A stretch of 63,402 bases of DNA, filler included, from Bilabrum cf. latius (lineage: Eukaryota): the NCBI GenBank assembly GCA_965178125.1. It is 3 parts of 3 records of this genome, joined end to end, with 100 filler letters (N's around TTAATTAATTAA, not from the genome) between each part and the next. Parts side by side here need not be neighbours in the genome. Positions count along the whole stretch, not along the records: positions 23,759 to 47,123 come from CBCXTV010000044.1; 2 more parts are not named here. The stretch is one strand, 5' to 3'. The position numbers were made by a program, and so were the translations under genes. How positions within the stretch are numbered: the first letter of the stretch is position 1; each line of letters opens with the position of its first letter. Below, in pieces: positions 1 through 63,402 of the stretch. Below the pieces are notes generated by a model that was given only the letters and a program-made list of their open reading frames with translations, did not search any database and was not told the origin of the DNA.

Positions 1-1189
1 CCCGGCGAGCACGGCCTGGCTCCGGCAACCAGAGGTCGCGGAGGGCGGCGCATACGCGCGGCACCGAGGCGCTGCGAGGTCACCGCGAGGGCGCGACCAC
101 TCGGGCCTCGCTGAGGCTGGCGGCGGGAGAGGCCGTCGTCGACGTGGCCGCACGGCGACACGGGCCTCGGGCCGGCGGCGCGCACGGGCCGGAGTGCAGA
201 AAGGCGGCACGGCGTGGCCCAAGCATCGCAGGCGCGAGGGGCGCCCCTCGGCGCGCCAGGGGGGGCGAGGACAAGCGCTGCGACTGCGGCGTCGCGGCAC
301 GGCCGAGGACGGCACGCCGCGCGAGGATGCGCGTCGCGGCGGCGCCGCGCCTGCGAGCCGTGGGGGCGGGCGAGCGGGGCGCGCAACGGCCGCGGCGGCA
401 CGGCCGGCGCCGTCGAGGGCACGGCTGGAGCGTGAGCCTTGGCCTGGGTGCGGTACGTCCCGCGGAGAAGCCGGAGGCGCCCGCGGGCCAAGCCGCACGC
501 GATGAGGCCGCACATGAGGGAGCCCGAAGTCGCGCGTGGCGGCGCCGCTGGCGACGGTGGTGACGGAGACGACGGCCGCGGAGCACATGGCGCGGTAAAG
601 ACTGCGACTGCCGCGGGAGGAGACGGGGGGGGCGTAGGGCCGGGAGTGGGGCCGGCCTGCACCGCGAGCGGGCCAAAGGCGGCGCGGAGTCGTGGAGGGC
701 GACGTCGTTCGCGGGCGGCGCCGGCACTCTGCGAGGCCGCCGCGATGGTACGAGCGCCTGGGCCCCCCGGCGCCACACCGATCGCTCACGGAGGGGACCG
801 CGACGGATGGGAGGTCGGGGGGCGGCGGGCCGGGCCCGCCACTGGCACGAACGGCTGCGCAAGGCCCGGCCGGCGACGCCCCGGCGGCGAGGCCGCGGCG
901 TCGCCGGTCCATCGACGATCGCCTGAATGTGCTCATCGATGGACTTCATGATCCTGTCGACCAACACCATGCCCGACATGAGAGGTAGCTTGTGCACCGC
1001 TTCACTGTTCTCGTAGTCACTGCTGCTGCTCCTGGGTGGGCCCTTCAGGGCCCCTGAAGTGTTTTTTGTTTGGGGGGTTGGGGGGGTTTGGGGGGTTCGG
1101 GGCGTACACCGAGTGCTCTTGCAAACGCCCTGGATTTTCCTGCGAACTGACGCCCGATTCGAAGCTCGCAAGACGTCGACACACCGCAA

Positions 1190-2168
1190 CTATGGGAAGC
1201 TCGCGCGGGCACGATTCAAAGGGCTCATGCCCTCTGCCCAATTCTGCCCCCGCGCACGTGCCCACGAATTCACCGTGCGCGCTTCTACATTGCGACAATA
1301 CCAAAGCATGCGCGCCGAAGTGAAGTGCTGCCAAATCACTGAGATCTTCGGGTTCGTGCCGGCGAGCTTGAACCCCATGCCGACGGCGATCGCGGCTTGC
1401 ACCTTGTACGTCTCATTGCGGAAGTGCGCATCGTCCTGGACGTCCACGAGGAAGCGCATGGCGCTCGCGACGGCCTCGTAGGAGAGATCATCGCCAAATT
1501 TGCCCTGCAACCACTGCAGCTCATTGACGATGATGCCCTTCACCTCCTCTACATCGTTGACGCCACCGGCGGCCGACGACGATGCCCTTCTTCCACACCG
1601 AGACTCCGCAACCCCGACGAGCTGGAAGGCCGGCAGCTGCGGGCCTGCCGGCGGCTGCGGGCCCGCCGGCGGCTGCTGGGCGCCCGCCGCTGCGCCAGCC
1701 GCTGCGCCATGCAACGCGTGCCTCGCCTCGACGTCGCTCTTCCCATCCTTTCGGTTTTTGGAATGATATGCGTTTGCGTGTAGGTATGATGTTGATACTA
1801 TTGTCTGATGTTGCTACTGTGAAATAATGAGGAGTACCCATCCTTCCGGTTTTTGTATAATAGTAGGTATGATGTTGATACTATTGTCTGATGTTGCTAC
1901 TGTTAAATAATATGTAGGAGTAATAGGCATCCATCGGTGCTCTCTGTCCGCCGTCCTTGGTGACCGAAATGTAGCGCAACTGGTCTGCTTTGGGCAACGA
2001 GCTGAACATCTCCCTGCCGATCCGCAACAATGCGTTGCGCTTGAGGAATCTGTTGGTAACCATGTGATCGGGAATCTTTTCCGTCACCAGGGCCCTGTGC
2101 AAGTCGATGAACAAGGCGACTGCTTTGCGGCGTAAGCTGTCTCCTTCGCGCCACGACGGGGCCGCCAT
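1190..2168 (-). CDS. Two-exon hypothetical protein
   Basis: ORF 1881..2213 (MAAPSWREG...QRAPM) joins in frame to ORF 1190..1714 through an intron of about 1749-1932. The likely donor is GA and the acceptor AAG|GATGGG (DGKSDVEAR...). It is co-oriented with the neighbouring DNMT. Confidence 0.5.
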
Positions 2169-2371
2169 GGCTGCTGCACCGCTGGTATACTGCGAACACT
2201 GACACGCAGGCACACCGCAAGCTTGAACTCTAAGGCAGCACTCATCCCACCGACAGAATTGCTGAACTCATCTCACCGACATCTGAGCGATGCTGTGCCG
2301 GACATATTGCGGCATGACTGCAACAGACCCTAGAAGCAAAATGCGTGGCGCTGTCTTCACACAAGCCCTAG

Positions 2372-4215
2372 TCAACGAGACCTCGGAGCCCTGACACCGC
2401 AGAACCCCGGACTGGCCCGCCCCCGCTGCCGCCCCAAGAGCATAATCAGAACACCACCACCCCCGATCGACGCCAACGAGCCCCATAATGTTGTGCCAGA
2501 GGTGTGTTCCGCACTGCCCCGGCCAGACGAGGTCGCCGGGCTCTCTTTCGACGCCTTGCCCTCGCGACCCCACTGCGATAATAGGCGAAACGCCGAAACA
2601 CCGCAACCTCTCCTAGACGCGCCTGCGCTTAACTGTGCCACAACCCTGCATCGCTGCCCGCTTTCGCGAAGCCACGACCGCCGGCAAAAAATAGCGGACT
2701 GGACAGGCGGCGCTTGGCCACTGGGCATTTTACCGAATTGGGTGGCCGGCCAATCGATCAAGCCAATGCCAATGAGCAAGGCCAAGCCTACAACGGGCAA
2801 GTGCATCGTGTTGCCTTGGATTGGGCTTTGTTATGTTCGGATTGCACTGATATACTGTACTATAATAATTAGAAGTGTCTTTGGCGATCTCTGTCTTCTG
2901 TTGCTAAGCTGTGCTTGTTCTTCTCCGTCGCCCGATAGGTGGGCCAAGTCCTTGTCCGATGTGCCAACCGGCACACGCATCCTGTGGAGCGGAAACTTGT
3001 GCGCCAAGAGCTTCTCTGCAGGGATCATCACACGGCCGAGTCGCCCGACCACCACGATGCCACGAGGAGTTATCGCGGGGCAGACGCCGGTCGTCGAAAA
3101 GTTACTTCGGTGCAAGCTCTGCGATACATCCGCCACCATGTCCTTCGACGGATGCGCCATCGACAACAAACGCCAAGCATCGCGTGCCCGCTCGCTGTCC
3201 AGACCCGCGACCCGTACCAAAGTGGACCTCGAGGACAATCGGCGTGCCTGAGAGAAGGCGATATGGTGCTGCTTCCACCGCGGCGCAGATGTGGACGTTG
3301 AAGGTCGGCTTGACACCGAAACTCCGCCACGCCGAAGGAACTTCTTCACGATGGGGTGCTCCTGCGGCAACATGGAGTCTCTGATGGTGCCGGTAGGCGC
3401 TGAGCACGACGACTTGCGCATTGCCTCCGCCAAGTCTCTGATTTGCTCCGGGTTCTTGACAACGGCCACATCCTTCCGCACCAAGATGAAGTAGTAACGC
3501 CCACGCCTCAATGGCGCGCCCAAGTGCAACGGGTCCATGGGCGCGACGACGACATGGTACCACCGCAAGTTCACGAATCTGGAGACGACGCGCTTCATGA
3601 CCTTCGCGATGCCCATCACATTCTCCAAGACGGCTACTGGCGGCAAATTCTCTTGGATGACTTTGATCGCCGCGAAGAAAGGCTTGGCAGCCTTCTCGCG
3701 CAACAGTGATGGCGCAAAGAGCTGAACGGAGTGCACGGAAAGCCGCACACATAGATGCTATGGGCTGGAACTTCCTTTCTCTTGAGCATGTCCTCGAAGA
3801 CGGGCCCCGTCGGCGGCGACACTGCTTGGATGAATCGTCTCGCCGAGGGCGAAATGTCACAAGAGAACGCGTGCACGTGCGAGATGCCCATCGACCTTAA
3901 CGCCCAGATGGGCGCCTCGGCTCCCGAACAATCCGTACCGACGACCAGCGAACTTCGCGCAGGGATGAATGACGCCGACACCCCGAAACGGGCCAAGCAG
4001 CCTGACCTCGCCGCTGCTACCTTCTTCACCATGGACGGCCCCCAAGCATCCAAGCTAAGACGGAGGCCTGCGGGAAGTTGCCAATCAATCATCGATGTCG
4101 CACCGTTGTTGTTCCGGCGTTCGCCGCTCGACGCCGAAACGTCGACACTCCGACCATGGCCGCTTTTGCTTGGGAGCGCTGTGGCACGCAACCTGCCGGG
4201 CGGTACTAACTTCAT
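2372..4215 (-). CDS. C5 cytosine DNA methyltransferase (one frameshift near 3700-3710, one GC-AG intron)
   Basis: Motif I-like GTDCSGAEAP, FSCDI, catalytic motif IV YVCGFPC, motif VI LENV and motif VIII RRGRYYF are present. Motif X (LSGNTMH) is rebuilt across intron 2931-2815 (GC...AAG). The frame changes between ORFs 3634..4314 and 2831..3748. The 3' end is uncertain. Confidence 0.85.
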
Positions 4216-5211
4216 CGCGCTGGGCTCGGACCGGGAGTGGCTGCGCGATATTGCTTGAATGAGCGAGACGATTGCGAGGAAGTGCGACCGTTGCAACATA
4301 TCATTAAAAAACACCTAGCGGACTTTGCCGATCCGACGTTGCGGATCGCCACACCCCCAAGCCGTAGCGGATTCATATGGGTCCTGGCATGCACTGCCAC
4401 ACTCCACAATGCCGCTTCGTGGCCCTGGAAAGTGCGGTAAGTCCCCCAAGACCCAACAAAGCCCAATCTTGGGATGGCGAATCGCAAAGCCACTCAGCAA
4501 GTCCGCTAGGCGTTGTTCGCTTGTGCTGCTTGCAACCGCCGGGACTTCCTAGCAAGCGCCCCGCCCATTGCTTCCAATGGGGATAATCGCATGGATTGAG
4601 TCGACCCGGGGCAGAGTTTGAGATATCGATGTATGGGGCGTGCGATATGTATCGTCTAAAGTCAGTGAGGGGCAAACTGCGAAACTTAACTGGTGCAATC
4701 GACAAGTGACGCTGCCGAGAGAAAGGATCGTCTCGCAAGGCTGATAAGCGCGGCACGTCTCAAGATAAGTCCAATCCTTGGATGATGGCGATTCGTAACG
4801 CCACTAGGCGCTGTTAGCATGAGCTGCAATCGCCGGAATCTTCCTGCCAAGCGCCCCCCTCCTTCCAATGCCCCGCATGGATTGGGTCGACCCGGGGCAA
4901 AGTTTGAGATGAATTGGCGCAATCGATGCATGACATGGGCAACGGGCGATCTATTGGGTCGTGTCGGTACTGCATACAATGTATACTACTAGACACTAGA
5001 TACGACTAGTTGGTGCAAGGGGGGATCGTCCTCGCAAAGCTTTTCCGCCGAGATGTGCCTGGGGACCGCCTGCACACCTCATCATCGAGGAAGATGACAT
5101 GCGTGGAAGCGACGGTCTCTCCGCAATGACCGATACCGCTTATATCCGCGACCAAAACACGCCGAAACGCCGCGAACGCCGCCGCGAACGCATCTACGCT
5201 GCTAACGCCGC

Positions 5212-8200
5212 TCACTCGACGTCCGACGCCTGCACGGCCTCCTCCTCGGCCTCCACATTGTCGTTGTCGTCCGAAATGTAACTTGCGAAGATCTCGCTGA
5301 CGTGTTCCGCAAGATTCTCTTGATACAAGTAACTGCCGGACTCCACGACGTACTTGAGCGAGTTGCGATCCAAGACGTTCGAGAGCCAAGTGAGGTGCTT
5401 CTGATTCTCGCAAATGCCAAAGTAGATGATGCCTTTGGCCATGCATGTCGTTGCCAAGATGCCGGAGCCCGGCGTGACATCAACGATGCACTTCACGTTC
5501 AAGTCGTCGAGCACCTGGCTCCAAAAGTTGAGGCTCTTGGACTCCAACCAATACATCGGTACGCCGACACGCCCAGACGCCGTCCATTTCTTCGGCAAGT
5601 CCCCCGGCTTGTCCGTGAAGATCGTGTTCTTCACGTCCGGCTCGATCTGGGCCAACTGCGTCCGGGGGATCGAGGCGACGCCCGTGTAGCTTGTGTACGC
5701 CGTGGAGGTCTCGCCGGACGCATTGCAAGCGCCGTCGCCCCTCTTCTTGACGCTCACCTTCGTGCGGTTGATCGGCATGCGCAACCAACCCGTCTCCATG
5801 TTCTTCAAGGACATGAAGTTCCTGCGCTGGAACCTCACCGAGGGCGCCTGGTCGTCGCCGGGGATTGTCAACTAACGCCGAGAACCGTGGGGAAACGCCA
5901 CATCCGATAACATAGGATCAATGTGCAAGCCCGAAGTCAATTCCAACTCACTCTGACAACGCTTGGAGTGTTCGAGGGGAAGCGCAAATCATGAACCGCC
6001 AACACGACTGCCATTGTGTTGGTTGACCCTGTCCGCACCCATGTCCTGATCAAGCTTTGTGTGAACACCCGCACACACAGAAACACTACACACCGACACC
6101 CAAGCACTCCGAAACTCCAAAAAAGACACTCCGAAACACAGACCCCAATCTGGAGACTCCGACAACTTCGTCATACACCACGACGAACTCCGCATTGCCA
6201 CTGAGCGCCGAGAAATCGTCCCTCGATCCTGCGGCGCACCGCACGGCTCATTCCCGTCGAAGGCGAGCGAGACGTCGAAAGTGTCCCGCTGCGCGAGGAT
6301 GAAGCTCAACATTGCTCTCGGTGAGCTCGGTTTCTCGGCGCGGGGGTCTCCATCCAAGGCTCGGCGCCGCCCTGGTGCATCAAGTCCGCCGCCCATGACG
6401 AATAAGCGGTGCTCCTCGTTCACCAAACCCTTGAAGCCACGGACAGCTTGCGCCTTCTTAAAGACGGTCGGCGTAGGAGTCCCTTCTTCGTGGGCTCCTT
6501 CACCAAGCCCAAGGTGACCAATTCCTTGCGCTGAGCGGTCGCCTGGCGCCACAAGTCGTTGCGCTCCTTGACCTTCGCCTGGCGGTTCCTCCGGGCAGGA
6601 GTCACCTCTTACGAGCTCGCGCAACGACGCCTGTGGGGCTGAGGAAGACGCCGAAACACCGACAACAACCTCAGCGGCGTGAATGGCCCTCATCATGTCG
6701 TTCAGCTCCTTGTTGAAGTCGCCCAACACCGCATCGTCGCCATTGATCAACCTCGCCTCGGGCTCAGCGTCGAGCGCTAACTTGACGACGCAGTCGTCGA
6801 ATTCCGAGCTGTACACCTTACGCAACAACTCCGCCACCATTCACTCCGGCCCTTGGCATCGACGCACGCCGCAACTCCGAAATCCACAACTCGCCGGGAT
6901 CTTCTTCGTCCTTCAATGAAGTGCTTGGGGGTGAATCACAAGGCAAGAAGCACACAATCCCCCGCCCCGAGCATCCAAACGGGAATGCCGCATGCAACTC
7001 ATCGTGCAAAACTCGGGCGCTTTCGCCCTGCATATGTCGCACTGCGAGACTTCACAATAGCATGTCGTCATGCAACTTTGCTACGCACCCCCGGGGCCTA
7101 GTTCAGACTTAGGATGATGCCCCGCTCCGTCCTCGACCGCCGCCTCCCCCTCATTCTCTTGCTCATCGTCCGCCATCGCGTCGGGCTGCTCCGTCGCATT
7201 CTTGATGGAGGGGAAGCGCGAGTTGAAGTCCATGGGGTTGCGCAAGTGGGCCAACACCTCATTTTGGATCTTGGTCGAGAGCTTCTCGTCGACGACCGCC
7301 ACGTTGTGGACGATGTTGGCGATGTGATTCACAATGGCGCGCTGCGCCAACACCTGGGACATCCATGACGGATGCCCCCCATGCTTCACGAAAGAGGTGG
7401 CCACGAAGTCGTCCTTCTCGCACTCCTTCCGGATCAAGTTCACCAGCATCGCCTGCAAGCACCATTTGAAATTTTCCTGGGCATTGCCCCTCTGGCATGC
7501 GTTCACGAGGCGGTACATCTTGTTGTACGAGCCCGACAACACGTCCCGCCCGAAGCGCCTGTCGATCTCGAGGATCAACGACCGGGCCTCGTCGCTCAAG
7601 ACCGCTCGAAGGCTGTTCATCGCCTTGACCATGGTGACGTTGATGAGGCTACCCGCGAAGCGAATCTTCCTCGCCTGCAACTCGTCGACATTGATCTTCG
7701 ACCCGTCGCCGATAATGATGGACAACTTGTCTGTGAACGTGACGAAGTTGATGAGCAAGGACTTGCTCCCCTCCCTGCAGCGCTCGGCGTACATCAAGAA
7801 GTCCTGGGCTAAGCTCTCCGGCCGGCAATCGATGCGCGTGCAGATCGTCGTCGACAACGCGCACTCCATGAGCAGCTTGAGCCGACCGAAGTCGCAAATG
7901 TCGATACACCGAAACGCCGCGACGTACCACGCCCACAAGATGGAGTGAGCGGCGAGCGGTCGCAACCCCGATGGGAACTTGTCATTGCTGATGTTCGCCA
8001 AGGGCTTCTCCCAATAGGTCTCGAGGACGATGGGGAACCGGATGCGATCGTCCTAGAATGGGCCGGGGCTCTTGCTGGAAGGATGCGGCCGTGGCAGCGC
8101 ATGCTTAGCAACACCTAGCGGGCGTAGCCGAATTAGCGGCATTGCGAATCGCCATGCTCCCGACATTGTCCTGGCACTTGCCACAACCGCTTCGCGGCCA

Positions 8201-9017
8201 TGGTACGCACTGGCGAGCCTCTGAGACAATCCACTAAGTCCTGGGAACCGCATGGCGATTCGCGGGAAGTCGGCTGTGTCCGCTAAGTGTTATTAACATG
8301 CGCTGTAACCTTCGCATATTCCTAGCAATCGCGCGGTTCATTCAAGTCCTCGACGCCCGCCAGCTTCAAGGGACGGAAGCCCGTCTCCGAGAACGACCAA
8401 ACCCATGCCCACGACGGCTCCTCCGGAATGGCTGCCCCGGCGATGTCCTCTGCGACCTCTGGGTCCACCCAGAAGATGCTCCCCCCAGCCTCATAGAGGC
8501 CGCTGCTCTGCAAGGAATGGACGCAATGCGCGGGCATCCACTGCTCCTTGAACGACTTGATGTCGTCGCCGTCGATGCGGAGCGGCTCTAAGTCCTTCAA
8601 CGGCAGCTTGCCGTCGCCGATGTCGAGGTGCATGTGCATGATCTCCGGCAGAACCTGCGTGACATATGGGATGATCTTCCGCATTTGGTCCCGCGCGCCG
8701 GCGCCATTTTCGGCGTTCACTGGCGGTTCGATCTTCGGGCGCACATTGCGGGAGTCGTCGACAACTGCAAGCGCCGAAGGAGCCGCTGAGGCCGGCACGA
8801 TGGCGGAAGACACCGACACTCCGCCAGCCTTGGCCGCCTTGGCCGCCTTGGCATCGGCTGCCGCGGCCTTGGTCGCGGCCTTTGCAGCGGCATTCGCAGC
8901 CGCGGCCTTCGCGTTCGCGGCCAGAGCTGCTGCGGCGCCCGCCGCGGCCGCAGCGTCGACCTTGGCCTGCTTCGCATCCGGTTCTGGTCCGCCGTTGAGG
9001 GGGCGCTTTGAAGACAT
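5212..9017 (-). CDS. Multi-exon protein with a C-terminal amino-(N6A/N4C)-methyltransferase-like SAM-binding region (frameshifts around 6200-6900)
   Basis: Exons come from ORFs 8322..9344, 7081..8001, 5989..6840/6420..6605 and 5212..5871. The splice VE|DDRIRFP (GA donor ~8349, TAG acceptor ~8053) is in frame. C-terminal K-S-LNFW...IVDVTPGSGILATTCMAKGIIYFGIC resembles the beta-class VLDPFxGSGTT...GRxxIGIE. No clear DPPY/SPPY motif was seen. Confidence 0.55.
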
Positions 9018-9683
9018 CGCGAGGCCACACCGGAGACACCTCAACACCTCAACACCGCGGCAGCTCGAACGTAGAAACGACGAGATCTCATCCTGCACAA
9101 GCTCGGGCTCTTTAAGAGCGGACGGACTTGCGGACTTAGCGGACTTTGCTGTGTAAGCGAGACGCCGAGGGTACAGCCACCTTAGCTCAAAGTGTCCGCA
9201 TGTCAAGCCGCGAACCCCTCTGTAAGACCGCGAAGCCGCGACCCACACATATGGCCGCGGGGACTTAGCTGACTCAGGTGACACCGGCATCCCCTTGGCA
9301 AGCGCCATGCACGTTCGGCACTCTGAGCTGTATGCGGCCACCAAGCAACATGGCGATTCAGAAATCCGGGCCTATGGGGGATTCGCAACCTCCGCTTCAT
9401 AGTTCCATCCACTCCTGTCGGGCTTTCAAGGCGTCCCTATTCGCAATGTCCGAACGACTCACAACCAGCACCGCGTGCGTACAACACTAACTGAACCCTT
9501 ATCCTTCTCGGCAAGCCACATGCACCCTGACAAGCCCTGACGACGGACTCCGGGCCCGACCCGCCATACATCGATACCACAACAATGGTAGCTGCGCCTC
9601 GATTTTCGACATCGCACACGAACCTCGCCCAAGAGACAACCCAACTGCGACGCCGAAACCCCGAAACCCCGAAACCCCGAAAC

Positions 9684-12600
9684 TCACATTGAGGGAAAGT
9701 ATCCGCCTGCAACTCCTTTGCACCGCAAGCGGCGCGAAGACTGCAAAAAATCGCGGACGTCATGCAACGAGGACAACTGGACAGCCGGCGGTCGCGCATC
9801 GGGTTGGTCCTTGCGCGACACGCGCCAATTGCTGTGTGCCATGGAGCCACACCGCTCGAAGGCCTTGCTTAAGCCAGGATGTTTCGTCGTAAGGCGCCGA
9901 GTCAACACCACTGTGGCCGGGGCAAACTCGACTGCGCGCGCAAACTGTACAATCGAAGACGACTCATGCGGACGATCGCCAACCCACTCCGACACACCGA
10001 TAACAGCCTTGCCCGCCGCAATCACAACAAGCGCTGAGACTAGGAAATCGGTGTCGGGCGAATCCCTGTCTAGCGAGTACGCGTGCGGCCAAACGACTAA
10101 ATCGGCCTGCGACACCGTCTCGTAAATCGCCCGTACACCATGGCAAGTCTTCACGTCGTACGAGGCGGCCTGTGCACTTAAAGGTGGCAACGCCCCACCT
10201 GACATGTTGGCAACCATGGGGGTGCCAGAAATGCGCAAAGGCCGCACATCCTGCCGACGCGAAAACACTTTGGCGACTCGCAACGCCTTGTGAGGGTTGA
10301 GATCGCCGACCGAGTAGGGGTTACGGCCCTCCTGGGCGGCTCGCACCCTGGCGAGCTCCAACTTGCGCTTCCGGTCGTTCTTGGTCTTCGTGAACTCGCG
10401 GTACTTCTTCATGTTCGGAGCCGAGAGAGACGGGAGGTGGTCAACACCGACACGCCGACACACCTCTGACCGCTTCTTCCCAAAGATCGTGCGCTGGTCG
10501 GAGCCTGACGACGCTGCGCGACGAGCCTGTCTGTACCGGCTGCTGTGCGGCGTGCCAATGATGCCCATGTGCCCTTCTTTTTCTCCCTCTTCTTGACCGG
10601 GCGCTCCGACTTCTTGTAGATGCGGAAGCGGCGACCATGCAAGAAGGACCACATGGCGACGAACTCGCGGCACAACGGAGTTGGTAGCAATGACGCATCG
10701 ACACCGCCACTCCGAGACGCCGACATGCAATCGAAGTCTTCGGGGTGCATGGCGATGTCTTTTTCGCTAGTCGGCCCGTTGGTAAGGACCTCGATGAGGT
10801 CGCTGACCATGACGCCGTCCTCGTCGAGCGGGCCGGAGTGCGCGTCGAGCATCTGCGACACCCTACCTAAACCACGCTCCACCCCGCCCGTGGTGTCCAT
10901 GGCGCAGAGGAAGAGCCGGATCATGTCCGGAAGGACCTTGTCATAATCGCCATGCTCGGTTGCGAACTCGGGCTCGAGCGCGCGGGCCCACACGATCCGG
11001 TTGTCCATCCATTTTTCCTTGTGGAGAAAGCCGGGCGGTTACGAAGCATTTCCGACGCCGATGCCCGAGGTCCCAAGGCCGCAAACAATTGCCCGGACGG
11101 CTGAGACATCCGCTAAGTCCTCGGGTCACGATTTCAACTCGATTCAATCTGTTAAGTCCTCATGTGTATGCAACTGCTTTGCTGACTGAAGTCCTGCCCT
11201 GACGCGCGCCCGCTCTTCGCGGCACAACACACATGCCACCGACTCCAACTTCGACACACCGACATTCGCGTCAAGGAGCCAGCCCTCGCAGAAGCGGCGG
11301 GCATGGCGCCGCAAGCGCATCAACTTCGGCGCATGATCTGCACCATCGGTGCGCGACTCATCCAATGCGGTGGCCCACGTCTGGATGTCGAAAATCGCGA
11401 AGAGCATGTCAAGCGAGTCAGACAACTCCGAGTCCAACCTATCCACCATCGTGTCGACGACCGCGTGCATCTTGCCGGCCATCGCGCGCCTCTCGTCCTA
11501 ATCTGCATGATCTCGTGGATGCGCTTTTCGAGTCTTGATGATGGTATTGTCGTGTTATCCTAATCTGCTTGATTTCGTGGCTGCGATATTCGAGTCTCGG
11601 TGATACCATTGTGTTGATGTCCTTCGTCGGCGAAGGGTAAAGGTGTACGACTTGGCCATCCCCATAGTGGATCGGTGGCATGGTCCTGGCCTGCTCCCAC
11701 ACCATGTGCATGCAAGTGTCCACGCCGCCGCCGCCTCCGACACTCCGACACTCCGCCGCCTCGACCGTGTTGGGGTCCACAAAGACGTGGCCTTGGACGA
11801 ACAGCGCGTCGATGCGGCGCTTGAACTCGACCTTCTCGCGCAACGTGACGGAGACGTCATGGTCATCGACATCGAACTTGCGAACGAAACGAATGCACTC
11901 CTACTAGAATTGTCAAGGGGCGGGAGTGGGGCGCCGAGCGAGCTAAATACATGGAACCCCCGACTTGCATCCGCCCCGCATTTATCAGACACGAAGGTCC
12001 TCCGAATACGATGCCGACAATCCACAAGTCAACACATGCTTCGGGAGTTCTCGGAGACGCCGACCGGCTCGTTCGCGCACCTGTGCGCTCATCCTGGTGT
12101 CCGAAGCCAGGAAAGCAAGAAGCATGCCGATGGCCGCGAACATGCAACAAAACTGACGCTGGGGAGTTGCACAGCTGTCGAATCTCTGCTTGGCGAAGCT
12201 CAAGACCTTGGCACACACCGACACACCGCCACCCTGCACGCCGTGTTCGCGAAGCACTGACCGCTGACACATCAAGAGCTTCTCTTTCCACTCGTCGCTG
12301 TTCTTCATCTTCGGGACCAAGCCTTGACCGTTCGCCGACCTGTCAGTGCTGTCGTCGCCCGCGAACATGTCATTCCACCACTCGGAGAACGTAGGCTCCG
12401 CCAAGAGGGGGTCCCGGGTCGTGTTGCGCACCGCGTGCGCCCGGTCGCGCACGATGAGCAGCATGTTCGGCATGGGGCCGGTGGCGAGAAATCTCAAGCA
12501 CTTCTGGACAGCGGAACCGCCGTCGGCTAGTCCTATACGCACCTGCACGGCTGGCATCGAGCTATCACCAAGGGCAAAACGCAAGCAAGACCGTGCGAAT

Positions 12601-14298
12601 CACGACATCGATGCCGAAACGGACTGGTCGTTCCAAAAGGAAGGGGCCGGTAATCTGGGGAAAGCATCGCTTGAGACAAGCCTGGGAACGACTGTTTCCA
12701 ACCTCGGGAATGTGGCCCTCGAATCTAAAGGAGACATTTCGACCAACGTCAATCCGCCCCAAATGCCGGGCACAAGGACTGAAAGCGGTATTATCATGGT
12801 CGTCGGGGCGAAGCTGTGGTCAATGGCTGTGGTAGCAAACGCTCCTCCGACGGCATTGTGCATGGGCCGGTCCTAACCCAAGGCTGCGGGTGCCGGGATG
12901 GTGACACATGTCCCCGGGTCAATAATTCCTGCCGGGCCACAAGCGTCCAACCCTGGGGGCATGGCATCGTATGTGGTGTCTCACATGTCATTGGTGGCTG
13001 AGATTGCGGTGGCTGGTGGCACTCATGGTGCGCCTTCAACAATGTCTGCTGCAAGAAGACTTGGTCGACGCCCTCGCCGGGGATGGTGGCGACCCTCTCG
13101 ATGGCGAGCACAACCGACTTGGACATCTGCTCCGAGTAGTCCGCCTCCAAGTCGGCCAAGGACTTGGACGCCGATACGCCGCCACGCCGCAAGACGCCGA
13201 TACATCCGGTGAGCCCGCCGATCCAGTTCTCGGCGTCCGCGGGCTTCGGCGCGTCGCACTTGTACATGATCAGCCGGTACGCGAAGCGGTCGTCGAGGCA
13301 AATGGTGATGAAGTGGGCGTTGCGGAAGTGCTCGCGCGTGCGACCCCGAGACACATGTGCCATCACAGAGATCATCGCCGAGAAGGCTTTGCGTGACACG
13401 CCATTGTTCCGCTGGGAGTGGATGAAGTTCTCTGTAACGCTTTGCTGGGCTGCGTTATGGAACGACACTGCACTCCGACAACACCGCCACGCCTTGACCC
13501 AATCCGCCGGCTGCGGGACGCCGCCGCGGAACGCGTCCTCGTCGGCCGCGTCCCACAAGACGCTGGTGCGGGCGTTATCCTTGTGCGACAAGTATGTATG
13601 GGGGGATGCAACTACTAGAACATTGTGTGCCAAGCCCACGTGGGCGCGCGCCATGCCTACACGACTCCATCGACGCCGACACTCCGAACCCGACCCATTG
13701 TTCGATCCGGCGTGAAGTAGCATCGAGAAGCTTGGCGATGCATCAGCGTTTGGGCATGCTGACAAATGCCCCGCATCGCTAACTGCGAGGCACGTCTGAT
13801 CTCATATCGAGCCCACTTCGTGTTGCCGTCCCTCGGGCCCCGCTTGCGCTTCGGCCCGATGATTGTGCACTGCTTGCGATCAGCCATGACCTGCGCGAAG
13901 CGAGCGCAGAACAAGCAACCAACCGCCCATCGTCCCCCAAGATGGGCCGGTCGGGGGACTAGCCAGATCGTTGCCGTCTTGCGACCATCGCCGTCGCGGC
14001 GATAGCTGGCATAGTTGCGCTCCCACGTGTCCCGCTTGGCGATGTACATGCATCGAGGACACCCCTTGATCTTGCACCGCTGCTGGTGTTGCCGGTCCGA
14101 CTCGCTGGCCGGGCCGAAATCGATCACACCGACACTCCGAGGACTCCGACGATCCGACACCGGACGGCTGCTCTTCGATGTAGATTGTGCAAATGCATCA
14201 CGCCGAGGCTTCATGGGTGTGGAACGCGGCGGCGGCGCCGCCGGCGGGCGCTTGGAGAAGCGACCCGCCGGGCCCGACTTGGCGCAAAACTTGACCAT
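9684..14298 (-). CDS. Divergent hAT-superfamily-like DDE transposase, at least 6 exons
   Basis: N-terminal W..GCLFC...KW...QH..LMH zinc finger (TTF/BED-like). Then, in hAT order: ITICLDD (D1), ADGGSA (D2, cf. TDGAS), RDRAH (cf. CxxH), KQRFDS (cf. TRWxS) and TTGGVERG (cf. SxxxERxFS). In-frame introns at 13707-13580, 13033-12543, 11999-11901, 11621-11498 and ~11194-11018. One frameshift at ~10510-10540. Confidence 0.65.
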
Positions 14299-14487
14299 GG
14301 CTTGAGCAGTAAAGATGGCTAACTAGCGAACATCTTGGGCGCTGGATAAGTCGATGCCCCGACACAAGAGGCGCATAAGTCCAAACTGACTCCGATGTCG
14401 ACTGAGCCAATGAGACATACATCGATGCGATCTCTGATAAACGCGACTGTCCCGGATGTACACAATCCGGTGCCCGACTCACCCGAC

Positions 14488-14657
14488 GGGGCCGAGTTAC
14501 TTGTCTCCACCGCATACCAACTCGGCCCCTGGATTACGTAATCCGGGGGCCGAGTTGCTTGCCTCCACAGCCTGTCAATTCGGCATGTCTCGAGAAACCC
14601 GAATCGATAGTCGGTAGATGCAAACGACTCGGCCCCTGGATTACGTAATCCGGGACC
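14488..14657. repeat. Near-perfect 40-bp palindrome with a partial second copy
   Basis: CAACTCGGCCCCTGGATTAC|GTAATCCGGGGGCCGAGTTG at 14518-14557 (one mismatch), partly repeated at 14627-14653. GGGGCCGAGTT(A/G)CTTG occurs twice. Confidence 0.85.
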
Positions 14658-14677
14658 CGAATCAACTTGAGGTCTCG

Positions 14678-14965
14678 ACCCCCCCCCCCCCCCCCCCCCC
14701 CCCACCCCCACCCCCACCCCCCTCCCACCCACCCACATACCCCCCCCTCCCACCCACCCACATACCCCCGTTGTATATTCATACGTGTATGTATATGTAT
14801 ATGTATATGTGTATGCATTTGCATATGCATATGCATAAACATACGTATATGTATGTGTATATGTATTTGTACTTGTATATCTATATGTATATGCATATGT
14901 ATATGTATAGACATATGCATCTGTATATGCTTATGTATATGTATGCGTATACCCACCCACCCCCC
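14678..14965. repeat. Poly-C and degenerate (TATATG)n simple repeat
   Basis: Seen directly in the sequence. Confidence 0.9.
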
Positions 14966-17915
14966 TTCCATCCCGTTGTTAGAGTGGTGATGCACAACGA
15001 CCGCCGCTCCCCTCGCCCGCGCATGTTTGGGCGCCCGGGCCCTTGCGCGCCCGCCCGCCGCCCGACCACCCGCGCCTGTGCCCGCTCCCGCGGTGGTGCC
15101 CGCGGCGGCGCCCGCGCCCGTGCATGCTCCCGCGTCTGCCCCCAAGTTCACAATTGCCACGTCGAGACACGCTTTGAACAACGATCCTGCAACATGGGAG
15201 CGCGCAAGGCGACTGAAAGGAAGATACGTCGGTACGGAACATGCTCACAACATCTAGCGTAATTAGCCAACGTAGCGGTGTTGCGAAGCGCCGTGTGCAT
15301 GCAAAAAACGATACCCACTCAAGGCAACGATGTTTCCCTGGCCTGCGCGGTTTACGTCAATGGCATTAATGCGGACGCAAAGCCAACTGTTCGCAAGGTC
15401 CAAGGCACATGGCGATTCGCAACGCCGCTAAGTCCGCCTACCAAGTCGCTAAGCCAACGCCGCCAAGTCAACGCCGCAACGCCGCTAAATCAACTCGGCG
15501 TGTGGGTGACCACTCGTGAACACAAGCAATGTGGATGCGATCGCGAAGCGGAGCGAGTGCGATGTGGGGACAATGCGCATTCGAACGAGCGCAAGTGTGG
15601 CGAGTAGGTATCTGTTGCTCGCGTTTTTGGCGCAAGCGGGGAGTGGAACTCCAGACTGCTTTACTGACCGCCCCTGAAATCGCTTTCGCCTTGGAGCTGT
15701 GCGCCACACAATGTGTACGAGCGACAATGCTTTCCTGTCCGGGGAAAGGGGGGATCTGGCGGGCTGGCGGGCAGACGGGTCGTTGCCATGTAGCAATCAT
15801 ATTGCCGGCGTTGCCGTCATTGACAAACGGTTGCGTTGTGCCCGGTAAGTCAAGCTCCGAGCGCCCACACCAAGGCACACCAAAACACCGAGACGGAGAC
15901 CCGGGGTCTGCTTGAAAGGGCCGGGCGGCTGCGAAGCGAATCATGGATGCCTCGCGGGTTTGTTTTTTGGCGGAGTTGCGAATCTCTTTGGCCCGAGACG
16001 TTGGTGAGTTAAGCCGGCTCCGGGCATGCCCTTGAAGACGATGGTTTGCCGCGCAACCATGGCGTGTTTTGTAAGCAAGTGAAGGAAGCGCCCGGTGGAT
16101 GCCCTGTTCTGACTAATTACTCAGTCCAACACCTCGAACGTAAGTTGTATCAACGGCGCCCGCTAGCTAGCCATGCCGCCTGTGATTATGTCGAGCGTTG
16201 CTTTCAAGTGAGTCATGGCAAGGCAACATATCACACCGATTCCCCGAAGCCAAGCTGTCAAACATGAACCCGAATCCGCCGAGTTCCTTACATAACTTCG
16301 AGGGTCAACCATTAATTGCATTGAGCGCTGCCACTCGAGACTGGGTAGGGTGGCTCCGGCGAGGGCAAAGCATACTGAAAGAGCATGCAGAGACATGTGG
16401 CATGCTATCCGTCCTGCGCCTGATTATTGCACCCCAAAAAAACACACACACACACACGAGCGCTGCGCCGACCGTGTCTTGACTCAATGCCCGCCCTCCT
16501 GAACGATCGGCGCGATTATGTCCGGCACACGCGACGCCAAGGCTCGAGCAAGTCGGTGTGCGCTCACAACGCAAACGGGCGGCCAATGCACGGTTGCGGC
16601 TGCATGTCCGGACGTCGAAACACCGACAACCAAAAATGGGGCGGACATCGAAACACCGACAACCGATGCGCATCGTCGCAAAACACACGCACTGGCCGAC
16701 TCTACTGCGACGGCTGGGACTGGGGCTCGCGGTGCGGGCGTCGGCCGCCCACAACGTCCGACACCATCTGCGGGATCGCGTCACAAAGCTGCATGTGCAA
16801 GTGCTTGACGGTGGGGAAGTGGCGGCCATGGCTGTCCGTCTCCCACAACTCCTTGGTCAACAACATCATCAATGCCTGCGCAAGAACTCACAAGACGACA
16901 CGATATTGCTACGGAGATGCCGTGCGTCGATGCTCCGATGCTGGAATGCGCGGGCTACCAATGATATGACTGGGAGCTGGCAATGACCACAACAAGTCGA
17001 CTTAAATGCGCGCCCTCTTGTCGCCCTCGTCGTCCTCGGCGAACAACACCTTCCGAAGGGTCCAATCCTTCGCCCAGTTCGTCCCAAGGATGCGGCGGTA
17101 TGTCGGCCAATCCTCCTCTCTCGAGAGCGTCCACACGTTCGACGCGGCCTCGCGAAGCGTGTGTGCGACGACATGCTGAGCGAGTGCGGATGCATCACAC
17201 TGTGTTGGACACTTCCCGGGCTCTTGCCCGGGGGAGGGTGTATAACCCCAATTGCCAATCATGTCAAGCCCTCGGATTAATATTCCTCCGTGCCCCGCCA
17301 AGTTCGAACTCTAGGCCCTGGTCATATTGGAATGCTATACGGAAAATGGTAGTCTGTGATATTGGTGCATTAGTCGTGCTACTATCGTACCCGAGCGCGT
17401 GAGGTTGTCGCACCTGGCTTAGCGCCACTACACTACCGCCTCGGAGCCTCTTGTCCCTTACTTTGCTTGCATGGGGCATGGGGCCGGGGGGGAGGGGGGG
17501 CGTTCGGGAGCGTGGATGGCCACAGTCGCGCCTGCGCGGTCCACGGTGTCGCTGACGATGGTGCCAACCGCAAAGTGTGGCACACGCGCATACCGGGACG
17601 GGGGAGGGGGGGGGCCGGGGGGGGGGGGGGGGGGCGAGGAGGGGCTGACCCGGGGGCCTGGGCACGTGGGCCCCGCAAGCCGCTGTGATGGCAAAATCCA
17701 CACCGCCCGGAGAAGAGTTTCCCGAACGCAGGTTCGCCACTCCGACCCGAACCCTGCACAACCACCACTAACCCCCCTCGGCCCGGCGCGTCGCCCAGAC
17801 CCCCGGGCGGCCTGAATCTTCGCCACCCCCCAACACCCAAGGCCATCACCGCCACTACCACCGCTGTCACCACCGCGACCACTGCCGCCACCGCCGGCAC
17901 AACCAACGACCGCCA

Positions 17916-18044
<129 letters not shown>

Positions 18045-18049
18045 CACCA

Positions 18050-19675
18050 TGGCCGCCAACACATCCACAGCGACGGCTTTGACTCCCCGCGCCCATCATA
18101 TCTGAATTGGTCGACACTTTGCGCAAACGCTGTTCTTGCTCTTGTGTCATCCGCTTCAACTCCTGTCGGCATGACGCACTGTCGCGCGTCGCTTCCGCCA
18201 AACCAATTACCATGACATCCGATGCGAACCCTACGACTCCGAATGAATGCCGGACGCCGGGAAATCAAGACTCATTCTCAAGCTGCGGGCGCATATTTAT
18301 TAAAGCAAGGGGGTGCAAACGATGTGCGTTTTTTTTTGCGCCAAACGCCTTGACAATCAAGCGCGAAAGAGCGGCGACATCATCAAAATTACCCACCGAC
18401 CAATGCGAAACCGAAACTCTTCGCGCCATGGGCCCGCCCCCGAGGTTGAAACGACAACTGAGTGAGAGCGAGAGGGTGGGACGACAGAGAGAAGCGTGCC
18501 AAACACGATGAAGCTTTGTACAATGCCATGTGGGACATGGATTCAACATGTTCACCGTTAGACGAGCCCTGTGTGCTTCAACGCCCGCGCCTCGTACTCG
18601 CCAGCAAGCTTCCGCAACTCGACCTCACGGTGAAAGTTGTTCCGCTGCATCACCCAGAAGAACAACGATCTGCCAACGCCCGACATCCAAACCGCCTCTG
18701 TGTCGGAGTCCTTCCTGCGGCGGTAAAGGCTGAGTGCGCATATGCAAAATTGCTTCGCCTTCCTTTGTCGTCGCCAACCATTTTGAGTAATGCGCAAACG
18801 AAACGACGCCCGATGCGACACTGATTCGCCCGTTGCCCTGCGAGTCTCTTCTCTCACGAAAGGGGCGTAAGCGCTGCTGCGGTCCAGAAGAACCGGCGCG
18901 TGTCGACCAAGTCAGGGTAGGCCATCGAGCTGACGAACTTCATGTTGTGGTAGACTTTCTTCGAGAACCACTTTCCCGACATGCCCGCAGGCCATGGCGC
19001 CTCGCAAAGATGGTGGCCCACCAGACACATGAAGACGCCGACACACCGACAACTGCCACAAGACCTCTCCCATGATACTGAACGCGCACTTTGGTAACTT
19101 AACGCGATGCAACCGTCACATGGCTCTGATTTCTTTGCTATGGTAGGAGGCGCCTTCCAAGGGTCCCACTTCGGGGCTGTTCCGAAGTCCCGAAGTGCTG
19201 AGTCGTTCACTGTGCTGTCGTGGATCGACACACTCGGCGGCGGATCGGACGGCGCGTTGATCTGGTGCTTATCCTGGAAGGGCCCAGAACCCCCTCCCCG
19301 ACATTCCAAAACATGTTTCTGGTCAACCGGACGACGTAACAATGAATGAATGCATGACAACCAAGCGCGGATAGCACACCGTCACACGTTCAACTCAAGC
19401 GTTGAGCGATACACAACAAGACAAACAAGTGATCGGTCCCACATTTTGATCTTGATGAGGTCTTTGCGAATCATCTCGATGTAACAGCCCTGCCAAGAGT
19501 ACAAGTGCAAGATCCAGTCCGTCGTCACAGGCATGATGCCGTACCCCTCCCTGGGCCCGATCGGGATGCCGGCGGTCAAGCAATGGGCCAACATGACGCT
19601 TGTCACCAACTTGCCCTCCTCGCATGGCGCCACACAACGCATGCCGCGAACTACGAGACTGAAGGCCGCCGACAA
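18050..19675 (-). CDS. Possible multi-exon hypothetical gene
   Basis: A series of short, protein-like minus-strand segments (ORFs 19382..19675, 18854..19360, 18558..18857, 18265..18555, 5' part of 17458..18213) is separated by intron-like gaps. The exon structure is not resolved and no domain was recognised. Confidence 0.25.
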
Positions 19676-20306
19676 GCTGGTGGCAAGCGGACTCGCTTAG
19701 CTGGCGGGCGGACTTGCTGAAGTCATGAGATTTGCTAGTACTTCGCGGGAGTAAGCGGGTCTTAGCCATATGTGGCGAAATGTTCCAAGATTTAGCCGAC
19801 TCGACGAAGCTTGGTATCAATGGGGCAAACCCCGCTCTCATGTGACACACTCACTACGGCCGCATTATATGAGGGGCAAGCGTTTACGGTTCTTGCCACA
19901 TGGATGCTGCAACCCAATCGGCGAAGCCGGGCAATGCCAAGGAAATACGGCACAAGTTCAACGGATTTAGTCGATTGGATGAATCGCCATGCCCCCCCCC
20001 CCCCCCCCCCCCCGGCGCCCTAGACTTAGTTGGGCCCGACCGGCGTCCGCATGGCAAAAGCTTCGTCGCGGCGGTGAGTAGTGCGGTCCGGGGCGCGGCT
20101 CCGATTCGCAACGCTGCTTAGACCACAACATGTGTTGTGGCCGCCACATTGCCCAAGCCACCGCCCCGCTCATTCCAGAAATCCGCTAATTCCAAACCCG
20201 TCCACCCACCCACCACGCCACACCCCTGTGGTGCAAGAATGACATCGTCGATGTGTGGAGACCTTTCACCTACGCCAAGATATGCATGAAACACACCGAG
20301 GCTTTA

Positions 20307-21008
20307 CTACACGCCACTGCGATCTCGGCAAGGAGCAATGAAAGGCATGACGCATGCGAAGGCATGCAACGACCTTTGGCTCAACAACTGCAAGACATCA
20401 AGGATCTCGCCCTTGGCCGCAAACGCCGAGACATCGGAGTCGATGTTGAACGTCTGCCACCGCCGGTCCACATTCCACTGCGACGCCGAACACTGCGTGG
20501 TCGCCGCCGAAGCTGCTGGGTCCGAAGCGGCCGCCGCGGCATCGGCGGCAAGCCCCGGGGCCGATGGCTGCCATGCCGCTGGCTTTGGCTCCTGCAGCGG
20601 CTCGGGCTCCATGCAAGCCGCCATTGGCGCCGAGGGTGCAGAAGCGAGCGCCTGGTTCAACTGCAACTGCGTCTCGAAGAGGGGCACCCGGTCCGCTGTG
20701 TACCCCGCAGCTGGCCATGCCGAATTCACGCGGAACTTGGCCTCCACCAAGATCATCGGCGAGGCGTTGTTGGGGACGTCGCATGAAGGACTGAGTTCCA
20801 ACCACCCAGAGAAGTCCTGCAGCGGCATGCTCAAGGAGCCCACGACCTTCGGCCCGAACCCGCCGTAGTGGTTCTCCTGCATCAAGCCGACGTCGCGCAC
20901 GACGATCTGCACACGGTCCGTCGCGGCGATTCTCTCGAGGACGACGGTCGCATTGAAGATGGGGTTGATCTCCCGCGGGATCATGCGGGTCTGCTTCTTG
21001 TCATCGCC
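20307..21008 (-). CDS. Exon encoding a C2-domain-like region
   Basis: After a CAG acceptor at ~21009 the frame reads KKQTRMIPREINPIFNATVVL...VQIVVRD...VVGSLSMPL...GWLEL. This fits the C2 pattern (kT.vi...lnP.fne...l.V.D...G...i.l...W..L). Confidence 0.55.
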   Translation of the reverse strand, partial: GDDKKQTRMIPREINPIFNATVVLERIAATDRVQIVVRDVGLMQENHYGGFGPKVVGSLSMPLQDFSGWLELSPSCDVPNNASPMILVEAKFRVNSAWPAAGYTADRVPLFETQLQLNQALASAPSAPMAACMEPEPLQEPKPAAWQPSAPGLAADAAAAASDPAASAATTQCSASQWNVDRRWQTFNIDSDVSAFAAKGEILDVLQLLSQRSLHAFACVMPFIAPCRDRSGV

Positions 21009-21939
21009 TGGGCGCGGGTCCGATCAAACAAGCACACCCCTTCCCAACACACTGAGATAACAACGACTGCCTGCTGCGAGCATTCGTGGGGCCTAACGAC
21101 ACCGATGCGCCAACCTAATGGTCGCCGGAAACGTGGCGACGTGACTGCCTGCATGCCTTCGCCAATCGGCGACCTCCATGAGCTCACCCCGCGATCGCAC
21201 ACACGGCCCGTCCGACAAATCCTTCCTTCGTTGAGCCGCTGAGCCTCGAATGGCAAAACTTCCACACACAACTCGCACCAACGGAAAATGGCATGAAAGA
21301 CGCTGCATGCATTGCGCTGGCAACCTCTGGCGGTATGGGGTGTCCTAGCCGAAAGCAAGCATGGCATGAAAACGATGACTGGTCGCGGACTCCGGACACG
21401 CCGCCACGCCGAGCGAACAGAAGAGAAGAGAAGGAGGAGAGAATTGAAGGGGCGAGAAGGGAAGGGAAGAGAAGAGAAGCGAAGAGCAGGGCCGAGAAGA
21501 GGAGAGAAGAGAGTCACCATCGACACCGCCTACTCCCCGCCACCACCACTGCCACCACCACCACCCCCACCCACACACCACCACCCCATCCGACACTACC
21601 ACCACCGCCACCCACCAACCTACCTACCCATCCACCCACCTACCCACCCACCGACGTACATACACCACCACCACCACCGGCACCACCACTACCAATAATA
21701 CACCCCATGCCACGTCAAGTCTGCTACAACAAGCAAGCGCGTCGACGAATTGCATGCATCAACATGTGCGTAAACTTGCCCTTGGCCTGCTTTGGTCCTA
21801 AGCGCGTGTGTGCGTTAACACGCGAGTCGCCCCGAGCTCTGCCGCCGCTTGCCATCGCTTGAGATGCTGGACGCCAAACACACCGCAACGCCGAGCGAAC
21901 GCGCATCTAAATCGATGTGCGGCATGCGCATGAGCCCAC

Positions 21940-21953
21940 CGCAATCACCACCA

Positions 21954-21986
<33 letters not shown>

Positions 21987-22490
21987 ACCCCACCCCACCC
22001 CACCCCACCCCACCCCACCCCACCCCACCCCACCCCACCCCACCCCACCCCACCCCACCCCACCCCACCCCACCCCACCCCACCCCACCCCACCCCACCC
22101 CACCCCACCCCACCCCACCCCACCCACACCACCCCACCCCACCATCACCCCACCGTCACCGCACAATCACCCCACCTACCCACCCACCCACCCACCCACC
22201 CACCCACCCACCCACCCACCCACCCACCCACCCACCCACCCACCCTCCCGCCCACCCACCCACCCACCCACCCACCCACCCACCCACCCACCCACCCACC
22301 CACCCACCCACCCACCCACCCACCCACCCACCCACCCACCCACCCACCCACCCACCCACCCACCCACCCACCCACCTCCGCCACCCGCCCACCCGCCCGC
22401 CCACCGCCGCGACCCACCCACCTTCACACACCACCACGACCACCACCACCCAAACACACACACACACACAAGACCCCCCCCCCCCCCCCA
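21940..22490. repeat. (CACCC)n and (CACC)n simple repeats
   Basis: A perfect pentamer run (~21968-22122) and a tetramer run (~22176-22375). Confidence 0.95.
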
Positions 22491-22679
22491 CCGAGCGCTG
22501 TAGTGTGCTTGGGTGTGGTTCCGCCCGCAGCGTGTGTGCTCACATGAACCGCCACAAAGATGGCTCAGAAGGAGCTGCGAAACGGTGTAGGGCCAAAGTG
22601 CCCCACCTATTGGCCGCCCCACTGTCTTGAAAGGGGCTCCTGCTTCCTTTGCCGGCCGGGCCTCTGCGCCCTATTGCGC

Positions 22680-22920
22680 CCTCTTGCGCGCTCTTGCGCG
22701 CTCTTGCGCGCCCTCTTGCGCGCTCTTGCGCCCTCTTGCGCGCTCTTGCGCGCCCTCTTGCGCGCTCTTGCGCCCTCTTGCGCGCTCTCTCGCGCGCTCT
22801 TGCGCGCTCTTGCGCGCTCTTGCGCGCTCTTGCGCGCTCTCTTGCGCGCTCTTGCGCGCTCTCCTGCGCTCTCTCGCGGCCTCTTGCGCCCTCTCTTGCG
22901 CTCTATTGCGCTCTCTTGCG
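22680..22920. repeat. (CTCTTGCGCG)n minisatellite
   Basis: Imperfect 10-mer tandem array. Confidence 0.9.
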
Positions 22921-23024
22921 ACCTTGTTGCACCCCTTCCCTTGCGCCTGCGCCCTTGCACCCCTTTACGCCCGGCCTGTTGCACCCTCTTCGCGCCCCCA
23001 GAGTCCCTTGCGCACTGCCCCTAG

Positions 23025-23058
<34 letters not shown>

Positions 23059-23412
23059 GGGAGGGGGGGGGGGGGGGACTCCTACACACCGCTACGCCGA
23101 GCAAGGCCGCAATGGCGATTCCATCTCAGCGTCACCACCCCGCCGGCCGCCTGTACTCGCCGCAGAACGTGCAAACCTTGAGTTTGGACCATGGATTGCG
23201 GCCCGAGGTGAGACGAGCTTCGCACTAAGAGAAGAGTCAGACCCGTCGGACAATGGTCGGAAACAAGGGTTGCGCCCAAAGGCCCAACGCTTTCTCTCAG
23301 AGCGCCCCATCGCCCCTGAGTCGAGTCCCCAAAATCAGACCTCCATGGCCCTAGGCCCAACTGCAGAACGAAAGCGCCGGCCACGAGCGCCGCCCTCAGA
23401 CCCCGAAACCCA

Positions 23413-23658
23413 TCAATCGTGAACCTTCCGCATCGAGTAGTTGTGGTTGGCGCAACCCGGGCATCTCCAGTCCCCCGGCTTGAAACACAAGCGGCGCCAC
23501 ATCTGACAAGCTCTACACCACACGTCATTATTCCGCACCGAGTCGCACCTGTGATTCGAGCACATGGTCTTCGACGAGTAATTGTGCCTGCCGCAATTTG
23601 GACACAACCAATCGCCGGGCTTGAAACACTCCGCCCTTGGCACCCTGCATTGCGCGCA
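23413..23658 (-). CDS. RanBP2-type zinc-finger protein fragment, cut by the gap
   Basis: FKPGDWLCPNCGRHNYSSKTMCSNHRC and FKPGDWRCPGCANHNY match the W-x-C-xx-C-xxx-N pattern. Confidence 0.7.
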   Translation of the reverse strand, partial: CAQCRVPRAECFKPGDWLCPNCGRHNYSSKTMCSNHRCDSVRNNDVWCRACQMWRRLCFKPGDWRCPGCANHNYSMRKVHD

Positions 23659-23758
23659 NNNNNNNNNNNNNNNNNNNNNNNNNNNNNNNNNNNNNNNNNN
23701 NNTTAATTAATTAANNNNNNNNNNNNNNNNNNNNNNNNNNNNNNNNNNNNNNNNNNNN
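23659..23758. other. Assembly gap with artificial linker
   Basis: N run - TTAATTAATTAA (stops in all six frames) - N run. Confidence 0.97.
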
Positions 23759-24138
23759 CCCGCCCATTCCGAATGCAAGAACGGACTCCCGCCCTTTCCG
23801 AGATCGAGAGCGCATCGCGGGCGCATTTCCCGACTCGCGATCGGCCTCGGAAACCGAACACGAATCGGTAGGAGACGTGCGCCCGCGTTTGAAGAATATG
23901 CGGAGAAATACGAAGCCAAGGACACGAGCATCTCCCGGGCACCTTTCCCGACTCGCAGCCGGTCTCAGAGACGACCACGAATCGGCACGACAAGTGCGCC
24001 CGATTTCGTCCCCCGAAAAAGGACACAACTAGGACCCCGCGGAGATCCGCATCTGCTCCTCACGCGCGGAACGTGTTTCGGTACGCAAAAAGCGGTCACA
24101 TGGGAGGCCCGGAAAGCGTCCGGAAAACGGTTCAGAAA

Positions 24139-26391
24139 TACCTTGCGTCACTCCTCCTGCGCGCCAGAAATCACACGACTTTTCGGTGACCGAAACAGGG
24201 CCCAAAAAACCAAAGATTTGCCCCTTCATGCCCGAAGACACAGCGTCACCGCCAAGCTGCCATCGCGGAGAAAATAAACCAGGTGGTGATGGAAAGTTAC
24301 GTTACGGTGGAGCTCAGTGTCATTTGTGTGTTCAACAGTGTGTATGATGCCGCTTCGTCTGGATGTCCGAGTCCGGATTTCACCTGGGGTATGGCCTATT
24401 GTGTGGTCACGTTCGCGTAGCTTTCACGTGTCAACAACGCGGAGGCTGCGAAAAGAACCATGCTCACGAACCATGCTCCACCGTAGCTTGATCACAACGC
24501 GGAGGCTGCGAAAAGAACCATGCTCCACCATAGCTTTCCAACAACGCGGAGGCTGCGAACGAACCGTGCACCACTGACCACCGTACAGCCCAAAAAGTAC
24601 AAGTTTTCTTGAACCCCAGGAGCAACATACGCGGGATACTGTCGACCGCCCGTTCGCTCAGGTCACACGCGACAGCAAGCCGAACGCTCAGGTCGCACGC
24701 TCAGGCCACACGCGGAAGCAGCGCCACGCAAGAGGCCAGGTTGAGAGGGAAAACCGTCACGCAAGCTCAACGCGGAGACCAAGAATCGTCATCGCTCCAA
24801 GCCTCGCGTCCAGACAGACGAACAAGCCCGCGCCATGCCTCATCGTAAAGATCCCTCTCGAAAACCCTGTGCTGCTTCATCGTTCCCAATGTCAGAATTT
24901 TCTCCGCAGTACAACGCTGCCCCTTCCGCTCCCCGGTCTCTACAATGAGATCCAACTGCATGCGAAGTGTTCCCGAGATCTTCTTCTTGTTCGCCGCGTT
25001 CATGATCGACGTCTTCGGCGCCGCGTCCCGCGCCTTCTCGCGACAAGCACGACAAGTAATCGCACCCCTGCCGCACGGAGAATCATCGGCATAAAGCGTA
25101 CGCTGCACGCGACGCACGAGACGATCACGCATACGATGATTCAGGTCCGCCATGACACGATTGCAGCCGCAGGAAGAGCATACAAACTCCGCGAGGTCGA
25201 AAGCCTTAGAGTCCGACCAAACGACGCACTGTGTGTCCTGAGGTGCCTCACTGCCGAGCGCTGTTACCTTGCGTCACTCCTCCTGCGCGCCAGAAATCAC
25301 ACGACTTTTCGGTGACCGAAACAGGGCCCAAAAAACCAAAGATTTGCCCCTTCATGCCCGAAGACACAGCGTCACCGCCAAGCTGCCATCGCGGAGAAAA
25401 TAAACCAGGTGGTGATGGAAAGTTACGTTACGGTGGAGCTCAGTGTCATTTGTGTGTTCAACAGTGTGTATGATGCCGCTTCGTCTGGATGTCCGAGTCC
25501 GGATTTCACCTGGGGTATGGCCTATTGTGTGGTCACGTTCGCGTAGCTTTCACGTGTCAACAACGCGGAGGCTGCGAAAAGAACCATGCTCACGAACCAT
25601 GCTCCACCGTAGCTTGATCACAACGCGGAGGCTGCGAAAAGAACCATGCTCCACCATAGCTTTCCAACAACGCGGAGGCTGCGAACGAACCGTGCACCAC
25701 TGACCACCGTACAGCCCAAAAAGTACAAGTTTCTTGAACCCCAGGAGCAACATACGCGGGATACTGTCGAGCGCCCGTTCGCTCAGGTCACACGCGACAG
25801 CAAGCCGAACGCTCAGGTCGCACGCTCAGCCCACACGCGGAAGCAGCGCCACGCAAGAGGCCAGGTTGAGAGGGAAAACCGTCACGCAAGCTCAACGCGG
25901 AGACCACGAGTCGTCATCGCTCCAAGCCTCGCGTCCAGACAGACGAACAAGCCCGCGCCATGCCTCATCGTAAAGATCCCTCTCGAAAACCCTGTGCTGC
26001 TTCATCGTTCCCAATGTCAGAATTTTCTCCGCAGTACAACGCTGCCCCTTCCGCTCCCCGGTCTCTACAATGAGATCCAACTGCATGCGAAGTGTTCCCG
26101 AGATCTTCTTCTTGTTCGCCGCGTTCATAATCGACGTCTTCGGCGCCGCGTCGCGCGCCTTCTCGCGACAAGCACGACAAGAAATCGCACCCCTGCCGCA
26201 CGGAGAATCATCGGCATAAAGCGTGCGCTGCACGCGACGTACGAGACGATCACGCATACGATGATTCAGGTCCGCCATGACACGATTGCAGCCGCAGGAA
26301 GAGCATACAAACTCCGCGAGGTCGAAAGCCTTAGAGTCCGACCAAACGACGCACTGTGTGTCCTGGGGTGCCTCACTGCCGAGCGCTGTTA
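24139..26391. repeat. Tandem duplication with a ~1126-bp unit
   Basis: 24139-25266 is nearly identical to 25265-26391. The first copy contains a 5'-truncated version of the CxxC ORF. Each copy has three internal repeats of ACAACGCGGAGGCTGCGAA. Confidence 0.95.
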
Positions 26392-26581
26392 TGAGCACCG
26401 CCGGATGGGCCGGCGACTTAGGAAGAAGTCGCGAACCGGGAGGAAACACGCGAGGCCGCTTGAAACCGACATCTCCGGCAAGAGGCGCAAGCATCTCCAC
26501 CTCGCCCTCCGGGGCGTGCTCGGAGGTCGACGCGGCAACCACGGCCACATACGGTGCATCGGCGATACCGACGTAGGCCAT
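25892..26581 (-). CDS. Hypothetical CxxC...CxxC protein (~229 aa)
   Basis: Intronless ORF downstream of and co-oriented with Rep, with CSSC and CRAC motifs. The reading frame is conserved in the duplicate (24767..25153). Confidence 0.55.
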   Translation of the reverse strand: MAYVGIADAPYVAVVAASTSEHAPEGEVEMLAPLAGDVGFKRPRVFPPGSRLLPKSPAHPAVLITALGSEAPQDTQCVVWSDSKAFDLAEFVCSSCGCNRVMADLNHRMRDRLVRRVQRTLYADDSPCGRGAISCRACREKARDAAPKTSIMNAANKKKISGTLRMQLDLIVETGERKGQRCTAEKILTLGTMKQHRVFERDLYDEAWRGLVRLSGREAWSDDDSWSPR

Positions 26582-26985
26582 CAAGCAACGCACCCACCTT
26601 CGGCCCGCGAGCGTACACGGCGCGCCTACCGGAAGCAGAGGCTTCTGAGACCAAGAAATGTCTCGTCGGCGCGCGACGCGGCGACGTAAAAGCAAACGAC
26701 CCGCCGGGTCCCAACCGCGGCACTGCGGAGACACACACACACTTGCAACCCATCAGGCTGGGTGCCACGTGTGTGTGTGTCAGGCAAGCTCCCAATACTA
26801 GGCAAGCACTCCCCCGGACGAACGCGACGGACCACATGAAACTTGCGGAATGCCCCCATGTAGAAACCACATCCTTTTTGCACACGAAACGCATTGAGGA
26901 CATTAGACCTTCAGGAGCACCGAAGCGGCTGCCGCTGCGGCTCCGGCGCTCGTGTGAACCGGACTGAAAACCTCAGCGGCCGGCG

Positions 26986-29271
26986 TCAGCTCTTCTGCAC
27001 ATCCGTGAGAGACAACAAGTCCTCGTCGAAGTAGAGCCGATCTTTCACCTCCACTTTCGTACAGTTGTTGTCAAGCCACTCGCGGTCCACCGACTCCGTC
27101 ACGTCAGAGCCCCACGAATTCGTGCAGATGATCAGGGCGATACCGTGGAGCCACACAGAGTATGCGAGGCTGTTCGTCTTGCTCTGGCCGAGCAGGGAGG
27201 GGTCAAGGCCAGCCTGAAAGACCTGTTTGTTGTTGACGACCCACAGGGCATTTGCCTCGTCGAACACAATGGCCACATGCCGACTTCGATCGAAGCCACG
27301 GAGCGGAGGTTCCACACTGCCCTGACAGTTCACAACAAGAGTCCTTTCGCTCCCGAAGAGATTCCGCGCGTACACTGTCTTCCCGAACCGGGAGTCCCCC
27401 ACCAAGACAAGGAACTTGAAGCGCATGTGCGCGAACCACTCCTGACGATAGCTCTCGCGCCACTTCTCGACTTCGGGCACCACCTTAAAGGGGCGGAGCT
27501 TCGTCACTACGTGCACCGCGGCCTGCGCGCACACCTCTCTCCTCTCCGCGGCATTCTGTATGTGGAAGTCGATGGCGCGCACTAAGTTCTCGGCGTCCCG
27601 ACACCGATACGCCACGAGTTCCCTTCTCGCGACGTCCGGATCCATTTTGAAGCGTGCGAACAACGCGTGCACGAACTTACCATTGACGACGAAATCGCGT
27701 CCGGCTCGGTAGTTCGTGGCGCAAAGCAGCGCACCGACTTTGGGAGCTTGACAATAATAGTGTAACTCCGACGCGCCACGTTCCTGCGCTTTCGCTGACC
27801 GCCCGGAGCCGTACACGACATTCGGCCTGCTGCCGGCCCACATGAAATCCTCCGCCACGCGACAACGATGCGACTTCTCGGAATCCGTCATGCATACGTG
27901 GAAGTGCACCAAGTTTGCGGCGTGCTTGCGGTGCAGGGAGAGCTCCATTTTCATGGACAGCTGAGGCCACATCATCCGCCGCGCGATGTCCTGCGCCCAT
28001 GCCTTGAAGGTGGCCCAAAGCTCCACATAGAACGGAGACGCGAGAACCAATCGCCTCAGGACGCCCCTTGCCACGGATGCCGACATGATGTCGCGCACAG
28101 GCTCCTTTTCGACACCCCAGCGACCGTGAAAGGTAAGCATCACGGCCCTTCCCCGCCTCGTGTTCTTGTCGGACGCAGGCACAATCTCGCCCACGGGCAC
28201 TGAATGCGATCCCGGATTCCTCACAACTTCGTCCCGCTGCCGCGCAAGCTCCGGGAAGAGCTCCTCGAAACGAAGCTGGCAAGGAGTGTCCTCCGCCCCC
28301 GCAGCCCAGTCTTTCAAGATGCACATGCGGTCACCGGGTACATTGCGAAGCGCCTCCCTGATGAGGCACCGCTTCCGCTGGTGTGACACCGACGCCGGAA
28401 ACGCCAACTTGAAATCGTCAGGGAAAACCCGCAGGAGACGATAGATGACACTATCAATAGGACGAGTCGAAGGCCTTCCAGTCGAGCGCTGCGGCCCAGA
28501 CGCTCCGGCCGCGGCACGAGCCGCGGGCGGAGGTCCGAGATGAGCCGCAAGACTCGATGCTGCATCGCCCTCAGCAGGGTCGCACTTCTGCCGAAGACGC
28601 CGCCTCTTCACGGGGGGCACGAAATCGGGAAGCATGAGCATCTGCGGTCGCCCCCTCGCATCGGGCGCAGAATCCTCGATGGGCAGAACCCCACGGTAAC
28701 CTTGACTACTCCGCAGAAGCTGCACCGGCAAAAGTACTTCCTCTGACGGGGGTTCCAAATTGATGACACCCGCGGCGAGCGCTTCGGAGGCAGCAACGCG
28801 GCCAGGAATGTCGCCCTCAACGCTGAGGCCCTCATAAAGGACTCGTTCACCCACTACGCCGATCTGCCACTGACCGCTCGACTTGCCGTGGGACAACAAG
28901 CAGGCTCCCGGATCGCCCTCGCATTCTGCCTCGCATGCGACCTCGCATGAGGCCTCAATCATGTCGAGACTGGCGTCGAAGTCGTTCTCCGCATCGTCAA
29001 AGCCAAAACTCGGGACAGCGGCCGCGCGCGCTGCAGCCACCGAATTGGAGACACCGAGGCCACACGAGCACGTTGGGGACGCCTCGGACACCCCTAACAA
29101 AGCAGAGGTCGCCGTCGTGGACGCTTCTGACTCCTGGCTTGTTGGGAGGCCATCGCACGGCACGCAGCTCGCGGAAACCCACGCGGGATCCCAGGAGCAG
29201 GATGCGACTCGGGACTTCAGCGACTCGGCAACAGACAAACTCATCGTTTCGCCCTTGAACGGAGCCGACAT
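26986..29271 (-). CDS. rep: CRESS-DNA-virus-like replication initiator (HUH endonuclease + SF3 helicase) with a long N-terminal extension
   Basis: RCR motif I VMLTF, motif II VHFHV, motif III YYCQAPK. Walker A GDSRFGKT, Walker B IVFDE, motif C IICTN. Intact 761-aa intronless ORF; the Rep core is about 28150-26986. Confidence 0.9.
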   Translation of the reverse strand: MSAPFKGETMSLSVAESLKSRVASCSWDPAWVSASCVPCDGLPTSQESEASTTATSALLGVSEASPTCSCGLGVSNSVAAARAAAVPSFGFDDAENDFDASLDMIEASCEVACEAECEGDPGACLLSHGKSSGQWQIGVVGERVLYEGLSVEGDIPGRVAASEALAAGVINLEPPSEEVLLPVQLLRSSQGYRGVLPIEDSAPDARGRPQMLMLPDFVPPVKRRRLRQKCDPAEGDAASSLAAHLGPPPAARAAAGASGPQRSTGRPSTRPIDSVIYRLLRVFPDDFKLAFPASVSHQRKRCLIREALRNVPGDRMCILKDWAAGAEDTPCQLRFEELFPELARQRDEVVRNPGSHSVPVGEIVPASDKNTRRGRAVMLTFHGRWGVEKEPVRDIMSASVARGVLRRLVLASPFYVELWATFKAWAQDIARRMMWPQLSMKMELSLHRKHAANLVHFHVCMTDSEKSHRCRVAEDFMWAGSRPNVVYGSGRSAKAQERGASELHYYCQAPKVGALLCATNYRAGRDFVVNGKFVHALFARFKMDPDVARRELVAYRCRDAENLVRAIDFHIQNAAERREVCAQAAVHVVTKLRPFKVVPEVEKWRESYRQEWFAHMRFKFLVLVGDSRFGKTVYARNLFGSERTLVVNCQGSVEPPLRGFDRSRHVAIVFDEANALWVVNNKQVFQAGLDPSLLGQSKTNSLAYSVWLHGIALIICTNSWGSDVTESVDREWLDNNCTKVEVKDRLYFDEDLLSLTDVQKS

Positions 29272-29959
29272 TATTTGCGCAAATAATCCTTCGACGAATC
29301 GCGGAATGCCTCAAGATAGAACACTTGCCTCCGACACGCAATGCCCAGAATCCTTGCTGTTCGAAACACCGAAACTGCTGACACGGGACACACATGAGCA
29401 CCGAGGCAGCTGAGTCTGCAGCTCGTGCCGCCCTGGGCGAGGTAGTACCGCTTCCGAGGGAAGGATTCTCGAAGCCAACGAAGGAAAGCATGGCGTTGCA
29501 ATTAGCACGATCACAAACGCACTTCGGAGCCTGCCAGAGAGGATGACCGACCGACCGCCTTCTCGAACATAGAAACCGGCGAATACCACATGAGGCACGA
29601 CGTTCCAGGGCATCCGAACCTGCGACATACGCCAAAAAGGCCTCGCCGACAACCTGAAATGCACGCGAAATCGACAACCGAACGCCCAAAATCAGCCATC
29701 GGAACCCCCCCTCGAGGCAGCGCCTTCGGAGACATTTTCGGCCAGCGAAAAAAATGCGAAACACGACTGGAGGAGGCGAGGTAGTGCTCGGTAGTGCTCG
29801 TTTCGCGCGGTTTTTACATAAAAAAATGCCGTTTTTCTGGAAAAAAAAGCTCAAAAACCCCCAGTTTTTGACACGTAGTGCTCCGATTTTCCTGTAAAAT
29901 GCAGGATTTTTTCACGGTAGTGCTCCCCTTTTTTCCGCTTTCCCCGACGCCAGGGACCG

Positions 29960-30026
29960 ATGTAGTGCGATTTTCGGGGAAGGATTCTTAGTACCTTAGA
30001 GGGTACCCCCGAGGGTCGCACTACGT
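29960..30026. promoter_or_regulatory. Stem-loop upstream of rep, candidate rolling-circle origin
   Basis: The arms ATGTAGTGCGATTTTCGGGG and CCCCGAGGGTCGCACTACGT enclose TCTTAGTAC and an inner GTACC/GGTAC hairpin. GTAGTGC repeats precede it (29780-29925), and a conserved second copy lies at 45677-45742. Confidence 0.45.
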
Positions 30027-30446
30027 GGGTTTGGGGGGTCTCCTTTCCTCTTATTCTCGCGTGCACTTTTCTGCGACTGCCCCCCGGACCTTCCGCGCAT
30101 ATCTGCTCGCTCTGATTCTACGGGGGGGCGGGGGTAATCAAGGATTAATGCCAAATTTGTCTTCCTTTCGTGCCCCTCCCGTTTTTCAAAGTTGTGCATG
30201 TCGAGTCTGCCCCTCCCGTGCTCTTGACGACGGTGCTCGCGGACTGAGTGATTTCTGCCAGCACGTCCCGTGTATGCTGTCCGAGTGCGCGACTCCGCTG
30301 GGCAGCCGCATCCGCTGCTTTGTGCTGCTCGGGCTATCTGTGTCCGTCAAGACTGCGCTGTACTTGACGCTCTGCCCTCTTGCGATGGCTTCTGTGACGC
30401 GGGGTCTATCTGTAATCCTCGGTTCTCTGAACACGGGAAGCGCTTC

Positions 30447-30917
30447 TCACAAGGTCGACTTCGCCTGGCTCGTTGAGGAGTTGGCGGAGCTGCGTGCTGC
30501 GATCTCTTCTTTTTGCACCAACTGCAAGATCTTCCTGTCTAGCACGATTTGGGCGAGCTCGTCGTCTGTGAGTTTTTTGGCGTTCTTCATGGTGCGCCTT
30601 TTCTGCCGGATGGTTTTGCGGATGGCCTTCGTTTTAGCCCGCTGCTCGAGCTTGAGAGCCTTGCGCTCCTCGGTAAGGCGTGTGATCGCTGCCGTCCACT
30701 TGTCGACGAACAAGGGTGTGTCGCCAGGTTCGTCCGTCTTGGCGGTCTTCTCTAGCGCTTCCATGTGTCCGTCTTTCGGGCAGGGCTCCTCGAAGAACTG
30801 CTGCGCATGATCTGGTTTCTGTGATCCTGCCTCCGTCGCTTCGGGTGGCGCCGCTGCATCCGCATCTCTAGGGGAGTCGAGCCGCATTGCGTCCTCCGGT
30901 TCTGCGTCGCTCGCCAT
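30447..30917 (-). CDS. Small protein with an acidic N-terminus and a basic coiled coil (156 aa)
   Basis: ITRLTEERKALKLEQRAKTKAIRKTIRQKRRTMKNAKKLTDDELAQIVLDR. A degenerate copy of its 3' end is at ~44550-44700. Confidence 0.65.
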   Translation of the reverse strand: MASDAEPEDAMRLDSPRDADAAAPPEATEAGSQKPDHAQQFFEEPCPKDGHMEALEKTAKTDEPGDTPLFVDKWTAAITRLTEERKALKLEQRAKTKAIRKTIRQKRRTMKNAKKLTDDELAQIVLDRKILQLVQKEEIAARSSANSSTSQAKSTL

Positions 30918-31792
30918 GGGGTGTGCAGTGAGTTTGCTTCCTGAGCGGGCTGCTTTTCTGTGCGAAGCTTCTGGCAGTTGCTGTATTCCTGGGCCCAAAA
31001 AAAACTCAGCGAGAAGTGCTTTCACATGGAGGTGGTGCGGTAAGAAGTGCGCGGGTCCTTGTAGACTGAAGTGCTTCCTGCGCAGAATGGGAGAAGTTCC
31101 ACTGCGGGGTCTCTCAGACGCGTCTGCATGAGGAGGTGGGGGGTGCGTCATGGTTGCATGCGAGAAGGTGAGCTTCGAGGCGGCGCCTGGGAAAGCCTTT
31201 CTGGGTCGTCTGGATGCTGCGAAATTTGCGAAAAAGGGGTCCCAATTTTGGGCCCGTTTTCGGTGACAATTTCAAGCCTCCCGCATCGTGTTTTCCTCTT
31301 GTGTACCCCTTTTTGGGCTCAAAACTGGTCCCGGAAAGTGTGACCTCGAAACTGCGTCCTTCGCGGTCCTCCCTTTGGCTTCTGGGGCCTCAGGTGTTTC
31401 CCTTTTTTCTGTGGGCAGCACTCTTTTTTGCGGAAGGGCGTTCCAGATTTTTGTCTGACGATGCCGCTTTAAAAAAGGACTTCTGATGTGGTGCGTGCTG
31501 GGTCCTGTCATCTCCAGACTTCCTCCGAGGATGCACACATGAGCGGGAAGAGGACACACATTGGCAGAAGAACTTCTGGACTTGTGACTCTGAAGCGCTT
31601 TGCGACTTTGGCACTGCGTGCTGCCAGCGTTCATGCACCGAGAGCATGCGGATCTCCACGTGCTATGCGACTTCCGGAGAGAATGGGACCGATGGAACTA
31701 TGTGACCCTCCAACTCCGGCGCTCGGCGGCCTTCTGCTGTTGCCTGCGGAGCTTTGTCTCCTCGCAACGCGCTGTTCCGCGGCATTTCGTCG

Positions 31793-34353
31793 TCAGGGCT
31801 CGTGCTTTACGCCGGGTGCCGGGGTCAGGCGCGCTCTCTTCGAAGGCTGTGCCTCAGTCCTGTTGGTGGAGGGCGACCTGGAATAGGATGAGGACGATCT
31901 GGAGCAGGATCTCGTGTCCTTGAGGCTTACGCTCCTCGCGAGCTTCAACGAATTCCCGTGGAAGGTCCGCGGAAGGCTCACGTACTCCTCCTCGTCCACG
32001 TCATACGGCTCACTGCCCTGCTGCTGCCGCCACTGGTTGATCACAAGCTTGATGAACGTTTTGCCCCAGCTCCATTCGGAATGACTCTGTGCCTGCTCGG
32101 TGAGCCACTTGTTGTATGCGATGTTCACCGTTTTGATGCCCTGCACCGCGGTGTAGAGATGCCCCGCGTTGAAGCGGTAACCTCGGTCGTCGGCATCCTG
32201 AAGGTTGTACCGGAGCCGGGCGTCCGCATGGCCGATGTCGTCCGAGGGGATGTGCTCGAAGACCTTTTGGCACTGGCGGCTCACGAACGGGTCGACGATG
32301 CACTGCGTGCTTTCCGCGTACTTGATCATGTGCCACATGGCTTCCTCGGCAAACCATTTGGAATAACTCAAGAGGTTATAGGTCTTGTCCTTGGCCCTTG
32401 AGTAGTTGTTCGCAATGTCCCGCAGTGCGGGCGAGTCCAGCACGGCGCGCCTCGTCTGGCACAGCGGGCCGTTCTTGAGGAGCTGCTTCCTGTTGCTCTT
32501 GTGCGGAGCGTACAGAGTTCGGATGACGTCTGGGATCACGGTGTCCGTGGCAGTCCTGCCCTTAAACATGAAGTGGTTCCAGGCCACGGTCCAGCTCATG
32601 ATGGGATAGTGCACTTGCATCGGAGGTATGAGCGTGAGGAGGCCCACGGTTTTCGCCAAGGATGCTCCCCAAGTAATCCAATCATCACTCGGGTTCTTCT
32701 CGTCGTGCCTCCTTTTGGGGATCATTTTCGGGAGGAGGAACGTTGGCGTTATGATGCGCTCCCTGAACTGCTTCGTGAGGTGCTTCATCATGTCCACCCA
32801 GACCTGTCCCAGCGGTTTGGTTGTCATGCGGATCACGACGAGGCGCGAGCTGCTGTCCCCCTTTAGGATGTCTTCCAACTCGTTCTGCAGCGCCTGCTTT
32901 GCCTCAAGGATGTAGTACTGGATGCTGTTGTCCTTCCCGCCGTTCATCCACTCCTGCTGCTCCTCTTGGCATCTCCCCTCGAGGCAATGCGCCGCCAAGT
33001 CCCTGTCGTCGCAGAGGACAAGCGCGTGGGTTGAGGGTGGCCACTCCAGCCATGAGGGCAGCTCGGCCCCCGGCATCTCCGTGTGGAGTTTATCGATCCA
33101 CTTCTGCTTGACTTGGATCCATCGAGCGGTCTGCCATTTCAAGGGAGGCAGGGTGTTCATCTTGGGCCTCTTCATGGCTACCATGTCGAGCATTCTGTCG
33201 AGGGTGGGGATGCACATCATCGGCTGCACCACGTGGATGCGGATGTCTCCGTACCTCAGGAAGTACGAATACGACCCGCCGCGTTTGTCCTGGAGGAGGT
33301 GGACGAACGTGTTGGTTTCGCCGGCGTGCTCGTGAACACCGCACAAGTCTTCGTAGGAGATGGGCACGCGCTCTGTTTTTTCCCAGACGAGGACAACCCC
33401 CCAACTCAGGGCCGCGCACACGGACATCACGACGGACAATGTGTTTAATCGCTCGCCAAGAGTCCAGTCGTCACTCGGGTCGATCATTATGTACGGTTTC
33501 ATACTGTGCCCTGCATCCGCACTTCGTCGTCCCGAGCCCCCCCACTCCGTGTCCATGCTCTCGGGAGTCGATGCGAGGACCGGGCTGGCTGCCAGCACAG
33601 ATGTCATGCGGAGGCAATCTTCCCACTTCCATACCGGCCCTTGGAACGTGTCGAAGAGGCGGCGCCAGACGCAGCGTTCGAAGCTTCGGTTCGGGATCCG
33701 CATCTTCAGGAGCGCTTCCTCCCCTCCGGGCTGATGAGATACCACTTTAGGCCCATGCCGACGTGGTAGGGGACCACAAATGTGTTGTCTACCCAGTGCG
33801 CCGGATAGGTCCGCACGTCCAAGAGGCGCTCGCAATTGTGGATGGAGGTGGAGTTTTCGCGCTGGAGGTTGACCATTCTCGGTGCTTCTGACCCCGCTAA
33901 CATGGCCATCTGCGTCACCTTGGGGTTTTTCGCGATGGCGTGAAGAACTACGAGTAGCCGATCCACGCATGCTTCGCGAGGTTCGATATCATCTTCGACA
34001 ACCATGAGCCATTCCGTCGGCGTGTGGTTCTCAGCCCACAGCCATGCGTTTCGATGGGATTGGATCGCCCCAACAGTGGCCGGATTGTATTTGCTCCAGT
34101 CCGTTATCTTGCCGGAGAAGATATCCAAGAGGGCCTGGTCTTTGACGATGTCGCGTCCATCTGGGTCCCTGTCGGTCTGCGGAAACACTGGATTGGGGAG
34201 CCGAAGGACCGCTCCCATGTGCTCGTGGAGTTCTCGCGCCCCTTTTTTTTGTCGCCACTCCTCGAAGCGGGACTCTTCCCTGCAGATCAGCAGACATGTC
34301 ATCTTCCCGAGGTCCTGGCGATGGTGTCCGAATTGCGCCTGGAAGCCCGACAT
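31793..34353 (-). CDS. Glycosyltransferase fusion: GT25-like domain + fucosyltransferase(GT-B)-like domain; 1-nt frameshift at ~33714
   Basis: GT25-like GAIQSHRNAW...WLMVVEDD and GLKWYLISPEGRK(A)LL, followed by TLGERLNTL...GVVLVW...ISYEDL (cf. GLGNRL...W...F.DLF). The duplicate at ~39100 has the extra G (AAGGCGCTC) that restores the frame. Confidence 0.65.
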
Positions 34354-37227
34354 CTCCAGAGACGGGAAATGGCATGCGCTGTGTGTCCAGCGGCGATCTT
34401 GCACTTCTGCTCCCGAAACTCGCGAATGCAGGATCCGGGAACATGAGCCTTGAAGGCGGCGGATTTTTGGATGGGGGACACCCGCGTCCTCTCTTCGCGA
34501 GCTTCGTCCTGATCCGATGCCCCAATTGAGCGCTCGACAGCAGGAACGATGAGGAACCTCAGTTCTGGTTTCGCATGTTTGCATGGCCTCTGGAAGCATG
34601 TCGTGTGCAGACCCTCCAAGCGCCTCGATGTCTGAGCATCGCTTTCTCTCCGCACGCTTCGTGCAAGGAATGCAACTCGTGCGTACCATCGTGGACTACG
34701 GGTCACAGAGACTCGGAAAGGGGAGCATGCCCGAATGCACATCGCGGACGGAATTTGTCCCACGCTATTGAAGGTGGTCACCGGACTCAGACTGCTGCGG
34801 TGCATGCTTCGCGCATTGAATGGAGGCGCGTAAAATCTTGCAGAATGCACAGAGGGGGTCATCCGAGCGGGATCTTTGTGTAGCATCTAGAGCGGCAGAT
34901 CGTGCGCAGGGGAGAATCCACACGCGGACTCCGAGGAGTGAGTAAGGCCGGCCCTGGAAGTCGTGCCGCGAAAGCGAATGAGCGCAACATGGCGACTGAC
35001 GGACGTCGCACGCTACGTACTTGTGGTCGCCCTCGTCCGGTCGCCCATCCCGGCGAATGGTGGCGCTGCAAGATCTGCGATGCCCGTCCGTGCCCGTCCC
35101 TCCTGGACGGCTCTGCCGAGGATCAGGGACGCTCTGGTTGTTTTTCCCTGAGCACCTGCGTTTCGAAAGCGGTCTTCCGCGTTTGCTACTTCCCCTTCGA
35201 ACTCCCTGCATTTTTGGCCGGAAAAGGCAACGAAGACAGGCGTGTGCTCCATAGACTGCTCGGACGAGAAGGTGTGTGCAAGAGCCTTTCCCAATCGTCA
35301 CGGGGGGTGAACTGCTGGGTCCGGAATGGATTTGACTCCTGGACTTTTGCGTGTGAAGCGTGAGGTGGGCGTGCTTCGTGGGAGGTTTCCGCATGCGGGG
35401 GGACGGGAACTTTCCTGGGTCGCTGGGCCTGGGACCGGGTAGCGGGAACTCGGGGACTTTCCCCGGGAAATGGATTCACAGAGCGTACGGTGATTTCCCG
35501 GGTCGCCCTTCTCGACCCCGAAGTGGAATTTGGCTTTCGGACCCGAATACAAGCTTAGAAGGAACTTTTTGTCTTCCGCGCCTGCGAAGGTGTGCCACGC
35601 GGGCGGTTCTTGTTCACGCACTTGCGCTGCAAGCAGTGAACGCGAGGCCGTCTGCGGTTTACGGCTACGTGTCATAGCGCGTCGTAGGATGTCGCGTTCC
35701 AAAAGAAGTCTAGCGGCTGGAGGGCGGTGAGTGAAGTGCACACGTAGTGATCGTGACGAACCGGGCGTCGACACTTGTCCTGGGCGACGTCCGAAACATC
35801 TACGCTGCGCTATTACGGCCAGTCGTGTACGCTTGGTGTCGGAGGGAAGACCCCTACGGTGTATACGGTTGCCGACGAACATAGTGATGTGGTAAGCGCA
35901 TTCGGAAGGGGGCGCACGAACGTGCGAGCAATAGCACGCCATTCCGCGTATCATGGTAGCCTGATATTACATGTGCCGCACAGAATTCTCAATCATTCGC
36001 GAGAAGTGTGTGCGGGGAGTACGCTGGGGTGGATAGAAAAGAGATGTCGTCCGCAGGATGTGTGCTCCCAAGGATTTGCTCGGAAGAATGCGGACGATCG
36101 TTTGGAATGCTGCTTTGCACGCAGACTCTATTTCATAGATATGCCTCCATTCGCTGTGACCCTCGTGCGACCGGCTTCGGACGAGTTCCGCAATCTTCGC
36201 AATCATGTGCATCCCATCTCGAGGTCTGCGGCAGCTTCTCCCGCAGAGGAGCCGCCGTGGGAGCCGCTTAGCATCCCCTCGTCGCAGGGACTTCACGGTA
36301 CGGTGTTGTTTATGTCTCTCGGGGTTTTTGTGATGCTCAGGTGCGCGGCCTCTTGCTCTCTTCGTGACCGATTTCGTTGTCGCAGTGCTGTGGGTCTCCG
36401 TAACGGGAATGTGAGGCAGTCTCGACACCTCGACGAGGTGTCATGCGTCATAAGGATCTGCGCGTCTTTGGTCACGGCAAGAGTGGGCGAGAGTCAAACG
36501 GGCAGAAATGATCGTAGCAGCAGCGCTCACGGGCCCGCGGCTCCGCGGTTCACTCCCGCTTGGGAGGGCTGACCAGCGTGTAGTGGGTGGGTCTTCCGGA
36601 AAGCGCCTAGAGATACTCATCGCATAGCCTTCCCTGGAACGAGTCCAGCATAGCCTTTTTTTTTTTTCGGCGGTCGTGGGGAGATACAATTCTCCCGCTG
36701 CGGAAGGCTGCACACTCCCGCATCGTGAAGTCAATCACGCAACACCGTGCCGACTCATGTACCGAGACCGATGCATCTTACCGTCAGCGGCGCTGGTGGA
36801 AGCCGCGCTGCGAACAAGCTCCTCTGCACCAGTTACCCCGCCTTTCCAATTCTCGCGCAACTGAACGTGACTCCTGTGGATACGCAGTTTCTTCACCCAG
36901 GGCGGGTGCTTCGCAACGTCGTGCGTGCCCCCTCTTGCCGTCGCGGGTGCTGAGACGCCTTCATGGTCATAAGGCGCCCTGAGCAGACTGCAGCGCGACT
37001 TCCAGTGACATTCCCGGCAAGAACACACTGCAGCTCACATGCAGCGAGCGGAAGGACCCAATCCCGCGCGTGGGGAGGCGCTATCGTGTTGTGTTGTGTG
37101 TCGTGTTTGTGGTTTATGTCGAGCTTTCGGCACTGCGCGGAATCGGGAATTTCGGGGGTCCTTGGGCCCGGAATCGGGGACCGGAAACTGAGGCAATTTT
37201 CGCCGCCAGATGGAGTGACGGAGAGTA

Positions 37228-38393
37228 CCGTCGTTTTCCGGGTCACCTTTTTCGGTCTCGAAATGGGAATCGGATTTGGGACAGGAATTGAAGCGGAGAA
37301 GGGCCACTCTAGGGCCTCCCGGGAGCCCTCTTGGGGCCCCCAAACAGCAAAACAAACCCCGGGGCCCGAACTGTGTCGCCGCAACTTAAATTCCTTGTGT
37401 GGATCGGCCATTTTTGGCCAAATCTGGGGGGGTCCCCTTCCGGGCCCCCCCAAAACGCTCAAAAAAAAAACACCACAACGTGGCGTTTTGCGTCTTTTTA
37501 GGGCGGTTTAGGGGCTCTAAAATCCACTACAACGTGGCGTTTTGCGTCTCTTTGGGGCGATTTAGGGGCTCTAAAATCCACCACAACGTGGCGTTTTGCG
37601 TCTTTTTTGGGCGATTTAGGGGCTCTAAAATCCACCACAACGTGGCGTTTTGCGTCGTTTGGGGGCTGCCTGGGGCCCATTTTTTCCACCACAACCTCGC
37701 GTTTTGCCCTTTTTGGGGCCGGGAGCCCTCTCGGGGCCCCCAAACCGCAAAAACAAACCGGGGCCCGAACTGTGTCGCCGCAACTTAAAGTCCTTGTGTG
37801 GATCGGCCATTTTTGGCCAAATCCTGGGGGGGTCCCCTTCCGAGCCCCCCGAAAACGCTCAAAAAAAACACCACAACGTGGCGTTTTGCGTCTTTTTTGG
37901 GCGATTTAGGGGCTCTAAAATCCACTACAACGTGGCGTTTTGCGTCTTTTTTGGCGATTTAGGGGCTCTAAAATCCACCACCACGTGGCGTTTTGCGTCT
38001 TTTTTGGGCGATTTAGGGGCTCTAAAATCCACCACAACGTGGCGTTTTGCGTCGTTTGGGGGCTCCTTGGGGCCCATTTTTTCCACCACAACCTCGCGTT
38101 TTGCCCTTTTTGGGGCCGGGAGCCCTCTTGGGGCCCCGAAACAGCCAAAAAAAAGCCGGGGTCCGAGCTGTGTCGCCGCAACTTAAATTCCTTGTGCGGA
38201 TCGGCCATTTTTGGCGAAATCCCCGCATCTGCTCCTCACGCGCGGAACGTGTTTCGGTACGCAAAAAGCGGTCACATGGGAGGCCCGGAAAGCGTCCGGA
38301 AAACGGTTCAGAAATAAGTACCGTCGTTTTCCGGGTCACCTTTTTCGGTCTCGAAATGGGAATCGGATTTGGGACAGGAATTGAAGCGGAGAA
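37228..38393. repeat. Nested tandem repeats rich in A/T tracts
   Basis: ~57-bp subunits (CCACAACGTGGCGTTTTGCGTC...GGGGCTCTAAAAT) sit inside ~420-bp higher-order repeats. 37228-37300 recurs at 38321-38393. Confidence 0.9.
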
Positions 38394-38534
38394 CGGACCC
38401 CAAGGTGTTACCTCTTGCCTCCATACGATGCTAGGATCTCCAGGTTTCTCAGTTTTAGGCAGCACTCGAAGGGGAAGCTTCCGACGGCGCGCCTATGACA
38501 TGCTGCCACCCATCACCGTGGTCATCTGGAGGAC

Positions 38535-38845
38535 TCCGCACCATTCGGAAAACGGCTCGCCCGCCGTGAGTGAACCACACAGCGATCGCCGTGTGCATCA
38601 GTAGGACCCCCGCACCATTCGCGGAAAACGGCTCGCCCGCCGTAAGTGAAATGGCGTCCCGAAGGACCCGTGCTCCTTTTGAAAAACGGCTCGCCCGCCG
38701 TGTGTCCGCCGTGAGTGAACCAGCGATCGCCGCGTGCATCAGTAGGACCCCCGCACCATTCGGAAAACGGCTCGCCCGCCGTAAGTGAAATGGCGTCCCG
38801 AAGGACCCGTGCTCCTTTTGAAAAACGGCTCGCCCGCCGTGTGTT
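38535..38845. repeat. Tandem repeat block
   Basis: GAAAACGGCTCGCCCGCCGT occurs about 5 times within a ~135-bp duplicated unit. Confidence 0.85.
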
Positions 38846-38899
38846 CCCGAGATCCTCCAGCCACGCCACCAGTCAATGTTCTCGCTCGCCGTTACGTCA

Positions 38900-41800
38900 T
38901 GGAGCCCCACGAAGTCGTGCAGATGATCAGGGCGATACCGTGAGCATCCTCCTTCTCCGTCTTCTTGCCGCCGTCGTACAGCCTGGCCGCGACACGATCT
39001 TGATGCCAAAACTCGAGGTTTCGCCGGCGTGGAACGTGTCGAAGAGGCGGCGCCAGACGCAGCGTTCGAAGCTTCGGTTCGGGATCCGCATCTTCTAGAG
39101 AGCGCCTTCCTCCCCCTCCGGGCTGATGAGATACCACTTTAGGCCCATGCCGACGTGGTAGGGGACCACAAATGTGTTGTCTACCCAGTGCGCCGGATAG
39201 GTCCGCACGTCCAAGAGGCGCTCGCAGTTGTGGATGGAGGTGGAGTTTCCGCGCTGGAGGCTGACCATTCTCGGTGCTTCTGACCCCGCTAACATGGCCA
39301 TCTGCGTCACCTTGGGGTTTTCGCGATGGCGTGAAGAACTACGAGTAGCCGATCCACGCATGCTTCGCGAGGTTCGATATCATCCTCGACAACCATGAGC
39401 CATTCCGTCGGCGTGTGGTTCTCAGCCCACAGCCATGCGTTTCGATGGGATTGGATCGCCCCAAGAGTGGCCGGATGGTATTTGATCCAGTCCGTTATCT
39501 TGCCGGAGAAGATATCCAAGAGGGCCTGGTCTTTGACGATGCCCTGCATCAACTGGTCCTGCACCGCACACTGCATGCACGATGGCATCGCGGAGATGAA
39601 TTTCTCCGCATTCCGGAGAAGCTCCATGGCCCGGTTGATGTCATCCAAGGCCTCGTCACGCGAAGGACTCTGACGCACGGCGTTGCTGCAGGAGGCGGCG
39701 CCTCCTGCAGGAGGCTCGTCGCGTGCGGGAGCACGAGCGTCGTTGTCGCCGTCACCGGTATTCGCGCCAGCTTTTGGCACCCAACGCTTCGCTTCACCCG
39801 CAGAGGAACGGACATCATGGAGACTCCAGCCACGCGCAACCAGGCACTTCGCGCACCAGTCCTCAGGGAAGAAATAGCGCAGGTTCTCCTTCTTCCGGCG
39901 GTTCTGGGGAAATCGGTACGCCGGATACTCGTTTTTGCAGTTCTTGCACCACACCCACCACGGCGTCGCGTTGTCGAACTTGTCGCAACACACCCAGCAA
40001 ACTGGTTGGATCCAGTCCTTCCACTTCTTGAAGTACGCCGACCGGGGCTTGCAGCACTGGCACGCGTTGCAAGTCCATGTCGCCTCCTCCGCCGGCTCCG
40101 GCGCGACCTGCCGCGGCACGTACGTCTCCCCCCATGACGACTTCGCAGGGGTCTCCCATAGATCCCAGCTATCAGCGCCAGAGACCGCCCCGGCAGTGTG
40201 CGCAAGATTCACACGCTGCGATGACAATGCCTCTGCCACGCCGCCACCCGCCTTCCAAGCGGCTGCGTCGGTCCATACGTCGTCATTACCTCCGGGCACC
40301 ACAGCACGTCCACCGCCGCGAGCATCCTCCTCCTCCGTCTTCTTGCCGCCGTCGTCTTCGGCGTCCTCCTTCGGCGCTGCCTTGCCGCTCTCCTCTCCGA
40401 GCATCCCCGTGGACGCCGCCTCCGCGCCGCCGCTCTCGATGTGGGAGCCGCCCGAATCATCGACGCTTGCCGCCGCGCCGGCGTGCTCCGCCGGGGCGTC
40501 GACCTCGCGCGCCAACATGCCGCCCTCGTTTCCCATATCACCGGCGCCTCGACGCCCACGAAGATTGCGGCCGTCTCCCAAGGAAACAGCAATGCTCTCG
40601 GACGGTTTCTCCTCAGACATCATCGGCAAAGAGACTCGGAGAATGCCGTTCCCGCAGAGTGCGCTGCTGACTGCCGAAGCCGAAAGAGGACCCGCGGAGA
40701 AGGAATCTCGCACATGCTCCCAGGAAAAGCAACTCCCCGCCCATTCCGAATGCAAGAACGGACTCCCGCCCTTTCCGAGATCGAGAGCGCATCGCGGGCG
40801 CATTTCCCGACTCGCGATCGGCCTCGGAAACCGAGATCTCCCGGGCACCTTTCCCGACTCGCAGCCGGTCTCAGAGACGACCACGAATCGGCACGACAAG
40901 TGCGCCCGATTTCGTCCCCCGAAAAAGGACACAACTAGGACCCCGCGGATCTCCGCCGGAAACTCGTTTTTGCAATTCTTGCACCTCACCCACCACGGCG
41001 TCGCGTTGTCGAACTTGTCGCAACACACCCGGCAAACTGGTTGGATCCAGTCCTTCCACTTCTTGAAGTACTCTGACCGGGGCTTAGGCCCTGGCACGCG
41101 TTGCAAGTCCATGTCGCCTCCTCCGCCGGCTCCGGCGCGACCTGCCACGGCACGTACGGCTCCCCCCATGACGACTTCGCAGGCGTCTTCCATGAACCCC
41201 AGGTTCCGACATCCTTCCCGTCTGCCACGCCGCCACCCGCCTTCCAAGCGGCTGCGTCTGACCATACGTCGTACACGACATTCGGCCTGCTGCCGGCCCA
41301 AATGAAATCCTCCGCCACGCGACAACGATGCGACCTCTCGGAGTCCGTCATGCATACGTGGAAGTGCACCAGGTTTCCGGCGTGCTTGCGGTGCAGGGAG
41401 AGCTCCATTTTCGTCCCGCTGCCGCGCAAGGTCTGGGAAGAGCGTCCGCATGGCCGACATCATCCGGAGCAGGGCGTCCGCATGCTCGACATCATCCGGG
41501 GGATGTGCTCGAAGACCTTTTGGAACTCGCGGCTCACGAACGGATTGACGATGCTCTGCGTGCTTTCCGGGGGGATGTGCTCGAAGACCTTCTGGAACTC
41601 GCGGCTCACGAACGGATTGACGACGCTCTGCGTGCTTTCCGGGGGGATGTGCTCGAAGACCTTTTGGAACTCGCGGCTCACGAACGGATTGACGACGCTC
41701 TGCGTGCTTTCCGCGTACTTGATCATGTGCCTCATGGCTGGGCCGCCCGCAACATCGACGCTTGCCGCCGCGCCGGCGTGCTCCGCCGGGGCGTCGACCT

Positions 41801-44010
41801 CGCGCGCCAACATGCCGCCCTCGTTTCCCATATTACCGGCGCCTTGACGCCCACGAAGATTGCGGCCGTCTCCCAAGGAAACAGCAATGCTCTCGGACGG
41901 TTTCTCCTCAGACATCATCGGCAAAGAGACTCGGAGAATGCCGTTCCCGCCTGCTTGACCCAACTGCAGGCCTGGCACTTGAGGTTGGTGATCACGGCCG
42001 ACTGCTCCCCACCCAAATACCAGACCGTACGCGAGCGCAGCCTATGAGGAATCCACTGGCCCGACTTCCGGGGCACGACCATCGCCAAGAGCTTCGACTG
42101 CGGCGCGTCGATCTGCAACCTCGACCCGCAATCGCTGAGCGTAATGGCGTCGTCGAAGATCCACGTGCCGCCCCAAGCATGCCGCCTGCGCTGCTGCCGG
42201 GAGCTCGGGTTCGGTACCTAAAAGCCGTACACGACATTCGGCCTGCTGCCGGCCCAAATGAAATCCTCCGCCACGCGACAACGATGCGACCTCTCGGAGT
42301 CCGTCATGCATACGTGGAAGTGCACCAGGTTTCCGGCGTGCTTGCGGTGCAGGGAGAGCTCCATTTTCGTCCCGCTGCCGCGCAAGGTCTGGGAAGAGCG
42401 TCCGCATGGCCGACATCATCCGGAGCAGGGCGTCCGCATGCTCGACATCATCCGGGGGATGTGCTCGAAGACCTTTTGGAACTCGCGGCTCACGAACGGA
42501 TTGACGATGCTCTGCGTGCTTTCCGGGGGATGTGCTCGAAGACCTTTTGGAACTCGCGGCTCACGAACGGATTGACGATGCTCTGCGTGCTTTCCGGGGG
42601 GATGTGCTCGAAGACCTTTTGGAACTCGCGGCTCACGAACGGATTGACGACGCTCTGCGTGCTTTCCGCGTACTTGATCATGTGCCTCATGGCTGGGCCG
42701 CCCGCAACATCGACGCTTGCCGCCGCGCCGGCGTGCTCCGCCGGGGCGTCGACCTCGGAAAGTGTTTCGGTACGCAAAAAGCGGTCACATGGGAGGCCCG
42801 GAAAGCATGGCATCACCCTTGCCGTCCCCATCACTGCGTCGTGGGATGCTGCTCAAGATAACTCGGCGTCTGTTTAGTCGAGGGCTGTCTTGACTAGGAG
42901 TTTGGCGGTGAAATCCAGGAGTTCCGTCTGCATCGTCAGGCTCTTGCCTTTCTGTACCATATCAAGAGGAGAGGGAAGACATGCAAAACCGACCCGCGAC
43001 TAATTCTATCCTACGGCCAAGCCACCTGCGGCGTCCGCGCGACTGGGCGTGCACGAGAACCGGCGCACTGCACTGCTTGAAATGCCACGCTCCCGAGCGA
43101 AGGGAGTACGTTGTTCTGCAGAACGCTCTAGTCTTGGTGCGCTTGCAGCGGCACTTATCGGTGCGCCGCGGGGAACGGCTCGCGTGGGATTCGGAGGCGT
43201 ACCCGGCCCACGACGGGAGGAGTTCCCCAGTTACGTCTGGAGTGATTGGGGGACAAGGTGGGCATCAAGTCGGCGCCTCCTGAGCGTATCACAGAGGATG
43301 ACGAACCGCCCGCCCCGCTTCGATCCCGACCTCGAAGTGCACTCGAAATCAAGGCGGAACGCTGGAAATCCGCCCCGAAACCCTCCATGTTTGTTGACAA
43401 GGACCCAGGCTGCGCTCCGACAAGCTGACAAACTTCGTCAGCCTCCGAAGGGTCTTCATTAAATATTCAACGCTTCCGGGGTCAATGAGGTAATGCACTA
43501 CCAAAGAGCAGCTGGGCCGTGTGTCGTCCGAGATGACAAAGATCGTGGGCATCATCGATCCAGAGGGCGTCAAAGGCACGGACGACGCGGGCGACATTGA
43601 CCCCGACGGGCTGGAGGTCCTGGACCGCGTCTGGACGCCCCATCCGGAAGTATTCCTAAGCGCTCCCGACGGACGAGACCTTCTCTGTCTGAAATCAGGC
43701 ACCCAACCCTTCCGCACAAGGTGAAGAGAGAACGCCGACGGACAATATCCTCTCTTTTGCACATCGGGCATCCAACCCCTCCGCACAGGTGAGCAAGCGA
43801 CGAGTTCCCTTCTCGCGACGTCCGGATCCATTTTGAAGCGTTGGAACAATTCGTGCACGAACTTACCATTGCCGACGAAATCCCGTACGGCTCGGTAGTT
43901 GGTGTTGCAAAGCAGCGCACCAACTTTGGGCATCTGACAATAATGGAGCTCGAAGGCGCGGCGCTCCTGGGCTTTCGCTGCCCAACCGGAGCCGTACACG
44001 ACATTCGGCC
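38900..44010 (-). pseudogene. Mosaic of rearranged fragments of rep, the glycosyltransferase gene and a zinc-finger gene
   Basis: Matches include 38901-38942=rep 27107-27148; 39031-39540=33642-34150; 41270-41410 and 42227-42368=rep 27810-27950; 41499-41735=three tandem copies of ~32247-32340; 41949-42218=46478-46746; 43797-44012=diverged rep 27612-27830. Confidence 0.85.
39307..41463 (-). CDS. Chimeric 718-aa ORF with repeated CxxC zinc-binding units, flanked by rep- and GT25-derived pieces
   Basis: CNAC..KPRSAYF...CWVC...CKNC...WCAKC, partly duplicated, fused in frame to the GT25-like segment. Confidence 0.35.
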   Translation of the reverse strand: MMSAMRTLFPDLARQRDENGALPAPQARRKPGALPRMHDGLREVASLSRGGGFHLGRQQAECRVRRMVRRSRLEGGWRRGRREGCRNLGFMEDACEVVMGGAVRAVAGRAGAGGGGDMDLQRVPGPKPRSEYFKKWKDWIQPVCRVCCDKFDNATPWWVRCKNCKNEFPAEIRGVLVVSFFGGRNRAHLSCRFVVVSETGCESGKVPGRSRFPRPIASREMRPRCALDLGKGGSPFLHSEWAGSCFSWEHVRDSFSAGPLSASAVSSALCGNGILRVSLPMMSEEKPSESIAVSLGDGRNLRGRRGAGDMGNEGGMLAREVDAPAEHAGAAASVDDSGGSHIESGGAEAASTGMLGEESGKAAPKEDAEDDGGKKTEEEDARGGGRAVVPGGNDDVWTDAAAWKAGGGVAEALSSQRVNLAHTAGAVSGADSWDLWETPAKSSWGETYVPRQVAPEPAEEATWTCNACQCCKPRSAYFKKWKDWIQPVCWVCCDKFDNATPWWVWCKNCKNEYPAYRFPQNRRKKENLRYFFPEDWCAKCLVARGWSLHDVRSSAGEAKRWVPKAGANTGDGDNDARAPARDEPPAGGAASCSNAVRQSPSRDEALDDINRAMELLRNAEKFISAMPSCMQCAVQDQLMQGIVKDQALLDIFSGKITDWIKYHPATLGAIQSHRNAWLWAENHTPTEWLMVVEDDIEPREACVDRLLVVLHAIAKTPR

Positions 44011-46061
44011 TGCTGTCCGGCTCGCACGGTTTGTGGCGCAAAGAGGACGAATGCTCCAACCCGCCGCGCCTGGTAATGGTATGGACGAGCTGGGCGTCAG
44101 TGATCGTTCCTTTTTCCCGGACGCAACGGACCCGATGAAATTTTCGCGCGCTGAGCAGACCCCAAATTTACGATGAAGAAGCCCAAATCCTGCGTCCATG
44201 AAGGCCTTGCGAGGCCGCCTGCTATTGGCAGTCGACGCTCCGGGATCCACTGCGCAATGCAGTTTTGCAGAGCGATGCAGTATGCGCGGGAAGACGGCAA
44301 AATGGATCCGTATCTTTGGGAAGAGGTCTGTGCATCGCACAGCTGCCGCACGGAGAGCTGCTTCCGTTCCACGGCTGGTGAGGGCCCGATGCTGCTCTAC
44401 TCATGCCCCACGGCCACACACTAAGAGGAACGGATTGTGTCAGGATCCCGCCGCAGCATGGGTACGCGGATCTGCCTCCATAGGGACGGACGGGAGGAGC
44501 TGCCGGCGGAGGGCGGGCGGGGGTCCGGCCAAGCCAAGCGGCCAGGTACTTCACGCTCTGCCCTATGGCGCTGGGTTCTGTGAGGCGGGGCCTATCTGTG
44601 ATCCTCGGCTCTGTGAAGGTGCGAAGCGCTATTCACGATTCGACTTCGCCTTACTCCTGGATGAGGCGGCGGAGCTGCGTGCTGGGATCTCTTCCTGTGG
44701 CGTCCGAGCGCGATGGCGAGTGCACGCTTGGCCGTCATAGAGAAAGGCACGGCGAAGTACCACATCTTCGCCACCCACCACATTTCGCCAAGCACCACCT
44801 CGTTGGCAGGCTTCGGGAACGCGAAACGCACAAGTTCTCTTGGTTTCCGCGTTGAGTGTGCCTGACCACGAGCGTCCTTGGCGCCGTCAGCGTGCCTGCT
44901 CTCTGCGTTGATTCGGACGCGTACCCGGCTCGCGTGGGCATGGACCTCCCCAATCCGGCAGAACCGTGAGCTCCTGGCATCCCACCTCTGTCTTAGAAGT
45001 TTTCCGGTTTTTGGCGCAAACCTTCTGGAGCAGACGACAGCAGCGAAAGACCCACCCAAGCTCCGCGGGAAGTGTGATACCTCTACGGTTCCGGCATCTA
45101 CTTGGCCGTGCACATATGCAAGGCGATGCACTACACCTGCGCGTCCGGCTGCACCCGCTTGAACGACAGGTTCCTCTCCATGCAAGTGGTTCCGCGACAA
45201 CAAGGTCGTGGAAGTGACAGACTAGGAGAGTACGCCGGGTTCAGATTCACGCCCATCAGGGACAGGTCCGGGTCCCGCGCTCGCGCTACCGCGTGAGGAG
45301 GCTATGCGCACGTATGAGGAGGGGAGAACTTCGTATAATAGTCTCTCGCAGACTCGAACTTTTGGCTCTCACCGAAGGACGGAATGTTAGCCCTCCGCTA
45401 CTTACGGTGTCTTTAGCTTCCGCCCTACACGTTCCCCGCCCGTGGTCAAGAGGGAGTTTGTCGAGACACGCACCCGCCCGAGAGCTCCGGTCCTCTAAGC
45501 GCTCACGATCTCCCGCCCAGCGCGGTGCGAGCCCGCTTCACCGGGACTTGTCGCGTGCCTACGGAGGTGTCTTTTCCGAACCTGCCACTGAAGACGTTAG
45601 GGAGCGACGGGAAACGGATGCACAACGGTATGCCACCCATGTCCTCGAGGAATCCACCAAGACGTTGTGGCCCGAGGTAGTGCGATTTTCGGGAGAAGGA
45701 TTCTTAGTACCTTATAGGGTACCCCCCAGGATCGCACTACGTGGGTTTGGGGGGTTGGTTTCCTTTCCTCTTGTTTTCGTGTGCACTCTTCTGCGACCGC
45801 CCCCCCCGGGGAACGGATGCACAACGGTATGCCACCCATGTCCTCGAGAGATCCACCGAGATCCGCACATACCTCTGCGGTGAACAGCACGTTACATGAG
45901 ACCCTGACCGACCCGAGAGTCTCTGCCCTCAGTCTCCACGACTTCCCGCAGGATCCGCCCCGCTCCCACCGACGGCTCCTGCCGTACGTACGACGCACCA
46001 TTTTCAAAAGAGCATTGGCACCCGCTCCTCACCTAAGCGACGATACTGTCGCTGCGGTCCC

Positions 46062-47084
46062 TCACGGCACGCTCTCCGGTCCGCCCGGTGCGAACTCAGA
46101 GTCGTCGTCTGTCGAAACGTGGTCGCTGTGGAAGATGTTGCTCTGGCCGTCTGAGGACACGGCATCCTGCCAGTATCGACGCAACTGCTCCGCCACGTCC
46201 ATGGCCGCATGGGAGCTCAGCGGGATCTGCTCGAAGAGAGCGTTACTGTCGTGCACTGCAAACAGCCTGGCCGCGACGCGATCTTGATGGCAAATTTCGA
46301 GTGTGGCGCGGATCCGGAAACAGTAGCCGTCCGGAAAGTTGCCCTGCATCAACTGGTCCTCCACCGCACACTGCGTGCACCAAATAGACCGCTCGGTACG
46401 TCGTATGTAGCCGGGCCACAGGGAATGCAGCAACGAGTACTGAGCCCGACGCAAGCTCTTCGGGTTGAAGCTGTCCGCCTGCTTGACCCGACTGCAGGCC
46501 TGGCACTTGAGGTTGGTGATCACGGCCGACTGCTCCCCAGCCAAATACCAGATCGTACGCGAGCGCAGCCTACGAGGAATCCACTGGCCCGACTTCCGGG
46601 GCACGACCATCGCCAAGAGCTTCGACTGCGGCGCGTCGATCTGCACCCTCGACCCGCAATCGCTGAGCGTAATGGCGTCGTCGAACACCCACGTGCCGCC
46701 CCAAGCATGACGCCTGCGCTGCTGCCGGGAGCTCGGGTTCGGTACCTCGCGAGGCCTGTCGGAAGGGGGGTCCGTCGGCTGCGGTGGTGTCGGATACCAG
46801 GAGAGAGCGGTCCACGGATTGATGCACGTGGACGTTGCCGCCTCGCGCGTCGCCGGAGTGGCTGAGCTGTCTGGTCGACGAAACGGTGGCGCCCACGCCG
46901 TGCAGGCCGCCACCTGCGCGGGCACATCGGGCAAGAATGCGCCTGCAGGTTCACGTGGCCGAGGTCGGGGAAGCTTCGTCGGGGTCAGGGATCCCATCGA
47001 GGAAGCCGCGTTCGCCGCTGGGATGGTCGTGCTCGAGGTTGACGAAGTCGCGTTCGCCCCTGACATGGTCGTGGTCGAGGTCAC
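46062..47084 (-). CDS. Hypothetical CxxC...CxxC protein (possibly Stc1-like zinc domain)
   Basis: LKCQACSRVKQADSF...WCTQC. Pieces of this ORF are reused in the mosaic region. The true start may lie in the gap. Confidence 0.45.
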   Translation of the reverse strand: MTSTTTMSGANATSSTSSTTIPAANAASSMGSLTPTKLPRPRPREPAGAFLPDVPAQVAACTAWAPPFRRPDSSATPATREAATSTCINPWTALSWYPTPPQPTDPPSDRPREVPNPSSRQQRRRHAWGGTWVFDDAITLSDCGSRVQIDAPQSKLLAMVVPRKSGQWIPRRLRSRTIWYLAGEQSAVITNLKCQACSRVKQADSFNPKSLRRAQYSLLHSLWPGYIRRTERSIWCTQCAVEDQLMQGNFPDGYCFRIRATLEICHQDRVAARLFAVHDSNALFEQIPLSSHAAMDVAEQLRRYWQDAVSSDGQSNIFHSDHVSTDDDSEFAPGGPESVP

Positions 47085-47123
47085 GGCATGGCCGCCGAGG
47101 GGTGAGCGCGATCGCGGGGGGTC

Positions 47124-47223
47124 NNNNNNNNNNNNNNNNNNNNNNNNNNNNNNNNNNNNNNNNNNNNTTAATTAATTAANNNNNNNNNNNNNNNNNNNNN
47201 NNNNNNNNNNNNNNNNNNNNNNN
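47124..47223. other. Assembly gap with artificial linker
   Basis: N run - TTAATTAATTAA - N run. Confidence 0.97.
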
Positions 47224-47393
47224 TTGAGTCTGTCCCTGTCAAGAAGCGGTTTGTACACGGCGGCTTCGCCGAGAAGGCGGTTCTTGAGTGCCGGGCCGTG
47301 TTTCTCGGGGTCGAGCGTTGTGAGGTCGACCCAGTCGTCGACTTGTTCTTCGTATGAGAACCAAGAGGTACGTCCGTCAAAGGAGGGCGGCAC
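47224..47393 (-). CDS. Retrotransposon gag N-terminal fragment
   Basis: PPSFDG...W..YE....W pattern typical of gag N-termini, downstream of the PBS. Confidence 0.65.
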
Positions 47394-47989
47394 CTTCGTT
47401 GTGATGCCCTGTGTCGCAGTGGCGACAGGGTCTTGTCCTTGGTGTTGCAGGGCGTACGCCTGTCCGTCGTATCCGAAAATCCGTGCTTTCGTCGTATTCG
47501 TCCGTCATCATCATTGTCGCTGTGTGCTGAAGAGAACTTCAGCTCACTCACGCGAGACGTGCGAGGCGACAGAGAAGAATCTCTGTTCGCTCACGCGAAA
47601 CTTCTATCTCGGTGAGGTAATCGAAGGAGTGCGTATTCACGTAGAAGCGACGCTCCGTTACCACTTGAAGCTCGTGGTAGCGCAAGCGGTAGTCCACTGG
47701 GCTCAAGAATAGATCGACGACAGCAGTCAAGAAGAGCGCAGTCTGGTCGGTATGCTTCAACGCGGAGGTGAACTGATAAATCGCCAAAGGGTGAATCGCT
47801 CAACGCCAATCAGCGGAGGTGCGGATCGATATATGACGGAGCGCGGAGGTCGGTGCTGCGCGACGGTTTTCTCTGCGATCGCGCGGAAGAATCCCCGGAA
47901 CCGCTGTAGTTGCGAAGGCGCAAAATGCTAGTGCAATGCATGTGACTTCTGACAGGGGCTGACGTGACGGGCCTGCGTCAAATGCAACA
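47224..47989 (-). mobile_element. 5' end of an LTR retrotransposon (LTR, PBS, gag start), cut by the gap
   Basis: Candidate LTR 47989-47666 (TG...CA), then AG and a PBS-like TGGTAACGGAGC (47663-47652). A gag-like ITTKVPPSFDGRTSWFSYEEQVDDW...GPALKNRL follows. Confidence 0.7.
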
Positions 47990-48310
47990 CCGGGCCCGGG
48001 CCTGGGCCGGGGCCGGGCCCGGGCCAGGGCCCGGGCCCGGGCCCGGGGCCGGGCCCGGGCCCGCGCCCGGGCCCGGGGCCGGACCCGGGCCCGGGCCCGG
48101 GCCCGGCCCCGGGCCCGGGCCCGGGCCGGGGCCCGGGCCCGGGCCCGGGCCCGGGCCCGGGCCGGGGCCGGGGCCGGGGCCGGGGCCGGGCCCCGGGCCC
48201 GGGCCAGGCCCGGGCCGGGCCCGGGCCGGGGCCGGGCCCGGGGCCGAGCCCGGGCCCGGGCCCGGGCCCGGGCCCGGGCCCGGGCCCGGGCCGGGCCCGG
48301 GCCCGGGGGC
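47990..48310. repeat. (CCCGGG)n GC-only simple repeat
   Basis: Seen directly; a shorter copy lies in an intron at 55457-55530. Confidence 0.95.
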
Positions 48311-48515
48311 CGTTCCCAGAATGCCACTGTACACCATGCCATTTAGCAACGGCTTGGTTGACCTCGGCCCGAGGCCCGGGCGGCCTTGGGCCCTGGCCCG
48401 GGCGCAAGACTTCGGCCGGGGCCTTGCCATGGGCCGGGCCGTTTGGATGTCGCTCCCGGAGTCTCCTGACCTCTATATTTTATGTTTTTGCCGGCGTTTT
48501 GCCCGTGACTTTAAC

Positions 48516-48954
48516 GTTATAATGCACGCGACCCGCTACAGACTGGAAAATCCGGATTTCCGGATTTTGCCAAAAAATCCCGAAAAATGCCGGCCGGGGC
48601 TCCGGAGAAAAAGTCGCAAAAAAAATGCCAAAAATGGTCCAGAAAACCTCCCGGTTTTTTGGGACCTTTTTTGGACCGTTTTTTTTGACATGTTTTGGCC
48701 GTGTTTGGCCGACTTTTGGCCAATTCTGGCAAAACATTGCCAGATTCTGCCAAAAATCGGCCAAAAACGGCCAAAAAAAAGGTCAAAAAATGGTCCAAAA
48801 AAGGTCAAAAAACCTCCGGGAGGCTTTCTGGATCTTTGTTTGACCTTTATTTGAGACTTTTTTTCGGGAGCCCCGGCCGGCATTCTTCGGGATTTTTTGG
48901 CAAAATCCGGAAATCCGGATTTTCCAGTCTGTAGCGGGTCGCGTGCATTATAAC
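48516..48954. mobile_element. Foldback/MITE-like palindromic element (~440 bp)
   Basis: ~100-bp near-perfect inverted arms GTTATAATGCACGCGACCCGCTACAGACTGGAAAATCCGG... The interior is also imperfectly palindromic and has no coding capacity. Confidence 0.8.
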
Positions 48955-49719
48955 TTGGGGGGGGGGCCTTCACCGACTATTCTTTAGGGGGGGTTGGCGG
49001 TACAAATCTTGGTATTTCGTTCCCTTTTTTGGGGGAGTTGGCGGTCATTTCGTTCCCTTTTTGAGCCCGAAAAATTCTTGGATCGTTCCCAAGCTGTTTC
49101 CGAATCGTTCCCGTTACTCTGCGTGCTTTTCCAAGGTTGCATGATCTGCGTCAGGAATGCGGAATACAGTTCAGAATAATGCGGGCACCAAGCTCCAAGT
49201 TGATGCAACCTCACCCTCTCGGTGTCTTGGGGTCATGCGGCGTGCGGCTGCAACCCCATGATGCGCAAACGGCAAATTTGTGGTGCTGGTGACGGTGGGG
49301 ATGTACGGAGGGCCGGAGGAGGCGAGGGGCAAGCGACCGCTTGGGGGTGAAGGGCAGTCGATTACGAGTGACCTCTGCTCGACTCGCCCTGATCGCGCGC
49401 TGCTTTCTTCCATCTGCGACGTCGACTTGGAGCGCACCCCAACGCTCTCGCCGAGACGGCCTGACCCCGGTCTTACCGCCGACTCTTGCGCCGACGAAGC
49501 GCGGCTCGAGGCAAAAGCTAGCGCAAGCCGGTCTGTGACTGTATGCCTCCTACTCGGGACACGCCACCGCCCGCAATCCGATCCGGAAACACGGCAATAC
49601 CTTGGGATAAGACTTTGAGCTATGATGCCATGCTTTGTGTGGCCTTCGGTTTACAAAATCGGGGGTGGGAGTGCGGACTACATAGTCGGCAACACCGGCC
49701 GGACGCGCAGGCTCGCGGC

Positions 49720-52700
49720 TCACTTTTTCGGCGCGAGTCCGACGAGCATCTCGCGCAGCGTCTCGCGGACAGCCAAGTACTTCTTCTTCCCAAAGGCCTT
49801 CAAGCAACGCTTTGCCAAGGCCTGTCTGCACTCGCCCGGGCCCAGCTTGCGCAAGATCGCTTGCGCCGCCGTAAGATTGCCGAGGCAGAGGGCGGCCTTC
49901 TCCAGATCGGTCTTGTTGGTTTCGCGCGCCCGCTCGAGGGTCTCCCCGAGCACCTTCGCATACGGCTCCAGCGTTTCCCCAAAAGCCAAGTCGGACGCGA
50001 AGCCGGTGCGACCGACCTCGGCGAGCTAAGAATCATATCATCATATCATCATATCCTATTTTTGTTGTTGTTCCCGCTTTTTCTTCTCTGGATCAATTTA
50101 TGATTTCGCTTGAACGGTAATTAGCAATTCATCTTTCATGCAAATACCTCGGCAAGCTCCGCAGCTTCCTTCTCGAGCGCCTCGAGACGCTCCATGTGCC
50201 CGTACAACACACCAGAATTCTCGTCGTCGCAATACTTAAGTATGGTGGCCTCGTTCTTCTTCACATCGTCAGACGACTGCAAGCCGTCGAAGCAGTCCTT
50301 GCACGCAACCAACTTCTTCATGACGGCCTTGACCTGATAATGCGCCATAAAGATAGTCATACATATTTCCTCAACATTTTCCAAGGAGGTCAACCCCAAT
50401 GTGTCCGACGCCCAAATATTTAGAATCAATCCAATCGGAAATCATCGACTCGAGCAGCAGCCCTTGGGAGAAGAAAGACGGAAGAAGCGGGGGGAACAAA
50501 CAATGGACGACAGATGTCGACTTGGTATTATCAACATAAACTAATCCTGACCGCAAGAGCGACGTTCGAGACATGAGTTGCGCGACGTCATCGTGCAGTG
50601 CCGAAAGGCGACATGGGCGCGCGTCATTTGCCTTGCATGCTGGAAAAGGGCCATGGATCATAAGCCGGGCGCGGCGACAACTCGCACAATCGAAGCCCTG
50701 GAAACATGCACCCCGGAAGGACCTTCGTAATATTGCTGTTGAACTCCTTCGCCGTGGACTTGCACAACATGTCATACTGCTTCTGGATGTGCGTCTCCAT
50801 CGACTCCGCGACTCGCTTGGCGAACTCGATCAGGTCCGCCGTCGAGTCGGCAACCTGGCGAGGCAAGCAAATTAGACATTGGTGAGTTCGCGAGGTACAA
50901 GGCCGAGGCGTAAGAAATGGAGAAGAACCATCGGATGCCACCCAAAGTACGAGCCGGGAAGCTCAATCTAAGCAACGTGCCCGCGATTGATCGTGGGTCC
51001 GGAAGATTCCCGGTCCAGGCTCTGCGACCGCACATGGTCGCGGTCGATCGCCTGGCTTGCGGTGGCGACCAACGACCTAGTACATTGACTTATGACATCT
51101 GGGGTTGGGCTTACGGAGAGGGCAATGCCATGGCAACAAGGCGTTGAATGGGTCAAGACAACGAAACGGATTTGTCACCGACTCACCGAAAGGCACCTTC
51201 GATTTCAGCAACTTGGCCGAGGAGAGCCCTGTGCCCGCGGCGTCCACGAACCCCTCGACCGAGAATGACGTCTTCCTTGGTTCTTGGTTTTGACTGGCGA
51301 ACGTCGCGGAGGCCCGTTACTCTTATCAACCGTCAAGTGCCAATTGCTAGCAGTAACGGCGTTCACTTTGGCGGCGTTCGATTTCATGACTCATGGGGTC
51401 CCGGTCACACAATCGACCAAGAACGGAGCCACGCAGAGCTCGGACATTAGAATCGCGCGGCGCTTGCCGGCGATGTTGATGCTTACCGTCAACAAGTCCT
51501 CCGGCAACATGCCGTGGTAGGTGTTGCGGAACGCCTCCGACAACTCCTTCGCCTTCTTGAGCGAGTCTTGCGAAACGCTCGACGTCTTGGGCTCAGTCTT
51601 CTTGTCGGCGATGGCGTTCACGAACGGCAAGAAGCCATCGCAGTAGATCTCGCCAAAGTGCTTCTGCAAGTTCTCTGCGATCGCCTTGCGCAAGGAGTCG
51701 CGGATCTCACCGCGTACGCAGCCGACGCCCTCCGTCCGCAACCAAGACCCCCACCTGAGGAGAGGCCAGCCGAGAGCGACCGAAAGCGGAGAGCGGGGGA
51801 TTGGACGAAAGCAAGAAAGAAGCGGATCGGCCTGCTCGACATGGGGAAGTCCGGATTCCGGATGACGTTCGCAACACAACGAGATTAGCAGAGACAGGCT
51901 CAAAGGCCAAGCGACATCGGCGATATTCTTTAGGCCGACACCGGATATTCCGCATGGTCCAAACCCCAACATAACCCAGAGTTCTGACATTGAAGAATGC
52001 AACGTTCTGTACCAGACATCTTGCGCCTGACAACAGTGTGACATTGTGTGTGTGTCGCCTTGACCAAGCACCTTCGCGATGCCACCGCACCCACACGCCA
52101 AGCTTATGCGCCCGGGGGAGAAGAACGCCTTGCAAGCGCGAGCTCAGTGTTTCACATCCCCTGGGCCCGGCCCCCGGTGGCGCAAGACCTCGGGAGCGGG
52201 CGATGTTTGTGGACGCCGAGCCTTTCAACAAGCACACCCAAGGCACAAGGTTGTTCATGGCCTCGAGCTCGGACGCCCCGTTCGTCATGAAGTCGTCGAA
52301 GCCTTGCGAGAATTGCTTCGGCATGTACTCGGTCATCTTCGTGCTCATCGCCTTGGAGATGAAGGACTTCGTCGCCATGACGCTTTTCTGCAACTCCTCC
52401 GACGTCTTGCCAACGTCCTCGATCGTGCCCTCGGCGGACACGAGGTTGGCGAGCTTCGGCTCGAACTCGCCAAGGCCCGCGGCGACATGCTTCTCGACTG
52501 CGGCTTTCACGCTCCCGGCCAAGGCCTTGAACTTGTTGTCCAGCGGCTCCGTGACCTGCGGGGCACTGAAGGTGCGCAGAGTACGGCGAAAGCGAAACCT
52601 ATCGACACCCAATCAAAGCCATACCAAGAGTTGGACGACCTCCTTATTCTAACTTCTTGCTCAGGATCCGGGGCTCGTTGCCATCTGAATCTTCGATGAT

Positions 52701-53200
52701 CTAAAGCTTGACCACATGGTGCATTGACAAGACCACCGGCCACTGAAATTCTGACGAAGGGCGACTCACATGGCATGGCCTTGCAGAGACGAATGCCGGA
52801 AATGGAAGTTGTGCTCGGCAAGCAAACGTTGCTACCTTGCAATGTCATTGGCGGCGTTACGATTACTAAGGTTGTCCACCCGAGCGCCTGCGCTTGTCTG
52901 AAGCGATCGGAGCACACACCGAAGATCTTGTTGTAGCTCTCCGCTGCGTCCCGCCACGCCTGAGCGTTGGGGATGACGATGGAGCCATCTTGGATGATGA
53001 TGTCGCTCGGCGTCGGCGCGACGATGGTCGACATTGCGAGCCCAAGGCAGCGCATCTGCAATGTGCAATTCTTGTCGGCCAAGAGGCCCTCCATCTCCTT
53101 GGCCGCCTTCGCGGTCACCTTGGCGCCCGTCGGAAGTACGGTGAAGGCCTTGTAGTACGACCCGGTCTTGTTGGCATTGAAGCCCTCCCACAACACCTGT

Positions 53201-53258
<58 letters not shown>

Positions 53259-56200
53259 GTCTCTGTCTGTTTCTTGTCATTCATTGATCATGTCCTCAAG
53301 CTTTCGGTCTTTCTCGCTTTTTTGGCGGTTTGCATTGTCCATTATCTGTTTCTTAGTATTTCTTCATGTTCTACTCTCCCGCGCTGCACCTCTATGTCGT
53401 GAATCTCCTCCGCCCTGTAGGTGTTGTTCGCCAGCCGGACGATGGCGCCGACGCGCCGAAGATCTTCCCCAACCGCGCCATCAAGAATCTGGACCTTCAG
53501 CACGACGCTCATGAAGGACGCGAGCTTGCCCTCCATCGCCTCCATCAAGTTCTCGTCGACCTCGCGGCACATGTCGAGGATGTTCTTCTGGATGACCGAT
53601 GCTTGCAACGCCGACGCCTCGTTGATCGCCTGCATCGATGGTGAATTGCCGTCCATGGCCTTCGCGACGGCGTCCCAATCTTCTGCCTCCACGCCCTCGC
53701 GGATCTTGCGCAAGATGAGGGTCTCGTCAGCCTTCGAGGCGACCGAGTATTTCAACTCATCCCGCGGACGGCAGAGTGCGCTCTCCAGCGAGCTTGCTGT
53801 GCCGAGCGGACTGTCAGCCGCGGCCGAGAACGACATGACGAACTGGTTGATCGCCGTGAAGGACTCCTTGCGACCTTTCAAGCGGTCCAAGATCTCCATG
53901 CCCCTCGTGTTGCTCCCATCGAAGTCCTCGGTGTATAGGCGAATCATCTCCCCAGTCAGCCGGCCGTCCACCTTGGCAAGGAGCGCAGAGCAAGCCTTCT
54001 GGGAGATCGCCAGCAACTCCGTGTTGTGAGAAAGCCCCGCACCACACGATGTCACGCATGCGCAAGTGACCAAGCAAAAGCCGCACCACAACACTCCCCG
54101 CGCCCCACAGCTCGGAGCGGACAGAACGCAACATGCAAGAACATACGCTCACAGTTCCGACGCCTAAGGAAAAGTAGACTTGGTCTGGAAGCTCGAAAGT
54201 TTAAGCGCCGGCCACTTTTGCTCAAAGGCATCCGCATTGTCGCCGAAACCCCAACAGAAAGAGACCCATGCAAGCCCGAGGGCCCAATCCGAATCTAGCC
54301 ATTGTTGGTGCTACATCATAGATTCTTGCCCCCGCACTCGCCTCTGCACCATCTGGTCGATTTGCAAGATCACTTGCTCTGCAGTGTCCATCTCCCGTCG
54401 AGCGATGGCTGCCCGATGAGCCCCCTTCTTCTCGGCGGACGCAGGCTTGACGACCGCGGCAGGCGTCGACTGCTCCTCTTGCTTGGTCTCCGGCGTCTCC
54501 CCCTCTTCGTTCTCGCAGGGCGCCTTGTGCCGCATCCGCTTTGCCGGCTTCGCGGTGCGCCTCGCAACGAGCCATTTCAATCCGAGAGTACCCCGCGAGC
54601 AATGACCCGCCAACATGTCACCACTTCTGTAGCGAGCCTACGCCGACTTGCTGAGCAACCACATGCCAACGAACTCGGTGTCTGAGATGTGCGGCCTGAA
54701 CGGATGTGATCTGTCGCACGAACAAACTTGCCCGCATGACAATGGATTGGCCCAGAGCGTGGGCTCTTCCGAAACCAGACCTTCATAAATTCACAACTCT
54801 GATGTCTTGACCGCGCCACGGCCGAGAGCAATGCCAAAGCCTATCTATCGCCCATGGCCCATGCCCTTGCCGCCCACCCCAAGCAAAGTAGGCCATTGTT
54901 GGCCATTGCATTTCTGGTCTCTGTTTTGTGGAGCATGAGCGGAGCCACCTCCCTTTTGGCAATCAATCAAACCAAAGCCTTGTTGATGCACACTTCGCTT
55001 TCTCGAGTCGTTTGTGTGGTGGTGCGTCTTCCCACCTAGACTTGGACCTCCCTATTTGTTGATGGACACATCTAGAAAGGGGCCTGGGCTTCACTTGCGG
55101 CTCCTCAACGTCCGATGCGTCTTCGCCGTCCGCAACGCTCTCGGTCTTCTCGGCCTTTTTGCCACTTGACTCCGCACGCAAGCGCTTGCCCCAAACGCTG
55201 TCCATGAGGTCGTCGTCGTCGGACGAGTCCGCCGCCGCCTTGGACTTGCCAACGGTGAAGGCGACCTTGTAGGCACCCTCGTTCTTGCTGTCGCCCTTCA
55301 CCGAGAGACGCAATCGCTTCTGGCCTTGCTCCCATGCCGCTTCGACTTCCTTGTCCACCGCCGTCTCGGAGTCAGCGACCACACCCTTCAGACTCACGCC
55401 CGCCGAGCACACCTGTTTTTTCTGACTTTGGTGCGATGGTCAAGTCATGTTCTATTCCCGGGCCCGGGCCCGGGCTCGGGCCCGGGGGTCAAGGGCAAGG
55501 GGCCCGGCCCGGGCCCGGGCCTTGGCCCGGACCAGGCTTGTTGTCACAGTTTGGATTGCGCCGGGCTACGATTGCCGAAGTGCCATTCCGTTTTCTGCAG
55601 TCATGTTCCCCGAGCAGACCTTATTGTATTCAATGACGCCGGGCGGGCCCTTCTCGTTGAGAAGGACGCCGCGGAGCGTTTTCTCGCCGACCTGGAACGA
55701 CTTAATCTTGGCCTTGTCCAATTTCACCCCCTTCTCCCGCTCGTATACCGCCTTGGGCCATATGTAGCCCAGGAACATCCGTGCCTCAACCTGGCCGGGA
55801 TGATCAGTGCTGTGCGTTGTGGCCCCGACCCTCACAAGACAACCACCACCTTTTTTTTCCCATTGCGTTGCAACCCGGAGAGTCGAATGCACACATGCTG
55901 CATGCTTCACTTCTGCATGGCATGGCCCCGGCCAACCTGGTCCGTCGAATGGGCGACGACTTGCTTCGTCCCCTTGTTCACAGTCTTGAACTTCTCCTTG
56001 CCGCCGCTCTCGTTCTTCTGACGCTCCCACTCGACCAGCTTGGCCATGAACTCCTTGTGGTACTCCCTATCGGCGCCCAACTTCGCCTCCAAGTCCGCCT
56101 TTGACTGGTTGGCATAAAGTGGCACCGACAACACGAACCATGGGCACGAGCCGCACTCTCGCCCTTTCTCTCGCCGCCATTTCAAGAAGCGGCCCTTGAC

Positions 56201-56359
56201 GTAGGACGAGAGTGGGTTGGGGGTTCTGGAGCTTCGCCCGCACAACTTGCAGATCCTGAAAGGGGGCAGATCCCCCGATTCCTCGAAGCACGAGGGAGCC
56301 GCCGAGACGCCCCCCAAGAGGTCGAGCGGACATGGCGCCGTTGCGGACGCTTCCCCCAT
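49720..56359 (-). CDS. Large multi-exon (~11 exons) hypothetical protein with an N-terminal CxxC...CxxC zinc finger and a helical C-terminus
   Basis: Exons come from ORFs 55907.., 55566.., 54963.., 54311.., 53342.., 52507.., 51707.., 51391.., 50624.., 50136.. and 49720... In-frame AG|GT junctions are seen (e.g. STDQ|VEARM, EYNK|VCSAG). N-terminus CKLC...W....GRECGSC. Confidence 0.65.
53198..53257. repeat. (TTG)n microsatellite at an intron acceptor
   Basis: Reads (CAA)n-ACAG|GTG on the minus strand. Confidence 0.9.
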
Positions 56360-57191
56360 CCCTTGCGCAATCGCGGTTCTTGAAACCGCTTGAGTCCCCT
56401 CTCCGGCAGGGTGGTGCAAGGCACAAGTGTTCAAGGATGCGAGACGTTCGAGCCTACATCAGAAACATATCGACGCGAGATCAAATTGTGATGGCCGATC
56501 GCCCACGCAGACGCCGCCGTCCCGACAATCGCAAACTCAATGCGAATCGCAGCCGACCCCATCCAGACACAATTTGCAGCCAAAGGCCGCCGGACACACC
56601 TCGACCGAAGCCTCCCGAAGGCCCGATTACTTTCTCACCGAATTCTGGGCCTCCCGAAGGCCCGAGATGGGCCGCCATGCTCTTGCAACCTTAGATGCTT
56701 GTGCAACATGCTCATGTTGAAAGACTCTTGTGACGCAAGAGTGCCCCCAACATTATTGACTCGACACATGCATACGCACAAGAACAGACAAGGACGACGC
56801 CCCGCAATCGGCCGGGCTCTTGTTGCATAATGGGACGAGTCGCCAACCGTCAAGCGCGCTTGCCGCCAAGCCGATCACTTCAGCATCACCGGTTGATGAG
56901 TGTCGCGTTTCAGACCCCTTTGCCACCTCGCGCCCAGATGCCCACATCAGCACCCACTCCTCCTCAATACAAACACTCCTTCAATCATTCCGATTCATTC
57001 ATATGGCGTTTAGGAGTCATATGAGTGATAGTCTAGACTGACTTACCTCTGCCACTTGGCCGCTTGCCACCCCATCACAGGCAGTCATGCATTCAGTCGC
57101 CTCACCCTTGCTTGCTTGACGCAGCACCGGTCCGCAACGAGCGCTTTGAAGGGCAATGCAATGCTTACCGAGCGGCGCCTCGTCTCAAGAG

Positions 57192-58808
57192 TTACGCATC
57201 ACTGTCATCGCTGTCGCGATCGCGATCGGGGCTGCCGCTCTGCGACAAAGGCGCTTGGACGCTCGCGCCCCTATGACTCTGCGCCAAGGCTATGCAAGTG
57301 CAAAAGACCATAGCTGCGACACAGCTCCCTTCGAACGCATTCCCGGCTAAGTCCGACAATAAGCGCGTGTCGTAACGGAGCACCTTCGACGCATCCGCCG
57401 CAGAGAACCACAAGCTTTGCAGGGCGAATTTCTCCGGCCCTAGCAATTCCCGACATCGGTTGGTTAAGTAGTACGAGTTTCGCGGAACTAGGCAACTGAC
57501 AAAGTCTGTACACCTACGCTGCCGGCCGGCTGACTGCCGGACCTCGATGGACGAACACGCTTCTTCTGGGAAACCCGTCACCCCGGCGAGTTGTATGGTC
57601 TCCATCTCACGGGTCGAGAAGCGATTCAAGCCGGAGAAGCACTCAACAATGTTGGGGTCCACAACGCCTAAGGTCTCCCATGCTAGGCCTCGCTCCTCGG
57701 CCAATCGCATGTGATGCCCCACCCACTTGAAGCCGCCCTTCGAGCGCTTTGCCGGCGGATGACAGGCACTGACCACCGAACCGTCGAGCGCAATGCCCGA
57801 CACGGAAGCGCCGCTGGCACCGACGTCCATGGAACGCTTGCACCTCAGATGGTCATAATACCGACGCACATAGGGGTGACTCTCTGGGAGCAAGTACTCG
57901 CTCAAAGGCCGTAGGCCGGCGCCCACAATCGCATCCATGGTTGCCCGAAGCTTTCCTTCGAACGTGTGCTTCGTCAGCGAGGCGCGCGACAACTCCGCCT
58001 CCGAGACGCAAGTCATCCACAATCTGTCACGATGATGGGGGACTCCGAAGTGCAGCATGGGATTCAAGCGGCACACCGATGTCACACACCCCGCCTCTTG
58101 TTGCAAGAGGCCTACGGCGACATCCAAGTTCGACGGGCCGCAAGGAAGGCCTCCGACTCTCGGGGGCTGGTTGAGGGCGATCACATTCTCCAATAGAGAA
58201 AATCTCAAGGAGTTGGCATGCTGTGCGATGTAGCCCAAGACACCCCGAAATACCGATCCAGTGGCCAAGTCTGAGTTCAACACCGCTGTCCTGTTCGCGA
58301 TACTCGCACTGTGTGGGTTCAATGATGATGCCGTTGTGCATGGGAAGCCACCTGCGAATGCATCGCACCTTGGAATGCACTGTTCCGAATGGCTGATCAG
58401 ATCGTAGGACTTGCGACCTCCCAGTTTCCTCGTGTCCGGAAAGAGCGCCTGCATGCCGGGGTGCAGATCTTTTAAGAACCGCTGCTTGGCCACCACGATC
58501 TCCGAGCTAAACGAGTGCCGAATGTTGACTTGCACCCCCATGTCTACCTCCAGCACTTGCGCGAGCCCTGCCCAAGCCAGCGATGGGACATCCGTCCCGC
58601 TGCAGCACGAGCCAAGCCGAAAGTCTTGGGAGACGCTTACATGGGCCTGGAACCAATGCCCCATGCGAGCGCGGTCGTCGGTGGAGATGCGATCCATGAA
58701 GCGCCGGAAGAGCTGTTGGAAGTAAGTGGCGCCGGGGGCGATCGCAAGGTCGTTGCTCTGCTGCACTTGCGGCGACCAGACCTCGGCCCGAGGCCAAGCC
58801 ATGTCCAT
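57192..58808 (-). CDS. Intronless C5 cytosine DNA methyltransferase, DNMT5-like catalytic domain without SNF2 (538 aa)
   Basis: GSCCSGTDVP (DNMT5-type motif I), FSSEI...KQRFL, GGFPC...SSLN, TGSVF, LLENV, FGVPHHRDRLW, RELLGPEKFALQ and DLAGNAF are all present. The ORF extension to 59420 runs through repeats. Confidence 0.9.
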   Translation of the reverse strand: MDMAWPRAEVWSPQVQQSNDLAIAPGATYFQQLFRRFMDRISTDDRARMGHWFQAHVSVSQDFRLGSCCSGTDVPSLAWAGLAQVLEVDMGVQVNIRHSFSSEIVVAKQRFLKDLHPGMQALFPDTRKLGGRKSYDLISHSEQCIPRCDAFAGGFPCTTASSLNPHSASIANRTAVLNSDLATGSVFRGVLGYIAQHANSLRFSLLENVIALNQPPRVGGLPCGPSNLDVAVGLLQQEAGCVTSVCRLNPMLHFGVPHHRDRLWMTCVSEAELSRASLTKHTFEGKLRATMDAIVGAGLRPLSEYLLPESHPYVRRYYDHLRCKRSMDVGASGASVSGIALDGSVVSACHPPAKRSKGGFKWVGHHMRLAEERGLAWETLGVVDPNIVECFSGLNRFSTREMETIQLAGVTGFPEEACSSIEVRQSAGRQRRCTDFVSCLVPRNSYYLTNRCRELLGPEKFALQSLWFSAADASKVLRYDTRLLSDLAGNAFEGSCVAAMVFCTCIALAQSHRGASVQAPLSQSGSPDRDRDSDDSDA

Positions 58809-59240
58809 GCGGCGACGCGCGCGCCGCGACGCCCGAAACGCACGAGGCCGCTGGGCCGCTCGGGGCCGGCGGCGCGCCTGCCGCGGTGAGCAGACGAGGC
58901 GCCTCGGGCCTCTCACGCCGGAGAACCGAGCGCATGTGCAAGTACCACCACCAAAGCTCAAGCGCCCGTGCCGATCTCTCGTTTCTCCGTCTGCTCCCGC
59001 ACCTTCCGCGCTCGGATTGCGGATTGGAGGACCCCTCTGCAAGGCATTACTCCGATCGATTACGACATGGTTGGCGCAGCAATCAGAATGTAGAGGCCTT
59101 GGGGATGGCTTGTGGATCAAGTGCTCATGGGATGTGGATGGAGAGAACCGCTTGGGGGCGAGGCCGATCAAAGCGAAGCGCAAGCGAAACTTCCGAATCT
59201 TAGGCGAATTTTCCTGTGAAAAAAGCATGCCCAGAGCCGG

Positions 59241-59692
59241 CCGCCAAGGCACCGCCAAGGCACCGCCAAGGCACCGCCAACCCTCCGAAATCGTGCCCAA
59301 GTCGTGCCGAAATCGTGCCCAAATCGTGCCCAAAGCGTGCCCAAACCATGCCCGGAACATACCGCCAAGGCACCGCCAAGGCACCGCCAAGGCACCGCCA
59401 ACCTTCGCAAATCGTGCCAAAAATCGACCTCGAAAGGGAACGATTAGTCGTTTCTCTCTTTAAAAACAGTACTTTTCGAGAGCTTGCCCCAAAAAGCGTT
59501 CCCAGAGAGCACCGCCGGGGCACCGCCAAGGCACCGCCAAGGCACCGCCAAGGCACCGCCAACCCTCCGAAGTCGTGCCGAAATCGTGCCCAAAGCGTGC
59601 CCGAATCGTGCCCAAAGCGTGCCCAAACCATGCCCGGAAGGCGCCGCCAAGGCACCGCCAAGGCACCGCCAAGGTAGCGCCAACGGGCCGCA
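59241..59692. repeat. Compound 11-mer repeats (GGCACCGCCAA)n / (AATCGTGCCCA)n
   Basis: Alternating blocks in a duplicated higher-order unit upstream of the DNMT. Confidence 0.9.
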
Positions 59693-60577
59693 AAGGAGCC
59701 CAAGGTGTGCCCACTCCGTGCCCATTGGGGCGGAATTGCGCCCGGAATGGGAAAGCCCGGACATCTTTGATACCGCCCGGGCCTCTGTTGTGCACTTTGA
59801 GATGACAAGCCGCGCAGAGTCTCTCCAAGTGGTCGGCGTCCCTCCTAACAAGGTGACTTGCAAGTTACAATGCTCCAATAGAGTCTTGGGATTGTTGCGC
59901 AAGAGGCAGGCCCAAGCGACCTCTTGAGACATGCCCCGGCTTGCGCTTGGGAGCGCTTACGATGGCGGTGAAACATGGAGCTCGACAAGCGAGGCGCGAC
60001 ACCAACGGCCAACGGGCGTTTCCCTCGCGGCATGGCGCAAGGCAATTGTCGCTCGGTGTGTGTCCATGTGTCAGCGGAACGGCTCTGCCGCGGCCGCTCC
60101 TGATTATGGAATTCATGCATCAGCGGGTCGGGAAGCGCCCTGCGGGCGGGCACCGCGCGCGAGGTCGAGGCGGATGCAGAGACAATCTTGCCTACGCATG
60201 ATACTGAAGCTGCAATCTTGATTTTGATTCGATGATTGTGCGAACGCCATATGTGTTGGTTCGACTTCTGCCGGATGTCATGGTCATGGGCCATTGTGAG
60301 GGGAAATGTGTGAAATGCTGAAACGCTTGTCTCTCAACATGCTGCACTCCCAAGATTAGGCGTACTTGCAGAATGAATCCATACTGGCAGAGTCAGAATG
60401 TTATTGTCCGAAGGAGCGCCTTTTCATGGTGGATGGCAAGTAAGCCGGATTGCGATAAACGGTAGTTCTCTTCGTGTCGACGCCACTTGGCCGTACAAGA
60501 AGGCATGAATGGCTTGGAGCTCTGAGACATGCATCGCGCCGCCTCGCCCTTGCTCACTTTCTCGAGCGAGCGCTGTC

Positions 60578-63402
60578 CTACCGGGCCTTAGGCTTCATAC
60601 CGTGCGCGACCTTGATCGTGTAGGCTGCGGCCGCATGGTCCAATCGCGACACATCCTGTGCGAGCCAACCCACTAGGTCCGCCTCCGCCCGCGCTAGGTC
60701 GGACGCTTTGGTCAACCATAGTATACAATTCTTATGGCCCTTCCGGCGGCATGTGGCTTTGATGCCGTCGGGGCCGACGCAATGAATGTACCCAACAGGC
60801 TGGCCGGACGAGTTAAAGAAGTTCTTGGTCCCATGATCGACCAATCCTAGGTGGGCCCACTTCGAGCGCGCACCATCAGTGCTCCCGCGCGGCGCCGAGC
60901 TCGATGAAGACGCCGATACCGAAGCCGTTGCCGCTGCCGCTGTCGTTGATCTCGAGGGCGCCGGCGGGTGAGCAGCAGCGCCATCGTCGCCACCGACACC
61001 CTCATCGCCGGATGCCGCGGCTTCCCCGGTCATCTCGTCGTCGTGCTCCATCAATTGGCCAATGGCTTCTTCGAGATCCGCTGCGGCGCCTGGTCCCAAC
61101 ATGCCTTCGTCTACAGACCCGTACGCTTAATCATTTTCCCAGAACGAGAGGGCTAATTCCAAGTCGATAAGCCCGAGAACGCTCCCAAGATGTGTGTGTA
61201 ACGTGTCGGCGTCGGAAGATCCGGAAAGCCCAGAGGCCCTTGTTAAATCACCAATAAAAGCGGAACATGGCGTAACGAGGCTGCATGACCCATGGCTCAT
61301 GCCCATGCTACATGTTACCATATTTGCCCAAGGCAGAGCTACACAAAGACAGAGGAAGATATATATATATATATATATATAGATGGGGGTGGTGCGGATG
61401 TGCGATGATAATGGCATGCGACATAGGATGTGGGATAAGAGGTCCAGTGACAATCCGCACTTGGTGTCTGTGGTTTTTCCCTCCGGGGCTGCCCCCATTG
61501 ACCATTGACTCTGTGCGCCTTGGAGGGCGTCGCCTTCCGCATCGATGTGGCCGAGGTCGGCCAGTCCGAGGCCGAGTGCCTCCAAGACTGCGCCGCCGTC
61601 TTCGCCCTCGCCACCACCACCGAGAGGCCTTGGCTCCGCGTTGTTGTGCGATTGCGACGGCTTGTTGCGCTTCCGAGGCCGCTCCTTGCGATCCCCAAAC
61701 CCGGCCAAGAAGTCCACGCCTTCGCCGTCCGGCCGGCCGGCTGCCTTGCGCGGCTGCGGGCGGCGGCGTAACGAAGCCAAGCGCTCCGCGGCGTCGTCGC
61801 CTTCCGGTGGCAGATCGATGGTAATGGTGTCGAAGTCGGCGTCGGCGCCAGTGGTCTGTATCTGTTGTAAGGACTTGTCGGTGAAGAACACCTTGCTCAT
61901 CTGAATGCTCCGCACTGCCGAATCCTTGGGCGAGACCGGCTCGGCCACTTGAAGGATGAGGTACTTCGAGAATTCCTCTTCCGTGAAGGCGCGCAAGCGG
62001 CCATGTGTGACACGGTCGAGGGGCGAGCGAAGCTTGCCGGACTGCCGAACGAACGGGTGGGAGTCGTACTCCAAGACGAAGCCCTCCAAGGACTCAGTGC
62101 CGGCCCGGACGCATCGCAGAGTCAACAGCGTTTGGTGTGCAAGGTGGTGGCCCGACGGACAGAGGGACTCCCGCAGATCCATGAACAAGTGGATCGGCTC
62201 GGCAGCCTCGTCCCGAGGGAAGACCTTGATAGATAAGATGATGTCTGCGAGCGCAACTTGGTCACCCATTCCGAAGCGCCTTTGCCAATACTGGCAGCGG
62301 TATGGTAGCAATGCGCCTCGCGCCAGCACGATCCCGCCGACAATTGCTTCTGCAACATACGACATCCGACACGCGAGCGCAATCAGAAAATTTATACTTC
62401 GCAAGAGCCTCAACCATGCGCGGAATACTCTTGGTCTGTGGGCAACATCCTCCAAAACATACGAGCGTCGGGCGAAAATGAAAGGCCATGCTTGGGTTAC
62501 AGCATTCGGTCGGCCACTTGTTTGGGGATGTCTTGAATGGCGGGACCCTCACTAGCGCTTCACATTTGCACACCATGGCAAACGCCGCCGCCTGGCAATC
62601 TCCGAGAGCGCGTTGAGCACCCCGACCACGCCACACAAAGTCCTGTGCTTTATTAATCTCATATGGAAAAAGAGCAATTGTCTGTGCTCTGCTGTTGTGG
62701 GTGTGTGTGTGTGTCTGTCTCCCGCACACACACAGACAATGGACAATGGCATTGGGCCGTTGTTTCTGATATTGACGAGAGTCATATGAGGTCCTTGCCG
62801 GCGAGCTGTGCTCGCACACGACCCGGCAGCAACGCGGGTACTCGACCTTGTCGGGAAATTGTTGGTCCGCGCGCGGCGGACGGCCGAAGGAGCAGCACGA
62901 CTTCTTGAAACCCTTGCAAACCGAACTCACGGATTCGTGAAGACGCCGTTGCCGAATCGCCTCAAAGCTAAGTTCGTTATCAATTTGAGACCCCGGGTAT
63001 GTCATCAATATTTGATATTTCTTGAAGAGGTACCGCCAATTAAAAAGTCTCGCCTCCGAGCTGAGCGGATAGGACTCCTCATGCGCCGCATTGGCGCCGG
63101 CAACCAGTGGAGCCAACCCCCCGGCCCTCGAGGGAGCATGGACCGCCATGACGACGCGCCCATCCGCGCCCACGCCCTCGCGCGCAACTTGCGTGCCCTG
63201 AACGTCGTGCGCGGCGCCCGCGCCGAGCTCAGCGGCGACGGCCTGCTTGCGGACCTCTCGGTTTCGCTTAGCCATGGCCATCGACGCTTCGGACCTCTGC
63301 TCAAACACTCGCCGCTGGTCCGGCGGCAAGGCGGCGAAGTCTCGGTCGGCCTCCTGCCTTAACTACGCTACCGACCCCCATCAAGCCGTTGGCAATCATG
63401 TC
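60578..63402 (-). CDS. 3' part of a multi-exon hypothetical protein with a C-terminal C-H-C-W-H putative zinc-binding module
   Basis: Protein-like segments in ORFs 62262..63329, 61127..62455 and 60578..61102. C-terminus ATCRRKGHKNCILW...GWL...DH. An HMG-like LPPDQRRVFEQRS lies near the window edge. Confidence 0.5.

Follow-up and report, generated by a model that had tools for sequence, protein, structure and literature searches.

A Rep-encoding insertion with inverted-repeat ends in Bilabrum cf. latius and its possible relation to pogo-type elements

In the genome of Bilabrum cf. latius (GCA_965178125.1), a gene for a Rep protein of the CRESS-virus type lies between inverted repeats abutting TA, which raises the question of what kind of element this is and how it was moved. 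The window, i.e. the whole stretch of DNA analyzed, has 63,402 nucleotides, filler included; stranded features are on its plus strand unless stated otherwise. A previous sequence-only reading had proposed a hybrid mobile unit, either a rolling-circle replicon cut and pasted in trans or a new Rep-driven transposon class. We found that the segment 24141-37223 (or 37225) is a real, low-copy mobile insertion centered in a short palindromic repeat unit, consisting of 12-13 kb of foreign-looking DNA with inverted-repeat ends.

Limits of the insertion and its target site

The insertion limits are fixed by a second, uninterrupted copy of the flanking repeat unit (38223-38396, the "empty site"), in which the counterparts of both flanks adjoin at 38316|38317. 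The halves of the interrupted unit are flank A on the left (24047-24140), which matches 38223-38316 at 100% identity, and flank B on the right (37224-37303), which matches 38317-38396 at 99%, with abrupt homology breaks between the filled and the uninterrupted paralogous sites. This places the insertion at 24141-37223 or, should TA be a duplication, at 24141-37225. Between the two copies of the unit lies a satellite (37304-38222) with 54-bp subrepeats within ~398-bp units. The unit itself is palindromic, with a 10-bp stem formed by CCGGAAAACG (24120-24129 in flank A) and CGTTTTCCGG (37232-37241 in flank B) around a 19-nt loop, GTTCAGAAATA|AGTACCGT, where the bar marks the insertion point (z -1.97; 11 of 200 shuffles fold equally well).

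The left terminal inverted repeat (TIR; 24141-24205) begins with CCTTG and CGTCACTCC, with TA (24139-24140) just before it, while the right one (37160-37223) ends in GGAGTGACGGAG and is followed by AG, TA (37226-37227) and CCG. Both ends abut TA and form degenerate inverted repeats, as the sequence-only reading had it: 13 of the 16 outermost nucleotides match, TA included, the alignment extends over ~60 nt (its score was reached in 2 of 2000 shuffles), and the repeats coincide with the homology breakpoints. Their perfect core has 9 nt, and within the whole window CGTCACTCC has just three occurrences, at 24146, at 25272 (a tandem duplicate) and, on the minus strand, at 37212. A 9-nt exact inverted match at most 5 nt from both ends was obtained for 40 of 200,000 random position pairs. 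The five outermost bases disagree between the ends (CCTTG on the left, CTCTC on the right), and no second copy of the ends is present in the 63-kb window. When joined, the ends form a strong hairpin with a 9-bp stem, the joint being within the loop.

The same reading had set the TA flanks beside the TA duplication of Tc1/mariner elements; that TA is a target-site duplication is not established. The uninterrupted site reads ...GAAATA|AGTACCG... (TA-AG-TA), and this fits either zero duplication or a Tc1/pogo-style excision footprint. The simplest reading, at face value, is an insertion without target duplication.

Chimeric junctions joined in a repeat-rich scaffolded region, making the whole an assembly artefact or recombination mosaic, are hardly credible, even if several observations point that way. 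A scaffold-joining spacer (44 N, TTAATTAATTAA, 44 N; 23659-23758) lies 380 bp left of the element. A 1,126-bp unit starting at the left end is present in two tandem copies, 99% identical (24139-26390), and is missing as a duplication in other runs; a frameshift at 33714 is found in the assembly and not in three runs; and in four runs at least one more sequence, a third, follows flank A on its right (loose ends 24117 and 38293). Nevertheless, two independent studies (runs X1 and X9) have contigs that run across both junctions with 0-7 differences, entering the repeated flanks by 30 nt only. Ten runs of six studies contain 0.81 or more of the words sampled from 23760-33759, and for the proteins P0152 and P0156 (99-100% identical to products of this element) the longest contig listed has 25,927 bp, compared to the 23,365-bp contig of the window (23759-47123, followed by a second spacer at 47124-47223). 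The tandem duplication appears to be assembly- or strain-specific, since X1 and X9 are devoid of the tandem joint and the depth of the duplicated part equals that of the rest of the element. Depth is 55-61 in the element versus 40 in the unique flank for X1, and 20-23 versus 9.5 for X9, values suggestive of about one full copy. Over its whole length, the 23.4-kb contig is made up of short repeats arranged as a mosaic.

The Rep protein and its resemblances

The element contains four genes, for a CxxC protein, Rep, a 234-aa ORF and a GT fusion. They were described as co-oriented, and all are indeed on the minus strand; the GT-fusion gene is split by a frameshift in this assembly. The rep gene (26986-29271, minus strand) encodes a predicted 761-aa protein with a ~340-aa N-terminal extension containing a basic KRRRLRQK stretch, followed by an HUH endonuclease (MLTFHG, HFHVCM, HYYCQAPK) and an SF3 helicase (GDSRFGKT, VFDEA, ICTN). 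The metal-binding motif II is HFH (residues 119-121 of P0001), with H119 at least 90% conserved among 150 sequences, and motif III (Y..K) is HYYCQAPK, with a Y-x4-K spacing. In 40 sequences H119, H121, Y169, K174, G293, K294, E335 and N381 are invariant, and Walker A, Walker B and motif C are kept (G293/K294/T295, D334/E335 and N381). No frame-shifting difference is listed in the gene across four runs.

The AlphaFold model (pLDDT 92.2) resembles viral Reps over both domains. Foldseek against BFVD matched CRESS Reps over 390-500 columns (E 3e-15 to 1e-9), including Genomoviridae, cruciviruses and a geminivirus (best E 3.4e-15), and against PDB it matched AAV2 Rep68 (E 7e-8) and Vientovirus Rep (1.4e-6). 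The ATPase domain aligns with that of PCV2 Rep (Z 10.5, rmsd 2.7, 121 aligned) and with SV40 LTag (Z 10.9), general AAA+ proteins scoring similarly. In a protein-language-model search, Cressdnaviricota Rep clusters score 0.96-0.97. Because the motifs are conserved and the model matches CRESS-virus and AAV Reps, the predicted protein is, on motifs and model, a genuine HUH+SF3 Rep of CRESS-virus architecture, in agreement with the first description of the locus. Pfam gave 0 families for the protein, including the Viral_Rep, Gemini_AL1 and RNA_helicase models, and only Gemini_AL1_M in 2 of 40 relatives (best E 1.2e-3), and PDB sequence and profile searches gave no significant match. With 1,355 relatives in public databases, the Rep family is large and apparently undescribed, and judging from the N-terminal extension with its NLS-like stretch it looks eukaryote-associated.

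Directly downstream of rep is the gene of a 229-aa CxxC...CxxC protein (25892-26581, minus strand), a truncated duplicate of which (aa 64-229) is found at 24770-25267. It has homologues in P0156 (100% identical), P0157 (60%) and the ORF downstream of rep in a metagenome locus (L001); the rep-CxxC gene pair is conserved.

HUH-SF3 Reps characterize CRESS-DNA viruses as well as small plasmids. They are also found in AAV, whose Rep68/78 gave the best PDB matches and which combines a hairpin-forming terminal repeat with site-specific integration at an origin-mimicking site. Unlike AAV, the element lacks a capsid or ITR of the parvovirus type, its ends show no detectable similarity to the target, and there is no relation at the sequence level. 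[quoted passage not shown] 2019, PMC6668415) our protein shares a single-tyrosine HUH domain followed by SF3 and the two-domain fold, while differing in the N-terminal extension, the Y-x4-K spacing and the lack of a Pfam Rep or helicase match. CRESS genomes are circles of a few kb, whereas the element measures 12-13 kb and has inverted ends of 60 nt. The conserved CRESS nonamer, allowing up to one mismatch, is absent from the element. We rejected a CRESS-DNA virus genome considering the size of the integrated unit and the absence of a capsid family and of the nonamer.

Among eukaryotic elements, Craig 2023 (PMC10288648) describes Replitrons, with a Y1 HUH Rep without helicase and short direct terminal repeats, and Helitrons, in which a two-tyrosine Rep is joined to an SF1B helicase, both inserting without target duplication. 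Compared with these descriptions, the element is not a Replitron, since its Rep has a helicase and its ends are inverted. It is not a Helitron either, as had been argued before: its helicase is SF3/AAA+-like, with no SF1, and there is one conserved catalytic Tyr context.

Linkage to pogo-like transposases and modes of movement

No DDE transposase was found in a six-frame profile search of the 63-kb window, element included (best E 0.016), and hhalign of a DDE profile with two large ORFs gave a probability of 0.1. A Tc1/mariner transposase with matching TIRs, which the sequence-only reading had proposed to look for, is absent from the window, which contains none of the Tc1/mariner/pogo kind and no second copy of the ends. 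Related rep genes have a different neighborhood. In 10 of 11 metagenome loci (contigs with at least 1.4 kb of DNA upstream of rep), a pogo-like DDE gene is located directly upstream, with PF03184 (DDE_1) matches of E 2e-6 to 2e-13. Of the 38 related metagenome loci overall, 12 have DDE beside rep, and in L002 it lies on the downstream side. These proteins retain the DxD...D positions, and DDE and Rep identities co-vary across the loci. A quick tree groups L002 with the Rep of the window in a clade with 96% support, the DDE-linked relatives having Rep identities of 24-36% only. Instead of short TIRs, several of these relatives have inverted arms of 1.5 kb or more (5.6 kb in L007) on the two sides of the DDE-rep core. 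The closest context is that of L001, which has rep and CxxC, with only 541 bp upstream.

The element shares with pogo / Tc1-mariner elements (DDE_1, PF03184) the TIRs, TA on both sides and a neighboring TA-AG-TA that fits a footprint, and its rep relatives adjoin DDE_1 transposases with D...D...D kept. It differs from them in having no transposase, outermost bases that are not conserved, a length of 12-13 kb, and four cargo genes including Rep. We tentatively suggest, at somewhat less than even odds, that the element is a TIR element of the non-autonomous kind and that a pogo-type transposase acting in trans moved it, the mechanism being inferred. It would be related to TIR elements in which the Rep family is paired with a DDD transposase of the pogo type, and would have been cut and pasted at TA with the transposase supplied in trans. 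In the TA register, both inverted repeats would have equal length (5 nt plus the 9-nt core) with TA outside each end, and the junction of the tandem duplication, which shares TA (25265-66), is counted in support of this register. In Tc1/mariner elements, a 2-nt staggered cut leaves the terminal dinucleotide of the element as a footprint. The neighboring TA-AG-TA copy could then be the donor site of a local hop, its AG corresponding to the last dinucleotide of the element and matching a 2-nt staggered cut of the Tc1/pogo type. Rep may replicate the copy once it is excised, or be cargo. Counted against the pogo-type reading are the absence of a DDE gene from the element and the 63-kb window, the lack of a second copy of the ends, the duplication-free simplest reading of the uninterrupted site, the low Rep identity and long inverted arms of the DDE-linked relatives, the short upstream sequence of L001 and the unlike outermost bases, which are unusual for DDE elements. 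From the hybrid unit proposed initially, the discrete inverted-end insertion was retained, and the idea of a replicon cut and pasted in trans gained unexpected support from the related reps beside DDE_1.

The main rival, possible but doubtful, is integration or transposition by Rep itself, in which the Rep of a rolling-circle replicon would nick the loop of the joined-end hairpin and transfer the strand to the loop of the target hairpin, with no duplication. Rep is intact with all catalytic motifs, the insertion point is in the loop of the target hairpin, the joined ends place their joint in a loop as well, and the face-value zero duplication is as in the HUH elements of PMC10288648. CGTC is found 5 nt right of the break in both the left end of the element and flank B; this is a weak, 4-nt match, and the surroundings of the presumed nick sites are otherwise unrelated (GGAG|CCTTG versus AATA|AGTAC). 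A joined-end hairpin arises from any TIR element, and the nonamer is missing. No circle or head-to-tail joint (37223 to 24141) was observed among the 14 joints listed in four runs, where contigs can miss rare forms. The family-wide DDE linkage suggests that Rep is not the integrase, and our literature searches found no described transposon with an HUH-SF3 Rep.

Returning to the pogo-type reading, a stronger version, which we consider rather unlikely, is that the Rep family and the pogo-type transposase constitute an undescribed class of eukaryotic mobile elements joining two mobility chemistries. DDE would excise the TIR-bounded unit at TA and reinsert it, and the HUH-SF3 Rep would amplify the end-joined excised copy by rolling circle from the joined-end hairpin; the element in the window would be a transposase-less member keeping the replicase and its CxxC partner. 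Eukaryotic HUH transposons (Helitrons, Replitrons) use Reps of other kinds. Here, a Rep family of 1,355 database matches escapes curated models, shows recurrent, co-diverging linkage to pogo-like transposases in related contigs and has one intact copy within a precisely bounded insertion. If functional, this linkage would bridge rolling-circle replicons and cut-and-paste transposons in eukaryotes and offer a testable route for replication genes of the ssDNA-virus type into genomes. Even if Rep is cargo only, the family would be a new source of endogenous Rep genes unseen by standard annotation.

Accompanying genes and element-derived fragments

A Pfam scan of 7 ORFs of the element matched no family, and no capsid family was found in it; together with the empty six-frame DDE search, this agrees with the initial statement that no capsid and no DDE transposase were recognized in the element. 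The GT-fusion gene (31793-34689, minus strand) appears here as two overlapping ORFs (33706-34689 and 31793-33970), separated by a 1-nt frameshift at ~33714 that is particular to this assembly, while an extra C after 33714 in X1, X9 and X12 unites the frames (31793-34302/34689). The intact form is P0152 (836 aa, 99% identical); in the alignment its first methionine falls close to residue 130 of the upstream ORF. Its N-terminal domain of ~200 aa is weakly GT25/glucosyltransferase-like, and the C-terminal part of ~640 aa matched no known family. The 234-aa ORF (30447-31151, minus strand), previously called coiled-coil, is an ORF only, with a basic, heptad-like C-terminal region and no homologue found; X9 and X11 differ by 1 nt at 31138.

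Outside the element, a scrambled and decayed second set of its fragments, in the same orientation and 82-98% identical, occupies 39026-45805. The pieces correspond to the GT N-terminus, rep aa 440-554 (in three pieces), GT aa 544-587 (in four pieces) and the hairpin region, and the ORF 39307-41463 is a chimera of such fragments. This set, 2-9 kb away, would fit a one-off illegitimate integration, where Rep-encoding episomal or virus-like DNA was captured at a fragile palindrome break and later rearranged, the inverted ends being those of a linear or hairpin-ended donor and not of a transposon. Endogenous geminivirus-related DNA forms comparable rearranged arrays. The depth of about one full copy, the target palindrome beside a satellite and the short-repeat mosaic of the contig are also consistent with capture. 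We nevertheless regard it as improbable: relative to the paralogous site the insertion is base-exact, with nothing deleted and no filler added, an outcome that end-joining capture does not commonly give, and the inverted repeats fall at the breakpoints. Moreover, the element contains an old, diverged paralogue (35382-35562, 71%) of 37121-37302, spanning the last 103 nt of the element and 79 nt of flank B, unbroken across the right junction, which suggests that such a junction formed more than once.

A long imperfect hairpin at 29940-30045, which precedes the start codon of rep by ~700 nt (dG -26.7 kcal/mol, z -5.05, 0 of 200 shuffles as good), is a candidate origin or regulatory structure, and a second copy of it (88%) is found at 45669-45805.

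Limits and copy number of the insertion

The Rep-encoding insertion is carried by the middle contig (23759-47123; GC of about 58%). A spacer at 23659-23758 and another at 47124-47223, each made of TTAATTAATTAA between two blocks of 44 N, separate it from the other two contigs. Since these spacers lie inside the window, the order of the contigs is possibly arbitrary and the neighborhood across them is meaningless. The element interrupts a repeat unit whose halves, segments A and B, are also found without interruption. Segment A (24047-24140) is 100% identical to 38223-38316 and segment B (37224-37303) matches 38317-38396 with 99% identity, being contiguous in that copy between 38316 and 38317 (...GGTTCAGAAATA / AGTACCGTCG...). 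In the filled copy, the left junction reads ...GAAATA / CCTTGCGTCACTCC... and the right one ...GGAGTGACGGAG / AGTACCG..., and the comparison of both copies places the insertion at 24141-37223. A satellite with 54-bp subrepeats in units of about 398 bp (37304-38222) occupies the space between the filled and uninterrupted targets.

A 9-nt core, CGTCACTCC, recurs inverted at the two ends, at a distance of 5 nt from the left break and 3 nt from the right one; elsewhere in the 63 kb it is found only in a tandem duplicate. A comparable inverted match occurred in only 40 of 200000 random position pairs, and the end-to-end inverted alignment, of about 60 nt, was equaled in score by 2 of 2000 shuffles. 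The inverted-repeat ends and the discrete element proposed by the sequence-only reading are therefore real, with the ends meeting the homology breakpoints against the uninterrupted A-B copy. It is a precisely bounded, low-copy insertion.

In ten sequencing runs from 6 studies, which carry 6 coded organism labels, the share of sampled words of 23760-33759 that is present is at least 0.81, and four runs from four studies were mapped onto 23760-38500 for joints, depth and differences. Contigs from runs X1 (24111-24463 and 34121-37253) and X9 (24111-24433... and 36658-37253) cross both element junctions. They end 30 nt inside the repeated flanks, which is how k-mer graphs behave at a branch. The element is probably not an assembly artefact, which would have undone the earlier proposal. 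A 1,126-bp tandem duplication of the left end (24139-25264 repeated as 25265-26390) is present in this assembly only; no joint for it was found in the mapped runs, where the duplicated part has the same depth as the rest of the element (46-61 in X1, 17-25 in X9). Unique parts of the element have depths of 55-61 in X1 and 20-23 in X9, against 40 and 9.5 in the unique flank near 38400, which suggests one to two copies and no high-copy family. Neither a circle nor a head-to-tail joint, which contigs cannot exclude, was among the joints listed for the mapped runs, and no RNA run was among those listed as holding window words. The window assembly is identical to no mapped run, since X1 and X9 differ from it at many single positions. 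Flank A has a third right-hand neighbor in all four mapped runs (loose ends at 24117/38293). A low-depth contig (2.7) of run X12 passes from 29570 to 24137, a point 4 nt outside the left end, with 12 unmatched bases in between; it represents a rearranged copy or else a chimera. The small-share runs include a marine sediment metagenome, from which we claim no habitat.

Rearranged pieces of the element are found inside and beside it. A 183-nt block (35382-35562) is paralogous (71%) to a stretch made up of the final 103 nt of the element and 79 nt of flank B, the likeness running unbroken across the right junction. This junction type is thus old or recurrent, or flank B is part of the element family. 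A nested older element was considered and rejected, since only this block and a 22-nt motif near 31246 recur. Between 39 and 46 kb there are scrambled, co-oriented pieces of rep, of the putative glycosyltransferase (GT) gene and of the hairpin upstream of rep, with 82-98% identity, indicating that element DNA arrived or was reshuffled at this locus more than once. A further copy of the left flank (23759-24050) is present at 40736-40956, within a chimeric minus-strand ORF of 718 aa (39307-41463) that also contains pieces of rep and the GT gene. This ORF, for which Pfam returned no family, is open across the joins yet is probably no gene.

The Rep and the accompanying genes

All genes of the element are on the minus strand. 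The rep gene (26986-29271, minus) encodes a protein of 761 aa with no match in Pfam, PHROGs or a PDB sequence search. A PDB profile search returned nothing significant, its weak HMG-box matches in the N-terminal region (E 0.17-0.36) being a mere lead. A word-based homologue search with the full protein found nothing. The family then emerged from an exhaustive HMMER search based on residues 338-761, in which 1,355 proteins reach E <= 1e-3 and 210 of them E <= 1e-30. Identity with the best homologues is 52%, and they too have the N-terminal extension of about 330 aa. The alignments retain motif I (LLTW-like), HxH, HYYxQxPK, Walker A GxxxxGKT, Walker B DE and the N of motif C. An AlphaFold model based on a 150-sequence alignment reached a pLDDT of 92.2, the single-sequence prediction being unusable (pLDDT 34). 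Foldseek aligned both predicted domains to genomovirus, crucivirus, begomovirus and many uncultured CRESS Reps (E 3e-15 and weaker), as well as to AAV2 Rep68, Vientovirus Rep, papillomavirus E1 and SV40 LTag. VIA-align scored the ATPase domain at Z 10-11 against SF3 helicases and general AAA+ proteins alike, a language-model search led to Cressdnaviricota Rep clusters, and a scan of viral contigs with the Rep alignment gave 13 pattern matches and no relative. Motifs, predicted fold and language-model results together point to a bona fide HUH+SF3 Rep, as had been claimed, from a family outside the coverage of curated models. The family appears to be undescribed. The gene layout and the conserved basic stretch of the Rep N-terminus (KRRRLRQK type) look eukaryote-like.

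Judged by motifs and fold, the protein is a CRESS-type Rep, but the element differs from a CRESS virus in its size and in having neither capsid nor nonamer. It fits neither Helitrons nor Replitrons as defined in PMC10288648. Full-text literature searches yielded no account of a eukaryotic element with TIRs or a DDE gene that has an HUH-SF3 (CRESS-type) Rep, and passage searches of PMC6668415 and PMC13595969 gave none either.

The CxxC protein gene (25892-26581, minus) has a homologue with 60% identity, P0157. In the metagenome locus L001, a CxxC homologue (26% identical) lies directly downstream of a rep relative (39% identical), so the order rep-CxxC is a conserved pair. The gene that had been read as a GT fusion is found intact as P0152 (836 aa, 99% identical) and in three more homologues (31-59%). 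Its two ORFs are joined in X1, X9 and X12 by an extra C after 33714, absent from this assembly. The GT label itself comes only from sub-threshold matches (PHROG glucosyltransferase, E 4.7e-4; GT25, E 5e-3, in one homologue), and the C-terminal 640 aa have no Pfam, PDB or Atlas match. In X1 and X9 contigs, 26 additional bases follow 34694, immediately upstream of where the longest GT ORF starts. For the gene of the supposed coiled-coil protein, an open frame was all that could be found. No capsid-like or integrase-like family was detected in the element, and a profile of the relatives' transposase matched no frame of the window, bearing out the reported absence of capsid and DDE transposase.

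About 700 nt upstream of rep, a branched hairpin (29940-30045) has a dG of -26.7 kcal/mol (z -5.05), none of 200 shuffles being as stable. A second copy with 88% identity (45669-45805) lies among the scrambled fragments. This hairpin is a candidate origin, though away from the element ends. The hexamer AGTACC, which follows the insertion point in the target, also sits at its top.

Transposase genes beside rep in relatives

The most interesting lead is a DDE-rep cassette that recurs in relatives. A scan of metagenome contigs gave 38 loci with rep relatives, 12 of which have a Pfam DDE_1 gene (pogo/Tigger type) near rep; four of these genes were tested and gave E values of 2e-6 to 2e-13. Among the 11 loci with at least 1.4 kb upstream, the DDE gene is directly upstream of rep and co-oriented with it in 10. 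It is also upstream in L022 and downstream in L002, with none in L010, and the remaining 25 loci are too short to show its presence or absence. Several of the DDE loci are near-copies, so they correspond to about seven lineages. The catalytic D...D...D columns are kept, and DDE and Rep identities co-vary (rho 0.60 over 28 pairs, which are non-independent). In a quick tree of 49 Reps, for which the careful search is unfinished, the window Rep groups with its database homologues P0002 and P0003 (support 100). These three belong to a 22-row clade (support 96), as do L001 and the DDE-bearing L002. The sister group of this clade comprises most DDE-linked loci.

In the group of L018, L020 and L026, the DDE-rep core lies between inverted arms of at least 1.5 kb. 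Contig L007 (1-17426) has two perfectly complementary arms of 5,656 nt that extend to the contig ends on either side, and the 6,114-nt core between them contains rep and a pogo-like DDE gene. It represents a large element whose inverted termini are very long, or else a palindrome created in assembly. Neither in this group nor in L007 do the contigs capture the true termini. The arms of relatives encode proteins of 760 aa and 170-215 aa of no known family. The 760-aa gene is beside the DDE-rep cassette in L014 (2227-4518), L025 (1812-4088) and L018 (8276-10648, minus). Its product has no Pfam or PDB match and contains an invariant IGGYDE...GGQDVDL stretch, which we take to recall GT-A glycosyltransferases. 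When compared with the GT-fusion family, it proved unrelated.

Insertion site and possible mode of movement

Two agents could account for the movement of the element, a pogo-type transposase acting in trans or its own Rep. The linkage with a transposase in the family leads us to rank the first one ahead, as a tentative preference. Under it, the element would be 24141-37225, both inverted repeats would consist of 5 nt plus the core, and a TA would stand on either side. The TA-AG-TA of the 'empty' copy could then be read as TA, the last two bases of the element and TA. A 2-nt staggered excision of the Tc1/pogo type would leave such a footprint. Movement from the 'empty' copy to the identical site, at a distance of 1.1 kb, would account for the whole pattern without coincidence.

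Taken at face value, the junctions would instead mean an entry between ATA and AGTACC with no target duplication, a reading that we rank second, as somewhat less likely. A perfect 10-bp inverted repeat (CCGGAAAACG...CGTTTTCCGG), which forms the target hairpin at 38296-38334, encloses the site in its 19-nt loop, and the joined element ends would form a hairpin with a 9-bp stem and the joint in its loop, a geometry of the kind favored by HUH enzymes. However, the two breaks show no sequence relationship apart from CGTC at +6, and the TA-AG-TA pattern would require a coincidence of roughly 1 in 256. An orthologous empty site would decide between them: GAAATACCGTCG, with one TA, would mean TA duplication, and GAAATAAGTACCG no duplication. 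The idea of CGTTTTCCGG as a dispersed motif common to relatives was dropped; in the window it is present only at the A/B sites, and its 3 occurrences in 178.6 kb of the relatives' loci are close to chance.

Returning to the transposase in trans, the ends and TA flanks of the insertion are like those of a non-autonomous pogo/Tc1-mariner element, but no such transposase accompanies the insertion here. The hybrid mobile unit of the sequence-only reading thus stands in part, with a bounded Rep-encoding insertion and the DDE-rep linkage of its relatives on one side and a transposase absent from the window on the other.

As for the surroundings, an Rfam scan of the window and a Pfam search of ten large ORFs outside the middle contig returned no family. 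The tRNA-Ala(GGC) called by ARAGORN at 47986-48079 is within a tandem repeat with a 6-bp period and is probably spurious. Just before the first spacer, 21900-23080 is dense in short tandem repeats with a strong excess of C over G (GC skew of -0.58 at 22-23 kb), and some 50 consecutive G are found there at 23029-23080.

Follow-up and report, generated by a model that had tools for sequence, protein, structure and literature searches.

A TA-AG-TA junction as a probable excision footprint of a Rep-encoding element in repeat units that carry a pogo-type transposase

Introduction

Polintons, casposons and Teratorn join an integrase or a transposase to a replication module, and Helitrons have a RepHel protein, in which a Y2 Rep is fused to a helicase of the PIF1/SF1 type, and make no TA duplication. 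Replitrons and Helitrons are eukaryotic mobile DNA with HUH Reps related to those of CRESS-DNA viruses, and Replitrons are described as encoding nothing but a Rep, without helicase, as having short direct terminal repeats and no inverted ones, and as inserting by copy-and-paste (10.1101/2022.12.15.520654). Tc1/mariner footprints are described as the first or last 2-4 nt of the element; for circles of Sleeping Beauty, the same account expects a CTG or CAG junction after repair of the central mismatch, and it treats such circles as dead ends (PMC6943129). DD35D spacing is recorded in some pogo groups (PMC7325037). There is also a precedent for a Rep and a transposase within inverted repeats, the geminivirus-like transposon of Tuber melanosporum, in which Rep-like and transposase ORFs lie inside terminal inverted repeats; according to its description, it is interspersed and lacks an obvious target duplication, and its ORFs are interrupted; the passages concerned mention no circles or concatemers (PMC3198968).

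The locus analyzed here resembles Tc1/mariner and pogo transposons, as those passages present them, in its TA target, terminal-letter footprints, DD35D triad and CAG/CTG junctions (PMC6943129, PMC7325037). Its pogo features are a DDE_1 domain with a DDxD triad in one segment of the repeat unit and in sister units, and inverted repeats and footprints at the element that lies beside that segment. Unlike the Sleeping Beauty circles of that description, the junction form is amplified here, a Rep-helicase is carried, and one junction-type end abuts a TA. The Tuber melanosporum element, compared by description only, differs from the present one in that here we find open ORFs, TA flanks, head-to-tail units and ongoing excision. 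Compared with Replitrons as described, the units here have inverted ends, a DDE transposase and a Rep with a superfamily 3 (SF3) helicase; a Replitron identity, for which Rep would be the sole domain, was rejected in view of that helicase. A Helitron identity was also rejected, the Rep-helicase core of ~400 aa being CRESS-like with SF3. The Rep shares the HUH plus SF3 fold and features with those of CRESS-DNA viruses, but the units measure 14-27 kb and no capsid gene was recognized among the ORFs scanned. As against Polintons, casposons and Teratorn, a rolling-circle Rep-helicase would serve here as the replication module beside a pogo-type integrase. An excision footprint is in itself standard Tc1/mariner biology; in the mostly open-access literature that we searched, we found no Rep-plus-pogo concatemers or amplified circle-junction units beyond the Tuber element.

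Results

Layout of the window and of the repeat unit

The window, by which we mean the whole stretch of 63,402 nucleotides analyzed from assembly GCA_965178125.1 of Bilabrum cf. latius, is composed of three separate contigs. Its N linkers (23659-23758 and 47124-47223) contain an all-frame stop spacer, and adjacency across them is artificial. Positions 23759-47123 are a single contig, which we take to be G000:C87 as the offsets match, and belong to a head-to-tail repeat with a period of 26-27 kb. Each unit comprises an element of ~12 kb flanked by TA, designated A, and a segment of 14-15 kb, designated B. On C44, a contig of 361 kb with blocks of differing haplotypes, the unit measures 27.2 kb, with 11,986 bp for A and 15.2 kb for B (13.8 kb in the short variant of B). 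We counted 47 left and 46 right ends of A in the assembly; on C44-C49 they are spaced 26-27.5 kb apart, and they also occur on numerous short contigs. The long tandem arrays could be true concatemers, a chromosomal array or the assembler's chaining of circles. Within B lie two paralogous sites, site 1 and site 2, whose outer contexts are distinct. The features that define A and its surroundings are as follows.

24047..24140, + strand: left flank of site 1, with its terminal TA at 24139-24140
24141..37225, + strand: element A, longer than the C44 copy (11,986 bp) because 1,126 bp of its left part are duplicated
24141..24159, + strand: left imperfect terminal inverted repeat of A
25265..25285, + strand: second left end of A, joined exactly to an A-internal TA (target TA then TG, 26390-26393)
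37207..37225, - strand: imperfect terminal inverted repeat at the right end of A, with AG as its last letters
37226..37303, + strand: right TA of site 1 and right flank
37319..38222, + strand: satellite-like repeats between sites 1 and 2
38397..47123, + strand: part of segment B, with scrambled fragments of A-like genes

We considered B as a mobile unit in its own right and rejected this, as only A-less units were seen and the ends of B are asymmetric about TA. In the long variant on C44, a 197-bp near-perfect palindrome lies between site 1 and site 2 (unit positions 13066-13262); it is built from a piece of A's long ORF and is deleted in the window's short variant.

Ends and copies of element A

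The terminal inverted repeats of A are imperfect, matching at 14 of 19 bp, and are in register with the TA on both sides (16/22 at offset 0, at most 10 at 12 other offsets). Their core pattern occurs three times in the window, where 0.09 matches would be expected. A TA is present at 92 of the 93 ends, and all 93 lie inside repeat units and, with the exception of a single internal join, at the same site. That join is A's sole second target, namely the window's 1,126-bp duplication, where a left end meets an internal TA then TG. Although a 4-bp direct repeat spans both junctions of A, the inverted repeats are nonetheless in register with TA. An end-pattern search of the assembly found no complete copy of A at a second target, neither the flank haplotypes nor the end search yielded an ancestral empty allele of A's site, and an end-to-end junction of A is absent from the assembly. 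The pattern matched ten times in viral contigs, always without TA and genes, and we treated these matches as chance.

Two copies of A have histories of their own. That at G000:C48:1620-10544 has a left flank lacking 7 bases, the TA among them, and its right part was lost at a 525-bp repeat common to B. A diverged copy on C63 contains an LTR element of ~2.6 kb (G000:C63:24681-27311) with repeats of 442 bp that are 99.5% identical and a single 543-aa ORF that is copia-like by eye; the unit there has one flank site only.

The second site

A sequence-only reading of this DNA had interpreted 38223-38393 as the empty donor site of the neighboring copy of A, and had offered a concatemeric or tandem unit as the alternative. 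The corresponding features are these.

38223..38316, + strand: left flank of site 2 in the short variant (~270 bp in the long variant, 96% to site 1)
38315..38320, + strand: TA-AG-TA junction of site 2, likely an old excision footprint, identical in 55/55 site-2 copies
38319..38396, + strand: right flank of site 2

The identities on which that interpretation was built are exact (38223-38316 equals 24047-24140 and 38319-38393 equals 37226-37300), the right-flank identity extending to 37303 with one mismatch, and the AG between the flanks does correspond to the last two letters of A's right end (37224-37225). However, the analysis does not support the segment as the empty donor of the neighboring copy. 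It is a paralogous second site that reads TA-AG-TA in all 55 copies, so the tandem alternative was correct as well. Site 2 is likely an old excision scar that was amplified with the unit and is now present in nearly every one.

The insertion site sits within a hairpin made up of the two flanks (window 38296-38333 and 24120-24140). This hairpin folds in a computation made without a shuffle control, and its possible role as a CRESS-type origin comes with no demonstrable nick site. Its arm motif recurs within the terminal repeats of sister units (C59, C61, C73, L206). In view of this, the flanks may represent eroded ends of B or else a Rep origin.

Excision forms at site 1

Using a gapped pattern, we found 66 empty junctions in the assembly: 60 TA-AG-TA, four TA-G-TA, one TA-C-TA and one single TA. 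Eleven were assigned to site 1 by sequence. The other 55 were assigned to site 2: for 53 of these we relied on their lying 0.86-1.6 kb past a right end or past an empty site 1, and of the remaining two, one was placed by its sequence and the other solely by distance. Some 46 copies of site 1 are filled and 11 are empty, and the empty copies read TA-AG-TA (five), TA-G-TA (four), TA-C-TA (one) and single TA (one). Variant forms are thus found in 6 of 11 empty copies of site 1 and in none of 55 copies of site 2 (p = 5e-6). Every empty form consists of TA, 0-2 terminal letters and TA; none of the 66 is longer, and the lack of junctions with three letters kept indicates a 2-nt stagger. Among the site-1 footprints that retain letters, 9/10 derive from the right end (p = 0.02).

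We aligned the flanks of site 1 over 1.4 kb upstream and 1 kb downstream, with 35 copies on each side (10 of the 11 empty copies and 25 filled ones). Upstream, each of the 10 empty copies lies within 0-4 of 53 variable columns of a filled copy; downstream, nine lie within 0-2 of 31 columns and the one on C47 is 11 columns off. The single-TA and TA-C-TA copies show no differences on either side from filled copies on C44. Because its flanks are those of filled copies, the single TA represents precise excision and not an ancestral allele. TA-G-TA was found on three haplotypes, which implies that excision recurred. Taken together, these forms point to repeated recent excision from site 1 with a 2-nt stagger. 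The five TA-AG-TA copies of site 1 could have been templated from site 2; a marker ~32 bp upstream stays of the site-1 type in 4/4 of those checked, whereas site 2 of the same unit differs.

These counts bear on what the sequence-only reading had proposed, namely staggered, TA-targeted cut-and-paste excision, to be examined by counting junction forms. The coexistence of TA-AG-TA, TA-G-TA, TA-C-TA and single-TA forms supports the proposal, and the case that had been named against it, a universal TA-AG-TA with no single TA, is not what the assembly holds, given the single TA in 1/66. Of the forms that had been listed for counting, the filled, TA-AG-TA and single-TA forms were seen; TA-CC-TA, which had been listed as a second footprint, occurs in 0/66 junctions, and the single TA is not the pre-insertion form as which it had been listed.

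Genes of A and B

The ORFs of the repeat unit in the window are listed below.

26986..29310, - strand: Rep ORF, 774 aa from stop to stop, with HUH endonuclease and superfamily 3 helicase, CRESS-like
30447..31271, - strand: ORF of A without significant family match
31793..34695, - strand: long ORF of A, 921 aa in the C44 copy and in two frames in the window copy
47084..47123, - strand: final bases of B's transposase ORF (DD35D, pogo-type), the remainder lying past the contig end and the whole at G000:C44:47102-48907

The C-terminal 404 aa of Rep have a confidently predicted fold (pLDDT 94) that is like the HUH-plus-SF3 Reps of Genomoviridae, geminiviruses and AAV, with TM-scores that, taken over the entire chain, reach only 0.2-0.34. 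In its features this Rep matches those of Cressdnaviricota with very high confidence, and the HUH, Tyr, Walker A/B and motif C positions are invariant. Pfam searches assigned neither Rep nor any other ORF of A to a family, weak P-loop matches were all that a Rep profile returned from PDB sequences, and a word-based search with full-length Rep gave no matches. HMMER retrieved 1,361 clusters at E-values up to 0.001, and those looked up carry no family name. Four protein scans of viral contigs found no relatives of Rep or the transposase, and no capsid family was recognized among the ORFs scanned with Pfam. The long ORF of A has glycosyltransferase-like features (GT11/GT25) at a high score, which we regard as a lead only; it is possible cargo.

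ORF scans found no transposase inside A. That of B is an open ORF of 602 aa with a Pfam DDE_1 match (E = 2.7e-11), a weak Tc5 HTH and a DD35D triad; in addition, pieces of A's genes occur in B in scrambled form. To judge from these ORFs, the transposase that acts on A likely lies outside the Rep element, in B. For the Rep of A and for the transposase of B, the partner is in each case a protein encoded on an ENA contig of 14,535 bp (53% and 54%, respectively), and the equal length suggests that both partners may sit on one contig.

The contigs on either side in the window contain two cytosine methyltransferase-like ORFs (2834-3757 and 57192-59459; Pfam DNA_methylase E = 6.6e-6, PDB 7r76 E = 1.1e-7). 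On the third contig there are also a self-complementary simple repeat (47990-48312) and a palindrome of ~440 bp (48516-48954).

Sister units with Rep and transposase

Other small contigs of the assembly encode distant Reps (26-31%) and distant transposases (22-35%), several of them in repeats of 13.7-15 kb, while C1-C43 show no Rep, transposase or end-pattern match among the matches listed, the protein searches giving lower bounds. In the sister units of 14-15 kb, Rep and transposase occur together in 7/7 contigs examined. All seven, each examined in part, have a junction in which inverted arms share a central CAG or CTG (arm-C(A/T)G-arm), a count that leaves out C52, C57, C75, C89 and C101; on C55, the same arm has CAG at one of its junctions and CTG at a second.

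In metagenomes, 12 of 42 Rep loci also have a transposase, as do 10 of the 13 loci of at least 5 kb, and they represent ~7 distinct lineages. The arm-C(A/T)G-arm junction is seen at L185, L187 and L206, and is not seen at most metagenome loci. Trees of Rep and transposase, built from 19 pairs that leave out the near-duplicates L200 and L206, have their main clades in common (Mantel rho 0.55, p = 0.0002, a figure that overstates independence because the rows are kin).

Two observations are signs of insertion at TA. On C63, a terminal arm of the C50 family ending in CAG abuts an A-internal TA, on one side only (G000:C63:1483-1666), which links the two families in one contig; and at L197:1664-2249 a non-coding element of 586 bp, with 11-bp inverted ends of the CAGT type and TA on both sides, lies inside a Rep-plus-transposase contig. 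No whole sister element with Rep, transposase and TA at both ends was seen. Two further arrangements were noted. In L205:554-6502, L199 and L194, the Rep and transposase genes lie between long inverted repeats (~250-300 bp in L205 and L199, 5.6 kb in L194), which suggests inversion or a different end structure in this clade. G000:C101 has transposase matches and the end motif every 5.9 kb and no Rep among the matches listed, and is possibly a non-autonomous circle of the C50 family.

Occurrence in other samples

The stretch was detected in 15 sequencing runs from 10 studies under 11 organism labels, 10 of the runs containing at least half of its words; no RNA run is among those listed as containing it. 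Of four runs examined, three have coverage in all 30 bins. The filled left junction is spanned without any difference in X5 and X7, and a TA-AG-TA join, at a depth of 6.5, occurs in X11, where the site is not resolvable. A contig from X11 joining A's left end at 29584 was discounted (6 bp of shared sequence, depth 2.7). Given its presence in other samples, the element may belong to a co-occurring organism rather than to chromosomes C1-C43. The LTR element in the C63 copy of A suggests, by inference, a eukaryotic nucleus as host.

Discussion

The overall explanation that we favor, and consider reasonably probable, is that A was cut out by the adjacent pogo transposase, that one scar was amplified and that circles were copied by Rep. 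The transposase in B would cut the ends of A with a 2-nt stagger, and end joining would leave AG, G, C or nothing between two TAs. B's enzyme presumably acts on A, though the ends of A (CC...AG, 2 nt) differ from the CAG ends of the sisters (3 nt). The founding dimer would have held one filled and one excised site, which an internal deletion may have brought to within 0.9-1.6 kb of each other; site 2 would then be an earlier scar fixed in the founding unit, with A still being excised from site 1. A and B may be split descendants of one two-gene element, of which A keeps an intact Rep and B an intact transposase. Excised elements would close into circles through their 3' overhangs, giving the CAG or CTG junction, and Rep would copy these circles by rolling circle into concatemers, whose ends or junctions could re-insert at TA. 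That Rep replicates excised elements is a step toward which we lean only slightly. Several results count against the overall explanation: TA-CC-TA is absent and 9/10 lettered footprints are from the right end; A has no complete copy at a second target, no ancestral empty allele and no end-to-end junction in the assembly; the empty copy on C47 is 11 columns off downstream; the five TA-AG-TA copies of site 1 could be templated; no whole sister element with TA at both ends was seen; most metagenome loci show no junction, L205 and L199 having long inverted repeats of another kind; and the circles of Sleeping Beauty were dead ends.

We hold with considerable confidence that TA-AG-TA is a repair footprint of A's excision. 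The same junction could be ancestral, A having been inserted between TA and AG without target duplication in the style of an HUH enzyme or a recombinase; precise exit would then restore the sequence, and the rarer forms would be imprecise exits. TA-AG-TA is the commonest form (60/66) and does not vary at site 2, an HUH Rep but no transposase was found in A, and TA-CC-TA is absent, all of which would fit. However, an ancestral junction would shorten A's right end by 2 nt and so put it out of register with the TA-symmetric inverted repeat; in addition, A's left end also joins an internal TA then TG, the unit includes a transposase of a TA-targeting type, and related ends have TA on both sides. 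We regard an ancestral TA-AG-TA as unlikely. Far less probable still is that errors in the assembly or the reads account for the rare forms and that A was lost through recombination or gene conversion with site 2. While TA-G-TA is TA-AG-TA minus one A of an AA pair, TA-C-TA and the single TA are known from one copy each, and the forms were read from the assembly and not from raw reads, the variants are confined to site 1 (6/11 empty copies against 0/55 at site 2, p = 5e-6), and the empty copies retain site-1 flanks on both sides and, in the 4/4 TA-AG-TA copies checked, the site-1 type of the marker ~32 bp upstream.

A different question is whether the footprints are real and the units are chromosomal tandem arrays of a pogo element with Rep as cargo, amplified by unequal recombination. 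The 361 kb of C44, with its blocks of differing haplotypes, and the ~2.6-kb LTR element in the C63 copy of A would suit a chromosomal location, and neither circles nor single strands were observed directly. Yet units join at arm-C(A/T)G-arm and not through intact ends with TA, C1-C43 are without Rep, transposase or end-pattern matches among those listed (lower bounds), the motifs of Rep are conserved, and Rep co-diverges with the transposase. Chromosomal arrays appear to us improbable, to about the same degree as an ancestral junction, and we retain excision by the pogo transposase with copying by Rep as the preferred explanation.

For A itself, the footprint supplies the exact ends and the cut position. 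More broadly, the sister and metagenome units may represent a widespread class without a name, a proposal to which we would give an even chance: pogo elements that encode a CRESS-like Rep-helicase of their own, by which excised circles would be turned into concatemers of high copy number, and that could use the circle junction to re-integrate at TA. In the window, the lineage would have split into two dependent halves, one providing Rep and the other the transposase, with excision ongoing. If this is true, a rolling-circle Rep that rescues excised circles would make these elements a eukaryotic transposon-plasmid hybrid, and would tie CRESS Reps directly to DDE transposons.
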